Assembly: GCA_022710715.1 (NCBI GenBank) | Contig: JAKLGJ010000001.1 | Location: 554,041 to 618,040, forward strand | Reading direction: 5' to 3' | Source: Candidatus Omnitrophota bacterium | Lineage (GTDB): Bacteria; Omnitrophota; Gorgyraeia; Gygaellales; Profunditerraquicolaceae | DNA length: 64,000 nucleotides | Shown: positions 1-64,000 of the stretch, one piece after another | Position numbering within the stretch: the stretch's first letter is position 1 | Layout: the number at the start of each line of letters is the position of its first letter | Translations under genes and position numbers: made by a program | The notes under the pieces: model-generated | The model's database searches: none | Told to the model about the DNA's origin: nothing | What the model saw: the letters and a program-made list of their open reading frames with translations, nothing else

Positions 1-1013
1 TTTTCCAGTTCCTCGATCGCCTTGCGCACGCGCGGCTCGTCCTTGTGACCTTCCAGGTCGACGAAAAAGTAGTATTCCCAGGCTTTTTTCTTGAACGGCC
101 GGGATTCGATCTTGCTCAAGTTAACGTGGTGTTTCTTGAAAGGAACGAGCATATCGTGCAGCGCGCCCACCTTATCTCTGATCGAGAATAACAGCGACGT
201 TTTGTCCTTTCCGGTCCGGCCGGCCACGGTTTTGCCGATCACCAGGAACCGGGTGATATTATGCGGCGAATCCTCGATGCTGCGGGCAACCACGCGCAGA
301 TGATAGAGCTTCGCCGCGAGCAGCGAAGCGATCGCGGCGGATTTCTGTTGTCTGGCGGCGATCTGGGCGGCGCGGCTGGTGCTGGAAACCTCGATTAATT
401 CGACCGACGGCATATTCCGCTGCAGCCAGAGGCGGCACTGGCCGAATACCTGGGGCATGGAATAAATCGTGCGGATCGCGTTCTTGTCGTGCCGCGAAAG
501 TAAATTCTGCGAAATATCGAGGACGACCTGCGCGCAGATATTGAGGTCCGAATCCACGAACATGTCCAGGGTGTGATTGACCGCTCCTTCGATGGAATTT
601 TCTATCGGCACGACGCCGTAATCGGCGTTGTTCTTTTCCACTTCGGTAAAAATATCGGTTATGTTATCGCAGGGCAGATACCGTACCTGCGATCCGAATC
701 GTTTTAATGCCGCCTGATGCGTGAATGTGGATTCCGGGCCGAGATAAGCGATCTGGAGCGGTTTTTCCAGCGCCAGGCTGGAAGACATGATCTCGCGGTA
801 AATAGCCTGTAACGCTTCTGCCGGCAGCGGACCGCCGTTGACCGCGGCGATCTTTTCCAGGACCTGTCGCTCTCTCTCCGGGACATAGATGCTTTTCCCC
901 GAGCGAAGCTTCTGATGCGCTACTTTAAGAATAATGTTAGCGCGCTGATTCAACAGACGTACGATCCGGGTATCGGTCAGATCAACTTGTTTGCGTAGTT
1001 TCTCCAGTGACAT
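1..1013 (-). CDS. pheA: bifunctional chorismate mutase / prephenate dehydratase (P-protein); C-terminal end runs off the window
   Basis: Minus-strand translation from the ATG at 1013-1011 gives MSLEKLRKQVDLTDTRIVRLLNQRANI... (chorismate mutase N-domain). It ends in an ACT domain ...VGALHDMLVPFKKHHVNLSKIESRPFKKKAWEYYFFVDLEGH... with no stop before position 1. It is absent from the ORF track because it is open at the edge. Confidence 0.85.
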   Translation of the reverse strand, partial: MSLEKLRKQVDLTDTRIVRLLNQRANIILKVAHQKLRSGKSIYVPERERQVLEKIAAVNGGPLPAEALQAIYREIMSSSLALEKPLQIAYLGPESTFTHQAALKRFGSQVRYLPCDNITDIFTEVEKNNADYGVVPIENSIEGAVNHTLDMFVDSDLNICAQVVLDISQNLLSRHDKNAIRTIYSMPQVFGQCRLWLQRNMPSVELIEVSSTSRAAQIAARQQKSAAIASLLAAKLYHLRVVARSIEDSPHNITRFLVIGKTVAGRTGKDKTSLLFSIRDKVGALHDMLVPFKKHHVNLSKIESRPFKKKAWEYYFFVDLEGHKDEPRVRKAIEELE

Positions 1014-1614
1014 GATGTTCCTCTTGGGTTTCCGCGGGTTCCTCGATCTTTTCGATCAGGGCGTCCTGCGTGCTGATTTCCGCTCCGGCCGGAACCGGAA
1101 AATTCTCGATCTTGGGAAGTTCTTCCAGCGATTTGAGGCCGAAATATTCCAGGAATTGCCGGCTCGTTCCGTATACTTTCGGCCGGCCCGGCGCTTTCTT
1201 CCTGCCCACCACCCGGATCACGTTACGTTCCAGCAGGGTATGCATTACCCCGTCGACATTCACTTTGCGCAGAGATTCGATATCCAGCTTCGAGAGCGGC
1301 TGCTTATAGGCGATAATGGCCAGTGTTTCCAGCGCGGATCTGGACATCTTGTCCGAATGCTGCGGTCCGCGGAACAATTTTTTCAAAAAAGTGGCGAAAT
1401 GCGGGCAGGCGATCATCTGGAATCCGCCTGCGACTTCGTAGATGCGGATGCCCCGGTTGTAGCGCTCATAATCCGCTTTGAGTTCCTCCAGCACGGCGCG
1501 GATCTTATCGGCTTCGAGGTTGTCCAGCACCCGGCGGATCTGTTCGATCAGTAACGGTTTTTCGCTGGCGAAAAGAAGCGCTTCAATGACTGCTTTGAGG
1601 TTGTCCGATTCCAT
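982..1614 (-). CDS. scpB: segregation and condensation protein B
   Basis: 210-aa ORF with the ScpB winged-helix signature (MESDNLKAVIEALLFASEKPL...GGFQMIACPHFATFLKKL...). ATG confirmed at 1614. It overlaps the pheA start by 32 nt. Confidence 0.85.
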   Translation of the reverse strand: MESDNLKAVIEALLFASEKPLLIEQIRRVLDNLEADKIRAVLEELKADYERYNRGIRIYEVAGGFQMIACPHFATFLKKLFRGPQHSDKMSRSALETLAIIAYKQPLSKLDIESLRKVNVDGVMHTLLERNVIRVVGRKKAPGRPKVYGTSRQFLEYFGLKSLEELPKIENFPVPAGAEISTQDALIEKIEEPAETQEEHHVTGETTQTS

Positions 1615-2237
1615 CAGATCGTCTTCCTTTGTTTGTATACTTCGTTCAAGAGTTCTTCAGTGCTGGTGATGGCAGGATTCAGTTCCTGCGCTTTCTTCAT
1701 CATGGCTGCCGCTTCGTTCTTCTTGTATCCCAGCTGCATCAATACCGCCAGCGCTTCATCGGTGTAATCGGGAGCGCTGGGCAAAGCGCCTGCCCGGGTA
1801 TCGCGCATCAAACCGAATTTACCGACCTTGTTCTGCAATTTAGCGATGATCTCCTTGGCGCGCTGCTGGCCTATGCCGGGTAATGATCTTAAAAAAGCCG
1901 CGTCGCCTTCATCGATGGCTTTGGCGATCTGCGAGATCGGCTGGTTCAGGGCGCGCACCGCTGCGCGGGGGCCGATGCCCGAAACCGTGATGAACGCTTC
2001 GAAGAATTCTTTCTCAATATCGTTCAAGAATCCGATCAAAACCGGGAAACTGCGCGAAGGCTCGACCTGGTAATAATGAAAGGTAACCAGCTCTATCGTG
2101 CCGTCAGGCCGGATATGATCCGGTAACCGCTGCATGCTGGAAGCGGGCAGCAGGACCTGATACGTCAGGCCGCTGTTCTCGATGAGCAGGTAGTTTTGTC
2201 TCTGTTCCACTATTTTGCCGCCGATGCGCGCGATCAT
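1614..2237 (-). CDS. ruvA: Holliday junction DNA helicase RuvA
   Basis: 207 aa, MIARIGGKIVEQ...ITVSGIGPRAAVRAL... RuvA domains. Sits in the conserved yebC-ruvC-ruvA arrangement. Confidence 0.9.
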   Translation of the reverse strand: MIARIGGKIVEQRQNYLLIENSGLTYQVLLPASSMQRLPDHIRPDGTIELVTFHYYQVEPSRSFPVLIGFLNDIEKEFFEAFITVSGIGPRAAVRALNQPISQIAKAIDEGDAAFLRSLPGIGQQRAKEIIAKLQNKVGKFGLMRDTRAGALPSAPDYTDEALAVLMQLGYKKNEAAAMMKKAQELNPAITSTEELLNEVYKQRKTI

Positions 2238-2716
2238 ACTGTTTTTCTGCTCTGATAATGAAAGGTAATGGCTAGCGCGAGAGCGTCGGTGACATCGTTA
2301 TACCGCGGCACCGCCGGTAATCCCAGTAACGAGACCACCATGCGCTGTATCTGGGCTTTGGAAGCTTGTCCGCTGCCGATTACCGCTTTTTTTACCTGGG
2401 TAGCGGCGTATTCGACTAAAGGTTTGTTTGCCTGCGCGCAGGCCAGACAGATGCTGCCGCGGGCCTGTCCGAGCACAAAAGCGGTTGCGGGATGCTGTGC
2501 GTGCACGAACAGTTTTTCCAGGACAACCGCGTCCGGCTGGTAGGTGCGCATGAGCCGCAGCGTTTCTTCGTAAATGGTCAGCAGTCGCCTGGGGATGCTG
2601 TGTTTCTCCGATGTCCGGATTACCCCGGACGTTACCAGACAGCATTGTTTCCGGCTGCAATCGATGATCCCTATGCCGGTCACGCGTAATGCAGGGTCAA
2701 TACCCAGTATGCGCAT
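2234..2716 (-). CDS. ruvC: crossover junction endodeoxyribonuclease RuvC
   Basis: 160 aa, MRILGIDPALRVTGIGIID... RNase H-fold resolvase with catalytic acidic residues. 4-nt overlap with ruvA. Confidence 0.9.
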   Translation of the reverse strand: MRILGIDPALRVTGIGIIDCSRKQCCLVTSGVIRTSEKHSIPRRLLTIYEETLRLMRTYQPDAVVLEKLFVHAQHPATAFVLGQARGSICLACAQANKPLVEYAATQVKKAVIGSGQASKAQIQRMVVSLLGLPAVPRYNDVTDALALAITFHYQSRKTV

Positions 2717-2718
2717 GG

Positions 2719-3477
2719 TTATTCCGCTTCGGCTTCAGCCTCGATCTTAGCCAGGATCTCGCCGGGAATATCAGAATTGTCATAGACATTCTGGACGTCG
2801 TCATGCTCTTCCAGCGCTTCGGTCAGGGTCAGCAAAGAGCGTGAATCGGATTCGTTCAGGGTGATGGTCGATGAAGGGACCTGCGTCACTTCCGCGGTCT
2901 CCCAGGCGATGTTCTTAGCCTGCAATGCGGCTTTCACCTGCTCGAGGTTCTGCGGGATGGAATAAATCTCATAGACGTCGCCTTCCGACCGCATGTCTTC
3001 CGCTCCGGCATCCAGGACGATATTCATCAGCTCATCTTCGCCGATCTTCGATTTGTCAACGGCAATATACCCTTTCATGCTGAACATCCAGCTGACGGAA
3101 CCGCCGAGCGAACCGTTCTTTTTGGAAAGGATATTGCGGATTTCCGCGGTCGTGCGGTTTTTGTTGTCCGTGATCGCCTCGATCATTACCGCGACGCCGC
3201 CGGGGCCGAAGCCTTCGTACATGACCGTCTCGTACACGACGCCCGGCAATTCTCCGGTGCCGCGTTTGACCGCCATCTTGACGTTATCCTGCGGCATGTT
3301 ATTTTCGCGTGCGCGGGCGATCGCCGTGCGCAACTTGGCGTTGGTGTCGGGATTCCCGCCGCTCTCGCGCGCGGCAACGGTAATCTCCTTGATCAGCTTG
3401 GTGAATATTGCTCCCCTCTTTGCGTCCGCGACGGACTTCTTGCCTTTATTCGTCTTCCATTTAGAATGACCTGACAT
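2719..3477 (-). CDS. YebC/PmpR family DNA-binding transcriptional regulator
   Basis: 252 aa, MSGHSKWKTNKGKKSVADAKRGAIFTKL... is the canonical YebC N-terminus. Confidence 0.9.
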   Translation of the reverse strand: MSGHSKWKTNKGKKSVADAKRGAIFTKLIKEITVAARESGGNPDTNAKLRTAIARARENNMPQDNVKMAVKRGTGELPGVVYETVMYEGFGPGGVAVMIEAITDNKNRTTAEIRNILSKKNGSLGGSVSWMFSMKGYIAVDKSKIGEDELMNIVLDAGAEDMRSEGDVYEIYSIPQNLEQVKAALQAKNIAWETAEVTQVPSSTITLNESDSRSLLTLTEALEEHDDVQNVYDNSDIPGEILAKIEAEAEAE

Positions 3478-3523
3478 GTGCCTCCTCCTTACGATAGGTA
3501 ACTGGTTAGTGAATGAAGAAATG

Positions 3524-3890
3524 CTCTCAAGGCAAGTAGCGTAAGCCGAGTTCTGTCTGGAGTGGTTATTCCTCTCGACCCCGGGGTTACCCGCCGGGGC
3601 TTTAGCAGCCTACCCGAAACTGATAACGGGACGAGCCATCCCATCGTTTCCTATTCGGCCTTGCTCCGCGTAGAGATTGCGACGTTTCACTTCGGCCGGG
3701 GACGTTCCCCAAGGTACCACCCCTGGTACAGGGGTGGTACCTTGGGGAACGTCCCCGACTTATTCGTCTCTGTAGCTCTGATCCTCGCAGAAAACTCTGC
3801 GGGCAGGATGTTATCCGCTACGCTGCTCTCTGGAGCTCGGACTTTCCTCCCCGTTCGCACGGGGCAACCACTGCTACTTACCTTTGAGAA
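3524..3890 (-). ncRNA. rnpB: RNase P RNA, bacterial type A
   Basis: Reverse complement contains GGAGGAAAGUCCGAGCUCC (P4 5' strand), GGAGCAAGGCCGAAUAGG, GGGUAGGCUGCU and ACAGAACUCGGCUUA (P4 3' strand). These match the E. coli M1 RNA conserved blocks in the same order. P1 is formed by GGUAAGUAGC / GCUACUUGCC. Ends are approximate to a few nt. Confidence 0.8.
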
Positions 3891-4285
3891 CGTTCTGTGA
3901 CTGCGCGCGTTGCCAGTTTATCCGCTCCGGCGTTCTCTTCCCGGGGGATATGGCAAACCGAAACATGTTTGAAGCCGGATATCAGCCGCGTTGCCTGCTC
4001 GAAGAGTCCGCGTATATGCTCGCTTTTGACCTTGTACTGGCGGTTGAGCTGCCGGCAGAGCAATTCGCTGTCGCTCTTGATGGTCAGCTGTTCAGCCTTG
4101 AGCAGCAGACTTTCCTCCAGCGCGGCGATTAATGCCGAATATTCGGCGATATTGTTCGTGGCGGTGCCGATGTACCGTGAGATCGTGCGTATCGATTGGC
4201 CGTCTTTAAGAATTATCACGCCTATACCGCTGGGCCCGGGATTTCCTTTCGAGGCTCCATCGATATAAATGTCGAGCTTATTCAT
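3878..4285 (-). CDS. rnhA: ribonuclease HI
   Basis: 135 aa, MNKLDIYIDGASKGNPGPSGIGVII...NNIAEYSALIAALE... RNase H fold. The last ~4 codons overlap the rnpB P1 5' strand. Confidence 0.8.
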   Translation of the reverse strand: MNKLDIYIDGASKGNPGPSGIGVIILKDGQSIRTISRYIGTATNNIAEYSALIAALEESLLLKAEQLTIKSDSELLCRQLNRQYKVKSEHIRGLFEQATRLISGFKHVSVCHIPREENAGADKLATRAVTERSQR

Positions 4286-5000
4286 GCGGGATAAAGAGAA
4301 TGCGGTTGCAGACTTCGCAGGTAATGATCCGTTCGTACATCTGGATCATGTTGATCACCTGCGGAGGCACCAGCATGTTGCAGCCTGAGCAGGTGTTGTT
4401 CTTCACGGCGACAATGGCCAGCCCTTCGCGGTTTTTCAGGATGCGCTCGTACTGGCTGATGATCGTTTTGTCTATGTCGGGCAGAATCTCTTTGCGCTGC
4501 ACGCCCAGCCGGGCGAGCTGGTCATCTATCTCTTTGATCCGTTGCTCGATCTTCTGTTTCTGCGCGTTAAAGACCCCCTCTTCCGCCTGCAGTTTCTTTT
4601 TCTCTTCCTCTACGGACGACCTGGAGCGTTCGATCTTATCCATGCTTTCCAGGATGCGGTCCTCGATGGTCGAGGCGTCGGCTTTGGCGTCGTTGATCTG
4701 GCCGAGCATGGCCGAATATTCTTTGTTCGTCTTAAGCTGGTATAACTGGGTTTGCAGCTTTTTGACGTTCTCTTCCTGGGTTTGCAGCTCGAGTTCCCGG
4801 TCTTTTTTCTCTTTCTGCGCGTCCAGGTAGCCTTTTTCCTGCGCGGCCAGGTTTTTTTTCTTTTCTTCGAAGGCGTTCTTCAGCGCTTCGATCTCGAGCG
4901 GTTGCGCCCTTTTCTCTTCAGTGAGATCGTATATCTGGCTGTCCACTTCCTGCAAGCGGACCAGCGTTTCCAGCTGCGATTTGAGATTAAGCTGTGCCAC
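4278..5000 (-). CDS. C4 zinc-ribbon / coiled-coil protein (DUF164/COG1579-like)
   Basis: Long coiled-coil followed by a CxxC...CxxC zinc ribbon at the C-terminus (TCSGCNMLVPPQ...CEVCNRIL). The track ORF (start 5069) overlaps tRNA-Val. I moved the start to the in-frame GTG at 5000-4998, which is preceded by AAAGGAAAG. Confidence 0.6.
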   Translation of the reverse strand: MAQLNLKSQLETLVRLQEVDSQIYDLTEEKRAQPLEIEALKNAFEEKKKNLAAQEKGYLDAQKEKKDRELELQTQEENVKKLQTQLYQLKTNKEYSAMLGQINDAKADASTIEDRILESMDKIERSRSSVEEEKKKLQAEEGVFNAQKQKIEQRIKEIDDQLARLGVQRKEILPDIDKTIISQYERILKNREGLAIVAVKNNTCSGCNMLVPPQVINMIQMYERIITCEVCNRILFIPHE

Positions 5001-5032
5001 AGTCTTTCCTTTCGGTAGATGCTGCGTACAAA

Positions 5033-5109
5033 TGGTGGGCGCAATAGGACTTGAACCTATGACCTCCACAATGTGAATGTGGCGCTCTAACCAACTGAGC
5101 CATGCGCCC
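5033..5109 (-). tRNA. tRNA-Val (anticodon CAC), CCA encoded
   Basis: Reverse complement GGGCGCAUGGCUCAGUUGGUUAGAGCGCCACAUUCACAUUGUGGAGGUCAUAGGUUCAAGUCCUAUUGCGCCCACCA folds as a cloverleaf. Anticodon loop is UUCACAU. Confidence 0.85.
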
Positions 5110-5173
5110 GAATCTATTCAACCTCTATATGCCGAGGGCGAAATCAATCGCCGGACCCGCCATGTTCTTCTCT

Positions 5174-5245
5174 TGGGCCCAGGAGGGTTCGAACCTTCGA
5201 CCAAGAGATTATGAGTCTCCTGCTCTTCCGCTGAGCTATGGGCCC
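5174..5245 (-). tRNA. tRNA-Met (anticodon CAU; elongator Met or Ile2-lysidine type), no CCA encoded
   Basis: Reverse complement GGGCCCAUAGCUCAGCGGAAGAGCAGGAGACUCAUAAUCUCUUGGUCGAAGGUUCGAACCCUCCUGGGCCCA. The 1-72 pair is G-C, so it is not an initiator. One A.C mismatch in the T-stem as I read it. Confidence 0.75.
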
Positions 5246-5340
5246 CAAAAGCCGCTCTAACCCTATATGTTCCAGTTATATTTTAGAGTGAAATGCAGGA
5301 TAAAATTATACTATCTTTGGAGGGATTTTGCAAGATAAAA

Positions 5341-5371
5341 AATCAAAAAAGGGTGGCGCGGCAGTCGCCAC
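5341..5371 (-). terminator. putative intrinsic terminator of the 400-aa secreted-protein gene
   Basis: Minus-strand RNA has stem GUGGCG/CGCCAC (loop ACUGCCG) followed by CCCUUUUUUGAUUUUUU, about 75 nt after the stop at 5449. Confidence 0.45.
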
Positions 5372-5448
5372 GCCTATCATGCTGCGATTGCTTGAGTTAA
5401 CGAGTGGACACCCGCGTTCAGATAAAGAAGACTTCGAAAACGATTTTC

Positions 5449-6651
5449 CTAACTTTTATTGAATAATGGATTTTCGGTGATTAAAGGCTGTGAACGGATC
5501 TCGAGAAACTTCTCTGCCAGATCTGCATTGTGCGCTTTCTTTTCTTGTGCCGGATCATCCGGCAGTATGGTTTCTTCTCTCGTCAAAGGTTTACCGAATC
5601 CGGTCGATAGGTAACGGCCGTTGTCGGGGTTATCAGGGTTCAAGGGATCGTGTATATCTATGGTAACTCCTTTATCCCAGCAGCTGGAAGATTTGTACAT
5701 ATTGTATGTGGTTATGTTTCCATAAAGCAGCCGGGTATCTGCTGGTTTCGCAGTTTCGGCCCGATTATCTGCTTGAGACGGCTTGGGTGCTGAAATATCA
5801 GGATAAAAATTATAGGATTGAGCGCTGGCTTCTGTTTTCTGGTCGACGTCGGGCGAGTATGCGGTTGTGCTCTCTGATGCATGTGTCCTGATATACCAGT
5901 TCACTTCTTCCCGGGTGGGAGTATGGTGTATGCTTTCCCAGTATTTCTTTTGAGCGTCAAAAGACTCTTGTATACCATTGCTGGATTGGGCCTGCTGCTG
6001 ATCGGCGGCATATTCCACCAGAGCCTGGGGCTTGCCGTAAGCTCGCCGCTCTTTTCTCAACACCATGTGGGCCCAGTAGGCGTCTTCTGTCATCGTGCCA
6101 TCGGGATTCCTGGCATTTAACAATGCGATGGCTTCGTCCGTAAGTCCTCCGGCAGAAGTCCTGGGAAGCATTTGCCGGGCGCGCTCCATCTTAGCGACCA
6201 CTCCAGCGCTTGTAAGCGTCCCGTCCGGTTTACGGGAAGCTACCAATGCCAGTTGTCCTTGCGAATCCCTTCCGGGGACCTGATCCGGTATGTCGGGAAA
6301 TGGGGATGTTCTCTTGCTTTGCGCAGAAGGCGTTGTTTCGTGCGCGGACTTATCAGATGGCACGATTGGGCTTGTAACCGGATTTCCTTTGCGGTATTCA
6401 GCCAGGATGGCTTCGTCAGTTCTGATCGGGACATTGACCGGGTTGTCCTGATTATATTTGTCCAGCAGTTCATCGTCGGTGTAAACAACAGCTTTTGCGG
6501 GAGGCTCAAATGAACCCGCGCCGGCAGCCATGCACTCGGGATTTATCGGGAATTCGTTCGGGACATCGACTTGAGCCCATGCACTGGCTAAAGCGGCGTT
6601 AAACAACAGGATCAATGCCTGAGATAGAATTTTCATCCTTGCACTGCGCAT
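5449..6651 (-). CDS. secreted hypothetical protein with internal RKPDGTLTSAG / RNPDGTMTED repeats
   Basis: 400 aa. N-terminal signal peptide MKILSQALILLFNAALASAWA. RBS AAGGAGGAG upstream. No recognisable catalytic domain. Monocistronic, with its own promoter, long leader and terminator. Confidence 0.6.
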   Translation of the reverse strand: MRSARMKILSQALILLFNAALASAWAQVDVPNEFPINPECMAAGAGSFEPPAKAVVYTDDELLDKYNQDNPVNVPIRTDEAILAEYRKGNPVTSPIVPSDKSAHETTPSAQSKRTSPFPDIPDQVPGRDSQGQLALVASRKPDGTLTSAGVVAKMERARQMLPRTSAGGLTDEAIALLNARNPDGTMTEDAYWAHMVLRKERRAYGKPQALVEYAADQQQAQSSNGIQESFDAQKKYWESIHHTPTREEVNWYIRTHASESTTAYSPDVDQKTEASAQSYNFYPDISAPKPSQADNRAETAKPADTRLLYGNITTYNMYKSSSCWDKGVTIDIHDPLNPDNPDNGRYLSTGFGKPLTREETILPDDPAQEKKAHNADLAEKFLEIRSQPLITENPLFNKS

Positions 6652-6679
6652 CGACTCCTCCTTGGTTTACGGGAACCGT

Positions 6680-6722
6680 AAAATAAAAAAACCGGATCGC
6701 CTTTTCTTTTTCGGCAACCCGG
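6680..6722 (-). terminator. terminator-like hairpin plus U-tract inside the 5' leader, 28 nt upstream of the 400-aa gene ATG (attenuator candidate)
   Basis: Minus-strand RNA CCGGGUUGCC-GAAAAAGAAAAG-GCGAUCCGG (8/10-bp stem) followed by UUUUUUUAUUUU. It lies downstream of the predicted promoter and directly before the RBS. Confidence 0.4.
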
Positions 6723-6863
6723 ATATAGTTCGGAATTCAAAACTATTTTACCGTGGCTTTCCTGGCCTCACCCCTTCGGTCCGTCTTTATCGATGCCTCT
6801 CCCCCCAAGGTTCGGCTTTATCGATAAGAATCGAGTATTACTGATTTAAATATGTGTGATTTA

Positions 6864-6892
6864 AGTTTACCCTGCGCGGCTGTTGTTTTCAA
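6864..6892 (-). promoter_or_regulatory. predicted sigma70 promoter for the 400-aa secreted-protein gene (TTGAAA-17-TAAACT)
   Basis: Minus strand reads TTGAAAacaacagccgcgcagggTAAACT, 55-80 nt after the stop of the upstream gene. This gives a ~215-nt leader. The leader also contains a 10-bp perfect palindrome TTATCGATAA (6819-6828) and a second CTTTATCGAT copy (6785-6795). Confidence 0.3.
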
Positions 6893-6945
6893 GGGCGTAG
6901 CGGATGGAATCTGTAAACGTTTTCTTGGGCTTGAAGGATGCAAGA

Positions 6946-7287
6946 CTATTGGAAGGAAGGAAGCTCTACTTTGATCTTACCTTGTTCTTCGGGGTTGGAA
7001 ACGACATAGCTGATACTGGAATTCAAATAGGATGACCATTTGTCATTTCGCCCCCTGCGCAGCGGGCCTAACGCGGATTTATCCTGATCGAGACGTTCAT
7101 TCGTTTTGTTGAAAACCATCGAGCGGTAATACACCTGTCCGATAGTCAGGCTGTGCAGGAACGCATTATTCCGGGCGGCAGCCTTAATGTCGTATTCCAG
7201 CAAAGCCGAGACGTTGGTGATAGACATGAAGAATGCCGTGAGCAGCGAAATAATGATGATGAGAGCACTGACTACCAGTCCGAACAT
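6946..7287 (-). CDS. small membrane-anchored protein, last gene of the pseudopilin cluster
   Basis: 113 aa with an N-terminal hydrophobic helix (FGLVVSALIIIISLLTAFF) but no G-F-T-L-I-E prepilin motif. 3-nt gap to the upstream prepilin-like gene. Confidence 0.5.
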   Translation of the reverse strand: MFGLVVSALIIIISLLTAFFMSITNVSALLEYDIKAAARNNAFLHSLTIGQVYYRSMVFNKTNERLDQDKSALGPLRRGRNDKWSSYLNSSISYVVSNPEEQGKIKVELPSFQ

Positions 7288-7290
7288 GGA

Positions 7291-7956
7291 TTACCGCCTT
7301 TTAACGACGTCGATGAACCAGAACCTGACTCCCTGGATCTTTTCCACCGTGGAAGAAACCCCGAACAGATTCTTGCGTTTGCTGTGAGTGGTTACATGCA
7401 CTTTAAAGAAATTCGGGCTCATCGGTTCCTCGGAACTGCCATCGACGGCAGGGGTGAACCGGAAAACGACATCCGCCTGGTATTTTCCTTCGATCAGGAC
7501 TCGTTCGGTGCCGGTATCGACGTTCCGGATCATCAGTGCGCCGCGCAGACCGTCCGGGCATCTCTGGCCTGACGGGCATTTGATGTAATATTCATACCAG
7601 ATATCGTCGCTATTCTCCTCGGGGGTTATGTTGAAGATGTTGCCCTGTCCGCGGAATTTGAAGTTATGCAGCTCTTCCGGTTCGTAACCCGAGAAACTGG
7701 TTTCGTTGTCGATCTCCACCGCGCTGGTGCAACGCAGACTGATGTCCTGCAAGGTGTTGCTGATCTGGGTATGCATGTTAAAACGTTCCATATACAAGCT
7801 TACCTGATGCGCGGTGTGCATGGTCATCCAGTAGATCGCCATGGCGACGGACGGCAGCAGGATCAGCGCGATGAGCATTTCGATCAGACTGAAAGCTTTA
7901 GCCGCTTTTTTACTGCGCGGCCCCGGTTGTGAAAGTCGTTTCTTCTCGTCGATCAT
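7291..7956 (-). CDS. prepilin-type N-terminal cleavage/methylation domain protein (minor pilin / pseudopilin-like)
   Basis: 221 aa. A 21-aa basic leader is followed by AFSLIEMLIALILL, a type IV pilin class III signal with Ala rather than Gly at -1 and Glu at +5. Confidence 0.65.
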   Translation of the reverse strand: MIDEKKRLSQPGPRSKKAAKAFSLIEMLIALILLPSVAMAIYWMTMHTAHQVSLYMERFNMHTQISNTLQDISLRCTSAVEIDNETSFSGYEPEELHNFKFRGQGNIFNITPEENSDDIWYEYYIKCPSGQRCPDGLRGALMIRNVDTGTERVLIEGKYQADVVFRFTPAVDGSSEEPMSPNFFKVHVTTHSKRKNLFGVSSTVEKIQGVRFWFIDVVKRR

Positions 7957-7957
7957 G

Positions 7958-8851
7958 TCAGCGGCTTGCCTCGGTGGCGAAAACGGTCATATCGAGATCC
8001 CGCAGGTAAAAGGTGTTTTTTTCACCGTGCCTGAACCAGCGCAGCTCTATGGTATGCTTCTGTTCCGGCTTGACGTTGGGAATAGTGATCTTCTGGCAGT
8101 TGATGGGCTGCGATTGTATCGGGGCCCATCCGCCGTATTCGGTCAGCCCGTAAGGGACTTCGTCGAACAAAAGCAGCGTATGAATCGCATCCGTGGGAGG
8201 TATGCCCTCCAGCGCTTCCGGATAAACGGAAACGCAATAATACACCTGAATGTCTTTTTCCACCGCGTATTCGACTTCGATCTTGCTGCGGGGAACAACA
8301 TGTTGCCAGCCGGGATGCCGGGGGTACTGGTACTCCGTCATCGGATCATCCGAAGCGGGGTAGTTAGCGACCTTGCAGGCGGCCGAAGGCGGGTACGGAC
8401 AGTGATAACTCTGCCGGCTTAGATGCACTTCAGGATAGGGATACATGGCGGTCAGGCGTAACGCGCGCTGGCCGGGGCTCTGCCCTTCCATGGCAACCCG
8501 GTCGTACCAGGCAGTCACGGTGATATTCTTATAGGGGATCTTGCGAAAATCGGGAGTATTCTTTCCCTGCAGCATCCGGGTCTCTTCGGGTGACACGGAA
8601 ATATTCCAGAAAGTTTTCAACCCGTCGATCCAGGACTGTTCCCCTGTTTCATTGCGCACGTAATCATACCCTCGCGCCAGAGTGCGTTCCATCTGGGTCT
8701 GCGCAACGCTCATGGCCCGGGAATCCAGTTCTTTGTTCTTGAGCATCTGAAAGCCGCCGCTCAAAGATACCACGATGATCCCGGAGATGATCACGGTGAT
8801 CACCACGGTTACCAGGAGTTCCACGTAGGTAAGACCCGTTCTGGTTCGCAT
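7958..8851 (-). CDS. prepilin-type N-terminal cleavage/methylation domain protein (pseudopilin-like, PilW/GspK-sized)
   Basis: 297 aa. MRTRTG|LTYVELLVTVVITVII has Gly at -1, Glu at +5 and a hydrophobic helix. The gene ends 1 nt before the next start. Confidence 0.7.
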   Translation of the reverse strand: MRTRTGLTYVELLVTVVITVIISGIIVVSLSGGFQMLKNKELDSRAMSVAQTQMERTLARGYDYVRNETGEQSWIDGLKTFWNISVSPEETRMLQGKNTPDFRKIPYKNITVTAWYDRVAMEGQSPGQRALRLTAMYPYPEVHLSRQSYHCPYPPSAACKVANYPASDDPMTEYQYPRHPGWQHVVPRSKIEVEYAVEKDIQVYYCVSVYPEALEGIPPTDAIHTLLLFDEVPYGLTEYGGWAPIQSQPINCQKITIPNVKPEQKHTIELRWFRHGEKNTFYLRDLDMTVFATEASR

Positions 8852-8852
8852 A

Positions 8853-9683
8853 TTAGAGTTCTCGGTCCAGCGGCATAAGGGTAATGGTCATCTGCCGGCT
8901 GTTGGCCGGGCTGAAGACCGTCAGCGGCGAATCGTTTTTCCAGTAGATCTCGATAATCAGGCTTGCGGGAAGTTCGCCGTTGTAATCATCGGGCATGATC
9001 AATGCGCTGCCCGTCATTACCGGTTCGCAGGGCGGAGAAGGCGGCGGAGGCGGCGTAGATACATGGGTCCTTTCCTCTCCCGGCGGCATCGAAATCTTGG
9101 CTTCTCCCTTTGGGTTCTTCATATCGGAGTTGACGATACAGCGGGAAATCACCGAATATCCCTCGGGAAAAGCCTGGATCGACGTGCCGTACCAGGCCCC
9201 TTCGCAGAGTTTATTCTCGATCTCCATCGCCGCCGGAGAATTGCCGAATACCTCCATTGTCCAGGTTACGATGACCTTGGCTGTTTTGCGGTATTCTTTA
9301 GGGATAGCAAGCTTATATTTGAATTCTTCCACCGGCACGAAATCCGCTTCCGATTCTTGAGCGGCTTTGCCGGAAAATTTGCTCTTGAGATGGATCGGCG
9401 CAAGGCTCAACCCGTCCGTGGCCGTGCCGTTTTCGACTTTTCCTTCGTGTTTGGCAGCGAGGTATTCCTCGCATTCAGGCTGTGTTCCGGCCTCAAAACT
9501 TTTGAAATGAGGATAACGCGCTTCGTCAAGTTCGATCCGGGATTTACCGGTGATCTCCTTGACCTGCGGGGTAAGATTTGCGGTCATTTGAGCGGTATCC
9601 TTGGCCAGGGCCGTCCCGCTTACGAGCAACCACAACGATAAGAACACACCGACTCCCACTGCGCTTCTGTTCGATTGTTTCAT
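8853..9683 (-). CDS. secreted hypothetical protein (signal peptide; PPPPPSPP linker)
   Basis: 276 aa. Signal peptide MKQSNRSAVGVGVFLSLWLLVSGTALA. No recognisable domain. Tightly linked within the pseudopilin cluster. Confidence 0.55.
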   Translation of the reverse strand: MKQSNRSAVGVGVFLSLWLLVSGTALAKDTAQMTANLTPQVKEITGKSRIELDEARYPHFKSFEAGTQPECEEYLAAKHEGKVENGTATDGLSLAPIHLKSKFSGKAAQESEADFVPVEEFKYKLAIPKEYRKTAKVIVTWTMEVFGNSPAAMEIENKLCEGAWYGTSIQAFPEGYSVISRCIVNSDMKNPKGEAKISMPPGEERTHVSTPPPPPSPPCEPVMTGSALIMPDDYNGELPASLIIEIYWKNDSPLTVFSPANSRQMTITLMPLDREL

Positions 9684-9695
9684 TGTTTCCTCCTT

Positions 9696-11054
9696 TTATT
9701 CCTTGCCGGATGGAGTGACGTCATGCCGCTGGGCACGGTAAATTTTCAATTCGACGCCCTTCAACCATACCGATAATTCGGCTTTCTTCTGGTCATCGTC
9801 GAACATGGGAATGAAATAGCAGAGTTCGACAGTATATGTTTTGAACGGCTCAAGTCCGCCGTTTTCGGGTTTCTCGTCGAAATAAGCCGCAGCTTCGATA
9901 GAGCAGTTGCCCCGGAAGGAACGCTGATGATGCGAGCTGTAAGCCTTGGTCTGGCCGCTGGGATCGATGATCCTGACCATCGAGAAGAATTGCGGCGGGT
10001 CTATGGACGGATTATCTTCGGCATACGTGCTGACCGGGGTGATGGTTTCCACGTTGATCGACCAGATCACGCCGATAGCTTCGTTTTCGCGGGCGCTGAA
10101 CATGAATTTCATGCTTTTACCGGCCGGAAAACCGTCAATATCGTCGATGGGCAGATAGTCTTTATCCGTCAAGCCCAGGATCCACTGGGTGTAGGCTTCT
10201 TCCACAAGCTTGCACTCTTCCGGGCTGGGTGCTGTCCGGCACGGGCTGTTCGCGCTTACCAGTGTATCGCAGGCAGATTCTTTGCAGGGAGGATTGCTGC
10301 CGGTAAACAGCGGTTCCCGGCAGCAGTTATAATCGCGCACGCATTTTTCCCATCCTTTTACGTCGCTGGAGCAGCGCGCGGCGCAGGATTTGAAATCGAC
10401 GGTCGGCACGTATTTGTAGCAGAAGTTCGGAGAGTTGTTGCATTTCGCTCTGTCGGCCTGCTGGGAATCGTCGTAAAATTCGATACTTCTGGAACAACTG
10501 CGGATATCCGGGTTGTTCGGCGTGCAGAACCGCCTGGGGGCGTATCCTCTGCGGTCGCAATACCAGATCGTGGAATCGGAGGGATCGACTTTGCAATCGC
10601 CCTCCGGTTGAAAAGCCGGGCAGCCATCCTCGTAACAGTTGAACTGGCCGCCGCTGCAGGCGGGATTGCAATTATCGTTTACGTCGATAGGCGAACATTC
10701 GCTGGGACGGAAAGGTATCTGTTTGGGCGTGCAGTCAAAAGAGTAACATTTTTTGTGCGGCGTGCCGGCGCTGTCGTATTCCAGGCAGGTGTCTTCCGGA
10801 CACCGGAGGCGCAATTCGTTGCATTTCCTGCAGGCTTTCCTTTTCACGAGTATCTCGGAGCCGGCAAAATCCGAATCCTGCAGCTGTAAATGCAAACCGC
10901 GGGCTACAGCGGAATTGATCGCGAAATCCTTGGGAAGATAATTGATCACGCGTTTGCCGCTATCTTCCGCGGTTCCGGCTAACGGCAAAAAAAAGACCAT
11001 GGCCACAGCAAGGCACATGGTGAAAATAACCGGTTGAGTGCGCAATTGTCCCAT
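9696..11054 (-). CDS. cysteine-rich secreted protein (putative adhesin / filament-tip protein), novel
   Basis: 452 aa. Signal peptide, then a roughly 230-aa region with about 45 Cys in irregular CxC / CxxC / Cx(n)C spacing, then a Cys-poor ~150-aa C-terminal domain. I recognise no catalytic motif. Confidence 0.6.
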   Translation of the reverse strand: MGQLRTQPVIFTMCLAVAMVFFLPLAGTAEDSGKRVINYLPKDFAINSAVARGLHLQLQDSDFAGSEILVKRKACRKCNELRLRCPEDTCLEYDSAGTPHKKCYSFDCTPKQIPFRPSECSPIDVNDNCNPACSGGQFNCYEDGCPAFQPEGDCKVDPSDSTIWYCDRRGYAPRRFCTPNNPDIRSCSRSIEFYDDSQQADRAKCNNSPNFCYKYVPTVDFKSCAARCSSDVKGWEKCVRDYNCCREPLFTGSNPPCKESACDTLVSANSPCRTAPSPEECKLVEEAYTQWILGLTDKDYLPIDDIDGFPAGKSMKFMFSARENEAIGVIWSINVETITPVSTYAEDNPSIDPPQFFSMVRIIDPSGQTKAYSSHHQRSFRGNCSIEAAAYFDEKPENGGLEPFKTYTVELCYFIPMFDDDQKKAELSVWLKGVELKIYRAQRHDVTPSGKE

Positions 11055-11103
11055 ACTGAAAATATAGCATATTTTTCAGTAATTACAACAAAAAGTCGCG
11101 AAA

Positions 11104-11484
11104 TCAATACCCTTTAAGGGTTTCTTTGCGTACGTGATAGTTGATGGTATCGCAGAGATTTTTCCGGTCGCGTTCCTCTATTTCCTGAAATGCCACTCTG
11201 GTTTCATAGATAGAATCCGGAGTGACTTCCTGGCAGGCAAGCACCCTGCCTTTCACAAACACCGGTTGGGCGGTTATGGGAAGACGGATGTGCAAACCGA
11301 AAGCCGTGTCAGGTTCATACGGCCTGCTGGTGGTAAAACGGATCCCGCCCATTCCTATATCCCGGGTCTGGGAAACGTCGGTAATAACGAACTGGGTATT
11401 CTCAACCATTCCGTAGGAAACCAGAAAACGGGCATGGGCGCGGGGAAAGCTGCGTTTATCGGTGTGGGAAGTCTGTTGCTCCAT
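11104..11484 (-). CDS. PilZ-like c-di-GMP receptor domain protein
   Basis: 126 aa. Contains RSFPR (RxxxR) and, about 25 aa later, DIGMGGIRF (a D-x-S/G-x-G-G variant) in the spacing typical of PilZ domains. Confidence 0.55.
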   Translation of the reverse strand: MEQQTSHTDKRSFPRAHARFLVSYGMVENTQFVITDVSQTRDIGMGGIRFTTSRPYEPDTAFGLHIRLPITAQPVFVKGRVLACQEVTPDSIYETRVAFQEIEERDRKNLCDTINYHVRKETLKGY

Positions 11485-11507
11485 TCGGTCCCTCCTTCCG
11501 GGAAAGC

Positions 11508-11990
11508 CTAATTCTGCGAATAATACCTGTTGATGGTTTTGACTATTTCCTTGTTCGTGGCGATAAAAGGCATAACGTTCAGATCGGAAAAATACCGCAA
11601 TTCTTCGAATGCGCGGTGATTGAGAGGATTAGCCGCTGCCACCGTCAGATTCCGGCCGTATACATCGACCGGCATCAGGTGATATTTCCGGCAGAACCAT
11701 TCCGGCACCAGCGCCACAACGTCGGGATTCAGCTGATAATGCTCTAACGGCAGGTACGGAACGCTGTACTGCGCGGTAAACGCCTGGATAATATCTTCTT
11801 CACTGGCCAGTTCAAGGCTCAACAGGATCTCGCCGAAAAAGTTATGGCCGTTCTGCGACAGTTCACCGCTGATCGCCAGGACCTTCTCCAGCTGAACCTC
11901 GTTGAGGATCCCCCGTTCCAGCAGGATCTCGCCCATGCGTTTCGCGGTAAGACGTTTCTTGAGATGGATCGGATGATCGGGTTTAACCAT
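11508..11990 (-). CDS. stand-alone GspE/MshE N-terminal (MshEN-like) domain protein with c-di-GMP-binding motifs
   Basis: 160 aa after moving the start to MVKPDHP... (ATG at 11990, RBS GAGGAG). RMGEILLERGILNEVQLEKVLAISGELSQ fits the MshEN motif R(L/M)GxxLLxxGxLxxxQLxxAL..Q. A second degenerate copy is FFGEILLSLELASEEDIIQAFTAQ. There is no ATPase domain. Confidence 0.65.
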   Translation of the reverse strand: MVKPDHPIHLKKRLTAKRMGEILLERGILNEVQLEKVLAISGELSQNGHNFFGEILLSLELASEEDIIQAFTAQYSVPYLPLEHYQLNPDVVALVPEWFCRKYHLMPVDVYGRNLTVAAANPLNHRAFEELRYFSDLNVMPFIATNKEIVKTINRYYSQN

Positions 11991-12003
11991 GAGTCTCCTC
12001 TCA

Positions 12004-12056
12004 ACAAAAAAACCACGGTCTCTTAAAAACCGGTTACCCGGTTCAAGATTCCGTGG
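12004..12056 (-). terminator. terminator-like hairpin plus U7, 14 nt upstream of the MshEN-like gene ATG (UvrD terminator and/or leader attenuator)
   Basis: Minus-strand RNA CCACGG...CCGGGUAACCGG...CCGUGG followed by UUUUUUUGUUG. It lies between a predicted promoter and the RBS. Confidence 0.4.
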
Positions 12057-12071
12057 CTGTAGGTTGTAAGA

Positions 12072-12100
12072 ACTATAGCATACGAACGCGCACATTTCAA
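12072..12100 (-). promoter_or_regulatory. predicted sigma70 promoter of the pseudopilin/c-di-GMP receptor cluster (TTGAAA-17-TATAGT)
   Basis: Minus strand reads TTGAAAtgtgcgcgttcgtatgcTATAGT, immediately after the UvrD stop. Confidence 0.3.
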
Positions 12101-12118
12101 GCCGGAGAGAAAATTTTT

Positions 12119-14065
12119 TCAGATCACGTCGTAATCGAGCCGGACTTCCTGATCGAGCTTGGAAAGGACCTGGTGGGAATCGAGGAAACGCGAAACTTTG
12201 TTGAACTGGCTTAAGCCCATGCCGGTATTCTCATGATGCACGGATAGAAAAAGCCTGGTTTTCGCCCGGGTGAGCGCCACGTAAAAAAGCCGCTGTTCCT
12301 CTTCTATACTGGAGTCGTCATTCAAAGCAAAGCTGACCGGCAGCACTCCGTCGATCAGTCCGATCAGGAACACGCATTCCCATTCCAGCCCCTTGGCGGA
12401 ATGAATCGTCGACAAGGTCACGGGTTTTTCTTCATCGGGCAGGCTTGCCTGCGCCTGCGCCACTCCCCGGTCCGGAGGCTCCAGGGCGAAGTCGGCCAGG
12501 AAATCGCCGAGCGAGTCGTAACGCTGGGCGATTTGTTTGATCGCCTCGAAATCGTTGATGCGCTGGTTCCAGTCGTCGAATTTGTTCTTGAGTATCGGCA
12601 GATAATAGTCGATCAGCGTTTCCAGCTTGTCCGCGGTCCTGACCTGCGCATCTGAAAGTTTTTCCAGGGTGACGACCAGCCGCGCGATATCGCGGGCGAA
12701 TTTATACTGTCTGGTCTCTTCGGGCAGCACGGAGCTCACCGCCCGGTTCAGATCGCCGGCAGCGTTGATCTTGTCCACGATCTTGCTGGCGGTTTTCGGG
12801 CCGATGCCTTCGATCAACTGCAGCATGCGCGCCCAGGAGAGCTCGTCTTTATAATTGGCGACGATCTTCAAATGCGCCAGAACGTCTTTTACATGAGCGG
12901 TTTCATAGAATTTCATGCCCCCGTACACCTGGAAGGGGATGCTGCGGCGGCTTAATTCCAGTTGTAACGGGATAGACAGGTACGCGGAGCGGAAGAGCAC
13001 CGCCTGATGGGAAAATGCCAGGCCTTCGCTGCGCAGCTGGAGCATCTTGTCCGCGATCCATTCCGCTTCCGAAGAACTGTCCTGAAAAAATGACAACTGG
13101 GGTTTCTCCCCCTCCGTCCCTTTGGCGGAGAAAAGCTCTTTTTTGTACTTTGAGGTCATATTGTTGAGCACGGCATTAGCCACTTCCAGGATCGCCTGGC
13201 TGCTGCGGTAATTAGCCTCCAGCTTGAATACTTTGCATCCGGCGAAACGCTGCGGGAACTCCATGATGTTCTCGTGCGTGGCGCCCCGGAAGCCGTAAAT
13301 GCTCTGCGCGTCGTCACCGACGACCATGCAGTTGCGGAATTTCTGCGCCAGCAGAAAGGTGATATCGGCCTGCAGCCGGTTGGTGTCCTGGTATTCGTCA
13401 ACCATGATGTAACGGAATTTTTCCGACAGCCCCTCGCGGATGTTTTCGTTCCGGGTCAATAACAGCCGCAGGTAGATCAGGAGGTCGTCGTAATCGAAAT
13501 AATTCTTTTCCATCTTGTAGCGCGCGTAGGCCGCCTTGATCTTTTCCATTTCCGGCACATATTCACAAAAATGCGGATATTCCTTCTCCACTACCTGGTC
13601 CAGAGAAAGGCTTTTATTAACCGACATGGAGAGTATCTTGCGCAGGGTGTCTTTGCGCGGGAAACGCTTGCTCTTTTCGTTAAGCCCGAGTTTACCCAGA
13701 CAGAGATGAATGGCGTCTTCGGCGTCCGATTCATCGATGATCATGAAGGAATCGAATCCGATGTGCCGGGAATGCTTCTTGAGCACCTGATAGGCAAACG
13801 AATGGAAGGTCCCTCCTTCCACGTAACTGCAGCGGATGTCGTTGCGCGAAGCCCGGGCGAGCATTTGCTGCGCCGCTTTGCGGGTAAAGGTCAGAAGCAG
13901 TATGGCGTGCGGGGGGATATTCTGCTGGACCATATGCAGCACGCGGTATTCGATCACTCTCGTTTTGCCGGATCCGGCGCCGGCGATAACCAGCACCGGT
14001 CCTTCGATGGTCTGCACTACCTGTAATTGTGACGGGTTAAGTTGTTGCGTTATATCAATGGTCAT
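12119..14065 (-). CDS. ATP-dependent DNA helicase, UvrD/PcrA/Rep (SF1) family
   Basis: 648 aa. Walker A GAGSGKTRV, motif II VDEYQDTN, motif VI VALTRAK. Confidence 0.85.
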   Translation of the reverse strand: MTIDITQQLNPSQLQVVQTIEGPVLVIAGAGSGKTRVIEYRVLHMVQQNIPPHAILLLTFTRKAAQQMLARASRNDIRCSYVEGGTFHSFAYQVLKKHSRHIGFDSFMIIDESDAEDAIHLCLGKLGLNEKSKRFPRKDTLRKILSMSVNKSLSLDQVVEKEYPHFCEYVPEMEKIKAAYARYKMEKNYFDYDDLLIYLRLLLTRNENIREGLSEKFRYIMVDEYQDTNRLQADITFLLAQKFRNCMVVGDDAQSIYGFRGATHENIMEFPQRFAGCKVFKLEANYRSSQAILEVANAVLNNMTSKYKKELFSAKGTEGEKPQLSFFQDSSSEAEWIADKMLQLRSEGLAFSHQAVLFRSAYLSIPLQLELSRRSIPFQVYGGMKFYETAHVKDVLAHLKIVANYKDELSWARMLQLIEGIGPKTASKIVDKINAAGDLNRAVSSVLPEETRQYKFARDIARLVVTLEKLSDAQVRTADKLETLIDYYLPILKNKFDDWNQRINDFEAIKQIAQRYDSLGDFLADFALEPPDRGVAQAQASLPDEEKPVTLSTIHSAKGLEWECVFLIGLIDGVLPVSFALNDDSSIEEEQRLFYVALTRAKTRLFLSVHHENTGMGLSQFNKVSRFLDSHQVLSKLDQEVRLDYDVI

Positions 14066-14499
14066 GGTTTTCCTATGGTTATTTCATCGCCGGACGTCCA
14101 ACCGCTTTCTGCGGCGAAGCCCGCCGGCACTTCCAGAACATACAACCCCGACTGCGAGGGCGTATACACCGGACACTGCGCCTGCGTGCAGGGCGGGACA
14201 TCGGTTTTGATCTCGACAATCCGCAGGTTTGCGTCGATCCAGATCATATCCAGGGAGATGACCGTATTCTTCATCCAGAACGCATGATAGTCCTGGTTTT
14301 CGAATGCGAACAGCATCCCTTTGCCCCGTTCCAGTTTTTTACGGAACATCAAACCCTGGGCGCGGTCGGTAACGCTCGACGCAAGTTCGGCAAGAACACA
14401 GGTGTTTTTACAGCAGACCTCCACTGTTTCCTGCGCGCTGGCAGTCAGGCCGTTCAAGACCATGACTGCGACTACAATGATGAGTTTAATTTTTGACAT
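14062..14499 (-). CDS. DUF192 domain protein (secreted/periplasmic)
   Basis: 145 aa, signal peptide, RAQGLMFR...GMLFAF...FWMKNTVISLDMIWID is characteristic of DUF192 (COG1430). Confidence 0.7.
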   Translation of the reverse strand: MSKIKLIIVVAVMVLNGLTASAQETVEVCCKNTCVLAELASSVTDRAQGLMFRKKLERGKGMLFAFENQDYHAFWMKNTVISLDMIWIDANLRIVEIKTDVPPCTQAQCPVYTPSQSGLYVLEVPAGFAAESGWTSGDEITIGKP

Positions 14500-16162
14500 G
14501 GTGGCCCAGTATACGCACGGATTCGACGATCAGGAAAAAAGCCAGGACCAGCAGCACAATGCCGGTAATGACCATCGGCTCGAAAGTAAAAGTCCCCCGC
14601 AGGAGTACACCCGTCAGCCAGGGTTTGAGCAGCAAAAGCAGCGAGACGATCGCCACCGCCGACATGAAAATCGCCGGCAGCAACGTTACCAGGAATTTCT
14701 TTTTCCCGCGGTAGAGCCAGATGCTCAATCCCAGCAGGGTCATGGCTGCCAGCAACTGGTTGCTCGATCCGAAGACCGTCCAGAAGAGTTTCCAGGCCGG
14801 GATGTTCGCTCCGTCGGGACTGGTCACTTTGCGCATGATGAACAACAGCGGCAAAGCCAGCGTGGCTATGGTGGCTATGGCCGCCCCCGCTCTGCCTTTA
14901 AGGCCGCAGAATTCCTGGAAGATATACCGGCCCAGGCGGGTGGCCACATCGAGGGTATCGAAGACGAAAGTGGCGAATGCCAGCAGCGCGAAATTAAAAG
15001 CGAAATCTTTCGCTATCCCCAGATTGGAAAGAAAAAGCGCGACGCCGTTGGCGAATATGCGATTGGGGTCCTGCAGCGCCTGCGCATCGGCCCGGGAAAG
15101 GATGACCAGAGTGGCCAGAGCGATCAGGGCGACGAAACTTTCCAGCAGCATGCCGCCGTAGCCGACTATCCGAACGTCTTTTTCCCGGGCGATCTGTTTG
15201 GATGTCGTTCCGGATGAAACGATCGAATGGAATCCTGAACAGGCTCCGCAGGCGACGGTGGTAAAGAGTATCGGCAGCAGCGGTAATCCCTGGGGCGTGG
15301 TCCATTGAACAAAAGCCGGATACTGCAGCAGGTACTGCTGGGTGAGTGCGCCGATAACCAGACCGATGAAAGAAACTCCGGCGGTCAGGCTCAAGAAAAA
15401 TCCTCCCAGATAACCGCGCGGCTGCAGAAGCAGCCAGACGGGTATCACCGAAGCGACGAAACAGTAGATCAGCAGCAGGATATCCCAGGAAACGCGGTTG
15501 TCCAGCCCGAAAGCCGGCGGCAGGTGAACTGGAAAATGCGGGCCGAGGAAAATGCAGACCAGCACCAGAGGCATGAAGATCAGCGTGGAGACGACCAGCG
15601 GCAGTTTAAAACGGCGCAGGAATAATCCCATGAGCAAGGCCAGCCCCAGATACATCAGAGACGAAGAAGCCACCTGCGCGCCGTGTTCAGGTTCGATGAA
15701 GGTGCTGGCGGTGATATCGGTGAATGCGGTAACGATATAAACGATCGAGAACCACAGGAACGCCAGAAAGAGCGTGAAGGCTTTCCGGCTCATGTTTTCA
15801 TGGATGATCTCGGCGATGGACTTGCCCTGATGGCGCAGGGAAGCCACCATCGCAGCCATATCGTGTACTCCGCCGATGAAAATGCCGCCCAGGATGATCC
15901 AGAGCGCGGTCGGCAGCCAGCCGAACCAGACGCCGGCCAGAATCGGCCCGACAATCGGTCCGGCAGCGGCAATCGCCGAGAGGTGTTGTCCGAGAAGATA
16001 GAATCTGTTGGTGGGGATGAAATCCTGGTTGTCCCGCAGCCGCACGGCCGGAGTGGCTCTGCGGTTATCCAGCCCGAACAGTTTGCTCAAGTAACGGCCG
16101 TACAGCTTGTAGCCGGCTATGAGTAAAACGATTCCAGAAAGTAGCAGTTGTAAGATAGTCAC
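14486..16162 (-). CDS. cstA: carbon starvation protein A (CstA family peptide transporter)
   Basis: 558 aa polytopic membrane protein alignable with E. coli CstA along its length (TPAVR..D..PT..., AAIAGAGPLVGP, GYGGMLLESFVA). Confidence 0.85.
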   Translation of the reverse strand: MTILQLLLSGIVLLIAGYKLYGRYLSKLFGLDNRRATPAVRLRDNQDFIPTNRFYLLGQHLSAIAAAGPIVGPILAGVWFGWLPTALWIILGGIFIGGVHDMAAMVASLRHQGKSIAEIIHENMSRKAFTLFLAFLWFSIVYIVTAFTDITASTFIEPEHGAQVASSSLMYLGLALLMGLFLRRFKLPLVVSTLIFMPLVLVCIFLGPHFPVHLPPAFGLDNRVSWDILLLIYCFVASVIPVWLLLQPRGYLGGFFLSLTAGVSFIGLVIGALTQQYLLQYPAFVQWTTPQGLPLLPILFTTVACGACSGFHSIVSSGTTSKQIAREKDVRIVGYGGMLLESFVALIALATLVILSRADAQALQDPNRIFANGVALFLSNLGIAKDFAFNFALLAFATFVFDTLDVATRLGRYIFQEFCGLKGRAGAAIATIATLALPLLFIMRKVTSPDGANIPAWKLFWTVFGSSNQLLAAMTLLGLSIWLYRGKKKFLVTLLPAIFMSAVAIVSLLLLLKPWLTGVLLRGTFTFEPMVITGIVLLVLAFFLIVESVRILGHHVKN

Positions 16163-16177
16163 CTGAAATAAACGAGA

Positions 16178-17718
<1,541 letters not shown>

Positions 17719-17722
<4 letters not shown>

Positions 17723-19473
17723 CCCTTCTTTATTAACATATGGAATTCTTCCATCAATAAGTGTAATTTTTTTTCGTCGCCTTCGGTTTGAGCCTCTTTT
17801 ATCTGATCATGCAGACGCTGCTTGCGCTGTTTGAGCCGCGCGTCTTTAATGCGATTCACGCAATCCGTGGCAACCCGTTCTTTTTCGTCCAGAGATGTCT
17901 CCGGCAAGAACGAGGATTCGCAGATGAGCTGTTGCACATCGTCCGCCGCGAAATAATTGATCAGCGAGTTCGGTTCGAACGCTTTTCCCTGCGCCAGCAT
18001 TTCATACATGATCTCGACGATCTTGCCGGTGCGCTGGTCGGAAAAATCCTCGGGCACCAGGTGCCGGTGGATCTGTTCGATCAGCGAAGTCTCGGCAAGC
18101 ATTAACTGGACCAGCAATTTCTCCGTCGGGTTGACCGGAGCCGCCGCCTGTTTGCGCGCGCCGAATTCCGGCGCGTAGGGCGCTGCCTCGCCGAGCTTCT
18201 TTAATTCCTCGTACAGCCTGCTTTCGGAAACAGAGAGCTTCTCCGAAAGCTGTTTAATATACTCGCTGACCAGGATGCTGTTTTTCGTTTTCTTGAGCAT
18301 CGGCAGCATTTCGGAAGCGATCCGCGATTTTCCTTCGGGATCTTTGCTGTTGAACTTCCGGCAGAGCGCCGTTAAACGGAAGTCGAATACGCTCTGCGCC
18401 GCGTCAAGCAGCGCTTCGAAACTGCTTAAGCCGTGCTCGCGCACATATGAATCCGGGTCGTACTGCGCGGGCAGCACCGCGATCCTGGCCTGCACTTCTT
18501 CCTCGACAAATATGTCCAGGCTGCGTAGCGCGGCCATCTGTCCGGCATTATCCCCGTCGTAGACCAGGAAAATATTGCGGGTATAGCGCTTCAACAGACG
18601 GACCTGTTGAGAGGTCAATGCCGTACCCAGCGATGCGACGATAGTGCGTAAACCGTGTTGAAAGGGAATGATGCAGTCGAGATACCCTTCCACCACCACC
18701 ACGCGGTCTTTTTGACGGATCGCGTCTTTCGCACAGTGCAGCCCGAACAGGTGACGTCCCTTGACATAGACCGGTGTTTCGGGCGAATTGATATATTTCG
18801 GCAGCGACGCATCGAGTACGCGGGCGCCGAATCCCAGCACCTGTGATTTAGCATCGAGAATCGGGAACATCAAGCGGTTGCGGAAGCGGTCATACCAGCC
18901 GCCTTCCTGTCGCAAGAGCGCCAGCCCGGCTTTTTCCACCGCCGCGGCGGTGAATCCGTGGCTTCTGGCAAAGAGCAGAAAACGATCCCAGTCGTTGGTC
19001 GAGAAACCCAGTTTGAATTCCCGCGCCGTCGCCGGAGAGATCCCGCGTTTCTTGAGATACATCCGCGGCTGCGTCGCTTTTTCGTCAAAAAGAGCGTCTT
19101 GATAAAAACGCGCCGCAAGTTCGTTGATCCGGTAAATCTGGGTTACCGATTCCTGTCCGGCTGCGGAAATATGTTTTTTTTCCGGCAGCGTGACACCGGC
19201 TTTCCTGGCAAGGGTTTCCACGGCTTCGGGAAATTCCATGCGTTCATGCTGCATCAGGAAATGGAACGCGTTTCCACCCGCCCCGCATCCGAAACAGTGA
19301 AAAATCTGTTTGTCGGCCGAAACCATGAACGATGCGGTTTTTTCATGGTGGAACGGACAACATGCTTTAAAATTCCTGCCCGCCCTTTTCAGCGGGAAAT
19401 ACCCGGAAATAAGTTCGACGATATCGATCCGGGTAAGAATGTCTTCTAGAATGCTATCATCAAAACGCGCCAT
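17719..19473 (-). CDS. dnaG: DNA primase
   Basis: Zinc-binding [11 protein letters not shown]...[15 protein letters not shown] domain EGYLDCI. Start moved to [13 protein letters not shown] (ATG at 19473). The first 26 aa of the track ORF overlap the upstream gene. Confidence 0.9.
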
Positions 19474-19477
19474 ATCA

Positions 19478-20350
19478 TTACGACCGCTCGACCCTGTTGA
19501 AGCCGGAGCAACAGACGATATCCAGCTTCCCGTGCTTTTCCACCCGGTCAAGGATCAGGTTCATTCCCAGGGTATCCGACGAAATATGTCCGGCAATGAT
19601 AACGTTCAAGCCGGCATCAGCGACTTTTTTGAAATGCTCTTCGCTTAAATGCATGCAGACGATCGTTCTGACGCCGCGTGCAGAGAGGTGTTTATAAATG
19701 CCGGGATGGCCTTCCGTCCCGCCGGTCATTTCAACGAGTATCTTGCCTGCCGGCCGCCGGGCGCCGCCCAGGATTATGCGCGGTCCTACCCCGCGCCGGT
19801 CCGCTTGCCGATATTCCGGGATTTTCTCGAGGATCCCGAGAATATCGCCGGTAGTGCGCGGCCGCCGATTGCGCAGCAGCGAGACGATAAAAGCGTAGGC
19901 ATGATTGTCCGCCGGCGTATGGCAGCACAGAAACGGTATGTCCAGTAAACGCGCGGCGTCGACTGCGCGCATATGATTCCCCGGCAGAACCTTGCGCTGC
20001 ACTTCGGACTGACGTTCGGTCAGGAAAGCCTGTCCGACTGAAGTCGCCATGCCTGCGGATTCGAGAACGCGGACCTGCAGTTGCATCACCTGATAGAGGC
20101 AGGCAAGCGCGCTTCCCTGCGGATGATGCGAAAGCACTCCGTCAAGTCCCTCGCGGCGGCGGATATGATCCGCCAGGAGCAATTCCCCGGTATCAATATC
20201 GATGCCCACAAGCAATTTCTTGATTTCGCGGGACTTCTGCCCGTAGAGTATAGCCGAATCTCCGTACCCGCAAATGGTTTTCTTCTCCCGACGAGGATCC
20301 GCTGCCTTGCCATACGCGACCACGCGGGAGTACAGTGTCCCTAATTTCAT
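19478..20350 (-). CDS. Nif3-family dinuclear metal-centre protein (GTP cyclohydrolase 1 type 2 homologue)
   Basis: 290 aa. ...ADLLLADHIRRREGLDGVLSHHP and a C-terminal ...VIIAGHISSDTLG match Nif3/YqfO conserved histidine clusters. Confidence 0.6.
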   Translation of the reverse strand: MKLGTLYSRVVAYGKAADPRREKKTICGYGDSAILYGQKSREIKKLLVGIDIDTGELLLADHIRRREGLDGVLSHHPQGSALACLYQVMQLQVRVLESAGMATSVGQAFLTERQSEVQRKVLPGNHMRAVDAARLLDIPFLCCHTPADNHAYAFIVSLLRNRRPRTTGDILGILEKIPEYRQADRRGVGPRIILGGARRPAGKILVEMTGGTEGHPGIYKHLSARGVRTIVCMHLSEEHFKKVADAGLNVIIAGHISSDTLGMNLILDRVEKHGKLDIVCCSGFNRVERS

Positions 20351-20378
20351 ATCTTTCCAATGCGTATTGCCGGAACGG

Positions 20379-20957
20379 TTACTTTCCGGACAATGTATCT
20401 TTTACCGCTTTATTGATTTTTTCCTGACCCCTGAATTTCGAAAGAATGGCGTTCCAGAACCAGCTGTAGGTGGCCGGGGCAACCCGTACCAGCGCCGGTC
20501 CAGTGAGAGAGCGATGCAGACTCTTTTTGAAGTAGTCACCGTGGACAAGTAGAAGCGCGTAAAGGACGAGACTGATGACCAGCACGCTTCGTAAGAACGA
20601 AAGAGCAAAGCCTCCCCACTTGCTGACGTCCGGTATGACTTCCATGGTAATAAACCGTTTCAGTCCCAGCCGCAGCAACAGAAAGAACACGTAACCCAGC
20701 GCAAACAGCACCCCGAACATGCACAGCGCCACGATCGGCAACGGCACTTTCTGCAGAATTCCGAACTGATGCATAACAGCGGCGGCGCCGCTGTAGTAAT
20801 GCAAACTCAAATACAGGCCGAAGAGCGTGCCCAGTAATTTAAGCAGCTCAAAAGCGATGCCATGAGCCAGCCCCATGAGCACAATACGCACCAGCAAGAC
20901 TCCGACCAGTATATCTATCCAGTTGAATTGTCCAAAAAATGCGAGTATCGCAGACAT
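20379..20957 (-). CDS. CvpA-family membrane protein
   Basis: 192 aa, four predicted TM helices. Size and topology match CvpA (colicin V production) family proteins. Confidence 0.5.
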   Translation of the reverse strand: MSAILAFFGQFNWIDILVGVLLVRIVLMGLAHGIAFELLKLLGTLFGLYLSLHYYSGAAAVMHQFGILQKVPLPIVALCMFGVLFALGYVFFLLLRLGLKRFITMEVIPDVSKWGGFALSFLRSVLVISLVLYALLLVHGDYFKKSLHRSLTGPALVRVAPATYSWFWNAILSKFRGQEKINKAVKDTLSGK

Positions 20958-20995
20958 GATAAACCTTTAAGAGTCAATGACTAGGAATTTTTTAA

Positions 20996-21024
20996 AGTAT
21001 ACCATATAAACCCGGGAATGTCAA
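20996..21024 (-). promoter_or_regulatory. predicted sigma70 promoter of the cvpA-like gene (TTGACA-17-TATACT), bracketed by an imperfect inverted repeat
   Basis: Minus strand reads TTGACAttcccgggtttatatggTATACT. CAATGACTAG (20975-20984) and CTTAGTCATTG (21051-21061) flank it as an inverted repeat. Confidence 0.45.
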
Positions 21025-21094
21025 GAAAGCGCTTTCAAATAAATTTCATTCTTAGTCATTGTAAATAAAAGACTTAAGGCGTAAAACCGCTTTT

Positions 21095-21132
21095 AAAAGA
21101 AAACCCCGGACAGAGCGGTGCTCTGCCCGGGG
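21095..21132 (-). terminator. intrinsic terminator of groEL
   Basis: Minus-strand RNA CCCCGGGCAGAGC-ACC-GCUCUGUCCGGGG followed by UUUUCUUUU, about 30 nt after the groEL stop. Confidence 0.65.
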
Positions 21133-21160
21133 TTTGATAGAGCTGTAAACACTGCGGAAA

Positions 21161-22837
<1,677 letters not shown>

Positions 22838-23128
22838 TTATTTTACGATCGCCAGAATATCTTCTTCCCTCATGATCAACAATTCATCGCCTTCTTTGCT
22901 GGTGATCTCGTTGCCGGAATATTTTCCGTATAATACCTTGTCTCCGACTTTCACTTCCAGCGGCTGCACGGTTCCGTTATCCAGAACTTTGCCTTTGCCT
23001 ACGGCTACGACTTCTCCCTGCTGCGGCTTTTCCTTTGCGGTCTCGGGAAGCACGATGCCTCCTTTGGTCCTGGTTTCAGCCTCGAGGGGTTTGATCACTA
23101 CTCTGTCGCCCAGCGGTTGCATTTTCAT
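22838..23128 (-). CDS. groES: co-chaperonin GroES (Hsp10)
   Basis: 96 aa, [44 protein letters not shown]... Confidence 0.95.
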
Positions 23129-23178
23129 TACGACACCTCCTTATGGTTGAGTATGTGTTTGGGATTGGTTTACCGTGG

Positions 23179-23205
23179 TTAGCAATCTTACCATCAGAGT
23201 GCTAA
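23179..23205. promoter_or_regulatory. CIRCE operator (HrcA binding site)
   Basis: TTAGCAATC-N9-GAGTGCTAA against consensus TTAGCACTC-N9-GAGTGCTAA. It lies between the -10 and the groES start. Confidence 0.8.
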
Positions 23206-23232
23206 TTATAGTGAAATTGCGCGGATTGTCAA
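23205..23232 (-). promoter_or_regulatory. groESL sigma70 promoter (TTGACA-16-TATAAT)
   Basis: Minus strand reads TTGACAatccgcgcaatttcacTATAAT. The -10 abuts the CIRCE left arm. Confidence 0.65.
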
Positions 23233-23245
23233 GCATTTTTTTGGC

Positions 23246-23296
23246 AAAAAAAAGACGGTTCTATTTTTCAAAAATAGAACCGTCCCCTTTTTTGTA
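23246..23296. terminator. bidirectional intrinsic terminator (terminates the tandem-repeat protein gene on the minus strand)
   Basis: Perfect 15-bp inverted repeat GACGGTTCTATTTTT-c-AAAAATAGAACCGTC, flanked by an A8 run on one side and CCCCTTTTTT on the other. Confidence 0.65.
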
Positions 23297-23315
23297 AGCT
23301 GGTAATACGTCGGAA

Positions 23316-23933
23316 TTACTTGTTTTTAAAACCGTTCTCGGGATCCCAGGTATGCCCTTGATCATGATTGCCGAAAGGCGTGCTGGTATCGCCGCAGTCC
23401 GTACAAGAGGTATCCGATCCTCCGGAGCCGCCGCCTTCGGTATTGCCCCCGAATGGACCATAACCACCCCGTGGTTCATCGGTGAACGTGAACGGCCGGG
23501 CAGGCAGTATTGTTGCGCCTGTCGGTCTGGCACTTTCATAGGTCAGGTCCGGGACGTTGCCCGGATTGATGTACGTTGAACGCGTGCCGCGGTCAGGGGT
23601 AACTATTTCGTAGGTTGAATCCGGCACATTGCCCGGATTGCTGTAGGTTGAACGCATGCCGCGGTCAGGGGTAGCTATTTCGTAGGTCGAATCCGGAACG
23701 TTGCCCGGATTGACGGAAGGCCGTATGCCGTTATTCGGGGTGGCCGTTTCATAGGTTGAATCCGGCACATTGCCCGGATTATGGAAACTCCTGCCGGAAA
23801 AAGAGGGCATAGTGTTTGAGTACGGAGAACCTTCGAATGTATCCCTTTCGGCCAGAGCATCGCTGATAACCGTCAGACAACAGGCCAGCGTTGCACTGAC
23901 TGCGATACCCAACCACGCCCGCACTTTGATCAT
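23316..23933 (-). CDS. secreted tandem-repeat protein (4 x NPGNVPDSTYE-type repeats, Gly/Ser/Thr-rich C-terminus)
   Basis: 205 aa after moving the start to MIKVRAWLGIAVSATLACCLTVISDALA (signal peptide; ATG at 23933 preceded by AAAGGAGG). Repeats begin at aa 52, 75, 99 and 123. Confidence 0.6.
   Translation of the reverse strand: MIKVRAWLGIAVSATLACCLTVISDALAERDTFEGSPYSNTMPSFSGRSFHNPGNVPDSTYETATPNNGIRPSVNPGNVPDSTYEIATPDRGMRSTYSNPGNVPDSTYEIVTPDRGTRSTYINPGNVPDLTYESARPTGATILPARPFTFTDEPRGGYGPFGGNTEGGGSGGSDTSCTDCGDTSTPFGNHDQGHTWDPENGFKNK
23500..23780. repeat. four tandem DNA repeats of about 69-72 bp inside the repeat-protein CDS
   Basis: Iterated ...ggcacattgcccggattg(c/a)tgta(g/c)gttgaacgc(g/a)tgccgcggtcaggggta(a/g)ctatttcgtaggt(t/c)gaatcc... 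with a few substitutions per copy. Confidence 0.6.
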
Positions 23934-23958
23934 GGAGACCTCCTTTAAACAGCCGGCT

Positions 23959-24226
23959 AAAAGAAAAAACCCTAAGGACACCATTTCCTTAGGGTTGTAC
24001 TCGATGGTATGCCTTTGGTAGCGCAGCCTTCCACAACACATCCGATCGAGCACCTGGCGCAATCAGAATGTGCGCCAGTGCACTGCGGGTGCAGTGGAAC
24101 TGTCACTTTGCTTCCGGGGCGCTTGCGCGTTACCCGGAAGTCCCGCCTGTTGATCTTGCGTATCTTTTCGCGGGACGTCCCCCGATCACTCGGGGTTTGC
24201 CTTTTTCAACGGGTTTCTACACTGAC
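23959..24226 (-). ncRNA. candidate structured 5' leader or small RNA (about 270 nt) ending in an intrinsic terminator 25 nt before the repeat-protein ATG. Its 5' part resembles a c-di-GMP-I (GEMM) aptamer half
   Basis: Predicted promoter TTGAAT-16-TATACT at 24233-24260 (minus strand). RNA begins ...GUUGAAAAAGGCAAACC-CCGA-GUGA-UCGG-GGGACG (compare Vc2 GGCAAACC-AUUC-GAAA-GAGU-GGGACG). It ends in CCCUAAGG-AAAUGGUGU-CCUUAGGG-UUUUUUCUUUU at 23959-23994. Confidence 0.3.
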
Positions 24227-24312
24227 AAAAAAAGTATAGCACATTTGCGCAAAAATTCAAGTTGTGCAATTGGGCTCTTTGTCAACACAGTGCCGGGGGC
24301 GCGGGCAGGGTA

Positions 24313-24543
24313 TTACTGAATGACTGCAAGCAGGTCTCCGGGCTTGACCGTATCGCCTTCTTTAAAGAAGATCTCGGTCAGGATGCCGGTTGCCGGGCTG
24401 GGCAGGTTGTACGCGGCTTTATCCGTGGTGAGTTCGACCAGGTCCGCTTTCTCCTTCACCTGGGCTCCGGGCTGGAAATACCAGAATGAAAGCGTGGCTT
24501 TTTCGATGGATTCACCGAGCGTCGGAACAATAACTTGTATCAT
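24313..24543 (-). CDS. stand-alone lipoyl/biotinyl attachment domain protein
   Basis: 76 aa. MIQVIVPTLGESIEKATL...LVELTTDKAAYNLPSPATG is the single-hybrid-motif lipoyl domain with the modified Lys in TDKA. Confidence 0.7.
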   Translation of the reverse strand: MIQVIVPTLGESIEKATLSFWYFQPGAQVKEKADLVELTTDKAAYNLPSPATGILTEIFFKEGDTVKPGDLLAVIQ

Positions 24544-25180
24544 GGCTCAATCTCCTGGTGATGAGGTTGACGATTTCAGAAATATCGACGGGATGACCCA
24601 GCACCGTTTCCATGCTGGTCATGCGGATATCCATGCCGCAGGGGCGAATGCAGGCGAATCCCTTCAAATCCGCGGCCGACACATTGATCGCACATCCGTA
24701 ACCGGTGATCCAGTCGTGCACGGAAATACCGATAGAGGCGATTTTTTCTCCGCCGACCCAGACGCCGGTCAGTCCCGGTTTGCGCTCTCCGGTAATGGCT
24801 GACGCCCCCAGAATACCCAGTATGAACGCTTCCAGGCTGCGCAGATAATAATGCAGATCCGCTCTCCTGGTCCGCAGGTCCAGTACAGGGTAAACGCACA
24901 GTTGCCCGGGACCGTGGTAGGTGACATCCCCTCCCCGGCGCACCTGACGGACGGCGATGCCTTTATGCGCCAACTGCTCGGCATTCATCAACAGATTCTG
25001 CGGACTGCTGGAACGGCCGCAGGTGATCACCGGATAGTGGCGGCAAACTATCGCCGTTGCGCCGCTCGCGCGGCTGCGTACCTGCGTCCGGATTTCCTCC
25101 TGCATGCGTTCAAATACGGCATATTCGAGTAAGCCGGCGTCAAGAATCCGGTCGCAGCGGATCGGTTCGGTAAACATCAC
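24512..25180 (-). CDS. lipB: octanoyl-[ACP]:protein N-octanoyltransferase
   Basis: 222 aa. RRGGDVTYHGPGQLCVYPVLDL is the LipB signature. Confidence 0.85.
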   Translation of the reverse strand: MMFTEPIRCDRILDAGLLEYAVFERMQEEIRTQVRSRASGATAIVCRHYPVITCGRSSSPQNLLMNAEQLAHKGIAVRQVRRGGDVTYHGPGQLCVYPVLDLRTRRADLHYYLRSLEAFILGILGASAITGERKPGLTGVWVGGEKIASIGISVHDWITGYGCAINVSAADLKGFACIRPCGMDIRMTSMETVLGHPVDISEIVNLITRRLSHDTSYCSDAR

Positions 25181-26478
25181 GGTCGGTTTTGCAGCATCTC
25201 TACGATGCTTTCGGATAAAGAAGGATGCGCCATAACCGTGGACTGCAGCTGGGAAACGGTTATGCCGTGTTGTACTGCCAGGGTTACTACGGCAATGAGT
25301 TCCCCGGCACGCGGGCCGATAATACTTCCGCCGATAATCTGCCGCGTATCCGGTTCATACACCAGTTTGACGAACCCATCTTTTTCTTCAAGAATACGGG
25401 CCATTCCTGAACCGAGGAAATCGAAAGTAACGGTTTGCGCTTTCCTGCCGTCGGCTGCAGCCTGCTCTTCCGATAAACCCACATAAGCGATCTCGGGATC
25501 GGTAAAAACGCAGGCGGGAATATGCCGTCGGTCCCAGGGCAGCGGTTTCGTCCCGGCGATCACGCTTACCGCGTGCCTGCTCTGGCTGGCTGCGGCATGC
25601 GCGAGCATTACCTGGCCGGTGCAGTCTCCTGCGGCATAGATCGAATGTACGCTGGTGCGCTGGTTTTCATCGACTTCGATCGCTTGTTTTTCCAGGCGCA
25701 CACCTGCCTCTTCGAGGTTTAAGCCGTCGGTTAAGGGGCGCCTGCCGGTGCAGACGAGGATTTTTTCGTACGCGTCGGTTTTCAGCGCGCCGGCGTCAGT
25801 GCCGGTAAGCACGGTAATCCCTTTTTTTCTGAACAGGCTTTCCAGTTTCACCGCGATCGCGCGGTCGACTCCCGGCAATAATCGGGGCAGATATTCCGCC
25901 AGGGTGACGGTCACGCCTAAAGCGGCAAAAAGACCGGCAAACTCGCAGCCGATGGCTCCGCCGCCGACGATCAAAAGCGACTTCGGCAACGCAGGCAGCG
26001 TAAGAACATCGTCGCTGGAGAGTATTCTGTCATGGTCAAAGGGCAACGCCGTCAGTTGCGCCGGAACCGAGCCGGTGCAGATCAACAGCGCGCCGGCGTC
26101 CAGCGTTTGGCCGCCCGCAGACACGGAATGGGCGGAGAGCACCCGCGCGTTGGAACGGATGACGTGCGCGTCTTTGAGCAGATAGTCCATGCCCTGGCGC
26201 AGCTGTGTCACAAGTTTGTCTTTGCGTTCCTGCATCCGGGTAAAATTCGCCCGGGTCTCGCCCGTCAACTCGACGCCGAACATCCCGGCTTTGGAGCATT
26301 GGGCGAGCGTTTTTGCGGACTGGATCAGCGATTTGGTGGGTATACACCCCCGGTTTAAACAGGTCCCTCCGACCTCCGACTGCTCGATAAGGACTGTTTT
26401 CAACCCCAGGCTTCTGGCTTTGAGAAAACCGTTGAAGCCGGCCCAGCCTGCGCCGATGATGATCAGATCGTAGTTCAT
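25177..26478 (-). CDS. lpdA: dihydrolipoyl dehydrogenase (E3)
   Basis: 433 aa. FAD-binding GAGWAG motif and redox-active CLNRGCIPTK disulfide. Confidence 0.9.
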   Translation of the reverse strand: MNYDLIIIGAGWAGFNGFLKARSLGLKTVLIEQSEVGGTCLNRGCIPTKSLIQSAKTLAQCSKAGMFGVELTGETRANFTRMQERKDKLVTQLRQGMDYLLKDAHVIRSNARVLSAHSVSAGGQTLDAGALLICTGSVPAQLTALPFDHDRILSSDDVLTLPALPKSLLIVGGGAIGCEFAGLFAALGVTVTLAEYLPRLLPGVDRAIAVKLESLFRKKGITVLTGTDAGALKTDAYEKILVCTGRRPLTDGLNLEEAGVRLEKQAIEVDENQRTSVHSIYAAGDCTGQVMLAHAAASQSRHAVSVIAGTKPLPWDRRHIPACVFTDPEIAYVGLSEEQAAADGRKAQTVTFDFLGSGMARILEEKDGFVKLVYEPDTRQIIGGSIIGPRAGELIAVVTLAVQHGITVSQLQSTVMAHPSLSESIVEMLQNRP

Positions 26479-26525
26479 AGTATATATGATTGATGGAAAG
26501 GCGGCCGCGGCAACTGCGCTTGACG

Positions 26526-27449
26526 TTAACCGATCAAACCGCCCAGAGCCCGGATAGATTCGCAGGAAGTTTTGAACTGCTGGGCTTCCTGGGTGTTCAA
26601 TGTAAGCTGGATTATTTTACCGATGCCGTTTTTATTGATAAGGCATGGAACGCCTGCGCACACGTCGTTTACGCCGTATTCGCCGCAGAGCAGAGTCGAA
26701 ACACCGATGGTCGCCGACTGGTCGCGGACGATCGCGCGCACGAGTTCGGCGATGGCGGCGGACGGTGCGACAAAAGCGCTCCCCGTTCCCAGGAATGAAA
26801 CGATCTCTTTGCCCCGCTCCACCGTGCGTTTGATCAGCTCGTCGATCTCGGCCTGCGGCAGCAGTTCCGCCAGGGGCTTTCCATTGACCAGGGTAAAACG
26901 CGGCATGGGAAGCATGGCTTCCCCGTGGCTGGCGATGACGCAGGCCTGGATCTGCGTGACCGGCACTCCGGTTTTCAAGCTGATCAGATTGGCGAAGCGG
27001 CTGGCATCGAGGCTGACCCCCATGCCGAAAAGGCGGTTCGGTTTAAAGCCGGTTATGCGTAAAGCGTACCGGGTCATGACATCCAGCGGATTAGTGACGA
27101 TGATCACCACAGCCTGCGGGGCCAGGACCGTTATCTGCTCGCAGATGCCTTTCAATATCTCGGCGTTCTTTTTAAGCAGGTCTTCGCGGGTCATCCCGGG
27201 TTTTCTGGCCAGGCCGGCAGTCACCACGATGATGTCGGAATCCTTAAGGTCGCGGATGTCCGCGCTGCCGGTGATGGAATACGGCGTCTGGACCAGCGCG
27301 CGGGCGTCCTCCAGATCACAGGCTTTGCCGCGGGCCAGGCCGCTCACCACGTCGATGAGCATAATATCGCCGAGATTATCCTGCGCCATGCGCAGCGCGG
27401 CGCAGCCGCCGACATTTCCCGCTCCGATTACGGTTATCTTCTTAGCCAT
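26526..27449 (-). CDS. mdh: malate dehydrogenase (LDH-like family)
   Basis: 307 aa. MAKKITVIGAGNVGG Rossmann motif, substrate Arg residues, IVVTAGLARKPGMTR. Confidence 0.9.
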   Translation of the reverse strand: MAKKITVIGAGNVGGCAALRMAQDNLGDIMLIDVVSGLARGKACDLEDARALVQTPYSITGSADIRDLKDSDIIVVTAGLARKPGMTREDLLKKNAEILKGICEQITVLAPQAVVIIVTNPLDVMTRYALRITGFKPNRLFGMGVSLDASRFANLISLKTGVPVTQIQACVIASHGEAMLPMPRFTLVNGKPLAELLPQAEIDELIKRTVERGKEIVSFLGTGSAFVAPSAAIAELVRAIVRDQSATIGVSTLLCGEYGVNDVCAGVPCLINKNGIGKIIQLTLNTQEAQQFKTSCESIRALGGLIG

Positions 27450-27460
27450 AGGTATGTTGC

Positions 27461-28546
27461 TTATTGTTTGAGTTTCCCGATGATGGCGTCGGCCATCTCT
27501 TTTGTGCCTGCCGCAGACGGATCGTTCCGGTCGGCTTTGAGGTCATAGGTGACATCCGTGCCTTCCTTGAGCACTGCCTGGACCGCCTGTTCCAGCCGCA
27601 GGGCCGCTTTTTCTTCTCCCAGATACCGCAGCATGAGCATCCCGGAAAGGATCATTGCGGTGGGATTGACTTTATTCATGCCGGCATATTTCGGCGCGGA
27701 ACCGTGCACCGCTTCAAAAACCGCCATCCCGTCGCCGATATTGGCGCCTGGAGCCACTCCCAGCCCTCCGACCAGGCCGGCGCACAGGTCCGAAAGGATA
27801 TCGCCGTAAAGGTTAGGCAGTACCAGAACGTCGAACTGATGAGGACGTTGCACCAGCTGCATGGCGGTATTGTCCACCAGGGCTTCTTCGAAAGCGATCC
27901 TGCCCGCGTAGTTTGCGGCAACTTCCCGGCAGACCTTCAGGAACAGTCCGTCGGTGAATTTCATGATGTTGGCCTTAGTTATCGCCGTGACCTTTTTGCG
28001 GTTATTGCGCAGGGCGTACTCGAAAGCGTAGGTAACGATGCGTTGCGTGGCATAGCGGGAAATAGGCTTGATGGAGATGCCGGAATCCTCGCGGATATGC
28101 TTTTTTGACGTTTTGTTTATTTGCGCGATAAGCGCGGCGGTGTCGGGTTTGCCTTGTTCGAATTCGATCCCGGCATAGAGGTCTTCGCTGTTTTCCCTCA
28201 CGACTACCAGGTCGATATCCTTATACCTGCTTTTGACTCCGGCGTACGTTTTGGCCGGCCGCACGCAGGCGTAGAGGTCCAGAGCATGCCGGATGGCTAC
28301 GTTGACCGAACGGAAACCCGTTCCGATCGGCGTCGTCATCGGTCCTTTGAGGGCGACTTTGTTCTTTTTGACCGAATCGATCACGCTCGCGGGAAGTAAC
28401 TCGCCGAATTTTTCCAGAGCGGTTGAGCCGGCGATCGCTTCTTCCCAGCGGATCTGCACGCCGGTGGCTTCAACGCAACGCCTCGCTGCGTCGCTGACTT
28501 CCGGGCCGATTCCGTCGCCGGGAATCAAGGTAACAGTGTGTGCCAT
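27461..28546 (-). CDS. NAD-dependent isocitrate / homoisocitrate dehydrogenase family enzyme (beta-decarboxylating dehydrogenase)
   Basis: 361 aa. GFRSVNVAIRHALDLYACVRP and NLYGDILSDL. Resembles the IDH3/HICDH branch rather than LeuB (LeuB has ...LFSNLRP). Exact substrate not assignable from sequence. Confidence 0.75.
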   Translation of the reverse strand: MAHTVTLIPGDGIGPEVSDAARRCVEATGVQIRWEEAIAGSTALEKFGELLPASVIDSVKKNKVALKGPMTTPIGTGFRSVNVAIRHALDLYACVRPAKTYAGVKSRYKDIDLVVVRENSEDLYAGIEFEQGKPDTAALIAQINKTSKKHIREDSGISIKPISRYATQRIVTYAFEYALRNNRKKVTAITKANIMKFTDGLFLKVCREVAANYAGRIAFEEALVDNTAMQLVQRPHQFDVLVLPNLYGDILSDLCAGLVGGLGVAPGANIGDGMAVFEAVHGSAPKYAGMNKVNPTAMILSGMLMLRYLGEEKAALRLEQAVQAVLKEGTDVTYDLKADRNDPSAAGTKEMADAIIGKLKQ

Positions 28547-28550
28547 AGTT

Positions 28551-29051
28551 CTAAACTTTTAATTCGCCGTGTTTTTTGATGTAATTGACGACCCCGCCGT
28601 CCTTGAGGAATTCCTGCATTACCGGAGGCAGGGGTTTGATGGAAAGTTCGATCCCTTTGGTCCTGTTCTTGACCACCCCGTGGTCGAGGTCAAGTTCCAG
28701 TTCATCCCGGTCGTCGATTTTGGAAGTATCCGTTTCGATAAGGAGCAGCCCGATATTGAAAGCGTTGCGGAAGAATATCCTCGCGAACGACTGTGCCAGG
28801 ACCGCGATGATGCCGGCGCCTTTGATGACCAGCGGCGCCTGTTCGCGCGACGACCCCATGCCGAAATTCTTCCCAGCGACGAGAATTGACTCGCCCGGCG
28901 TGATTTTTTTGTGAAAGTCGGGATCGATATCCTCCATGATGTGCTTGGCCAGCTCATTGATATCGGTAATGGAGAATTTGTAGCGGCCGGAAATGATGAA
29001 ATCGGTATTGATATTGTCGCCGATCTTTATGCTGTTGCCCGTGAGTTTCAC
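28551..29051 (-). CDS. aconitase-superfamily small subunit (LeuD / homoaconitase small subunit, archaeal-type)
   Basis: 166 aa, MKLTGNSIKIGDNINTDFII...GKNFGMGSSREQAP. Confidence 0.8.
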   Translation of the reverse strand: MKLTGNSIKIGDNINTDFIISGRYKFSITDINELAKHIMEDIDPDFHKKITPGESILVAGKNFGMGSSREQAPLVIKGAGIIAVLAQSFARIFFRNAFNIGLLLIETDTSKIDDRDELELDLDHGVVKNRTKGIELSIKPLPPVMQEFLKDGGVVNYIKKHGELKV

Positions 29052-29077
29052 CGCGGCGGTTCCTTTCTCTAACGCTT

Positions 29078-30124
29078 TTACAACTGTTTGAATTCTTCCA
29101 CGTTCTTAGCCTTGGACATGGCCACTTCCAGCGTGATCAATCCCTTATTATATAATTCTTTGAGCGTCTTATCCATGGTCTTCATCCCGTACTGGCTGCC
29201 GGTTTGCATGATCGTGGGGATCTGCTCGATTTCCTGCTCGCGGACAAGGTTGCGGATGGCCGGCGTGGCGACCAGGGTTTCGGTGACCAGACAGCGGCCG
29301 GTTCCCGACTGATGCGGGACCAGGAGTTGCGATACGATGCCCTGCAAACAGTCTGCCAGCTGCAGGCGGACCTGCTGCTGTTGATGAGGCGGAAAAACGT
29401 CGATGATTCTCTCGATGGTCTGCGGCGCATCCGGAGTATGCAGCGTGGCCAGTACGAGATGGCCGGTTTCCGCTGCGGTCAGCGTGGTTGAAATGGTTTC
29501 CAGATCGCGCATTTCCCCTACGATAATGACGTTGGGATCCTGGCGCAGGCAGTGGCGCAGCGCTTCGGAGAATGAATGCGTATCCGCATAGACCTCGCGT
29601 TGCTTGACAATGGCTTTCTTGTTGGTATAAATGAATTCTATAGGGTCTTCGATAGTGATGATCAATCCTTCGCGCTCCTGGTTGATCAGGTTCACTACCG
29701 CGGCCATGGTAGTCGATTTACCCACGCCGGTAGGGCCGGTGATCAGCACCAGACCGTTCGGCCTGCGGGCCAGCTCCATGACTACCGGAGGCAGCCCCAG
29801 GGATTCGATGTCGGGAATTTCGAGCGGGATGCGCCGGAAAGCCCCTTCAACCGATCCTTTCTGCTGATGCAGATTGACGCGGAAGCGGTCCAGGCAGGGC
29901 AAGGCCAGGGAAAAGTCGAGCTCCAGGTCGCGTTCGAACATTTCTTTTTGCGTGTCGGTCAACACGCTGTAAATCATCTTCTTAAGCACATCGCGGGTCA
30001 ACTTGGCCAGGTCGGTGCGCAGCAGGCGGCCGTCGATACGCAACAACGGCGGTTCGTTCTCGGTGAGATGCAGGTCGGACGCTCTTTTCTTGACGCAGAG
30101 TATCAATAGCTCATTAATATCCAT
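29078..30124 (-). CDS. pilT: type IV pilus retraction ATPase PilT
   Basis: 348 aa. Walker A GPTGVGKST, Asp box, Walker B, His box. PilT-specific AIRNLVRE near the C-terminus. Confidence 0.85.
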   Translation of the reverse strand: MDINELLILCVKKRASDLHLTENEPPLLRIDGRLLRTDLAKLTRDVLKKMIYSVLTDTQKEMFERDLELDFSLALPCLDRFRVNLHQQKGSVEGAFRRIPLEIPDIESLGLPPVVMELARRPNGLVLITGPTGVGKSTTMAAVVNLINQEREGLIITIEDPIEFIYTNKKAIVKQREVYADTHSFSEALRHCLRQDPNVIIVGEMRDLETISTTLTAAETGHLVLATLHTPDAPQTIERIIDVFPPHQQQQVRLQLADCLQGIVSQLLVPHQSGTGRCLVTETLVATPAIRNLVREQEIEQIPTIMQTGSQYGMKTMDKTLKELYNKGLITLEVAMSKAKNVEEFKQL

Positions 30125-30134
30125 GCTGCCTCCC

Positions 30135-31391
30135 TTATCCTAGAAACTTTGTAGGGTCGGTGATCTTTCCGGTGATCGCTGATGCTGCCACTGTTGCCGG
30201 TGAAGCCAGATAGATGAACGCGCTGGGATTTCCCATCCTGCCTTTGAAATTCCGGTTTGCCGTGGAGATGACCACTTCCCCGTCCGAAGGAACGCCGTTA
30301 TGCGTTCCCACGCAGGGGCCGCAACCCGGGACCACAACCGCGGCGCCGCTCTTGACGAACGTATCGATATAGCCCAGGCGCAACGCTTCAAGATAGATTG
30401 CCCGGGAAGCCGCAGCGACGATACAGCGCACGTTGGCGGCTACTTTTCTGTTCTTGAGCACCGCAGCCGCGACCTTCAGATCGGCGAGCCGCCCGTTGGT
30501 GCAGGTGCCGATAAAAGCTTCGTTTATCGTTACTGCTTTAACGTCGTCCGCATCCGAGACCGTATCCACATTATGAGGGACAGCGACCTGGGGTTTTAGT
30601 TTAGAGACGTCGAACTCCAGGACGTCCTGGTACACTGCGTCTTTGTCGGCGCAGACCGTAACGATCTTCTTGTTCGACGGAATATGCTGTTTGAACCAGG
30701 CCAGGGTTTTAGCGTCCTGCGGCATGAATCCCGCCTTGGCGCCCATCTCCACCACCATATTGCACATGGTCATCCTGCCGTCAATGTCCATGGCGTCGAT
30801 TACCGGTCCGCAAAACTCTATTGCTTTATAGGTGGCGCCGTTAGCGCCCACTTTTCCGATGATGTGCAGAATGATATCCTTGGCGTAAATGCCTTTCGGC
30901 AGTTTACCTTTGACCACTATCTTGATCGTTTCGGGAACCTTGAACCAGTTCTTCCCGGTAGTCAGCGCCACTGCGAGGTCCGTCGAGCCCACGCCGGTCG
31001 AAAATACGCCCAGCGCGCCGTAGGTGCAGGTGTGCGAATCCGCCCCCAGAACCAGGTTGCCCGGGAGAATCGCTCCGGATTCAGGAATTACCTGATGGCA
31101 TACGCCGCAGCCGATGTCGAACAACCCGACGTTATATTCCTGGCTGAACTGGCGCATCTTTTTGTGCACGCGCGAGACGCCCTCGTTGGGCGAAGGCGCG
31201 CTGTGGTCGATGACCATGCAGAATGCAGCGTTGAGCTTTTTGGCGCCGAGCTCTTTGACCCGGTCTATGATTATGGACGAGGTGCCGTCCTGCCCGAAGG
31301 TAAAATCAACGGCGCAAATGGCGAATTCGCCGGCACTGACCGGTTTTCCGGCGTGAGCGCTCAAAATTTTTTCGGCAATTGTTTTTCCCAT
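30135..31391 (-). CDS. aconitase-superfamily large subunit (LeuC / homoaconitase large subunit, archaeal-type)
   Basis: 418 aa. MGKTIAEKILSAHAGK..., Fe-S Cys ligands (...CGPCVG...), short archaeal-type length. Confidence 0.85.
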   Translation of the reverse strand: MGKTIAEKILSAHAGKPVSAGEFAICAVDFTFGQDGTSSIIIDRVKELGAKKLNAAFCMVIDHSAPSPNEGVSRVHKKMRQFSQEYNVGLFDIGCGVCHQVIPESGAILPGNLVLGADSHTCTYGALGVFSTGVGSTDLAVALTTGKNWFKVPETIKIVVKGKLPKGIYAKDIILHIIGKVGANGATYKAIEFCGPVIDAMDIDGRMTMCNMVVEMGAKAGFMPQDAKTLAWFKQHIPSNKKIVTVCADKDAVYQDVLEFDVSKLKPQVAVPHNVDTVSDADDVKAVTINEAFIGTCTNGRLADLKVAAAVLKNRKVAANVRCIVAAASRAIYLEALRLGYIDTFVKSGAAVVVPGCGPCVGTHNGVPSDGEVVISTANRNFKGRMGNPSAFIYLASPATVAASAITGKITDPTKFLG

Positions 31392-31397
31392 GGGAAT

Positions 31398-32573
31398 TTA
31401 CAGTTTTTTAAGGAACTCGTCCAACCGGTTCATGCCTTTTTCGATCTGCTGCATGCCGGTGGCGAAACTGATGCGGATGCAGGTATCGGCGCCGAATGAC
31501 TGGCCCGGGATGACCGCGACCAGCATTTCGTCGAGCAGGCGCTGCGCGAACGTAAACGAATCAAGTTTGGTTTTGGCGATGGAACAGAAAATATAAAAAG
31601 CTCCCTGCGGCTTCACGTAGGAGATCTTTTTCATTTTGTCCAGTCGGGAGGCGATGTAATTCCTGCGTTTTTCGAATTCAGCGCACATCGTCTGCGAGAA
31701 CGCGTCCGGCATCTGCAGAGCAGCCAGCGCGGCTTTTTGAGCGATCGAAGTGGGGTTCGAGGTGGAATGATCCTGAAGTTTCCCGATCGCCTCAACGATG
31801 TCAGCCGGTCCGCCGAGGTACCCGATACGCCAGCCGGTCATGGAATGGCTCTTGGAAAGGCCGTTGACGGTAATGGTCAGATCGTAGATCTCTTTACCCA
31901 GCGAGCCGATGGAGACGTGTTTTTGACCGTCGAATATGATCTTCTCGTAAATCTCGTCGCTGACCACGAATATCTTTTGACTGACGCAGATCGCCGCGAT
32001 AGCCTGCAGCTCCTCTTTGCTGTAAACGCAGCCGGTAGGATTGGACGGGCTGTTGAGGATCAGCAGTTTGGTTTTGGCATGGATATGCCTTTCCAGTTCG
32101 GCGGGAGTGATCTTGAAATTGTTCTCGGGGGTCGTCTTGATGAATTTTACCCCGGCCTCGCACAGATGGGCCATTTCCGGGTAGCTGACCCAGAAAGGCG
32201 CGGGGATGATCGCTTCCTCGGAACGGTTGAGCAGCACGAACAGGGTATTGAAGATGCTGTGTTTTGCCCCGCAGGAAACCACGATCTGCGACGTCTCGTA
32301 CGCCAGGCCGTTATCCCTCTTGAATTTCTCGGCAATGGCCTTCTTGAGGTCGGGTATACCTGTGGTGGGAGTATATTTGGTAAAACCCGAGTGAATCGCG
32401 GCTATAGCGGCTTCTTTTACGACATCCGGCGTATCGACATCCGGCTCGCCGGCGGCAAAACTGACCACATCTTTCCCCTCGGCTTTAAGCTTATTTGCCT
32501 TGGAGGTGATGGCCAGAGTCGCTGAAGGATTGATTTTTTTGATACGTTCAGAAAGCCTGGTATCTATACGCAT
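31398..32573 (-). CDS. PLP-dependent class I aminotransferase (aspartate / alpha-aminoadipate aminotransferase-like)
   Basis: 391 aa after moving the start to MRIDTRLSERIKKI (ATG at 32573). The upstream 100 aa of the track ORF overlap rplQ. PLP-Lys context ...NGLSKSHSMTGWRIGY. Confidence 0.8.
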   Translation of the reverse strand: MRIDTRLSERIKKINPSATLAITSKANKLKAEGKDVVSFAAGEPDVDTPDVVKEAAIAAIHSGFTKYTPTTGIPDLKKAIAEKFKRDNGLAYETSQIVVSCGAKHSIFNTLFVLLNRSEEAIIPAPFWVSYPEMAHLCEAGVKFIKTTPENNFKITPAELERHIHAKTKLLILNSPSNPTGCVYSKEELQAIAAICVSQKIFVVSDEIYEKIIFDGQKHVSIGSLGKEIYDLTITVNGLSKSHSMTGWRIGYLGGPADIVEAIGKLQDHSTSNPTSIAQKAALAALQMPDAFSQTMCAEFEKRRNYIASRLDKMKKISYVKPQGAFYIFCSIAKTKLDSFTFAQRLLDEMLVAVIPGQSFGADTCIRISFATGMQQIEKGMNRLDEFLKKL

Positions 32574-32578
32574 CGGCG

Positions 32579-33151
32579 TTAGAGCGAATCCCGTTCTTTC
32601 TTGAAGATGTTCCGTATTCCGCCCAGGAATTTCTTTGAAGGTTTCTTGGGCGCATCTTTGGTCTTCTCGGTTTTCTGCGGATGCTTTTCCTCGGCAGCGG
32701 GTTTCTCCGTCGCGGGAGGTTGAGTAGCCGACGGTTCTTTTCCTTCTTTGATTTCTTTGGCTTCTTTGACCTGCTTGACCTTCTTTTCCTTTTTCTTGAG
32801 CTCGGTGAGCTGCAAGAGCACCATTTCCGCGTTGTCGCCGCGCCGTTTGCCGACCTTGAGAATTCTGGTGCATCCGCTCGGAACGTTCTTGAAACGCGGG
32901 CAGATTTCAGCGAACAGCCGGTTCACCAGCGCATGGTCCTGGAGCAGATCGAACGCGCGACGTTTATGCGTGAGCGAATCTTCCTTGCCTAACGTAATCA
33001 GCTTCTCCACCAGCGGCTGTATCGCCTTTGCCCGGATCTCCGTCGTCTTGATGCTTTCATAGGTCAAGAGATTGCGCACGAGGCTTTTAACGGTGGCTTC
33101 CCGCCAGCTGGTGAATCTGTTGAGTTGATATTTTGTCTTACCGTGTCTCAT
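32579..33151 (-). CDS. rplQ: 50S ribosomal protein bL17 with a ~65-aa Lys/Glu-rich C-terminal extension
   Basis: MRHGKTKYQLNRFTSWREATVKSL...; core ~125 aa plus a KKEKKVKQVKEAKEIKEGKE... tail. Confidence 0.9.
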   Translation of the reverse strand: MRHGKTKYQLNRFTSWREATVKSLVRNLLTYESIKTTEIRAKAIQPLVEKLITLGKEDSLTHKRRAFDLLQDHALVNRLFAEICPRFKNVPSGCTRILKVGKRRGDNAEMVLLQLTELKKKEKKVKQVKEAKEIKEGKEPSATQPPATEKPAAEEKHPQKTEKTKDAPKKPSKKFLGGIRNIFKKERDSL

Positions 33152-33163
33152 CTGTAGTCACCT

Positions 33164-34153
33164 TTATGATTTCTTGAGTTTCTTCGGATCGATCTGCATG
33201 CCCAGGTTCAACCCCATGCCGACAAGCAGTTGTTTGATTTCACTTAAGGACTTCTTGCCGAAATTCTTGAAGCTCAACATTTCCTCTTCGCTTTTCCGTA
33301 CCAGATCGGCGATAGTCTTGATATTGGCTTCACGCAGACAGTTCGAACTGCGCACTGAAAGCTCGAGTTCGGAAATCGGCAGGCGAAGTTTCTCGTAAAG
33401 AACCGCCTCTTCCTGGGTCATTTCCGGTTCCTGCTCTTCTTCTTCCGGCAGCTGCCCGAAATTGACGAAGATATCCAGATGGCGCTGCAGGATGTTGGAA
33501 GCGTACAGGAGCGCGTCTTTGGGGGAAATGGACCCGTTGGTCCAGATCTCCAGGATCAGCTTATCGTAATCGGTACGCTGTCCGACGCGGGTGTTCTCGA
33601 CGTAAAAGTTGATCTTCTTGACCGGGCCGAAGATCGCGTCGATGGGAATGGTGCCGATGGCATGGTCCTCTTTCTTGTTGAGATCCTGCGGAACGTAGCC
33701 TCTGCCCCGTGAAACCTCCATTTCCATCGAGAACTTCGTTTCCTTGGTCAGGGTGCAGATGTGCAGGTCAGGATTGACCACTTCGATCGTCTCATCGGTT
33801 TCGATATCCTTGGCTTTGATCTCGCCCTTGGTGTTCTTTTTGATGGTGATGGTCTTGGGCACCTTGGAATGCGAGCGCAGGATGAGATTCTTCACATTGA
33901 GTATGATTTCGGTCACATCCTCGAGAACGCCCGGGATAGCGGTGAACTCGTGCTGCGCATTGGAGAATTTGATCGAGGTGACCGCGCTGCCTTCGATCGA
34001 TGAAAGCAGGACCCTGCGCAATGAATTGCCCAGCGTGATCCCGTAACCGCGTTCGAACGGCGCAGCGGCGAATTTTCCGTACGTATTGGTATAGCTCGCC
34101 TCATCGCATTCTAATTTTTTAGGTAGTTGAAAATCTCTCCATTTTACTCCCAT
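33164..34153 (-). CDS. rpoA: DNA-directed RNA polymerase subunit alpha
   Basis: Start moved to MGVKWRDFQLP (ATG at 34153, RBS AAGGAGG). ...FERGYGITLGNSLRRVLLSSIEG, alpha-CTD at the end. Confidence 0.9.
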   Translation of the reverse strand: MGVKWRDFQLPKKLECDEASYTNTYGKFAAAPFERGYGITLGNSLRRVLLSSIEGSAVTSIKFSNAQHEFTAIPGVLEDVTEIILNVKNLILRSHSKVPKTITIKKNTKGEIKAKDIETDETIEVVNPDLHICTLTKETKFSMEMEVSRGRGYVPQDLNKKEDHAIGTIPIDAIFGPVKKINFYVENTRVGQRTDYDKLILEIWTNGSISPKDALLYASNILQRHLDIFVNFGQLPEEEEQEPEMTQEEAVLYEKLRLPISELELSVRSSNCLREANIKTIADLVRKSEEEMLSFKNFGKKSLSEIKQLLVGMGLNLGMQIDPKKLKKS

Positions 34154-34196
34154 CGACTGCCTCCTTAAAGACCCGCCCTCTGGGCGGGGATTTAAT

Positions 34197-34292
34197 CCCG
34201 ACATCTTTGATTTGCCGGAGGCAAATCAGTCGGGATAAAACATCCTGTAGAGCGCCGACATTTTTGATTTGCCGAAGACAAATCAGTCGGGG
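34197..34292 (-). repeat. two tandem ~38-nt hairpin-forming direct repeats plus a third GC hairpin in the rpsD-rpoA intergenic region
   Basis: Copies CCCGACAUCUUUGAUUUGCCGGAGGCAAAUCAGUCGGG (34197-34234) and CCGACAUUUUUGAUUUGCCGAAGACAAAUCAGUCGGGG (34255-34292). Each has inner stem GAUUUGCC/GGCAAAUC with a UUCG or UCCG loop. The third hairpin CCCGCCC/GGGCGGG lies at 34173-34189 just before the rpoA RBS. Confidence 0.5.
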
Positions 34293-34308
34293 TTTATCTC
34301 CATTACAT

Positions 34309-34941
34309 TTACTTCGAATACAATTCGACGATCAATTGTTCTTCGATCGTTTGCTGAATATCCGTTTTTTCCGGCAGACGCAGAACTTTGGCTTTCATTT
34401 CAGCCGAATTGAATTCCAGCCAGGTGGGCACGGTGCGATCCTTGGAAATATCCAGGTTTTCGCGCAGCCCTTTTTTGGACTTCTCTTTGGCGCGGATCTC
34501 TATAGCGTCGCCGGTTTTGATCGAGAACGACGGGATATTGACCCTGCGGCCGTTCACTGCAACGAAATTATGCCGTACCAGCTGGCGGCTTTCCGCGCGG
34601 GAAAGTCCGACACCCATCCTGAAGATAACGTTGTCCAGCCTGCGTTCGAGTAACTGCAGAAGGACTTTGCCGGTAACGCCCTTCGATTTCGAAGCGATGG
34701 CGAAATAGCGGCGAAACTGCTTTTCCATGACGCCGTAGATCCTCTTCACCTTCTGTTTTTCCCGCAACTGGACGCCGTAGTTGGAAAGCTTGATCCTCGT
34801 TTTAGTCGGGCCATGCTGTCCGGGCGCGTAATTGCGTTTGGATAACGGGCATTTATCGGTGGTACATTTCGTCCCTTTCAAAAACAGCTTATCCTGCTGT
34901 CTTCTGCATAATCTACAGACTGCTTGCGTGTATCGTGCCAT
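34309..34941 (-). CDS. rpsD: 30S ribosomal protein uS4
   Basis: MARYTQAVCRLCRRQQDKLFLKGTKC... Confidence 0.95.
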   Translation of the reverse strand: MARYTQAVCRLCRRQQDKLFLKGTKCTTDKCPLSKRNYAPGQHGPTKTRIKLSNYGVQLREKQKVKRIYGVMEKQFRRYFAIASKSKGVTGKVLLQLLERRLDNVIFRMGVGLSRAESRQLVRHNFVAVNGRRVNIPSFSIKTGDAIEIRAKEKSKKGLRENLDISKDRTVPTWLEFNSAEMKAKVLRLPEKTDIQQTIEEQLIVELYSK

Positions 34942-34964
34942 AGTGTTTTACTCCATCTCCGGGA

Positions 34965-35354
34965 TTATACTCTTCTCTTTTTCTTTGGCCTGCATCCGTT
35001 ATGCGGAATAGGCGTAATATCCTTGATCGACGTGACCGTCAGCCCGCCTGCCTGTAACGCGCGTATCGCCGATTCTCTGCCGGGGCCGGGACCTTTGACC
35101 AGAACATCGACGGATTTAAGTCCCATGTCTTTGGCTTTTTTTGCCGCATCGGTAGCGGCCATCTGCGCCGCGAACGGGGTTGATTTTCTCGAGCCGCCAT
35201 ACCCGACGATCCCCGGGGTCGACCATGCCAGGGTGTTGCCCTGCTTGTCGGAAATCGTCACGATGGTATTATTGAAGCTGGCCAGTACATGCGCGATACC
35301 AGCGGTAATACCTTTAAGGACTTTCTTTTTCTTCGGTGTCTTTTCTGTAGACAT
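34965..35354 (-). CDS. rpsK: 30S ribosomal protein uS11
   Basis: ...[22 protein letters not shown]... Confidence 0.95.
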
Positions 35355-35377
35355 TGACTTTTACTCCTTGCGTTTTA

Positions 35378-35758
35378 TTACTCTGCTTTCTTAACGATAG
35401 CGGAAGCGCCTTTCTTCGGGCCTTTGCGCGTGCGTGCGTTGGTGCGGGTGCGCTGACCCCGTGCCGGCAAACCTTTTTTGTGACGCATGCCGCGGTAGGT
35501 GCCGATATCCATCAGGCGTTTTATATTCTGCGAAATATCCCTGCGCAGGTCGCCCTCGACCTTATACGTGCCTTTCTGCAGCGTGGTAGTGATGTGCGAA
35601 ACTTCTTCCTCGGTCAGATCCTTGGCGCGTTTTTCCGGCGGGATACCGACATCCTTCAAGATGAGCTTGGACATATGCGGTCCAACTCCGTACAAATACG
35701 TCAGTGCGACGTCAATCCGTTTTCCCTTGGGTAAATCTACACCTAAGATTCTTGGCAC
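35378..35758 (-). CDS. rpsM: 30S ribosomal protein uS13
   Basis: [26 protein letters not shown]... Confidence 0.95.
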
Positions 35759-35789
35759 GTGTACTCCTCCTGATTAACTTCTTAAATGG

Positions 35790-35903
35790 TTAACCCTGTC
35801 TTTGTTTATGTTTGAGATTCTTGCAGATAACGCGTACAACCCCGCGCCGTTTGATAATCTTGCAGTTGTCGCAGATTTTTTTTACCGAAGCTTTTACTTT
35901 CAC
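35790..35903 (-). CDS. rpmJ: 50S ribosomal protein bL36 (GTG start; missing from the ORF track because <60 aa)
   Basis: Reverse complement reads GTG AAA GTA AAA GCT TCG GTA AAA AAA ATC TGC GAC AAC TGC AAG ATT ATC AAA CGG CGC GGG GTT GTA CGC GTT ATC TGC AAG AAT CTC AAA CAT AAA CAA AGA CAG GGT TAA = (M)[36 protein letters not shown]. Lies between infA and rpsM as expected. Confidence 0.85.
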
Positions 35904-35915
35904 GTTTTTCCTCGC

Positions 35916-36134
35916 TTATTTTACTCTGAAGGTAATACGCCCCCGCGTAAGATCGTACGGGGACAATTCCAGTTTCACTTTATCTCCGGGCAGGATGCGG
36001 ATGAAATGCATGCGCATCTTTCCCGAAACATGAGCCAGGACAAAATGTCCGTTTTCCAGCTCGACTTTAAAGACGGCGTTCGGCAACGCTTCAACTACCG
36101 TCCCTTCGGTTTCGATATGTTCTTCTTTTGGCAT
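35916..36134 (-). CDS. infA: translation initiation factor IF-1
   Basis: 72 aa, ...[18 protein letters not shown]... Confidence 0.95.
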
Positions 36135-36136
36135 AG

Positions 36137-36883
36137 TTAGTACGCAGTAAGTAATTGCGGACCGGAGTCCGTTAAAGCCACCGTATGTTCAAAATGCGCC
36201 GAATGTTGCCTGTCCAGCGTGACCGCGGTCCATCCGTCTTCCAGAATTTCACATTCCCAGGTTCCCAGGTTGACCATGGGCTCTATCGCAAAAACCATGC
36301 CCGGTTTCAACAGCGGGCCCCGGTGCGGTTTTCCGAAATTGGGAATCTCCGGTTCTTCGTGCATAGCGCGTCCGATGCCATGACCGACGAACTGGCGGAC
36401 CACCGAAAAACCGTTTCTTTCTACGCAGCTTTGCACGGCAGCGGCGATATCGGTGAGCCGATTATCCACCTGCATCTGCCGGATACCTTCGTTCAAAGCC
36501 TGTCTGGTTATATCAATGAGCTTCTTGATTTTGGCAGAGATTTTTCCCACACCGACCGTTACTGCGGCATCGGAAAAAACCCCCTGATGAATTATTCCCG
36601 CATCCAGACTGATCAGGTCGCCTTCCAGGAGCTTGCGCTCTCCGGGAATCCCGTGCACGACAACTTCATTGACCGATGTGCAAATGGATGCCGGATAGCC
36701 GCGGTACCCTTTGAAAGCGGCCAGTACCCGTTCCGTACGCATCAATTCTTCAGCGTACTCGTTGATCTGTGCGGTGGTGATACCCGGTTTGACGTATTCC
36801 TGCAGCTTGACCATGATGCGTGCCAGTATTGCCCCTGCCTGACGCATCAGTTCCAGATCGCTCGCGTTCTTGATGGGTATCAT
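36137..36883 (-). CDS. map: type I methionine aminopeptidase
   Basis: 248 aa with metal-ligand Asp/His/Glu positions conserved. Confidence 0.9.
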
Positions 36884-36891
36884 TGCACTGC

Positions 36892-37539
36892 TTATTGTGG
36901 TGAAATCAGCCGCACGATCGCCTGCAGCACCTGCTCCACGCTTTTATCCGCAGAAACGGTGCGCAGTTTCTTTTGCGTCTGATAATACTCTAATAACGCG
37001 GCGACTTCGTTCTTGTACACCGTCAGCCGTTTTTTAATCGTTTCTTCTTTGTCATCCGCGCGCTGGTACAGTTCTCCGCCGCACACATCGCAGATACCTT
37101 CCCGCTTGGGCGGCATATTCACGCGATGAAAGTTTGCGCCGCATGTGCGGCAAACCAGGCGGCCGGAAAGCCGCTGGATGACTGTTTCGTCGCTCACTTC
37201 GAGATTGAGCGCGTAATCGATGGTCATTGTAAATCCGGCGAGTATCCGGTCGAGTGTTTTCGCCTGATTGATCGTCCGGGGATATCCGTCGAGGATAAAG
37301 CCTTTTTGCACATCCGGCTGCTTGAAGCGCTCGGTGAGCATCTTGGTTACCAGCTCATCCGGCACAAGCAGTCCTTTGGTCATGTACCCCTGCGCTTCCT
37401 GACCGAGCGGCGTGTTGTTCGCGACGTTGGACCGCAGCAGGTCGCCGGTGGAAACATGCGGCAGCTTCAGCTCTTTGGAGAGCATTTTGGCATGCGTCCC
37501 TTTGCCTGCCCCCGGAGCGCCTAACAAAACCAGTCTCAT
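36892..37539 (-). CDS. adk: adenylate kinase (zinc-lid type)
   Basis: 215 aa, MRLVLLGAPGAGKGT, lid CRTCG...CDVCG. Confidence 0.9.
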   Translation of the reverse strand: MRLVLLGAPGAGKGTHAKMLSKELKLPHVSTGDLLRSNVANNTPLGQEAQGYMTKGLLVPDELVTKMLTERFKQPDVQKGFILDGYPRTINQAKTLDRILAGFTMTIDYALNLEVSDETVIQRLSGRLVCRTCGANFHRVNMPPKREGICDVCGGELYQRADDKEETIKKRLTVYKNEVAALLEYYQTQKKLRTVSADKSVEQVLQAIVRLISPQ

Positions 37540-38885
37540 ACGCGGCGTCCTTTGATCCGGGCTCCCTTGATGAAACCCTCATAATGATGCATCACCAGGT
37601 GAGATTCGATCTGTCTGATGGTATCGAGCATGACGCCGACAATGATCAGGATACCGGTGCCGCCGAAGAATGAAGCGACCAGGTACGGAACTTTAAGCCA
37701 GGCCATAATGAAATCCGGGAATATGGCGATAATTGCGATGAAGATCGCGCCGGCGAGCGTGATCCTGTTCATCACGAAATACAGGTATTCGGCAGTCGGT
37801 TTGCCGGGTCTGATCCCGGGAATGAATCCGCCGTATTTGCGCATATTCTCGGAAATATCGATCGGGTTGAAAACGATTGCATTATAGAAATAGCAGAAAA
37901 ATATGATCAAAAGCGCATAGATAAACGAATACACCCAGTGGCCGCGGGTCAAACCGGCGGCCCAGCCCTGAAAAGCGGCGTTGGGAATGAACGAAGCGAT
38001 GGTCGCGGGGAACAAGAGCAGCGATTGCGCGAAAATGATCGCGATAACTCCCGACGTATCCACTTTCAGGGGGATAAATGTCGATTGTCCCCCGTAAATC
38101 TTCCTGCCCACTATTCTGCGGGCATACTGTACCGGGATCTTGCGGTATCCCTGGGTGATCATGATGACCGAGAAAACCACCGCTACCAGGAAAAACGCCA
38201 TGATCAGCATTGTCGCCGGCTGGATCTGACGCAGCGACGGCCTGCCGGGAGACATCAGTATATACAACTGTCCGAACGCCGCCGGGATACGGGAAATGAT
38301 ACCTGCGGTGATCACCAGCGAAATCCCGTTACCGATGCCGCGTTCCTGTATCTGTTCGCCCAGCCACATGATGAAGATGGTGCCGGTGGTCAGGGTGAGC
38401 ATGGTCAAAATGCGGAATCCCCAGCCCGGGAACATGACGATGCGTAATCCGTCGAAACGGGCGGGATTTTCCAGCCAGAGCGCGATGAAGAACGACTGGA
38501 TCAGAGAAAGCACCACGGTGCCGTACCGGGTATATTGATTGATCACCTCGTAGCCGGCTTTACCCTCTTTGGAAAGCTTCTCAAAGTAAGGAATGACCGC
38601 GGTCAACAATTGCATGATGATGGACGAGGAAATATACGGCATGATCCCCAGGGCAAAAATGGTCAAACGTTCCATTGCGCCGCCGGAAAACATGTTGATA
38701 ATGCCAAAGAGCGTTCCGCCCTGGCTCTGGGCCATGCGGGTAAAAAATTCCGCCAGTGCCGCCCCGTCAATGCCGGGCGTGGGAATAAAACAGCCGATTC
38801 TATAAACGATGAACAGTGCTGCGGTTATCAATAATCTTTTCTTCAGATCGGGAATCTTAAATGCATTTGTCAATGCACTAAGCAT
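37536..38885 (-). CDS. secY: preprotein translocase subunit SecY
   Basis: 449 aa, 10 TM helices, typical SecY. Confidence 0.95.
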   Translation of the reverse strand: MLSALTNAFKIPDLKKRLLITAALFIVYRIGCFIPTPGIDGAALAEFFTRMAQSQGGTLFGIINMFSGGAMERLTIFALGIMPYISSSIIMQLLTAVIPYFEKLSKEGKAGYEVINQYTRYGTVVLSLIQSFFIALWLENPARFDGLRIVMFPGWGFRILTMLTLTTGTIFIMWLGEQIQERGIGNGISLVITAGIISRIPAAFGQLYILMSPGRPSLRQIQPATMLIMAFFLVAVVFSVIMITQGYRKIPVQYARRIVGRKIYGGQSTFIPLKVDTSGVIAIIFAQSLLLFPATIASFIPNAAFQGWAAGLTRGHWVYSFIYALLIIFFCYFYNAIVFNPIDISENMRKYGGFIPGIRPGKPTAEYLYFVMNRITLAGAIFIAIIAIFPDFIMAWLKVPYLVASFFGGTGILIIVGVMLDTIRQIESHLVMHHYEGFIKGARIKGRRV

Positions 38886-39339
38886 GTATCACCTCGATAG
38901 TTCCTCCGGCTTTTTTGATCTTCTCTTCGGCGGACTTGGAAAACGCATGCGCTTTGATACTGCAAGCCGATGTGAGCTCTCCCTCGCCGAGAATCTTGAC
39001 CAGCTTGGATCTGCTCTTGACCACGCCTTTTTCCCAGAGCACTGCGGGAGTTATCTCTTTGATTTTCATGCCGGCCAGAGTAGCAAGATTGACGATCTGG
39101 TACACCGTGGGAAATTTGCTGGTGAACCCGCGCTTGGCAAACCTGCGGATCAAGGGGCTCTGTCCGCCTTCGAAACCGGGATAGGTGGCGCGTCCTGACC
39201 GGGACGTCTGCCCTTTGCTTCCGCGTGTGGACGTCTTACCGTGTCCTGAACTCGAACCGCGTCCCAGAAGCTTTTTTTTCTTGCGCGAACCCAACGGTCT
39301 TTTGAGCGAATGAATGCCTAATACTGCTTTCTTTTCCAT
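38878..39339 (-). CDS. rplO: 50S ribosomal protein uL15
   Basis: 153 aa, Gly/Arg/Lys-rich N-terminus. Confidence 0.9.
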   Translation of the reverse strand: MEKKAVLGIHSLKRPLGSRKKKKLLGRGSSSGHGKTSTRGSKGQTSRSGRATYPGFEGGQSPLIRRFAKRGFTSKFPTVYQIVNLATLAGMKIKEITPAVLWEKGVVKSRSKLVKILGEGELTSACSIKAHAFSKSAEEKIKKAGGTIEVIHA

Positions 39340-39343
39340 GGTG

Positions 39344-39802
39344 TTATTCCTTGAGATTTTTCAATCCACCAATGGTCGCTTTGATGACATTGATGGGATT
39401 ATTGGATTTCAGACATTTGGTTAAAATATCCTTTATGCCGGCGGCTTCGCAAATTGCGCGCACCGGGCCGGAAGCGATGATGCCGGTTCCTTCGGATGCG
39501 GGCTTGAGAAGCACTTTGGCAGCGCCGAATACGCCGACGATTTCATGCGGAATGCTCGATCCGTCCATCGGGACGGTCATCATTTCCCGTTTGGCTTTGT
39601 TGAGTCCCTTACGGATGGCATCGGCGACTTCATTAGCTTTGCCCAGAGAAAATCCCACATGTCCCTTGCGGTCGCCCACCACCACCAGAGCGCTGAAAGA
39701 CATCTTTTTGCCGCCCTTGGTGACCTTGGTGACCCTGTTGATGGAAACTATCTTTTCGAGTATTTCCTGGTTGTGCTCAATTTTCATTTCGCGCATGGTC
39801 AA
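39344..39802 (-). CDS. rpsE: 30S ribosomal protein uS5 (directly adjacent to rplO; no rpmD/L30 gene between them)
   Basis: 152 aa, ...[21 protein letters not shown]... Confidence 0.95.
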
Positions 39803-39821
39803 AACCTTTCAGATTGGTACG

Positions 39822-40184
39822 TTAAAATTGCAGGCCGCCTTTGCGCAGGCTGTCCGCAAAGGCTTTGATTCTGCCGTGATACAAATATCCCGCCCGGTCG
39901 AAAACGATTTTCGTTACGCCTTTGTCCTTGGCTTTACGGGCGAACACCTCGCCGAAATGCGCGGCGACCTTAAGATTACCGCCGGAGGCAAACTGTTTCT
40001 TGATCTCTTTGTCCAGCGTGGACAGGGACATGATAGTCACGTTTTTGATATCGTCGATCAGCTGGGCGGAAAGGTTATTTAAACTGCGATGTACCGCCAG
40101 CCGCGGTTTTTCTGCGGTGCCGAAAAGGGTTTTTCGTATATGCTTCTGCCGCTTGATCCTTAAAAATTCTTTTCTGTTTTCCAT
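39822..40184 (-). CDS. rplR: 50S ribosomal protein uL18
   Basis: 120 aa. Confidence 0.9.
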   Translation of the reverse strand: MENRKEFLRIKRQKHIRKTLFGTAEKPRLAVHRSLNNLSAQLIDDIKNVTIMSLSTLDKEIKKQFASGGNLKVAAHFGEVFARKAKDKGVTKIVFDRAGYLYHGRIKAFADSLRKGGLQF

Positions 40185-40200
40185 AGAGTCGATTCCTTAA

Positions 40201-40746
40201 TTATTTAGTCGTCGCCTGGGCCTTACCGACCTTCTTGCGCACCTGTTCTCCAGAGTAACGGACGCCTTTGCCTTTATACGGTTCCGGCGGATAAACGGAG
40301 CGGATTTCCGCGGCGATTTCACCGACTTTTTCCTTATCGATACCGGTAATGACTACAAAGGTCGGTTTCGGCGCTTCGATCTTGATGCCTTCAGGGGCGT
40401 TGAACACTACCTGGTGGGAGAAACCCAGATTCATGGTCAGTTTTGTGCCCTGTACCTGCGCTTTGAAACCCACGCCGACGATTTCCAGTTCTTTCTTGTA
40501 TCCTTCGACGACGCCTTTAACCATATTGGCGATCACCGCCCGCATCAGGCCGTGAAGCGCTCTGTCTGTGGAGATGTTGGACTGACGGCTGACGGTGACT
40601 TTCCCGTCGGCAACGGCAACCGTGATCCGCGGAGGAACGGTTCTGGAGAGTTTACCCTTGGGGCCTTCGACATTCACCGCGCCGTCGGCTACCGTAACTT
40701 TAACCCCGCCGGGCAGTGCTACCGGTTTGTTTCCAATACGTGACAT
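40201..40746 (-). CDS. rplF: 50S ribosomal protein uL6
   Basis: 181 aa, MSRIGNKPVALPGGVKV... Confidence 0.95.
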   Translation of the reverse strand: MSRIGNKPVALPGGVKVTVADGAVNVEGPKGKLSRTVPPRITVAVADGKVTVSRQSNISTDRALHGLMRAVIANMVKGVVEGYKKELEIVGVGFKAQVQGTKLTMNLGFSHQVVFNAPEGIKIEAPKPTFVVITGIDKEKVGEIAAEIRSVYPPEPYKGKGVRYSGEQVRKKVGKAQATTK

Positions 40747-40778
40747 AGTTATTCTCGCTCGTTAATTGTGGTGAAACG

Positions 40779-41174
40779 TTACCAAATGTATCCGATCACT
40801 TCGCCGCCGACCCGCTTTTCTTTGGCTTCCTTACCGGTCATAATACCCTGCGAAGTGGTGATGATTGCCAGACCTTTTCCGCGCAGCACATTAGGCACCC
40901 TGGCGGCCTGCACATGCTTGCGCAGTCCCGGCCGGGACACCCGCTGTATGTGGCGGATCGCGCTGCGTTTGTTGCTGTATTTAAGGTAAATGCGCAGCAA
41001 TCCCTGTTTCTTATCCTCAATCGGTTTGAAGTTTTCGATATAATTCTCTTTCTTGAGGATATCCATGATCGCAGTATTCATTTTCGAAGCGGGTACATCC
41101 ACGTTCTCCTTGCGCGCCATGGCGGCATTTCGAATCATGGTGAATGTGTCCGCGATCAGATCTGTTCTTGACAT
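40779..41174 (-). CDS. rpsH: 30S ribosomal protein uS8
   Basis: 131 aa, MSRTDLIADTFTMIRNA... Confidence 0.95.
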   Translation of the reverse strand: MSRTDLIADTFTMIRNAAMARKENVDVPASKMNTAIMDILKKENYIENFKPIEDKKQGLLRIYLKYSNKRSAIRHIQRVSRPGLRKHVQAARVPNVLRGKGLAIITTSQGIMTGKEAKEKRVGGEVIGYIW

Positions 41175-41214
41175 GTATACTCCTTTTCCAATGCGTCCGT
41201 ACGATTACGGTAGT

Positions 41215-41400
41215 TTACCAGCTTGCCTTCTTAACCCCGGGAATAAGACCGCGCCACGCCAGTTCGCGGAAACAGATACGGCATAACTGGAACCGTCTCA
41301 AGAATGCGCCGGATCTGCCGCACACGGGACAGCGGCGGACTTTTCTCGTCGAGAATTTCGGGGTTTTCTTTGCTTTATTGATCCAAGATTTCTTTGCCAT
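41215..41400 (-). CDS. rpsZ: 30S ribosomal protein uS14, Z-type (zinc-binding, 61 aa)
   Basis: C-x2-C...C-x2-C ([23 protein letters not shown]). Confidence 0.9.
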
Positions 41401-41422
41401 GAACTATCAAGGCTCCTTGTGG

Positions 41423-41974
41423 TTATTCCTTCTCCTTAAACGGCATCCCGAACAATCGTAGAAGCTCCCTGGATTGTTCCATGCTCTTCGAACCTTTAAT
41501 CACGAACGTAATATCCATGCCCTGGACGCGGGTGATACGATCAAAATCGATCTCGGGAAAGATATGCTGCTCGGTCAATCCCATACTGTAGTTGAACTCT
41601 TTATCGAATGAATCGGTGGGAACGCCTCTGAAGTCCCTGATTCTGGGAAGCGCAATATTGAGGAAACGGTCCATGAATTCGTACATTTTGGTGCGGCGCA
41701 ACGTTACCTTGCAGCCGACCGGATTACCCACCTTGACTTTGAAATTCGAAATAGCCACGCGGGCCCTGCGGATCAACGGTTTCTGCCCGGTGATGGTTGC
41801 CAGTTCCTCGACAGCTTTGTCCAGAATCTTAATATCGGTAAGCGCTTCGCCCACGCCCATATTGACCACGACCTTATCGACGCGGGGAACCGCCATCTTG
41901 TTCTTGAGTTTGAATGTCTCCATCATTTTGGGGACGATTTCCGTTCTGTATTTTTCAAGTAATCTCGGTTTCAT
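41423..41974 (-). CDS. rplE: 50S ribosomal protein uL5
   Basis: 183 aa. Confidence 0.95.
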   Translation of the reverse strand: MKPRLLEKYRTEIVPKMMETFKLKNKMAVPRVDKVVVNMGVGEALTDIKILDKAVEELATITGQKPLIRRARVAISNFKVKVGNPVGCKVTLRRTKMYEFMDRFLNIALPRIRDFRGVPTDSFDKEFNYSMGLTEQHIFPEIDFDRITRVQGMDITFVIKGSKSMEQSRELLRLFGMPFKEKE

Positions 41975-41977
41975 AGG

Positions 41978-42289
41978 TTAGAGTACCCCTTGGCATTTTT
42001 TGCAAAACCGTTCCTTTTTTCCGTCTTTGGCTATCTTTAAGCCTACCCGCGCCGGTTTATTGCAGGATTTACAGACCAGCATGAGATTGGATATGGCGAT
42101 GGGCATTTCGATATTCACGATGCCGCCCTGCTGATCCTGTCTGGTCTGCCGTTTGTGTTTCTTCGCGACGTTAATATTCTCAACAAGGGCTTTGTTGCTG
42201 GCGGCAAAGATGTTGATGATCTTGCCGCGCTTACCGCGATCCTTGCCGCTGATGACAGCTACAATATCGCCTTTCTTAAGCTTGAACAT
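41978..42289 (-). CDS. rplX: 50S ribosomal protein uL24
   Basis: 103 aa, KOW motif. Confidence 0.9.
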   Translation of the reverse strand: MFKLKKGDIVAVISGKDRGKRGKIINIFAASNKALVENINVAKKHKRQTRQDQQGGIVNIEMPIAISNLMLVCKSCNKPARVGLKIAKDGKKERFCKKCQGVL

Positions 42290-42657
42290 TAAAGAACCTC
42301 CGGTGCCAGAGAGATGATCTTGGTGAAGTTCTTTTCTCTCAATTCTTTCGCCACGGGGCCGAATACGCGCGTACCCCGGGGATTGTTTGCCGTATCGATA
42401 AAAACGATGGCATTGCGGTCAAAACGCAGGATGGAACCGTCCGGCCTGCGGATGCCGGCCTTGGTGCGGACCACCACCGCTTTGCCTTTTTCCCCTTTTT
42501 TGACTACCGCGTCCGGGGACGACTCTTTAACATTTACATTGATCACGTCGCCGACTTCGGCAATCATGCCGTCTTTTTTGCCCAGAACGCCGATCATCGA
42601 AACCCGCTTTGCCCCGGTATTGTCTGCTACGTCTAGGATTGTGCGTAATTGGATCAT
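42289..42657 (-). CDS. rplN: 50S ribosomal protein uL14
   Basis: 122 aa, [17 protein letters not shown]... Confidence 0.95.
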
Positions 42658-42935
42658 TTTATCCCGTCCTCGATTTCATGGGAAGACAGTTGAGCTTTTT
42701 TGACGATGCCCGAGATCCGGAACGTTTTTTCTTTCGACAGAGGACGAGATTGCACGATGCGGACTTCGTCGCCCATCCTGGCCTCATTCTTTTCGTCATG
42801 AGCCTTGAACGTTTTGTAGGCCTTGGTGATGCGGTCGTACTTCGGATGCTTGACCTTTCTCACCACCCTGACCACGCGGGTCTTGTTCATCTTATCACTC
42901 ACTACTGTCCCGATAAGTTCTCTCTGCTTAGCCAT
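42654..42935 (-). CDS. rpsQ: 30S ribosomal protein uS17
   Basis: 93 aa. Confidence 0.9.
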
Positions 42936-43128
42936 TTTTCTTCTCTTTCTTGTCCTGCAGGATAGTCAGAACGCGCGCAATATCTTTCTTCACTGCGGAA
43001 AACAAATGCGGTTTTTCGACGTTACCGCCGTAACGCTGCAATGTCAGTTTATACTGTTCTTCTTTCAAAGACTTCAGTTTTGCCTGAAGTTCTTCGGTAC
43101 TCATATTTCTTAGTTCGTTGGCTTTCAT
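42928..43128 (-). CDS. rpmC: 50S ribosomal protein uL29
   Basis: 66 aa, MKANELRNMSTEELQAKL... Confidence 0.9.
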   Translation of the reverse strand: MKANELRNMSTEELQAKLKSLKEEQYKLTLQRYGGNVEKPHLFSAVKKDIARVLTILQDKKEKKNG

Positions 43129-43131
43129 GGT

Positions 43132-43554
43132 TTATCCGTTTTCGCTTGTTCTCGATACGAATTTGGTTTTCAAAGGGAGTTTATACGCGATCAACCTGAA
43201 GCAGATGCGCGCATATTCCTCCGGAACGCCGCCGAGTTCGAACAGAACGCGCCCGCGCTTGACCACAACCACCCAGTGGTCGATATCGCCCTTCCCTTTG
43301 CCCATGCGGACTTCCGCAGGCTTCTTGGTGATCGATTTGTCGGGGAAGATCCTGATCCAGAGCTTTCCGCCTTTGTGCAACTGGCGTGCAAGCACGACGC
43401 GACAGGCTTCGATCTGATTGTTCTTGATCCAGCCGTTTTCCAGGACTTTTAGACCGAATTCGCCGAACACCAGCCGGCTGCCGCGGGACGCGATGCCTCT
43501 GCGGCTTCCTTTGAGCAACTTTCGATATTTGACTCTTTTAGGTATCAATACCAT
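43132..43554 (-). CDS. rplP: 50S ribosomal protein uL16
   Basis: 140 aa. Confidence 0.95.
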
Positions 43555-43566
43555 ACGTTCGCTCGC

Positions 43567-44271
43567 TTATTTTTTGACGGTTTCTTTGGTCTCTTCTTTT
43601 TTTACATCCATAGCCGCAACCGCGCTCTTCTGCGGGGCTGCAGGCGCATACACATCACCCTTGTAGATCCAAACCTTGATGCCGATCAATCCGTACGTGG
43701 TCAGACTCTCTACCTGGCCGTAATCAATATCCGCCCTGAATGTCGAAAGCGGAAGCTTCCCCTGCTTGTAGGTCTCTACGCGGCACATTTCGGCGCCGTC
43801 AAGACGTCCGGCTGCGGTGATCTTCACGCCTTTGGCTCCCGCGGTCATCGACTGTTCGATGGCGCGCTTTACCGCTCTGCGGAAAGAAACGCGTTTCTCG
43901 ATCTGTTGCGCGATGTTGAACGCGACCAGGGTAGCGTCCAGTGCGGGGTTTTTGATCTCTTCGATATCTATGGAAACTTCTTTCTTGCACATTCCGTTGA
44001 GCTCTTCGCGCAGGCGCTCGATATCCGCGCCGTGCCGTCCGATTATGATGCCGGGTTTTGCGGAATAAATACGCAGTTTGATCTTTTCAGTGACGCGCTC
44101 GATTATGATTTTTGCTATCGCGGCCAGCTTGAATTTAGCGTTGATGATCTTTCTGATCCGGTAATCCTCTTCGATAAACCGGGCGAATTCGCCGTGTTTG
44201 GCGAACCAGCGGCTGTTCCAGGATTTGTTGATTCCGATTCTCTGTAATAACGGATGAACTTTTCTTCCCAT
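43567..44271 (-). CDS. rpsC: 30S ribosomal protein uS3
   Basis: 234 aa, KH domain. Confidence 0.95.
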   Translation of the reverse strand: MGRKVHPLLQRIGINKSWNSRWFAKHGEFARFIEEDYRIRKIINAKFKLAAIAKIIIERVTEKIKLRIYSAKPGIIIGRHGADIERLREELNGMCKKEVSIDIEEIKNPALDATLVAFNIAQQIEKRVSFRRAVKRAIEQSMTAGAKGVKITAAGRLDGAEMCRVETYKQGKLPLSTFRADIDYGQVESLTTYGLIGIKVWIYKGDVYAPAAPQKSAVAAMDVKKEETKETVKK

Positions 44272-44279
44272 ACTTCTCC

Positions 44280-44615
44280 TTAAAGTGATTTTACATCAAG
44301 CTCGATCTTGATATGGGCGGTTCTCCTTACTATAGGAGTCGCTCGCCCGAAAGCAGCGGCTTTGAACCGTTTCCACATCGGCCCGACATTGCATACCGCC
44401 TTGCTCACATACAGTTGTTCCGGATTGAATCCTTTGACTTTCGCGTTGGCGACAGCTGACGCGAGAACTTTGATCAGGTATTCTTTTGCGCGCTTATCGA
44501 CTGTTTTCAAAACAGCCTGAGCGACAGATACATCTTTATGCCGTATCAGGTCGATTACCTGCCTGACCTTGGTCGGCGACATGCGAACGTGTTTGACTTC
44601 AGCTTTTGAGATCAT
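44280..44615 (-). CDS. rplV: 50S ribosomal protein uL22
   Basis: Start moved to MISKAEVKHVRMSPTKVRQV (codon 34 of the track ORF). The track ORF begins at an upstream TTG inside rpsS. Coordinate by codon arithmetic. Confidence 0.85.
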   Translation of the reverse strand: MISKAEVKHVRMSPTKVRQVIDLIRHKDVSVAQAVLKTVDKRAKEYLIKVLASAVANAKVKGFNPEQLYVSKAVCNVGPMWKRFKAAAFGRATPIVRRTAHIKIELDVKSL

Positions 44616-44625
44616 TCCTTTATCC

Positions 44626-44913
44626 TTATGTCTTCTCGGCAGCTTTCTTGGCTTTGACGCCGCCGTGCTTTCTGAAAATGCGCGAAGGCGCGAATTCCCC
44701 GAGTTTATGACCAACCATGTTTTCGGTTACAAAGACCGGCACATGCTTTTTCCCGTCGTGTACCGCGAAACTGAATCCTACGAAATCCGGCGTTACGGTC
44801 GAACGGCGTGACCAGGTTTTGATGGCTACCCGGCTGTTGGAACGGCGCGCGCGGTCGATCTTTTCCAGAAGTTTTTCATCTACGAACGGACCTTTTTTGA
44901 CGGAACGAGGCAT
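44626..44913 (-). CDS. rpsS: 30S ribosomal protein uS19
   Basis: 95 aa, [16 protein letters not shown]... Confidence 0.95.
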
Positions 44914-44916
44914 GAC

Positions 44917-45750
44917 TTATGTTCTCCTTTTCACGATGAATTTATCCGAATATCTCAACCCTCTTCTCGTCCTGTAGCCTTTTGTCGGCTGGCCCCACGG
45001 GCTGACCGGATGAGGGTTACCCTGTCCGGATTTCCCTTCGCCGCCGCCGTGCGGATGGTCGACCGGGTTCATCGCCGAACCGCGGGACTGCGGCCTGCGG
45101 CCAAGCCGGCGGGATTTGCCGGCTTTACCGAGACGAACTGCGTCATGGTCGACATTGCCGACCTGTCCGATACTGGCAATGCAATCAAGATGGATCAGCC
45201 TGATCTCGCCCGAAGGCAGGCGCACGTGCGCGAAATCGCCCTCTTTGGCCATGATCTGCGCGGAGGCGCCGGCGGTCCTGACGATCTGCCCGCCCGAACC
45301 GCGGTTGAGCTCGAGGTTATGGATCATCGTGCCCTGCGGGATGTTGCGCAGGATCAGGCAGTTGCCGGCTTTGATTTCAGCGTTCTTATCTTTCGATGAC
45401 ACCACTTCGTCGCCCACCTGCAGTCCTACCGGGGCGAGGATATAGCGTCTTACCTTATCGGGATACTCAACCAGCGCGATGCGCGACGAACGGTTGGGGT
45501 CGTATTCGATGGCGATGATTTTGCCGGCGACGTCGATCAAATCGCGCTTAAAATCGATCAAACGGTACATACGCTTATGACCGCCGCCGCGATGCCGGAC
45601 GGTGATCCTGCCGTAACAGTTCCTGCCCGCGCTCTTCTTAAGCGGGGAAAGCAGGGCTTTTTCCGGTGAATCCTTGGTTATTTCCTTGAAATCCGGCCCC
45701 ACCATATGGCGCCGGGAAGGTGTTGTTGGTCTGAATTTTCTGATTCCCAT
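44917..45750 (-). CDS. rplB: 50S ribosomal protein uL2
   Basis: 277 aa. Confidence 0.95.
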
Positions 45751-45774
45751 AGCGTTTACCTGTTCTTGATAGCG

Positions 45775-46053
45775 TTATGCGGTTTCTATTTTGTGACCTT
45801 CCTGTAATGTCACCAAAGCCTTTTTAAAATCAGGCGTTTTACCGATTTGATATCGCACGCGCTTGGGTTTTCCGCGCACGATGGTAGTGTTCACCGACTT
45901 GACTTTCACCTTATACAGTTTCTCAACCGCCATCTTTATCTCGGTTTTATTGCTTTCGTCCCGGACAAGGAACATATACTTGTTCAACGCTTCGAAACCG
46001 GTCGATTTTTCTGTTTTAAGGAAACCTTTAATGATTTCGTAGGGTGTTTTCAT
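45775..46053 (-). CDS. rplW: 50S ribosomal protein uL23
   Basis: 92 aa. Confidence 0.9.
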   Translation of the reverse strand: MKTPYEIIKGFLKTEKSTGFEALNKYMFLVRDESNKTEIKMAVEKLYKVKVKSVNTTIVRGKPKRVRYQIGKTPDFKKALVTLQEGHKIETA

Positions 46054-46057
46054 AGGC

Positions 46058-46693
46058 TTATTTCTTTAACCGTTTAACCAGCGCGTTCAATCCGTCGTTG
46101 GTAGCCAGGACCGCATCGCTGGTCAGAACTGCGTACGTGTTGATTTGCGCCGCGGGCGCTATATTCAAGAACCCCAGGTTCCTGCCTGCGCGGGATAGTT
46201 CGTTCTCCATCTTCGCGACCACCAGCAGAACTGTGCGCGTGCCGTCGCCGATCTTCAGGTTGCCCAGCATCCGTTTGAGCTCTTTGGTCTTGCTCGCCGC
46301 GATGCTGACCTCGTCGACGATCAACAGGTTGTTTTCCGCGGCTTTCGCGGACAGCGCCTGTTTTAACGCGACTGTTTTGATTTTCTTCGGGATCGAATAG
46401 GAGAAATCCCTCGGGTGCGGCCCGAATACGACGCCGCCGTGTCTCCAGAGCGGAGAACGAGTGGAACCGACGCGAGCGCGTCCCGTTCCTTTCTGTCTCC
46501 AGGGTTTCTTGCCGCCGCCGGAGACCTCGCCCCGGGTTTTCGTCGATGCGAGCCCTTTGCGCTGGGCTGCCCGATACTGCGCGATCACCTGATAAACCGG
46601 AGAAGTTTTAATTTTATCACTAAAAATTTTCTCGTCAAGTGTTATCTTATTTATTTCTTTGCCGTTAGAATCAAATACTGGTAACGTAAACAT
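46058..46693 (-). CDS. rplD: 50S ribosomal protein uL4
   Basis: 211 aa. Confidence 0.95.
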   Translation of the reverse strand: MFTLPVFDSNGKEINKITLDEKIFSDKIKTSPVYQVIAQYRAAQRKGLASTKTRGEVSGGGKKPWRQKGTGRARVGSTRSPLWRHGGVVFGPHPRDFSYSIPKKIKTVALKQALSAKAAENNLLIVDEVSIAASKTKELKRMLGNLKIGDGTRTVLLVVAKMENELSRAGRNLGFLNIAPAAQINTYAVLTSDAVLATNDGLNALVKRLKK

Positions 46694-46696
46694 GTT

Positions 46697-47314
46697 TTAT
46701 TGCGCTTTCTTTTTCTTCGCCTTCTTGATTATCACATAGGAGTTGTTATGTCCGGGAACAGCTCCTTTGATCACGAGCAGATTGTTCTCCACGTCAACTT
46801 TCACTACCCGCAGGTTCTGGGTGGTCACCTGAACGTTGCCCATATGTCCGGGCATATGATGCCCCTTCCATACTCTGCCGGGCGTAGTGGTCGAACCGAT
46901 CGAACCCACGCGACGGTGAGTCGTGTGGCCGTGAGTCGCGGGGCCGCCATGCCAGTGCCAGCGTTTCATACCGCCCTGGAACCCTTTGCCTTTTGAGATT
47001 CCGGTCACATCGACAAAGTCGCCTACTTTGAACACGTCCGCTTTGAGCTCTTCGCCGACCTTGTATTCCCTGGCGGCTTCCTTGAGCACTTCGGCGACGA
47101 GTTTCCGGGGAGCGACATTGATTTTCTTGAAAAGCCCGAGTTCGGATTTACGCAACGCGTTTTCTTTCGCCACGTCGAATCCGACCTGTATGTTCCTGGC
47201 TTTTACCGCGAGTACCGGGCACGGACCCGCTTCAATGACGGAAACGCTCACCTTCTGGCCGTCTTCCGTGAACAGCTGTGTCATTCCGATCTTTTTTCCA
47301 AGTAATGCAGTCAT
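46697..47314 (-). CDS. rplC: 50S ribosomal protein uL3
   Basis: 205 aa, MTALLGKKIGMTQLFTEDG... Confidence 0.95.
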   Translation of the reverse strand: MTALLGKKIGMTQLFTEDGQKVSVSVIEAGPCPVLAVKARNIQVGFDVAKENALRKSELGLFKKINVAPRKLVAEVLKEAAREYKVGEELKADVFKVGDFVDVTGISKGKGFQGGMKRWHWHGGPATHGHTTHRRVGSIGSTTTPGRVWKGHHMPGHMGNVQVTTQNLRVVKVDVENNLLVIKGAVPGHNNSYVIIKKAKKKKAQ

Positions 47315-47418
47315 TTGTTAACCGTCGCATCCTTTATCTTCGGTTGCTTTCAGCGCATGTATCACTTTCGTGATTCAACGAGCGGATGAGCAACGTGGTA
47401 AAAAGGAATGCTACGCCT

Positions 47419-47718
47419 TTACTTTATTTCTACGTCAACACCAGCGGGTAGATTGAGCTTTCTCAAAGCATCAATCGTTTTCGCGGTGGGTTCGAGGATC
47501 TCTATCAACCGTTTGTGCGTCGCCAATTCGAACTGCTCGCGCGATTTCTTGTCGATGACAGGCGAGCGCAACACGGTATAGATTTCCTTTTTAGTCGGAA
47601 GAGGCAAAGGACCGGCAATCTTAGCGCCCGTGCGCTTTGCCGCTTCCACTATCTCACCGGAGGCCTGATCTAACAGGCGATGATCGTAGGCTTTGAGTTT
47701 TATTCTGATTTTTTGCAT
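47419..47718 (-). CDS. rpsJ: 30S ribosomal protein uS10
   Basis: 99 aa, [18 protein letters not shown].... An unusually long 104-nt spacer separates it from rplC. Confidence 0.95.
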
Positions 47719-47736
47719 AGTTGTCTGTTTACCCGA

Positions 47737-48939
47737 TTAAGCGATAATTTCTGTTACTACTCCTGCGCCTACCGTATGGCCGCCCTCGCGAATGGCAAAA
47801 CGGGATTCTTTTTCCATGGCGATAGGAGTGATCAATTCAATTTCCAGGGTGACGTTGTCGCCGGGCATAACCATTTCAACGCCCGTCGGCAGAGTCGCCG
47901 CACCTGTGACGTCCGTCGTTCTGAAATAGAACTGCGGCCGGTACCCTTTGAAGAACGGAGTGTGACGTCCGCCTTCCTCCTTGGTCAGGATGTACACCTG
48001 CGCCTTGAATTTGGTATGGGGAGTGATCGACTTGGGCGCAGCGATAACCATACCTCTTTCGATATCGTCCTTGTTGATACCTCTCAAGAGCAAGCCGACG
48101 TTATCTCCGGCCTGTCCTTCGTCAAGGAGCTTTCTGAACATTTCGATGCCGGTTACGACGGTTTTGGTCGGTTCCGGTTTCAAACCCACGATTTCGACTT
48201 CGTCGTTGAGCTTGACTTTACCGCGCTCGATCCTGCCGGTGCCTACGGTACCGCGGCCTTCAATCGAGAAAACGTCTTCGACTGCCATGAGCAGCGGCTT
48301 ATCCATTTCTCTTGTAGGCATCGGGATGAAATCGTCGCAGGCCTTGACCAGTTCGAGTATGCATTTCGCGTCGGGGCCGTTGGGATCGGGATTCTGCATG
48401 GCTTTGAGCGAGCTTCCTTTGACGATCGGAGTCTTGTCTCCGGGATAGCCGTATTTGGTCAGGAGATCCCTGATCTCCATCTCGACGAGTTCCAGGAGCT
48501 CTTTATCGGTCACCAGGTCGACTTTGTTCAAGAATACGACCATGGACGGAACGTTGACCTGACGCGCCAGGAGGATGTGCTCGCGGGTTTGCGGCATGGG
48601 ACCGTCGGCAGCCGAGACGACCAGGATCGCGCCGTCCATCTGGGCGGCACCGGTGATCATGTTCTTGATGTAATCGGCGTGGCCGGGGCAGTCGATGTGA
48701 GCGTAATGACGGGAGTCGCTTTCATACTCAACGTGCGATACCGAGATGGTAACGATCTTTGAATCGTCTCTGACGGTTCCGCCTTTGGCGATATCGGCAT
48801 ACTCTCTGACGGTAGCTCTACCCAGTTTACTCAATACTGTCGTAATAGCTGCAGTCAAAGTGGTCTTACCGTGATCGATGTGGCCGATAGTTCCGATGTT
48901 GACGTGCGGTTTTGAGCGTACAAACTTTTCCTTAGCCAT
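47737..48939 (-). CDS. tuf: elongation factor Tu
   Basis: 400 aa, [27 protein letters not shown]. Confidence 0.97.
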
Positions 48940-48963
48940 TACCTCACCTCCTATGAGTTGTGT

Positions 48964-51054
48964 TTAGCTGCGTTTAGCGCTTGGTGTATATCCAGAAGTA
49001 ATTTTCTCTACTATATGTGAAGGCACCTCGGCGTAAAACGAGGGCTCCATTGTATAGGATGCGCGCCCCTGGGTCAGCGAACGCATCACCGTCGCGTAGT
49101 TGAAGATTTCCGCGAGCGGGATGTCGGCCCGGATTGCGCGAACGTTCGCGCGGGGATTGATCGAAACGATTTTTGCCCGGCGGGAACTCAAATCCCCGAT
49201 TACCGCTCCCATGAATTCCTCCGGGGTGGTCACTTCCATATCCATGATCGGCTCGAGCAGGATGGATTTCGCTTTGCGCAACGCATCGCTCAATCCCAGC
49301 CCGGCCGCCATTTTAAAGGCCATTTCCGACGAATCCACGTCATGGTACGAGCCGTCGACCAGAGTGACTTTGATATCGGTGACCGGATAACCCGCCAGCA
49401 CGCCGCTCTTTGCGCCCTCGAAAACACCCTGCTTGACCGCCGGAATGTATTCCTGCGGGATGGCGCCGCCTTTAATCTTGTTTTCAAAAGTGATGCCGGT
49501 ACCGGGAGTCTCCTGCGGTTCGACTTCGAAAACAACGTGGCCGTACTGCCCGCGTCCGCCGGACTGCTGGATGAATTTACCGGAGACATTGACTTTCCTG
49601 GTGATGGTCTCTCGATAGGCGACTTCCGGAAAACCCACCTGGCACTCGACGTTGAATTCGCGCTGGATCCTGTCCACGATGATCTCAAGATGCAGCTGTC
49701 CCATGCCGGACATGATCGTCTGCCCGGTCTCGTGGTTATAGGTGACCCTGAACGAAGGATCTTCATCGAGCATCTTGTGCAATGCCAGCCCCAGTTTTTC
49801 CTGGTCGTTCTTGACCTTCGGCTCTACCGCCTGCTGGATAACCGGTTCGGGGAAGCGCATCGCTTCGATCAGGATGTGATTGCCTTCGTCGCAGATGGTA
49901 TCGCCGGTTTTTGTTTCTTTCAATCCCACCGCAGCCACGATATCGCCGGTAAAAGCCTGTTCGATGATCTCCTGGTGGTTGGCGTGCATCCGCACCAGTT
50001 TGGTTATGCGTTCCCGGGTGCGTTTCGTAGCGTTGTAAATGTATTTTCCGGAAGAGATCGATCCGGAATAAAGACGGATATAATTAATTTTACCTACGAA
50101 CGGGTCGGTGGCGACTTTAAAGCACAGAGCGCAGAACGGCGCTTTTTCAGACGGATTGATCTCTTCGAACTCCGCTGATTCCGGATTGGTGCCTTTGACC
50201 GGAGGCAGATCCAGCGGGGACGGCAGATAATCCACGACCGCGTTGAGCAAAAGCTGTATGCCTTTGTTCCGGAACGCCGATCCGCAGAATACGGGAGTGA
50301 ATTTATTGGCGATCACCGACCTGCGGATGCCCGCTTTGAGCTCCTGCGCGGTTACGGGCTTGCCGTCGATAAATTTCTCCATGATGACGTCGTCGGCTTC
50401 CGCGACCCGCTCCACCAGGATGTTGTAGTATTCTTCGACTTTTTGTTTCATATCTTCGGGGATCTCGACGAGCTCGATATCTTTTCCCATATCGTCTTTA
50501 AAGGAAGACATCTTTTTTTCGATCAGGTCGATGATACCCTTGAAATTCTCTTCTTCCCCGTACGGTAACTGCACTGCGGCGGCATTTGCGCCCAGCTTTT
50601 CGTGTATCTGCTTTATCGCTTCATAAAAGTTAGCCGCGGTGCGGTCCATCTTGTTCACGAAAGCCAGTCGCGGCACTCCGTAGCGGTCGGCCTGGCGCCA
50701 GACGGTTTCGGACTGGGGTTCGACCCCGCCGACCCCGCAAAAGACCACCACGGCTCCGTCGAGAACCTTCAGCGAGCGTTCGACTTCGACCGTAAAATCC
50801 ACGTGGCCGGGAGTATCGATCAGGTTGAAGGTGCAATCCTTCCAGTGACAGGTTGTCGCGGCGGCGGTGATCGTGATGCCGCGTTCCTGCTCCTGGACCA
50901 TCCAGTCCATGGTCGCGGCGCCGTCATGCACTTCGCCGATCTTATAGTTTTTCCCGGTGTAGAACAGGATGCGCTCCGACGTGGTAGTTTTACCGGCGTC
51001 GATGTGCGCGATGATCCCGATGTTCCGTAGTTTTTCAAGTTCGATTTTTTTCAT
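48964..51054 (-). CDS. fusA: elongation factor G
   Basis: 696 aa, [15 protein letters not shown]... Confidence 0.97.
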
Positions 51055-51081
51055 GGTTCCTTATACGCTAGCGCCGGCTGT

Positions 51082-51552
51082 TTACCAGCGGAAATGAGCA
51101 AATGCCTTGTTTGATTCCGCCATCTTGTGCGTGTCGTCGCGCTTCTTGATCGCCGAACCTTCGCCTTTATACGCCGCGATCATCTCATCGGCCAGCTTGT
51201 CGACCATGGATTTGCCTTTTTTGGCGTTGGCGAAATCCCTGATCCAGCGCAAAGCGATCGAAACTCCGCGCTCCTGCTTCACTTCGATCGGCACCTGATA
51301 TGTGGCGCCGCCGACCCTGCGCGGTTTGACTTCCAGACGGGGACGGACATTATCGATGGCCTTGTGAAAGATCTTGAGCACGTCGGGTTCGTTGAGCTGG
51401 GTCTTGACCTTCTCGAACGCGTCATACAGGATCTTTTCGGCGACGGCTTTCTTGCCTTCCTTCATGATCATATTCACGAATTTGCCGACAATCTTACTGT
51501 TGAACTTCGGATCCGGAACAGCTTCTTTTCTTATAACATGTCTTCTTCTCAT
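51082..51552 (-). CDS. rpsG: 30S ribosomal protein uS7
   Basis: 156 aa. Confidence 0.95.
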   Translation of the reverse strand: MRRRHVIRKEAVPDPKFNSKIVGKFVNMIMKEGKKAVAEKILYDAFEKVKTQLNEPDVLKIFHKAIDNVRPRLEVKPRRVGGATYQVPIEVKQERGVSIALRWIRDFANAKKGKSMVDKLADEMIAAYKGEGSAIKKRDDTHKMAESNKAFAHFRW

Positions 51553-51581
51553 GGAATCCCCTATGCCTATTTAAGCTTGGA

Positions 51582-51977
51582 TTACTTCTTAGCCGGAGCC
51601 GCGCCTTCCTTCGGCCTCTTTGCTCCGTATTTTGAACGCGATCTGCGGCGTGCGTTGACGCCCGCGGAATCCAGCGTTCCCCTGACAATATGATATCGCA
51701 CACCCGGCAAATCCTTCACGCGGCCTCCTCTGACCAGCACGATGGAGTGCTCCTGCAGATTATGGCCTTCGCCCGGGATATACGCGGTAACTTCGATTCC
51801 GGTAGTCAGACGGACCCTGGCGATCTTACGCAACGCCGAGTTGGGTTTCTTGGGGGTCATCGTCCTGACTTGAAGGCACACGCCCCTGCGCTGCGGGCAG
51901 GCTTTCAAGGCCGGGGATTTGGTGTTCTTCTTTTTCGCGAATCTTCCCAGTCGGATCAGTTGAGTGATTGTCGGCAT
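51582..51977 (-). CDS. rpsL: 30S ribosomal protein uS12
   Basis: Start moved to [12 protein letters not shown] (ATG confirmed at 51977). The track ORF has a 22-codon upstream extension overlapping rpoC. ...[10 protein letters not shown]... core conserved. Confidence 0.9.
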
Positions 51978-51981
51978 ACGT

Positions 51982-56033
<4,052 letters not shown>

Positions 56034-56034
<1 letters not shown>

Positions 56035-59000
56035 TATTTTACCTTCTCCATACGGATATCCAGCCCTAATCCCTGCAACTCTTTCACCAGAACGTTAAAG
56101 GATTCGGGGGTTCCGTGAGTTAATCTCTGTTCGCCCTTGACGATCGCTTCATAGATGCGGGTTCTACCGGAGACATCATCGCTCTTTACGGTCAGCATTT
56201 CCTGCAGCGTAAAAGCGGCACCGTACGCTTCCAGAGCCCAGACTTCCATTTCTCCCAGGCGCTGGCCGCCGAACTGCGCTTTGCCGCCCAGCGGCTGTTG
56301 CGTAACCAGCGAATACGGTCCGATAGAACGGGCGTGAATTTTTTCGTCCGCCAGATGGATCAGCTTCATCATATAGATGTAGCCGACGGTTACCTTCTGG
56401 TCGAACTGAAGACCGGTGTGGCCGTCGGTAAGAGTGATCTTGCCGTCCTCGGGTAAACCGGCGGTCTTGAGCATGGCTTTGATCTCGCTTTCCTGCGCGC
56501 CATCGAATACCGGAGTCATCACGTGCAGCCCGAGCGATTTTGCCGCCCAGCCGAGCGTGGTTTCGAGAATCTGTCCGATGTTCATACGCGAAGGAACGCC
56601 CAGCGGGTTGAGCACGATGTCCACGGGAGTGCCGTCCGGCAAATAAGGCATATCTTCTTCAGGAAGGATACGCGCCACAACGCCTTTGTTACCGTGCCGT
56701 CCGGAAAGTTTGTCTCCGACCGAGAGCTTACGCTTGGTGGCGATGTAGATCACCACGCGCTTGAGAACTCCGGGAGGAAGTTCGTCTCCCCGCTTGACCT
56801 TTTCGATCTCCTGTATTTCCTCGTTGAGTAATTCCTGAATCTGTTCGTCGAAGGAAGCGGCGAGCATTTTGGCTTCTTCATTGGTTGAAAGATTGACCCG
56901 CTCCACCCTGGATTTATCCACGCCCAGCAGATCGCTCAAACGGCTGATCTTCTCGGTCTGGACAAATTCGACTTCCTGTTTGTAATACGCTTTGAGTTCC
57001 TTGATCTTGGCGAGTTCGCGCGACTTTTCTTCCTTGGATTTGCGGCCGCGCTCTTTACGCTGGAAAAGATGAACGTCCACGATATATCCTTCGACTCCCG
57101 GCGGTACGCGCAAGCTTGTATCGCGCACGTCCGAAGCTTTTTCTCCGAAGATCGCGCGCAGGAGGCGCTCTTCCGGGGACAGTTCGGATTCGGTTTTCGG
57201 AGTTACCTTGCCGACCAGAATATCGTTCGGTCCGACTTCTGCGCCGATGCGGACGATGCCGTTGGTGTCGAGATTGCGCAGGGTCTCTTCGGAAACATTC
57301 GGGATATCCCGGGTGATTTCCTCGTTACCCAGACGGGTTTCGATGGCTTCTATCTCGAATTCCTTTACATGCACGGAGGTGAAAATGTCTTCGCGCACCA
57401 GTTTTTCATTGATCAGGATGGCGTCCTCGAAGTTGTAACCTCTCCAGGGCATGAATGCGACCATCAGATTTTTGCCCAGGGCCAGCTCTCCCTGCTTGGT
57501 GCACATGCCGTCGGCGATGACCTGGCCTTTTTCAACGTGCTCGCCCAGCTTGACGATGGGGCGCTGGTTCAGACAGGTATCGGCGTTGGTACGGATGAAT
57601 TTCTTGAGTTCGTAGGTGCGTTTGCCCACGGTAATGCTCGCAGAATCGACGGCATTCACTTTGCCGGACTCTTCCGCGACCACGACCGCACCGGAGTCAT
57701 AAGCGACTTTACCTTCCATGCCGGTCCCGACTATCGGAGCCTCGGTGATCATCAGCGGCACGCCCTGGCGCTGCATGTTGGAACCCATCAGCGCGCGGTT
57801 GGCGTCGTCATGCTCCAGAAACGGGATCATGGAAGCCGCGACCGAAACGAGCTGGCGCGGGGAAACGTCCATGAATTCCACCTGTTTCGGCGGAACTTTG
57901 GGGAAATCGTCCTTGTAGCGGCACATGACGTCTTTTTCCGCGAAGGTTCCGTCGGATTCCAGCAGGACGTTCGCCTGCGCAATGGTTTTTCCCTCATCCT
58001 TGTCCGCGGTCAAATACTCGATCTTCTTGGTCACTTTGCCGTCTTCGGCTTTACGGTAGGGAGTCTCGATGAACCCGAGATTGTTCACCCTGGCGTAGGT
58101 GCTCAATGAAGCGATCAAACCGATGTTCGGACCTTCCGGCGTTTCAATGGGACAGATCCTGCCGTAATGCGATGAATGGATATCGCGCACTTCGAAGCCG
58201 GCGCGTTCGCGCGAAAGTCCGCCGGGCCCGACAGCGCTTAAACGCCGTTTATGGGTCATCTCTGCCAGAGGATTGACCTGATCCATAAACTGGGAAAGCT
58301 GGCTGCGGGCAAAGAAATCATGGATCTGCGTGGAAAAAAGCTTGGAGTTGATCAGCGAATGAATATTGAGGTTCTCCAGATCGCCCAGAATGCTCAAGCG
58401 TTCCCGGATGGACCGTTCAACGCGGCTGATACCGATGCGGATCTGATTCTGGACGAGTTCGCCGACCGTCTTGATGCGGCGGTTGCCGAGATGGTCGATA
58501 TCGTCGATCTTTCCCGCGCCGTCTTTGAGCCGGATAAGGTATTCGATGACCCGGATAACCGTTTCCGAATCAAGGATGCGCTTCTCGATAGAAACATCCA
58601 TATCGAGTTTGCGGTTCAGGATAAATCTGCCGGCGCGTTCCAGGTCGTAGCGGGTGGGATCGAAGAAAAGACGGAAGAACAGCGTTTCCGCCCCCTCTTT
58701 GGTAACCGGTTCAGAGGGGCGCATCTTGCGGTAGAAATCCAGGTACGCGTCTTCCTTGCTTTTAGTGTTGTCTTTTTTAAGGGTATTGCGAATCTCGGGG
58801 AAATCTTTGGAAAATGCTTTGATGATATCGTCATCGGAGGAAAAGCCCATGATGCGCAGGATCTGGGTCGCGGGAAAATTCTTGCGCCGGTCCACGTATG
58901 CCAGGATATTCTCGGTCAGGTCGTATTTGAACTCCAGCCATGCGCCGCGGTACGGGATAATCCTGCCGTAGAAAATCTTCTTGCCGGTGGGATGCGCTTC

Positions 59001-59438
59001 CTCTTCGAACGAAACGCCGGGAGACCGGTGCAACTGGCTGACCACTACCCGTTCGTCGCCGTTAATGATGAAACTGCCGGTTTCCGTCATCAGCGGGATC
59101 TCGCCGAAGTACGCATCCTGTTCTTTGATATCGTGCGGCGTGGTGAGCCTGAACTTGACTTTAAGAGGAGAGGCGTAGCTCAACGACCGCTTTTTCGATT
59201 CCGCGATATCATACTTGGGTTTGCCCAGGGCGTAGCTGACGAAATCAAGCCGCACCGACCGATCGGGGCTTTCAATCGGGAATATCTCGGAAAACACTTC
59301 CTGCAATCCCTGATTTTTACGCTCATCGGCCGGGACGTCGATCTGCAGGAATTCCTTGTAGGAAGCCGTCTGCAGTTCGAGCAAATCGGGCATATCGTAA
59401 ACGTCTTTGAATTTGGCGAAACTTTTTCTTTTTATCAT
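56034..59438 (-). CDS. rpoB: DNA-directed RNA polymerase subunit beta
   Basis: Start moved to [23 protein letters not shown] (ATG confirmed at 59438). 1134 aa. Confidence 0.95.
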
Positions 59439-59520
59439 GACGCGCTCAATTCCGATTGTACGCGAAGAACACATGGCGGGACGCCTGATGAACTTCGTGT
59501 AAGATCAGATCCTCTGCCAA

Positions 59521-59913
59521 CTATTTAAGCTCGACCTTTGCACCCGCAGCTTCGAGCTTCTTCTTCATATCTTCAGCTTCTTCCTTGGGAACTCCGTCTT
59601 TGATCGGCTTGGGAGCAGCATCAACGAGGTCTTTCGCTTCTTTCAGCCCGAGGCTGGTCATGGTTCTGACTTCTTTGATCACGGCGATCTTGTTGGCGCC
59701 GGCGCTTGCCAGGACCACGCTAAACGTTGTTTTCTCTTCGGCGGCGGGAGCTGCTGCCGCGGCACCTGCTCCACCAGCTGCAGGCATCGCCATCATCGGC
59801 ATCGCGCCGCTGACTCCGAATTTGTCTTCCAGTGCTTTGACCAGCTCTGCCAGTTCAAGCACCGACATCTCTTCGATCGATTTGATCATTGTTTCCAGTT
59901 TTTCACTAGCCAT
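59521..59913 (-). CDS. rplL: 50S ribosomal protein bL12 (L7/L12)
   Basis: 130 aa with Ala-rich hinge. Confidence 0.95.
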
Positions 59914-59933
59914 CTTCCTCTCCTCCTCTTTTT

Positions 59934-60461
59934 CTAATTAGCTTTTTTGGTTTTGATTTGTTCAAGACAGCAGACAAGCGCCCGCATATTTCCCTTTAAC
60001 GTCATCACCAGGCGGGTAATCGGTGATTTTAAGGTGAAAACGACCTGGGCGCGCAGAACGTCTTTCGTGGGCAGTTTCGATAATGCCTCGAGTTCCTTGG
60101 TGGTAACCATGCGTTCCTGCAGGAAACCGCCTTCGATCTTCAGCTTTTCGTTATCTTTCAGGAAAGTGAAGAGCGCTTTTGAAGCGCCGACCGGATCGTC
60201 CTTGTAAAAAATTATCCCTGCGGGGCCGTCGATAAGTTTAAGCACGTCTTCGCCGACTTTGTCCTTGAGCGCTTTCCTGGCTACGGTATTCTTGACCACG
60301 AAGAGTTCGGCGTTGGCGCCGCGCAGAGCGATACGCAGCGTACTCATTGCAGGGCTGGAGAGTCCGCTGTACTTGATGATAAAGAAGCTGTTGTTGCCCG
60401 CAATGCCCTGATGAATGCGGGTGGTCGACGTTTCCTTTACTAGAACGCTGATCTTTTTCAT
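59934..60461 (-). CDS. rplJ: 50S ribosomal protein uL10
   Basis: 175 aa. Confidence 0.9.
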
Positions 60462-60463
60462 AA

Positions 60464-61144
60464 TTATATCTCGACTTTCAGGCCCGGATTCATTGAGGAA
60501 GACACGAAGAGGCTTTCCACGAACTTCCCTTTGACGGTTGCGGGTCTGGCTTCGGTAATCGCATGGATGACCGATGAGGCGTTTTCATAGAGCGCGTCTT
60601 CGCTGAACGACGTCTTGCCCACCGCCAGGTGCATGCCGCCCTGTTTGTCCACGCGGAATTCGACCTTTCCCTTTTTGACATCCTCAATGGCCTTGGCGAT
60701 ATCGTTGGTAACGGTTCCGGTTTTAGGGCTCGGCATCAAACCGCGCGGCCCAAGGACTTTTCCCAGCTTGCTCAAATCTTTCATCATTTCCGGCGTGGCG
60801 ATAACGCAATCGAAATCCAGGAATCCGCCGGCGACTTTATCGATCAATTCATTCGCTCCGACCAGCTCGGCCCCGGACGCCTTGGCGATTTTTTCATGCT
60901 CGCCGCGGCAGAACACGGCAACCCGGATCTTCTTGCCGGTCCCGTGCGGAAGCACGACGGTCCCGCGGACCATCTGCTCGGATTTCTTGGGATCTACATT
61001 CAGTTTGAAATGCAGATCGAACGAAGCGTCAAATTTCGGCTGCTGTAAACCTTTCAAAACCGAAACCGCCTCTTTAAGCGTGTATACTTTTTCCTTATCG
61101 ACGTTCTTTTCCGATGCACTATAGCGCTTGCTTCTGTTTTTCAT
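60464..61144 (-). CDS. rplA: 50S ribosomal protein uL1
   Basis: 226 aa. Confidence 0.95.
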   Translation of the reverse strand: MKNRSKRYSASEKNVDKEKVYTLKEAVSVLKGLQQPKFDASFDLHFKLNVDPKKSEQMVRGTVVLPHGTGKKIRVAVFCRGEHEKIAKASGAELVGANELIDKVAGGFLDFDCVIATPEMMKDLSKLGKVLGPRGLMPSPKTGTVTNDIAKAIEDVKKGKVEFRVDKQGGMHLAVGKTSFSEDALYENASSVIHAITEARPATVKGKFVESLFVSSSMNPGLKVEI

Positions 61145-61149
61145 ATGAT

Positions 61150-61575
61150 TTATCCTTCGACTGCAATGCCCATGCTTTTCGCGGTTCCCACCACTGTTTT
61201 GACTGCCTGGGTCATATCTGCGGTATTTAAATCCTTGGCTTTCTGCTTGGCTATTTCCTCGATCTGTTTCATGGTCACCGTGCCGATGACTTCCTTGCCG
61301 CTTGAGCCCGAGGCTTTGGCCAGATTGGCCGCGCGTTTGAGCAGAACCGAAGTCGGCGGACTTTTAATGATAAAAGAGAACGTTCTGTCCTCATAGACGC
61401 TGATGACGACCGGCAGGATCAGGCCGTCCCTGGTCTTGGTCTGGTCGTTGAATTGTTTGCAGAACATCATGATATTGACGCCGTGCTGGCCGAGCGCGGG
61501 GCCGACGGGCGGCGCCGGATTTGCCTGGCCGGCGGCGACGTGCAGTTTAATCTGTGCGGTAATTTTCTTTGCCAT
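61150..61575 (-). CDS. rplK: 50S ribosomal protein uL11
   Basis: Start moved to [34 protein letters not shown] (codon 9 of the track ORF). Confidence 0.9.
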
Positions 61576-61577
61576 GG

Positions 61578-62105
61578 TTACACTTTCTCCACTTGCCAAT
61601 ACTCTAATTCGACCGGAGTCGATCGGCCGAATATCGAGATATTAACTTTGATCTTGCCTTTATCCGGATACACGTCATCAATGGTACCGTTAAAATTCAT
61701 GAACGGTCCCTCTTTTACCCGTATGGCTTCGCCCTTTTCGAAAATTATCTTCGGGCTGGGCTTGGCTTTGGTCTCCTCTGTCCTCTTGAGAATGGAATCG
61801 ACTTCGTTCGGAGGCAGCGGGGTCGGTTTCTTGCCGGAGCCGATAAAACCGGTTACGCCGGGAATACCCTTTATGAAAGAATACGCCTGATCGTTCATCT
61901 CCATTTCAACCAGAATATACCCGGGGAAAAAACGCCGTTCGGTAACTCTCTTTTTCCCGGAGCGCACTTCGGAAATCTGTTCGGTAGGAATGACGACTTT
62001 ACTGATATGCTCGGCAAATCCGCTGGCCGAGATCTTGGACTGAAGTATCGTTTTGACCCTGTCTTCAAATCCTGTTTGTGTATGAACGACGTACCAGTTT
62101 TTCAT
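61578..62105 (-). CDS. nusG: transcription termination/antitermination factor NusG
   Basis: 175 aa, [18 protein letters not shown]..., KOW domain at the C-terminus. Confidence 0.95.
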
Positions 62106-62109
62106 TGTT

Positions 62110-62292
62110 TTATTTGAAAATGACGCTCAAAACCTTGGAGAGCGCCAGATCCACCACTCCTATATATACGGTCATCAACGCCGTGAACACGAATACGACC
62201 GCTGTCGCCGCCAGCAACTCTTCGCGGGTGGACCAGCTGACTTTACTTAGTTCGACTTTGACTTCGCTTAAGAACGTTACTATCGGTTTCAT
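62110..62292 (-). CDS. secE: preprotein translocase subunit SecE
   Basis: 60 aa, single TM helix, ...KVSWSTREELLAATAVVFVF... Confidence 0.85.
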   Translation of the reverse strand: MKPIVTFLSEVKVELSKVSWSTREELLAATAVVFVFTALMTVYIGVVDLALSKVLSVIFK

Positions 62293-62324
62293 AGGCGCTT
62301 CCCTCTAGGCTTTGCCTGGATTTA

Positions 62325-62397
62325 CAGGGGCGGAGGGACTTGAACCCCCAGGACGGGATTTGGAGTCTCGCCGTTTAGCCAATTAACGGACGCCCCT
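62325..62397 (-). tRNA. tRNA-Trp (anticodon CCA)
   Basis: Reverse complement AGGGGCGUCCGUUAAUUGGCUAAACGGCGAGACUCCAAAUCCCGUCCUGGGGGUUCAAGUCCCUCCGCCCCUG; anticodon loop CUCCAAA. Canonical position upstream of secE. Confidence 0.8.
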
Positions 62398-62404
62398 AAA
62401 AGAG

Positions 62405-62554
62405 TTATTTGATCTCTTTATGTCCCGTGTGTTTGCGGCAAAACTTACAGAACTTATTGATTTCCAGCTTATCCGGATGCAGTTTTTTGTTCTTCATCGT
62501 AGTGTAATTACGATGTTTGCACACCGTGCATTCTAATGTGATCTGTTCTCTCAT
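62405..62554 (-). CDS. rpmG: 50S ribosomal protein bL33 (49 aa; below the ORF-track size cut-off)
   Basis: Reverse complement translates to [49 protein letters not shown]. Confidence 0.85.
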
Positions 62555-62583
62555 GCCCGCCGAACCTCATTAAGTGAAATTTA

Positions 62584-62656
62584 AGCTGGAACAGGGAATT
62601 GAACCCTGGACCCCGTCCTTACCAAGGACGTGCTCTACCAACTGAGCTATTCCAGC
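62584..62656 (-). tRNA. tRNA-Thr (anticodon GGU)
   Basis: Reverse complement GCUGGAAUAGCUCAGUUGGUAGAGCACGUCCUUGGUAAGGACGGGGUCCAGGGUUCAAUUCCCUGUUCCAGCU. Confidence 0.85.
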
Positions 62657-62815
62657 ACGAATCGTTTTCCTGCTGTTTGAATAGGCTAGCTCCTTGCCTT
62701 GCATAAAGGTAAAAAAATCCCTACCAAGAATTTCTACAATTCTTGCTGCTTTTTGTTTAGCGCCTCTGAAGTGATTTTCCGACGATAGGCACCTGCAGAA
62801 TTGGCAGAGGTTATA

Positions 62816-62844
62816 AATATACACTAATTCCGGTATTTTGTCAA
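62816..62844 (-). promoter_or_regulatory. predicted sigma70 promoter of the tRNA-Thr-rpmG-tRNA-Trp-secE-nusG... transcription unit (TTGACA-17-TATATT)
   Basis: Minus strand reads TTGACAaaataccggaattagtgTATATT. It overlaps the stop codon of the upstream gene. Confidence 0.5.
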
Positions 62845-64000
62845 ATCTTTTTTTTGTTTATTTTAAATAAAATCAGCTGCGCGCAGCTGCCGACGCGCAC
62901 TATCCCGGCCAAAAGCAGCGTCGCATGCAATCCCAGGGCGGGCAAGAGTATCGCTCCTGCGAGTATGCCGGCGAGCCAGCCCCCAGCCACGTCTGCGGCG
63001 AATAATTCGCCGGCAACCAGGCTTACGTTCGAGCGGCGCGCGGAAAGCGCCGCGCCGAGCGGAAAGATCAGGCCGAGCAAAAAACCGGCGCCCGCAAAGA
63101 ACGCAATGAATATCCAGTACGGATACGCCGCCAGAGAAATCGTCCGGGCGAGGACGAAGGTGATCAGCGCGCAGAACAGCTCTATCGCTATCAGCAGGTT
63201 CAATAGCGCGGCGCGCGTTCGGCCGCTGGTAAGCCGCATCGCGGCAAATCCTCCCAGAGCGACTCCGGACATGAATACCGCGATGGTCAAGCCGATAGCC
63301 TGATAGAGCGTTCCATAGACGTTCTGGAACCGGAAGAGCAATACCAGGTTTATCACCATCGCCCAGAATCCGCTCTGTCCCAGCGCATACGCGAGCACGA
63401 TCCGTTTGCGCGCGGACGGGAGTAAGCGCGCTCCCTGATACGCGATCCCCCATACCAGGAGCGCAGCCGCTATCCACACCCACAGCGGCAATGCGCCGGT
63501 TGCCGCGTAGCCCGAAGCCACAAGCGGAGAAAACCGGCGATTCCATAAACGCATGGCTTCGAACAATCCCACCGGTTGCGCATCGCGGTTTATCCGCCGG
63601 CTTCCTCCTGCCAGCGCCTCTTGCAGCCAGCGTTCTTTTTCCCGATCCAGCCGCGTCGCAAGATAGTCGGGCGTGAGCAACCCGGTCTCCAGGCCGCGCT
63701 GGCGCAGCCGCCGGGACACCTCTGCGGCCGTCAGATCGCTGATACCTGTATCGGCGCAGGATACTACCAGAAAGTAATCACCGGGAATAATCCGGGTAGC
63801 GGGAAACGCTGCGGCGGCATTGAGCACAACCCGGGTGGCGTCGCGCAACTCGGCGCTGATATAGGCGGGCGCGCCGGGAAGCCAGAAGGCCAGTATTCCG
63901 CCGGCGTTCAAACGACGTTCAAGCAGCGTGAAACTTTCCCGGGTGAACAGCCGGTTCGCGGTCAAATCCGCGCTCTGCCCCGCGCCGATCATGATCAGAT
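62841..64000 (-). CDS. partial CDS (N-terminus beyond the window): spermidine-synthase-like C-terminal segment fused to a C-terminal polytopic membrane domain
   Basis: The reading frame is open upstream of the track's M at 63992. GGILAFWLPGAPAYISAELRDATRVVLNAAAAFPATRIIPGDYFLVVSC resembles the SpeE C-terminal region. It is followed by 6-7 hydrophobic helices. Confidence 0.4.
   Translation of the reverse strand, partial: LIMIGAGQSADLTANRLFTRESFTLLERRLNAGGILAFWLPGAPAYISAELRDATRVVLNAAAAFPATRIIPGDYFLVVSCADTGISDLTAAEVSRRLRQRGLETGLLTPDYLATRLDREKERWLQEALAGGSRRINRDAQPVGLFEAMRLWNRRFSPLVASGYAATGALPLWVWIAAALLVWGIAYQGARLLPSARKRIVLAYALGQSGFWAMVINLVLLFRFQNVYGTLYQAIGLTIAVFMSGVALGGFAAMRLTSGRTRAALLNLLIAIELFCALITFVLARTISLAAYPYWIFIAFFAGAGFLLGLIFPLGAALSARRSNVSLVAGELFAADVAGGWLAGILAGAILLPALGLHATLLLAGIVRVGSCAQLILFKINKKKI

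Follow-up and report, generated by a model that had tools for sequence, protein, structure and literature searches.

The window analysed here is the whole stretch of 64,000 nt, and all the elements noted in it lie on its minus strand at the coordinates given. A structured leader RNA, about 268 nt long from promoter to terminator, precedes an open reading frame that runs from ATG 23933 to a stop at 23316. An SD sequence, AAGGAGG (23945..23939), stands before the ATG, and SD and gene together span 23316..23945. The product of 205 aa has a signal peptide, and a 24-aa repeat (NPGNVPDSTYE...), corresponding at the DNA level to a 72-nt unit, occurs in it 3.3 times. Among 5.8 billion proteins no homologue was found besides the protein itself, which is thus an orphan, and no Pfam domain was detected in it; without homologues, it offered no route to orthologous leaders. 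The RNA and its gene are flanked by a 76-aa lipoyl-domain gene on one side and by groES/groEL on the other. Between the repeat-protein gene and groES we observed a 14-bp hairpin (23254..23284) and a perfect sigma-70 consensus, TTGACA-16-TATAAT (23232..23205), which suggests that the hairpin is the terminator of the repeat-protein gene and the consensus a separate strong promoter of groESL. A weak match to mir-3122 in 23205-23292 was dismissed as spurious. Similarly, the 3′ end of the cobalamin riboswitch model gave a truncated match at 24312..24350 (15.5 bits, E = 0.1), which falls inside the end of the lipoyl-domain gene and was judged to be due to chance.

A consensus scan placed a sigma-70-like promoter at 24260..24233, composed of TTGAAT (24260..24255), a 16-nt spacer and TATACT (24238..24233), with 9/12 consensus matches and a TG extension before the -10; the same boxes had been proposed in an earlier sequence-only reading. 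Transcription would start near 24226. Several relatives of this leader (L149-L153, L163 and L176, see below) carry TTGAAA...TATACT upstream of their own aptamers at a similar distance. At the other end of the RNA, the clean intrinsic terminator of that reading was recovered at 23996..23959: an 11-bp stem, AACCCUAAGGA/UCCUUAGGGUU (23996..23968), with a loop AAUGGUG and a hairpin energy of about -16.8 kcal/mol, is followed by UUUUUUCUUUU (U6CU4). The U-tract does end close to the start codon, 23 nt before the SD/ATG, the ATG itself being at 23933 and not at 23934. The RNA between the two signals, put at about 270 nt in that reading, is structured, as had been noted there for a GC-rich region: its folding energy was -114.4 kcal/mol against -86.0 kcal/mol for shuffled sequences (z = -5.6).

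Within the leader we found the motif GGCAAACC-CCGA-GUGA-UCGG-GGGACG at 24201..24176; the more general pattern GGCAAACC-N8-24-GGGACG occurs once in the 64 kb, against 0.03 expected by chance. The RNA was then compared with R1, a covariance model with a four-way-junction structure built from 16 metagenomic relatives (alignment A1), from which the window was left out. The match covered positions 1-136 of the 136 in the model (24214..24012, 203 nt) with 84.1 bits and E = 2.6e-20, no non-canonical pair was flagged, and the window reached the highest possible score in a pairing-logic parser. Judged from its sequence, the leader RNA is a complete class I c-di-GMP-type aptamer of a four-way-junction subgroup, in which the conserved core is split by two extra hairpins. 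The suspected 5′ element of a class I c-di-GMP (GEMM-I) riboswitch, with a terminator platform before a gene for a surface or secreted protein, has in this way been completed. The 3′ half was unrecognisable by eye only: it is present, displaced by a 65-nt insert. The reservation that the RNA might be divergent or unrelated was given up, as P1, P1a, GCAAAG, P1b and the C92 tail can all be recognised in canonical form.

The elements of the aptamer follow one another in the order known for the class. The P1 5′ strand (UG, 24208..24207) pairs with CA at 24017..24016, and the A-rich joining strand behind it ends in G20 (24201). G21, C22, the AAA strand and the distal P1a, CCCCGA-GUGA-UCGGGG, occupy 24200..24180, the loop being a GNRA of the GYRA type; P1a thus reads GGC-AAA-CCCCGA-GUGA-UCGGGG-GAC, with the GC before AAAG closing its base. 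Two hairpins are inserted after the GAC strand of the former internal loop, X (GUCCCGC...GCGGGAC, 24176..24140) and Y (UUCCGGG...CCCGGAA, 24139..24112). Together they amount to 65 nt between C44, in the GAC strand of the P1a internal loop, and G45, and in the simplest reading they turn the 3x3 internal loop of P1a into a four-way junction. In the following GCAAAG junction (24111..24106), G45 and C46 close this four-way junction with G21 and C22, and A47, A48 and A49 come next. P1b (24107..24020) is made of the base pairs AGUG/CGCU, CAG/CUG and UUCC/GGAA. Its tip holds an insert of about 63 nt with two hairpins (24096..24081 and 24080..24051) and the 5′ strand of a helix, H, described below; long P1b tips are also found in relatives, for example L149-L153. 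After the P1b 3′ strand comes the aptamer tail ACCAAAGG (24019..24012), which consists of A at position 91, C92 (24018), the P1 3′ strand CA, paired with UG, and AAGG.

Only about half of the c-di-GMP-I members have a tetraloop receptor in P1b. No such motif was seen in P1b of the window aptamer, which is not disqualifying because its loop, GUGA, is of the GYRA type, for which the receptor is almost never present (Weinberg 2007, PMC1950547). The same work describes a linker that is virtually always AAA and a P1 formed by a 2-bp and a 6-bp stem with a 3-nt internal loop between them, and mentions no insert resembling X/Y (PMC1950547). Two other pairings were considered and set aside. The Rfam alignment to the GGC variant implies a 'mini-aptamer' with P1 = GUUGA/UCAAC and a 3-bp second stem; this was rejected, as UCAAC belongs to the loop of X, which is not conserved, and the true P1b and tail are located further downstream. 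Closure of P1a by G21-U and C22-G39, with X/Y beside A47, is less likely, as U40-A and G39-C/U act as the base of X, and the fact that RF01051 pairs the GC preceding AAAG counts against it.

At gathering thresholds, Rfam reported for the whole window an RNase P RNA and four tRNAs only, and nothing at the leader locus. The RNase P RNA, of bacterial class A (3525-3884, minus strand, 170.5 bits), holds in one stem a long, perfectly palindromic hairpin insert (ccccaagguaccaccccuguaccaggggugguaccuugggg). RF01051, the c-di-GMP-I family with a gathering threshold of 35 bits, had no match in the window. A permissive search of 23850..24350 returned c-di-GMP-I-GGC (RF03167) at 24210..24153 with 25.9 bits, for a gathering score of 59; the alignment covers the 5′ half only and replaces the 37-nt second hairpin of the model by 15 nt. 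On its own, this match would suggest half a riboswitch, as the sequence-only reading had it. c-di-GMP-II (RF01786), 6S RNA and SRP RNA gave no match in 23850..24350 at E <= 10 and none in the window at E <= 1. The Rfam check proposed beforehand hence returned nothing at gathering level and a single sub-threshold match, to the GGC variant; taking the lack of an Rfam hit as counter-evidence would be a false negative here, since Rfam is silent at gathering level on a full aptamer.

RF01051 was also scored on 20 relatives. Nine of them lay above the gathering score (35-47 bits) and 11 were missed; in the alignments P1a, X and Y were skipped as one long local insert, and the GC of GGCAAA was paired with the GC before AAAG. 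As RF01051 passes these 9/20 with this GC pairing, the relatives are class I c-di-GMP riboswitches, and its failure on the window RNA is attributed to the two large inserts. One might still see in the missing gathering-level match, and in a downstream gene that is an orphan, the signs of a decayed relic or of a chance resemblance without function. This is hardly credible in view of an 84-bit, full-length match to a model that excludes the window, with all modelled pairs canonical and the pocket intact, and of the fold z-score of -5.6.

Relatives were sought by DNA pattern, the downstream protein being an orphan. A general 15-base pattern run on viral contigs gave only chance matches, mostly in coding sequence. 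On metagenome contigs, the 20-base pattern AAAGGCAAACC-N8-24-GGGACGTCC gave 56 loci, about 45 of them with the exact 12-nt spacing of the window. Their common layout is GGGACG, X (UCC...GGA), one nucleotide (C/U), Y, GCAAAGCC, P1b and a GCCGAAG tail, which is also the layout of the window RNA. Neither the length nor the sequence of the X and Y loops is conserved. We then examined covariation in two sets, together about 85 relatives, and found it strong in every helix, X and Y included. In the metagenome set A2 (45 distinct sequences), 94.2% of the cells were paired and 25/34 pairs were compensatory, 0/500 shuffles were as good, and slid controls reached 30-48%. The genome set A3 (44 sequences), which shares no sequence with those used to build R1, gave 95.1% paired cells, 26/34 compensatory pairs, 0/500 shuffles as good and slid controls of 28-50%. 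Fitting both alignments to the model biases them towards its structure; the margins are nonetheless large.

Helix by helix, the P1 pair varies among CG, UA, AU and UG, and four to five of the six pairs of P1a covary. In hairpin X covariation was seen at the three outer variable pairs, the closing pair is G-C or, in 5/41 and 9/42 sequences, G-U, and the base GUCC...GGAC is invariant in the subgroup, while hairpin Y shows compensatory changes at all five modelled pairs in both alignments. The 3′ helix and a tetraloop receptor in it had been singled out in advance as a test; the helix, P1b, is present and its base pairs covary, and the receptor is absent, as expected with a GUGA (GYRA) loop.

The pattern GGCAAACC-NNNN-GNNA-NNNN-GGGACGTCC, scanned over one genome per species, matched 42 loci, and 40 of these were confirmed by R1. 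All 40 belong to metagenome-assembled genomes (MAGs) of Ca. Omnitrophota or labelled uncultured Planctomycetia/Planctomycetales; the other two, in Alphaproteobacteria, were not confirmed. Some genomes have several copies, and tandem copies also occur. Two aptamers were seen per locus in L212 (2706-2989), L216 (2842-3121), L213 (3879-6343) and L206 (631-1042), those of L212 and L216 being adjacent, like class I c-di-GMP riboswitches in other phyla. In L132 (3133-3221, plus strand) and L133 (4361-4449, minus strand) a weaker R1 match (31.7 bits, 89 nt) lies about 3.6 kb from the main aptamer of the same contig and is short enough that it may be an ordinary class I aptamer lacking X/Y. The genes downstream of the relatives encode PilM (three loci), a subtilase, a PAS-GAF-HD_5 protein, a PAS histidine kinase, a cNMP-binding protein and, in many cases, signal-peptide proteins without domains; this is the typical regulon of the c-di-GMP-I class. 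In the searchable literature we found no description of an insert-bearing (X/Y) GEMM-I subgroup, an absence which is no proof of novelty, nor of riboswitches in Omnitrophota or Planctomycetes. The X/Y four-way-junction subgroup of this known riboswitch class is apparently undescribed so far; since some of its members pass the Rfam threshold, they may already be in the Rfam full alignment, unremarked.

The window RNA has G20 (24201), A47 and C92, which we take to be the c-di-GMP pocket of the Vc2 crystal structures. In the genome set, where these positions were free of any constraint from the search pattern, position 20 is G in 43/44 sequences, position 47 is A in 44/44 and position 92 is C in 41/42. 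Because these pocket residues are conserved, c-di-GMP is the ligand expected from the sequence. An A at position 20 specifies c-GAMP, and the c-GAMP (GEMM-Ib) type was rejected, the window and 43/44 subgroup members of the genome set having G20 and not A20. Genes for GGDEF and PilZ domains have been reported from Omnitrophota (bioRxiv 10.1101/2023.11.21.568195). A motif search for GGDEF, EAL and HD-GYP in the 64-kb window found no GGDEF or EAL gene, and one weak EAL-like string.

The X/Y subgroup could instead recognise a ligand different from c-di-GMP, for example another cyclic dinucleotide, or need a second input bound by X/Y. X and Y are indeed kept as helices on an invariant GUCC...GGAC base in a lineage-restricted group, and the class is known to have variants whose specificity has changed, namely the c-GAMP type (A20) and, in Rfam, GGC and UAU. 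We consider this improbable, however, since nearly all members are of the c-di-GMP type at all three specificity positions, the X/Y insert leaves the P1a internal loop on the side facing away from A47, the X/Y loops are unconserved in length and sequence, and the genes downstream of the relatives form a typical c-di-GMP regulon.

Taken with its position before the repeat-protein gene, the leader very probably acts in cis, as a class I c-di-GMP riboswitch governing transcription of this secreted-protein gene through the intrinsic terminator. A stand-alone small RNA of about 268 nt, acting in trans or as a c-di-GMP sponge, with any effect on the downstream gene incidental, would likewise be bounded by a discrete promoter and a strong terminator, and relatives of the L150 type, where an extended -10-like sequence follows the terminator, could be separate units. 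Yet the 23 nt from U-tract to SD/ATG leave no space for a promoter; as no second one has room between terminator and SD, the gene depends on read-through. Moreover, 297/309 members of the class are in a 5′ regulatory position (PMC1950547). The small RNA that the sequence-only reading had allowed for on an equal footing is accordingly highly improbable.

We then analyzed how the cis-acting riboswitch could act on its terminator. The terminator starts 15 nt past the aptamer end, with no overlap, and a terminator was present within 150 nt of the aptamer in 34/72 family members. The terminator stem CCCUAAGG/CCUUAGGG is common to the window and several unrelated members. In the ligand-free minimum-energy fold, the 5′ strand of H, CUCGAUCGGAUG (24050..24039), pairs with the linker CAUACCAUCGAG (24011..24000); the duplex has -15.2 kcal/mol and 7/2000 shuffles were as good. 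We infer a role of this 5′ strand in switching, the linker serving either as the H 3′ strand or, through AUACCAU, as the putative 5′ strand of an antiterminator. The unconstrained fold (-113.6 kcal/mol) lacks P1b and P1, H encloses the aptamer 3′ strands, and the terminator forms. Enforcing the aptamer gave -103.8 kcal/mol, about 10 kcal/mol less stable, a modelled cost within the range that tight ligand binding could pay. In the aptamer-enforced nascent transcript, the freed AUACCAU pairs with AUGGUGU of the terminator loop and the pairing extends into AAGG/CCUU. More generally, the terminator loop and 3′ arm (23984..23971) are able to pair with 24018..24004, and the antiterminator duplex of CCAAAGGCAUACCAU with AUGGUGUCCUUAGG reaches -15.8 kcal/mol, with 68/2000 shuffles as good (p about 0.03, a modest excess). 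For both H and the antiterminator, each partner is the best available in the whole leader.

The terminator was favoured at equilibrium in the free state (-113.0 versus -104.0 kcal/mol, a difference of 9.0) and with the aptamer enforced (-103.0 versus -97.4 kcal/mol, 5.6). Equilibrium folding was therefore discarded as a guide to switch direction, being uninformative when the terminator is favoured in all states. Since the terminator wins thermodynamically in both states, the antiterminator can act only as a kinetic trap. Such a trap would probably be effective, because the terminator 5′ arm would lie in the antiterminator loop without spacer, where its nucleation is sterically blocked. No close relatives sharing the H/antiterminator platform of the window were found.

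Both polarities occur in the c-di-GMP-I riboswitch class. For the window RNA we favour an ON switch, in which c-di-GMP would induce read-through, at close to even odds from these models. Without ligand, H would form, which is incompatible with P1b and P1 and would hide the linker; the terminator would then form and transcription stop. With c-di-GMP bound, the aptamer would be locked and H blocked, leaving the linker AAGG-C-AUACCAU free to pair with AUGGUGU-CCUU, in the terminator loop and 3′ arm, while the remainder of that arm is still to be transcribed. Terminator formation would be delayed, and read-through would result.

The same riboswitch might work with the opposite polarity. In that case the ligand-free tail and linker (CCAAAGGCAUACCAU) would pair with the terminator loop and 3′ arm in a 13-bp antiterminator and the gene would be transcribed, whereas c-di-GMP would lock the tail into P1 and the pocket, allow the terminator to form and stop transcription. 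The best leader-wide partner of the terminator loop and 3′ arm (-15.8 kcal/mol) indeed includes the tail with C92 and the P1 3′ strand. Relatives speak for such a design too: the terminator hairpins of L156 and L162 each contain a sequence fully complementary to the aptamer's own junction, GGCUUUGC to GCAAAGCC and AGCUUUGC to GCAAAGCU, and this matching, compensatory change between the two points to an OFF-type antiterminator there. In all unconstrained folds of the window RNA, however, H already holds the linker when the terminator loop is transcribed, and the terminator forms; the state with the 13-bp antiterminator lies 12 kcal/mol above H plus terminator, and the nucleotides locked by the bound aptamer take part in only 2/13 pairs. 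We thus regard the OFF direction as rather unlikely and keep it as an alternative because the antiterminator touches the aptamer tail and L156/L162 show an OFF-type design.

A different arrangement was observed in L138, L150, L188, L191, L193 and L219. There, CCUUUAUCGGC occurs downstream of the aptamer and is complementary to the 5′ GCCGAUAAAGG of the same RNA, a stretch comprising the P1 5′ strand, the joining strand and G20-C22. A terminator follows CCUUUAUCGGC in each, and in L138, L150 and L188 an extended -10-like TGNTATAAT comes after it. RNAs of this kind use a different platform and may be self-contained units with their own promoter and terminator.

R1 also matched a second place in the window, at 6829..6708 (minus strand), with 27 bits; RF03167 gave 24.4 bits there, below its Rfam gathering score. 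This aptamer-like RNA has G20, A47 and C92; in place of G21-C46 it carries the reversed pair, C-G (AAAGCCGAACC / GGAAAGCC), and AUCGAUAAAG is repeated inside it. A terminator, CCGGGUUGCC-11 nt-GGCGAUCCGG-U7 (-17.6 kcal/mol), reaches about 6685, and its predicted 5′ arm is the aptamer's own 3′ strand, a classic ON design as modelled. The ON design of this second aptamer in the same window is among the points for which ON is favoured for the main leader. The gene that follows (6651-5449, minus strand) encodes a 400-aa secreted protein without Pfam domain, which suggests that the organism has a small set of secreted orphan proteins under c-di-GMP control.

With the c-di-GMP-I riboswitches (GEMM-I, RF01051; e.g. 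Vc2 of Vibrio cholerae) the window RNA shares P1, the GGCAAACC...GGGAC P1a with a GNRA loop, GCAAAG, P1b and G20/A47/C92, as well as its 5′ UTR position and terminator platform upstream of extracellular, pilus or signalling genes. It differs from them by the 65-nt X/Y insert between C44 and G45 with its four-way junction, by the extra 63 nt or so at the P1b tip, by the lack of a tetraloop receptor and by a terminator that does not overlap the aptamer. With c-di-GMP-I-GGC (RF03167) it has in common the AAAAAGGCAAACC...GGGACG sequence, hence the best Rfam match of 25.9 bits; membership was rejected, as that model has G47 (consensus GACGC-GAA) where the window has A47, and the score stays far below the gathering 59. 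The c-GAMP (GEMM-Ib) riboswitches of Geobacter, often terminator-based ON switches and defined by A20, belong to the same fold family. Cobalamin and TPP riboswitches, with their variable peripheral stems, similarly have a conserved ligand core that tolerates peripherally inserted hairpins; in contrast to those stems, X/Y is a fixed hairpin pair with an invariant GUCC/GGAC base, found only in Omnitrophota and Planctomycetia-labelled genomes.

What is known of ligand sensing in the c-di-GMP-I class is unchanged by this finding. It does show that the P1a internal loop of a class I aptamer tolerates a two-hairpin insertion with the pocket intact, which is useful for structural work and biosensor engineering. 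It also reveals an annotation blind spot: Rfam is silent on the window RNA and misses about half of the relatives, and because the standard model misses these RNAs, the c-di-GMP regulons of Omnitrophota and related genomes are under-called. Further, X/Y aptamers might be a functionally distinct subclass, with altered affinity or kinetics, a second input or another cyclic dinucleotide, or trans-acting c-di-GMP-binding RNAs where they have their own promoter and terminator. We think this quite unlikely; if true, it would give access to the c-di-GMP regulons of a phylum that is uncultivated and in part predatory or ultra-small, and in which few c-di-GMP receptors are known. Finally, both candidates in the window precede genes of secreted orphan proteins, which gives these proteins a first functional context, as surface or extracellular factors that would be controlled by c-di-GMP.

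Follow-up and report, generated by a model that had tools for sequence, protein, structure and literature searches.

The window (the whole stretch of DNA analysed, 64,000 nucleotides) belongs to a metagenome-assembled genome (MAG) of Candidatus Omnitrophota. In it, an alpha ribosomal operon without a terminator is followed by a set of metabolic genes which, we consider probable, form a 2-oxoglutarate/glutamate and oxaloacetate/aspartate module with a LeuCD-type aconitase and are read through from the ribosomal promoters. The joining of the ribosomal/rpoA string to this block constitutes a conserved putative operon in most of the phylum. As the likely aconitase, the LeuCD-type enzyme probably accounts for the apparent lack of aconitase in these genomes. 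The outcome corrects the annotation in a useful way and describes a conserved oddity of gene order; it is not a new kind of system.

Gene order and its conservation across Omnitrophota

The ORF list places rpsD, rpoA, rplQ, aminotransferase, LeuC-like, PilT, LeuD-like, IDH, and MDH genes in this order on the minus strand, with family assignments checked against NCBIfam and Pfam profiles (Table 1). The original prediction had described an unbroken run from the alpha ribosomal operon into a metabolic block; order, strand, and families were all borne out, and the gaps it listed from rplQ onward (5, 6, 10, 26, 4, and 11 nt) match the ORF coordinates exactly. The genes that it assigned to positions 27461-32573 are real, but this span omits mdh, which its title had named. 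Beyond mdh, the tight string extends to Lpd, then LipB, then a 76-aa lipoyl protein, giving nine non-ribosomal genes behind rplQ in the same orientation, with gaps of -32 to 47 nt.

Table 1. Coordinates and assignments of the features of the string and of the hairpin downstream
Feature	Position	Strand	Assignment	Support
rpsM	35758-35378	-	Upstream alpha-operon part; GGAGG-type RBS strong in rpsM/rpsK/rpsD part	ORF, Pfam
rpsK	35354-34965	-	Upstream alpha-operon part	ORF, Pfam
rpsD	34941-34309	-	Upstream alpha-operon part	ORF, Pfam
rpoA	33164..34204	-		RNA_pol_L, RNA_pol_A_bac, RNA_pol_A_CTD
rplQ	32579..33151	-	L17	TIGR00059, 119 bits (cut-off 70)
Aminotransferase	31398..32573	-	Class I, AspAT subgroup Ib-like; 391 aa	NCBIfam, Pfam
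LeuC-like	30135..31391	-	LeuC/HacA-type large subunit, predicted aconitase large subunit; 418 aa	NF001614, 556.7 bits (cut-off 385)
PilT	29078..30124	-	PilT/PilU-family type IV pilus retraction ATPase; 348 aa	TIGR01420, 461.8 bits (cut-off 319.1)
LeuD-like	28551..29051	-	LeuD/HacB-type small subunit, predicted aconitase small subunit; 166 aa	TIGR02087, 178.7 bits (cut-off 108.95)
IDH	27461..28546	-	Short homodimeric type, predicted NADP-dependent; 361 aa	NCBIfam, Pfam, PDB ranking
MDH	26526..27449	-	LDH-like malate dehydrogenase; 307 aa	NF004863, 365 bits (cut-off 283)
Lpd	25177..26478	-	Dihydrolipoyl dehydrogenase (E3); 433 aa; gap 47	TIGR01350, 421 bits (cut-off 408.8)
LipB	24512..25180	-	Lipoyl(octanoyl) transferase; 4-nt overlap with Lpd	TIGR00214, 135.7 bits (cut-off 83.55)
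Lipoyl-domain protein	24313..24543	-	Free-standing, 76 aa; 32-nt overlap with LipB; last gene of string	PF00364, 62 bits
Terminator-like hairpin	23968..23996	-	First strong one downstream of string	11-bp stem, T-run

The upstream part is canonical in content and order for a bacterial alpha operon (rpsM-rpsK-rpsD-rpoA-rplQ), from which the window departs in lacking a terminator behind rplQ and in the appended genes. In Firmicutes, transport and tRNA-modification genes, not central metabolism, are found behind rplQ. Public gene calls start rpoA at 34153 (329 aa), just 3' of a ribosome-binding site, aaggagg. The rplQ product carries a Lys/Glu/Pro-rich C-terminal extension of ~70 aa and matches in part the L17 "sunset domain variant" model.

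The conservation sample comprised 47 species-level Omnitrophota loci, with assessable loci as denominators. The arrangement recurs in species representatives across the phylum, well beyond chance: in 33 of 40 loci, the distance from rplQ to the downstream aminotransferase is at most 800 nt; 28 of 33 carry an IDH gene and 27 of 31 an MDH gene, and in 24 of 37 PilT stands between LeuC and LeuD. Junctions are tight phylum-wide (median spacing 1 to 20 nt, and for PilT-LeuD a 4-nt overlap), and the same arrangement occurs in the Ca. Velamenicoccus archaeovorus genome (L038), which is complete. IDH and MDH have also been reported in about 165 of 176 complete genomes (bioRxiv 10.64898/2026.06.07.730766).

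Transcription and translation signals

Spacing, terminator absence, and conservation make co-transcription of the ribosomal and metabolic genes plausible. Most likely, the whole string would be read through from the ribosomal promoters, which would make the supply of the main amino-group carriers follow ribosome production. The claim that no terminator or promoter is recognisable agrees with a simple consensus scan of positions 22500-37500, which detected no strong terminator within the string and no above-chance promoter. On the minus strand from rpsM to the block end, the single terminator-like site was a weak 6-bp stem in mdh (26795-26780), and the 10 promoter-like sites of the scanned region are at chance level (9.4 expected).

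It is possible, though doubtful, that the metabolic block instead forms one or more separate transcription units, packed tightly behind rplQ and served by promoters inside upstream coding sequence. The 64-kb window is nearly all co-oriented and densely packed, and tight spacing alone is therefore weak evidence; the promoter scan covered the sigma-70 type only, and weak promoter-like matches do occur, in pilT (29175-29147, 10 of 12 positions) and elsewhere. In 10 of 38 relatives, rplQ and the aminotransferase are more than 100 nt apart, but in the window the spacer is 5 nt, too small for an intergenic promoter or terminator, and the neighbourhood is maintained in 33 of the 40 species. The position of the first strong terminator also argues against separate units, as it follows the lipoyl gene both in the window, where the hairpin at 23996-23968 is placed at the end of the structured leader of the next gene, and in Ca. 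V. archaeovorus, where it is the first after rpoA and stands directly behind the lipoyl-protein gene. Translation signals bear on both sides: PilT and the lipoyl gene are each preceded by a strong ribosome-binding site, whereas the metabolic genes lack a Shine-Dalgarno sequence, as expected for coupled translation in a polycistron. Within a read-through string, the metabolic genes would be translated by coupling and at a lower rate, since they lack this sequence and start 4-11 nt behind the preceding stop codon; the aminotransferase, with no recognisable Shine-Dalgarno, starts 5 nt behind that of rplQ.

Predicted functions of the metabolic block

The block may be understood as a conserved biosynthetic module for the 2-oxoglutarate/glutamate and oxaloacetate/aspartate node. 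It would comprise an aspartate aminotransferase, an NADP-type isocitrate dehydrogenase, a malate dehydrogenase, and a two-subunit LeuCD-type iron-sulfur hydro-lyase acting as aconitase (citrate to isocitrate), with a lipoyl module (E3, LipB, and a small lipoyl protein) behind. We infer these specificities from sequence comparison and gene context. Two readings had been offered originally, a LeuCD-type aconitase with IDH and MDH of the TCA cycle, or homoaconitase, homoisocitrate dehydrogenase (HICDH), and an aminoadipate aminotransferase of the lysine pathway. We favor the TCA reading, to which the context in relatives, the dehydrogenase similarity, the AspAT-type aminotransferase, and published metabolic reconstruction of Omnitrophota (PMC8542988) all point.

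Compared with solved structures, the window dehydrogenase matched IDHs first (362-304 bits), with Thermus HICDH 33rd (240 bits) and IPMDH at 222 bits, whereas a control dehydrogenase from an archaeal lysine cluster gave the reverse ranking, with HICDH first. The motif SVNVAIRHALDLYACVRP, earlier taken as IDH/HICDH-like, is present, but its S-x-N cannot tell IDH from HICDH, since it occurs in the archaeal HICDH-like enzyme as well. The earlier label "NAD-IDH" probably names the wrong cofactor, as the protein has, in the motif APKYAG, the Lys-Tyr pair that binds the NADP 2'-phosphate in E. coli IDH; most orthologues have the pair too. In characterized HICDHs and IPMDHs, which use NAD, Asp occupies its position. 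The best solved relatives of MDH are MDHs, and it carries the specificity Arg in ARKPGMTR. For the aminotransferase, the best solved relative is the aspartate aminotransferase 1j32 (402 bits), and no aminoadipate aminotransferase was matched among solved structures at E≤1e-20.

These results leave the lysine reading unsupported here. It would make the trio a homoaconitase and a homoisocitrate dehydrogenase, with the aminotransferase producing alpha-aminoadipate, in the first half of the lysine route or another 2-oxoacid elongation. It is a reasonable rival because this is the genuine function of a neighbouring archaeal LeuCD branch: an archaeal LeuD (L087), 56% identical and with the same YKF loop, lies within a LeuC-LeuD-HICDH-like-LysY-LysZ-LysJ-LysK cluster, and the YKF loop is thus not specific to an aconitase context. 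The window pair does belong to the archaeal-type IPMI/HACN subfamily (TIGR01343 hacA_fam, 527.7 bits for the LeuC-like protein), and the S-x-N motif is shared with the dehydrogenase of that archaeal cluster. Thermus HICDH accepts isocitrate, and IDH and HICDH activities can therefore overlap. We nevertheless judge the reading very unlikely, given the IDH-first ranking, the NADP-type pair, an AspAT-like aminotransferase without LysN-type similarity, and MDH as part of the conserved block. In addition, no homocitrate synthase or LysW/X/Y/Z/J/K gene was found in any Omnitrophota locus, and the window LeuC shares more identity with a bacterial group linked to Re-citrate synthase (58-60%) than with the archaeal group (49-50%).

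The pair is named 3-isopropylmalate dehydratase in public records, and it is also conceivable, though unlikely, that it is simply an isopropylmalate (or citramalate) isomerase of leucine/isoleucine synthesis, placed beside IDH and MDH by coincidence, or promiscuous for leucine and the TCA branch. Among solved structures, the pair is closest to the M. jannaschii isopropylmalate/citramalate isomerase (378 and 149.5 bits), though the LeuC-like subunit, with Cys motifs GTCTNG and PGCGPC, is about equally similar to the homoaconitase of that species (366 bits). However, the pair falls well short of the LeuC and LeuD equivalog models (471 against a cut-off of 610.65, and 179 against 245.85). Among NCBIfam equivalogs, the LeuC-like protein falls under every LeuC, HacA, and Acn cut-off, and the LeuD-like protein under those for LeuD and HacB. 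The window pair shares with the M. jannaschii isomerase (MJ0499/MJ1277; 4kp1, 3vba) and homoaconitase (MJ1003/MJ1271; 4kp2, 2pkp) a two-subunit architecture, and with the methanogen/archaeal LeuCD group the TIGR02086/TIGR02087 matches, the Cys ligand motifs, and GSSRE. In that group a short loop of the small subunit sets specificity. Compared with 3vba, 2pkp, and 1v7l, the window loop, ISGRYKFS, is one residue longer and carries Lys-Phe, unlike the hydrophobic ARYLVYT/ARYLNTS of isopropylmalate isomerases or the GPYLRTT of homoaconitase, and it is kept in all related loci. Neighbours also differ, with IDH and MDH in place of LeuA/LeuB or AksA/AksF. No leuA or leuB adjoins this LeuCD in any of 80 loci; an IDH or Re-citrate synthase does so instead. 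Canonical AcnA, AcnB, and mitochondrial aconitases, whose reaction the window pair is predicted to catalyze, are single polypeptides of 750-890 aa from the same superfamily. The window pair is distinct from them, split in two and much shorter, its scores (95-168 bits) are far under their cut-offs (686-1287), and it therefore lies outside those families as a candidate functional analogue only.

Context of the putative aconitase in relatives and associated genes

Outside Omnitrophota, the LeuCD pair has its closest relatives in such a setting. In 18 Firmicutes/Actinobacteria loci, a LeuC orthologue (56-62% identical) stands directly behind a protein 56-74% identical to HM1_2993 (64-74% in 16 loci and 56% in L082), a Re-citrate synthase as proven by gene deletion (PMC12016533). 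The HM1_2993-like proteins are only 39-45% identical to NifV, and one locus has a Dehalococcoides-type Re-citrate synthase instead. IDHs of two subfamilies follow the Re-citrate synthase-LeuCD pair, including a bona fide NADP-IDH (TIGR00183, 710 bits, cut-off 567). Both window subunits are 56-62% identical to the pair lying between Re-citrate synthase and IDH in Syntrophomonas, Peptococcaceae, and Coriobacteriia. Such Re-citrate synthase-aconitase-IDH clusters (Clostridia, Heliomicrobium, Dehalococcoides) form the oxidative branch of a "horseshoe" TCA cycle that supplies 2-oxoglutarate/glutamate in strict anaerobes, and the window would share their chemistry (citrate to isocitrate to 2-oxoglutarate) and anabolic role. 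The IDH of D. mccartyi, whose gene shares an operon with further putative TCA genes, carried an NAD-dependent annotation, but measurement showed it to depend on NADP (PMC4720418). The Omnitrophota cluster differs in its AspAT and MDH flanks, its attachment to rplQ, the pilT interruption, and the Lpd-LipB-lipoyl protein genes behind; no citrate synthase gene was found in the window or the Omnitrophota loci.

A horseshoe TCA cycle ending at 2-oxoglutarate was inferred for Omnitrophota by Williams et al. 2021 (PMC8542988) and Seymour et al. 2023 (PMC10066038). In the former study, AcnA was present in only 3 of 14 MAGs, and a supplementary footnote suggests that a LeuCD-type enzyme may replace it. 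According to its supplementary note, 9 of the 11 AcnA-less MAGs carry two LeuCD-type enzymes, which would leave the second free for leucine; the other 2 apparently have one only, as a dual or leucine role would allow (PMC8542988). Seymour et al. counted any PF00330/PF00694 protein as aconitase (PMC10066038). The searched texts of the two papers neither identify the LeuCD paralogue for the aconitase role nor give comparative evidence, and do not report the rplQ linkage, the pilT insertion, or the lipoyl module.

The inserted pilT, between the genes of the two hydro-lyase subunits, encodes a Walker A motif (GPTGVGKST) and AIRNLVRE, and its strong ribosome-binding site is agggagg. At the far end of the string, the small lipoyl protein is similar to the lipoyl domain at the N terminus of E2 proteins.

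A metabolic gene string following the alpha ribosomal-protein operon

The window carries the genes rpsM-rpsK-rpsD-rpoA-rplQ in the order of the alpha ribosomal-protein operon. All genes of the region are on the minus strand, and rplQ is followed by nine co-oriented genes with gaps of -32 to 47 nt. The original prediction described an unbroken run from rplQ into metabolic genes, and the gaps it listed from rplQ onward (5, 6, 10, 26, 4, and 11 nt) are the same in our ORF table, while NCBIfam and Pfam scans returned each gene family it had named. The contiguous block is real, but the coordinates proposed for it leave out mdh, and the string runs on to genes for a dihydrolipoyl dehydrogenase (Lpd), LipB, and a lipoyl protein. 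Within the string, PilT scored 461.8 bits against TIGR01420 (cut-off 319.1), placing it among the PilT/PilU retraction ATPases, and its translation contains GPTGVGKST, VGEMRD, and AIRNLVRE (Walker A/B and AIRNLIRE-type motifs).

Coordinates of the gene string and of other features in the window
Feature	Position	Strand	Source or remark
rpsD	34941-34309	-	ORF table
rpoA	34204/34153-33164	-	ORF table
rplQ	33151-32579	-	ORF table; NCBIfam/Pfam
C-terminal extension of L17	32579-32790	-	
Class I aminotransferase	32573-31398	-	ORF table; NCBIfam/Pfam
LeuC-like large subunit	31391-30135	-	ORF table; NCBIfam/Pfam
pilT	30124-29078	-	ORF table; NCBIfam/Pfam
LeuD-like small subunit	29051-28551	-	ORF table; NCBIfam/Pfam
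Isocitrate/isopropylmalate-dehydrogenase family protein (IDH)	28546-27461	-	ORF table; NCBIfam/Pfam
Malate dehydrogenase (MDH)	27449-26526	-	ORF table; NCBIfam/Pfam
Dihydrolipoyl dehydrogenase (Lpd, E3)	26478-25177	-	47-nt gap after mdh
LipB	25180-24512	-	4-nt overlap with Lpd gene
Free 76-aa lipoyl-domain protein	24543-24313	-	32-nt overlap with LipB gene
Promoter-like site and leader	23933-24260	-	after lipoyl gene
Weak c-di-GMP-I-GGC riboswitch match	24210-24153	-	within leader
First strong terminator-like hairpin	23996-23968	-	consensus scan; 11-bp stem and T-run
205-aa repeat protein	23316-23933	-	
Hairpin, 14 bp	23254-23284		precedes groES promoter
Sigma-70 promoter	23205-23232	-	upstream of groES and groEL
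groES	23128-22838	-	
groEL	22804-21161	-	
Six ORFs, PilZ, and MshEN genes	5449-12095	-	six ORFs at 5449-11054
PilZ-domain protein	11484-11104	-	
MshEN-domain protein	12095-11508	-	
RNase P RNA and tRNA genes	3525-3884, 5033-5245, 62324-62656	-	

A consensus scan of 22500-37500, covering promoters of the sigma-70 type only, found promoter-like sites at chance level (10 against 9.4 expected) and no convincing minus-strand terminator until the 11-bp hairpin downstream of the lipoyl gene, in agreement with the earlier failure to recognize either signal in the block. The upstream ribosomal region was likewise without terminators, and no regulatory RNA was detected inside the block by Rfam at the gathering threshold. 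By sequence prediction, transcription of this alpha operon would thus not end after rplQ, where only 5 nt separate it from the aminotransferase gene. Ribosome-binding sites of the GGAGG type precede the ribosomal genes, rpoA, pilT, the lipoyl gene, and groES. None precedes the aminotransferase, LeuC-like, IDH, MDH, or Lpd genes, all of which begin 4-47 nt past the preceding stop codon.

The sequence of the LeuC-like protein also occurs unchanged on one JGI contig and in two NCBI MAGs, and its nearest relatives (73-81% identity) are nearly all labelled Candidatus Omnitrophota. Scanning one genome per species gave 80 loci for comparison with the window proteins. The aminotransferase was directly upstream of LeuC in 47 species-level loci. 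Counting only loci with enough sequence to assess, rplQ preceded the aminotransferase by at most 800 nt in 33 of 40, IDH and MDH were found downstream in 28/33 and 27/31, respectively, and LeuC and LeuD were split by PilT in 24 of 37. Median junction lengths across relatives were 1 to 20 nt, and the PilT-LeuD overlap was usually 4 nt. In the complete genome of Ca. Velamenicoccus archaeovorus (L038), all eleven genes recur in unchanged order, the spacers being somewhat wider, and the first strong intrinsic terminator past rpoA (13-bp stem, 17322-17353) lies directly after the lipoyl-protein gene. Because it recurs across species loci and in this complete genome, the rplQ-linked arrangement is old and conserved across the phylum, and chance packing in a single genome does not explain it. 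Loci containing pilT are spread over several branches of the LeuC tree, including deep ones, which suggests that pilT was inserted anciently and lost later in some lineages; this tree is distance-based (midpoint-rooted neighbour-joining) and indicative only.

Some relatives depart from the common layout. Two loci (L031 and L037) have a LeuCD-MDH-Lpd block without IDH, and in two others (L078 and L084) the aminotransferase has another, divergent PilT (42-48% identity) upstream of it. In a small clade (L055, L061, L067, and L068), aminotransferase-LeuCD is detached from rplQ and followed by LipB/lipoyl genes, without IDH or MDH.

From the spacing, the lack of terminators, and the conservation of the string, we consider it probable that the block is co-transcribed with the alpha operon. 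Transcription would read through from the ribosomal promoters into the metabolic genes, which would be translated through termination-reinitiation coupling at a lower yield than the ribosomal proteins. Re-initiation would be strong at pilT, which in most relatives would be coupled to LeuD through an ATGA overlap.

Family and substrate type of the LeuCD-like pair

The LeuC-like large subunit (418 aa) matched NF001614 (556.7 bits, cut-off 385), TIGR02086 (537 bits, cut-off 410.15), and PF00330, and contains FIGTCTNG and PGCGPCVG, motifs read from the sequence alone that supply the three predicted Cys ligands of a [4Fe-4S] cluster. The LeuD-like small subunit (166 aa) matched TIGR02087 (178.7 bits, cut-off 108.95) and PF00694, with the GSSRE substrate-binding motif present as GMGSSREQA. 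Within the aconitase superfamily, the pair belongs to the two-subunit branch of archaeal type (LeuCD/HacAB heterodimers). Every equivalog cut-off was missed, including those of leucine-type LeuC/LeuD (TIGR02083, 471.1 versus 610.65; TIGR02084, 179.1 versus 245.85), of homoaconitase of the HacAB/LysTU type (NF040615, 454.3 versus 550; NF040625, 172.6 versus 230; NF010629, 142 versus 229), and of the aconitase model PRK07229 (339 versus 612 bits). Models of canonical AcnA, AcnB, and mitochondrial aconitase gave 95.9-167.8 bits against cut-offs of 686-1287; instead of their single four-domain chain, the protein here is split in two. Among solved structures, the M. jannaschii isopropylmalate/citramalate isomerase and homoaconitase are equally distant from the pair (large subunit, 378 versus 366 bits; small subunit, 149.5 versus 132.8 bits).

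In the archaeal-type LeuCD group, specificity is set by a loop of the small subunit, as known from work on M. jannaschii. This loop reads ARYLVYT in isopropylmalate isomerase (3vba), with ARYLNTS in many representatives, GPYLRTT in homoaconitase, and GRYNLTK in a P. horikoshii protein. The window protein has SGRYKFSIT (ISGRYKFS), which is one residue longer and places Lys-Phe in the loop, and so has neither the hydrophobic YLV/YLN loop of the isopropylmalate type nor the YLRT loop of homoaconitase. ISG[RK][YH]KF was present in all related loci with an alignable LeuD N-terminus. Across 1.84 billion cluster representatives, the small-subunit family is a mosaic of loops, including YKF, ARYL[NV]T (the large isopropylmalate type), PYL[RK]TT, R[YFL]FHLRS, SSRRKR, and others; a neighbour-joining tree of 130 representatives was star-like and poorly resolved, and serves as a rough guide only. 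With variants such as YKF, YLV, YLR, RKR, and FHLRS, the family holds many uncharacterized specificities. There is no doubt about the folds, and the loop that discriminates is a flexible one.

The YKF loop was considered as an aconitase-specific signature and rejected, as an archaeal LeuD from a LysYZJK cluster has the same loop. The loop sets the group apart from the isopropylmalate type, not aconitase from homoaconitase. Since this lysine-cluster LeuD shares it, the YKF loop would mark a tricarboxylate-type substrate rather than aconitase specifically.

Weighing a lysine route against a TCA role

Two readings of the trio had been put forward in the original prediction, namely homoaconitase with homoisocitrate dehydrogenase (HICDH) and an aminoadipate aminotransferase in the aminoadipate-type lysine route, or a LeuCD-type aconitase with IDH and MDH in the TCA cycle. 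The lysine route draws on the archaeal LeuD representative just mentioned (P0122, Thermoproteota/Brockarchaeota), which is 56% identical to the window protein and clusters with LeuC, Iso_dh, and homologues of LysY, LysZ, LysJ, and LysK, a layout that we take to be the LysW-type lysine pathway. The neighbouring enzymes do not support this route for the window. Its dehydrogenase (PF00180, 348.8 bits) scored 404.5, 376.9, and 355.7 bits with IDH models, 326.7 with AksF2, and 193.4 with LeuB, though the IDH equivalog cut-offs were not reached (404.5 versus 510). In the PDB, IDHs ranked first (362, 332, 331, 323, and 305 bits), with Thermus homoisocitrate dehydrogenase far lower at 240, whereas for the dehydrogenase of the archaeal cluster, homoisocitrate dehydrogenase came out on top at 263 bits, with IDH in fifth place.

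The cofactor residues also differ. A Lys-Tyr pair binds the 2′-phosphate of NADP in E. coli IDH, and Asp-Ile is found in NAD-dependent IPMDH and HICDH. The window enzyme contains HGSAPKYAG, with HGSAPKY[AK]G in most orthologues as well, while the archaeal HICDH-like control has AWDIAG; the window protein had been labelled an NAD-IDH, and its NADP-type pair speaks against that label. An S-x-N motif had also been offered as diagnostic of IDH/HICDH. We dropped it for telling IDH from HICDH because the archaeal HICDH-like enzyme carries it as well as the window enzyme, and used similarity ranking and cofactor residues instead.

The aminotransferase, a candidate AspAT of class I subgroup Ib (PF00155, 264 bits; NF041091, 437 bits, below the equivalog cut-off of 550), has AspATs as its best solved relatives, at 402-313 bits (1j32, 402; Thermus AspAT, 313), and no aminoadipate aminotransferase appeared among its solved relatives at E<=1e-20. 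The LDH-like MDH of the block carries the malate-specific Arg. Window LeuC is 58-60% identical to bacterial proteins linked to Re-citrate synthase and 49-50% to archaeal ones. None of the Omnitrophota loci contained homocitrate synthase, a dehydrogenase of the HICDH type, or genes of the LysW pathway, which were present for an archaeal relative (L087). In L087 (1853-8783) and L088, both Thermoproteota/Brockarchaeota, LeuC, LeuD (YKF), an HICDH-like dehydrogenase, and LysY/LysZ/LysJ/LysK-like genes form one string, which looks like an aminoadipate lysine cluster whose loop is of the type present in the putative bacterial aconitase.

The TCA role gains support from gene context in other bacteria. 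Beyond Omnitrophota, the LeuC/LeuD pairs most similar to this one (56-62% identity) belong to Syntrophomonas, Peptococcaceae/Desulfotomaculum-type Firmicutes, and Coriobacteriia. A NifV-like gene (TIGR02660, 505 bits) adjoins the pair in 18 such loci, directly upstream of LeuC in 16. Compared with the reference sequences printed in the supplement of PMC12016533, these NifV-like proteins were 64-74% identical to HM1_2993 in 16 of the 18 loci (56% in L082) and only 39-45% identical to Heliomicrobium NifV. HM1_2993 is the Heliomicrobium Re-citrate synthase, its identity established through gene deletion (PMC12016533). One further locus encodes instead a protein 53% identical to Dehalococcoides Re-citrate synthase. 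Two kinds of IDH occur downstream of the pair, a short one (51-62% identity with the window enzyme) and one of the E. coli type, and that of Syntrophomonas wolfei passes NADP-IDH equivalogs (TIGR00183, 710 bits, cut-off 567; NF005425, 765 bits, cut-off 490). Neither leuA nor leuB was found beside the pair in any of the 80 loci, where the neighbours were IDH, MDH, AspAT, or Re-citrate synthase. One LeuCD clade is thus flanked by two Re-citrate synthase lineages and two IDH subfamilies. Because the clade sits among these enzymes and never beside leuA or leuB, there is strong guilt-by-association evidence that the pair would convert citrate to isocitrate. Aconitate hydratase activity (EC 4.2.1.3) is predicted from this context together with the scarcity of AcnA in the phylum, and we are quite confident in reading the enzymes as aconitase and IDH.

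In nine of these loci from Syntrophomonadaceae and Peptococcaceae (L045, L046, L052, L053, L060, L066, L071, L073, and L079; about 5000-13500), three genes directly precede Re-citrate synthase-LeuCD-like-IDH. They resemble gatC/gatA/gatB by size only (105, 486, and 482 aa); were this correct, glutamate supply would be linked with Glu-tRNA(Gln) amidation.

Published work is compatible with an aconitase other than AcnA. Williams et al. inferred for Omnitrophota a horseshoe TCA pathway ending at 2-oxoglutarate, with Si- or Re-citrate synthase, and found AcnA in only 3 of 14 MAGs (PMC8542988). A supplementary footnote there suggests that a member of the aconitase family with an isopropylmalate dehydratase annotation might fill this role, and two such enzymes occur in nine of the 11 AcnA-less MAGs. 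In the table of that study, the IDH of the three MAGs with AcnA is a different, longer one encoded on other contigs, and IDH and MDH are adjacent in other MAGs. Seymour et al. simply counted PF00330/PF00694 proteins as aconitase (PMC10066038). A 2026 preprint covering 176 complete genomes counted IDH in 165 of them, MDH in 166, and a canonical citrate synthase in 21, calling the TCA cycle fragmentary (bioRxiv 10.64898/2026.06.07.730766). The short IDH of D. mccartyi, whose gene shares an operon with further putative TCA genes, was annotated as NAD-dependent and measured as NADP-dependent (PMC4720418), which offers a precedent for a short, NAD-annotated but NADP-dependent IDH in a TCA operon. 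In the literature searched, we found no characterized two-subunit aconitase, though earlier biochemical or proteomic evidence may exist, and nothing on the linkage to rplQ, the insertion of pilT, or the lipoyl module.

With the pair as aconitase, the LeuCD-type enzyme and NADP-IDH would take citrate to 2-oxoglutarate, MDH would interconvert malate and oxaloacetate, and AspAT would exchange amino groups between the two keto-acids. Neither the window nor the Omnitrophota loci contained a citrate synthase or NifV-like gene, and citrate synthase would have to be encoded elsewhere. The output of the module would be glutamate and aspartate; as these are the chief nitrogen donors of protein synthesis, co-regulation of the module with ribosomes would make sense. 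Taken together, an aconitase/IDH function and co-transcription with the alpha operon form a combination that we regard as likely. A wider proposal is decidedly more tentative: that across Omnitrophota one read-through super-operon ties production of ribosomes and RNA polymerase to 2-oxoglutarate/glutamate and oxaloacetate/aspartate, with AcnA replaced by an uncharacterized isofunctional two-subunit aconitase family also found in Syntrophomonadaceae, Peptococcaceae, and Coriobacteriia beside Re-citrate synthase, with coupling that lacks Shine-Dalgarno sites, with PilT coupled to the small subunit, and with a lipoyl/E3 redox pair on the same transcript. What is new is the phylum-wide joining of a horseshoe-TCA glutamate module, with its probable non-canonical split aconitase, to the alpha operon; the components are known.

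The main value of these assignments lies in annotation and in the study of growth-coupled regulation in Omnitrophota. Automated pipelines label the pair as the LeuCD of leucine biosynthesis, and Omnitrophota and several anaerobic Firmicutes and Actinobacteria are called aconitase-less, with a "fragmentary" TCA cycle, because of this label. Assigning the rplQ-linked paralogue as aconitase would close the citrate to 2-oxoglutarate branch, mending a false negative for aconitase and a possible false positive for leucine synthesis. Throughout the phylum, a module producing amino donors is attached to the alpha operon together with a pilus motor and a lipoyl redox pair; this would be an unusual case in which ultra-small, host-associated bacteria place central metabolism under control of the growth-rate type.

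The lipoyl end of the string and other features of the window

Lpd, LipB, and the 76-aa lipoyl protein close the conserved string (24313-26478, minus strand), and some relatives add LipA (family f50; TIGR00510, 330 bits). Omnitrophota reportedly have no 2-oxoglutarate dehydrogenase. In mycobacteria, Lpd, a lipoyl protein, and AhpD form a thiol-redox relay, and by analogy the E3/lipoyl pair may possibly act in such a relay.

After the lipoyl gene, a promoter-like TTGAAT-16-TATACT is followed by a strongly structured leader of ~280 nt (z = -5.3), which contains a c-di-GMP-I-GGC riboswitch match of 25.9 bits, below the gathering score of 59, and ends with the terminator hairpin just before the ribosome-binding site of the next gene. 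The leader could be a riboswitch-controlled attenuator. The gene at 23316-23933 encodes a 205-aa protein, for which no Pfam family is on record; its N-terminus resembles a signal peptide, and it contains four ~20-aa repeats with NPGNVPDSTYE. Farther on, a perfect sigma-70 promoter (TTGACA-16-TATAAT, 12/12 positions) precedes groES and groEL.

Ribosomal protein L17 ends in a Lys/Glu/Pro-rich extension of ~70 aa terminating in FLGGIRNIFKK, with a partial match to the NCBIfam "L17, sunset domain variant" (110.9 bits versus a cut-off of 280). RNase P RNA class A (170.5 bits) and genes for tRNA-Val, tRNA-Met, tRNA-Trp, and tRNA-Thr are ordinary features of the window. Elsewhere, six successive ORFs (113-452 aa) without a Pfam match are followed by genes for a PilZ-domain protein and then an MshEN-domain protein. 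Both domains bind c-di-GMP, and the two proteins are of interest beside the weak c-di-GMP riboswitch match and pilT.
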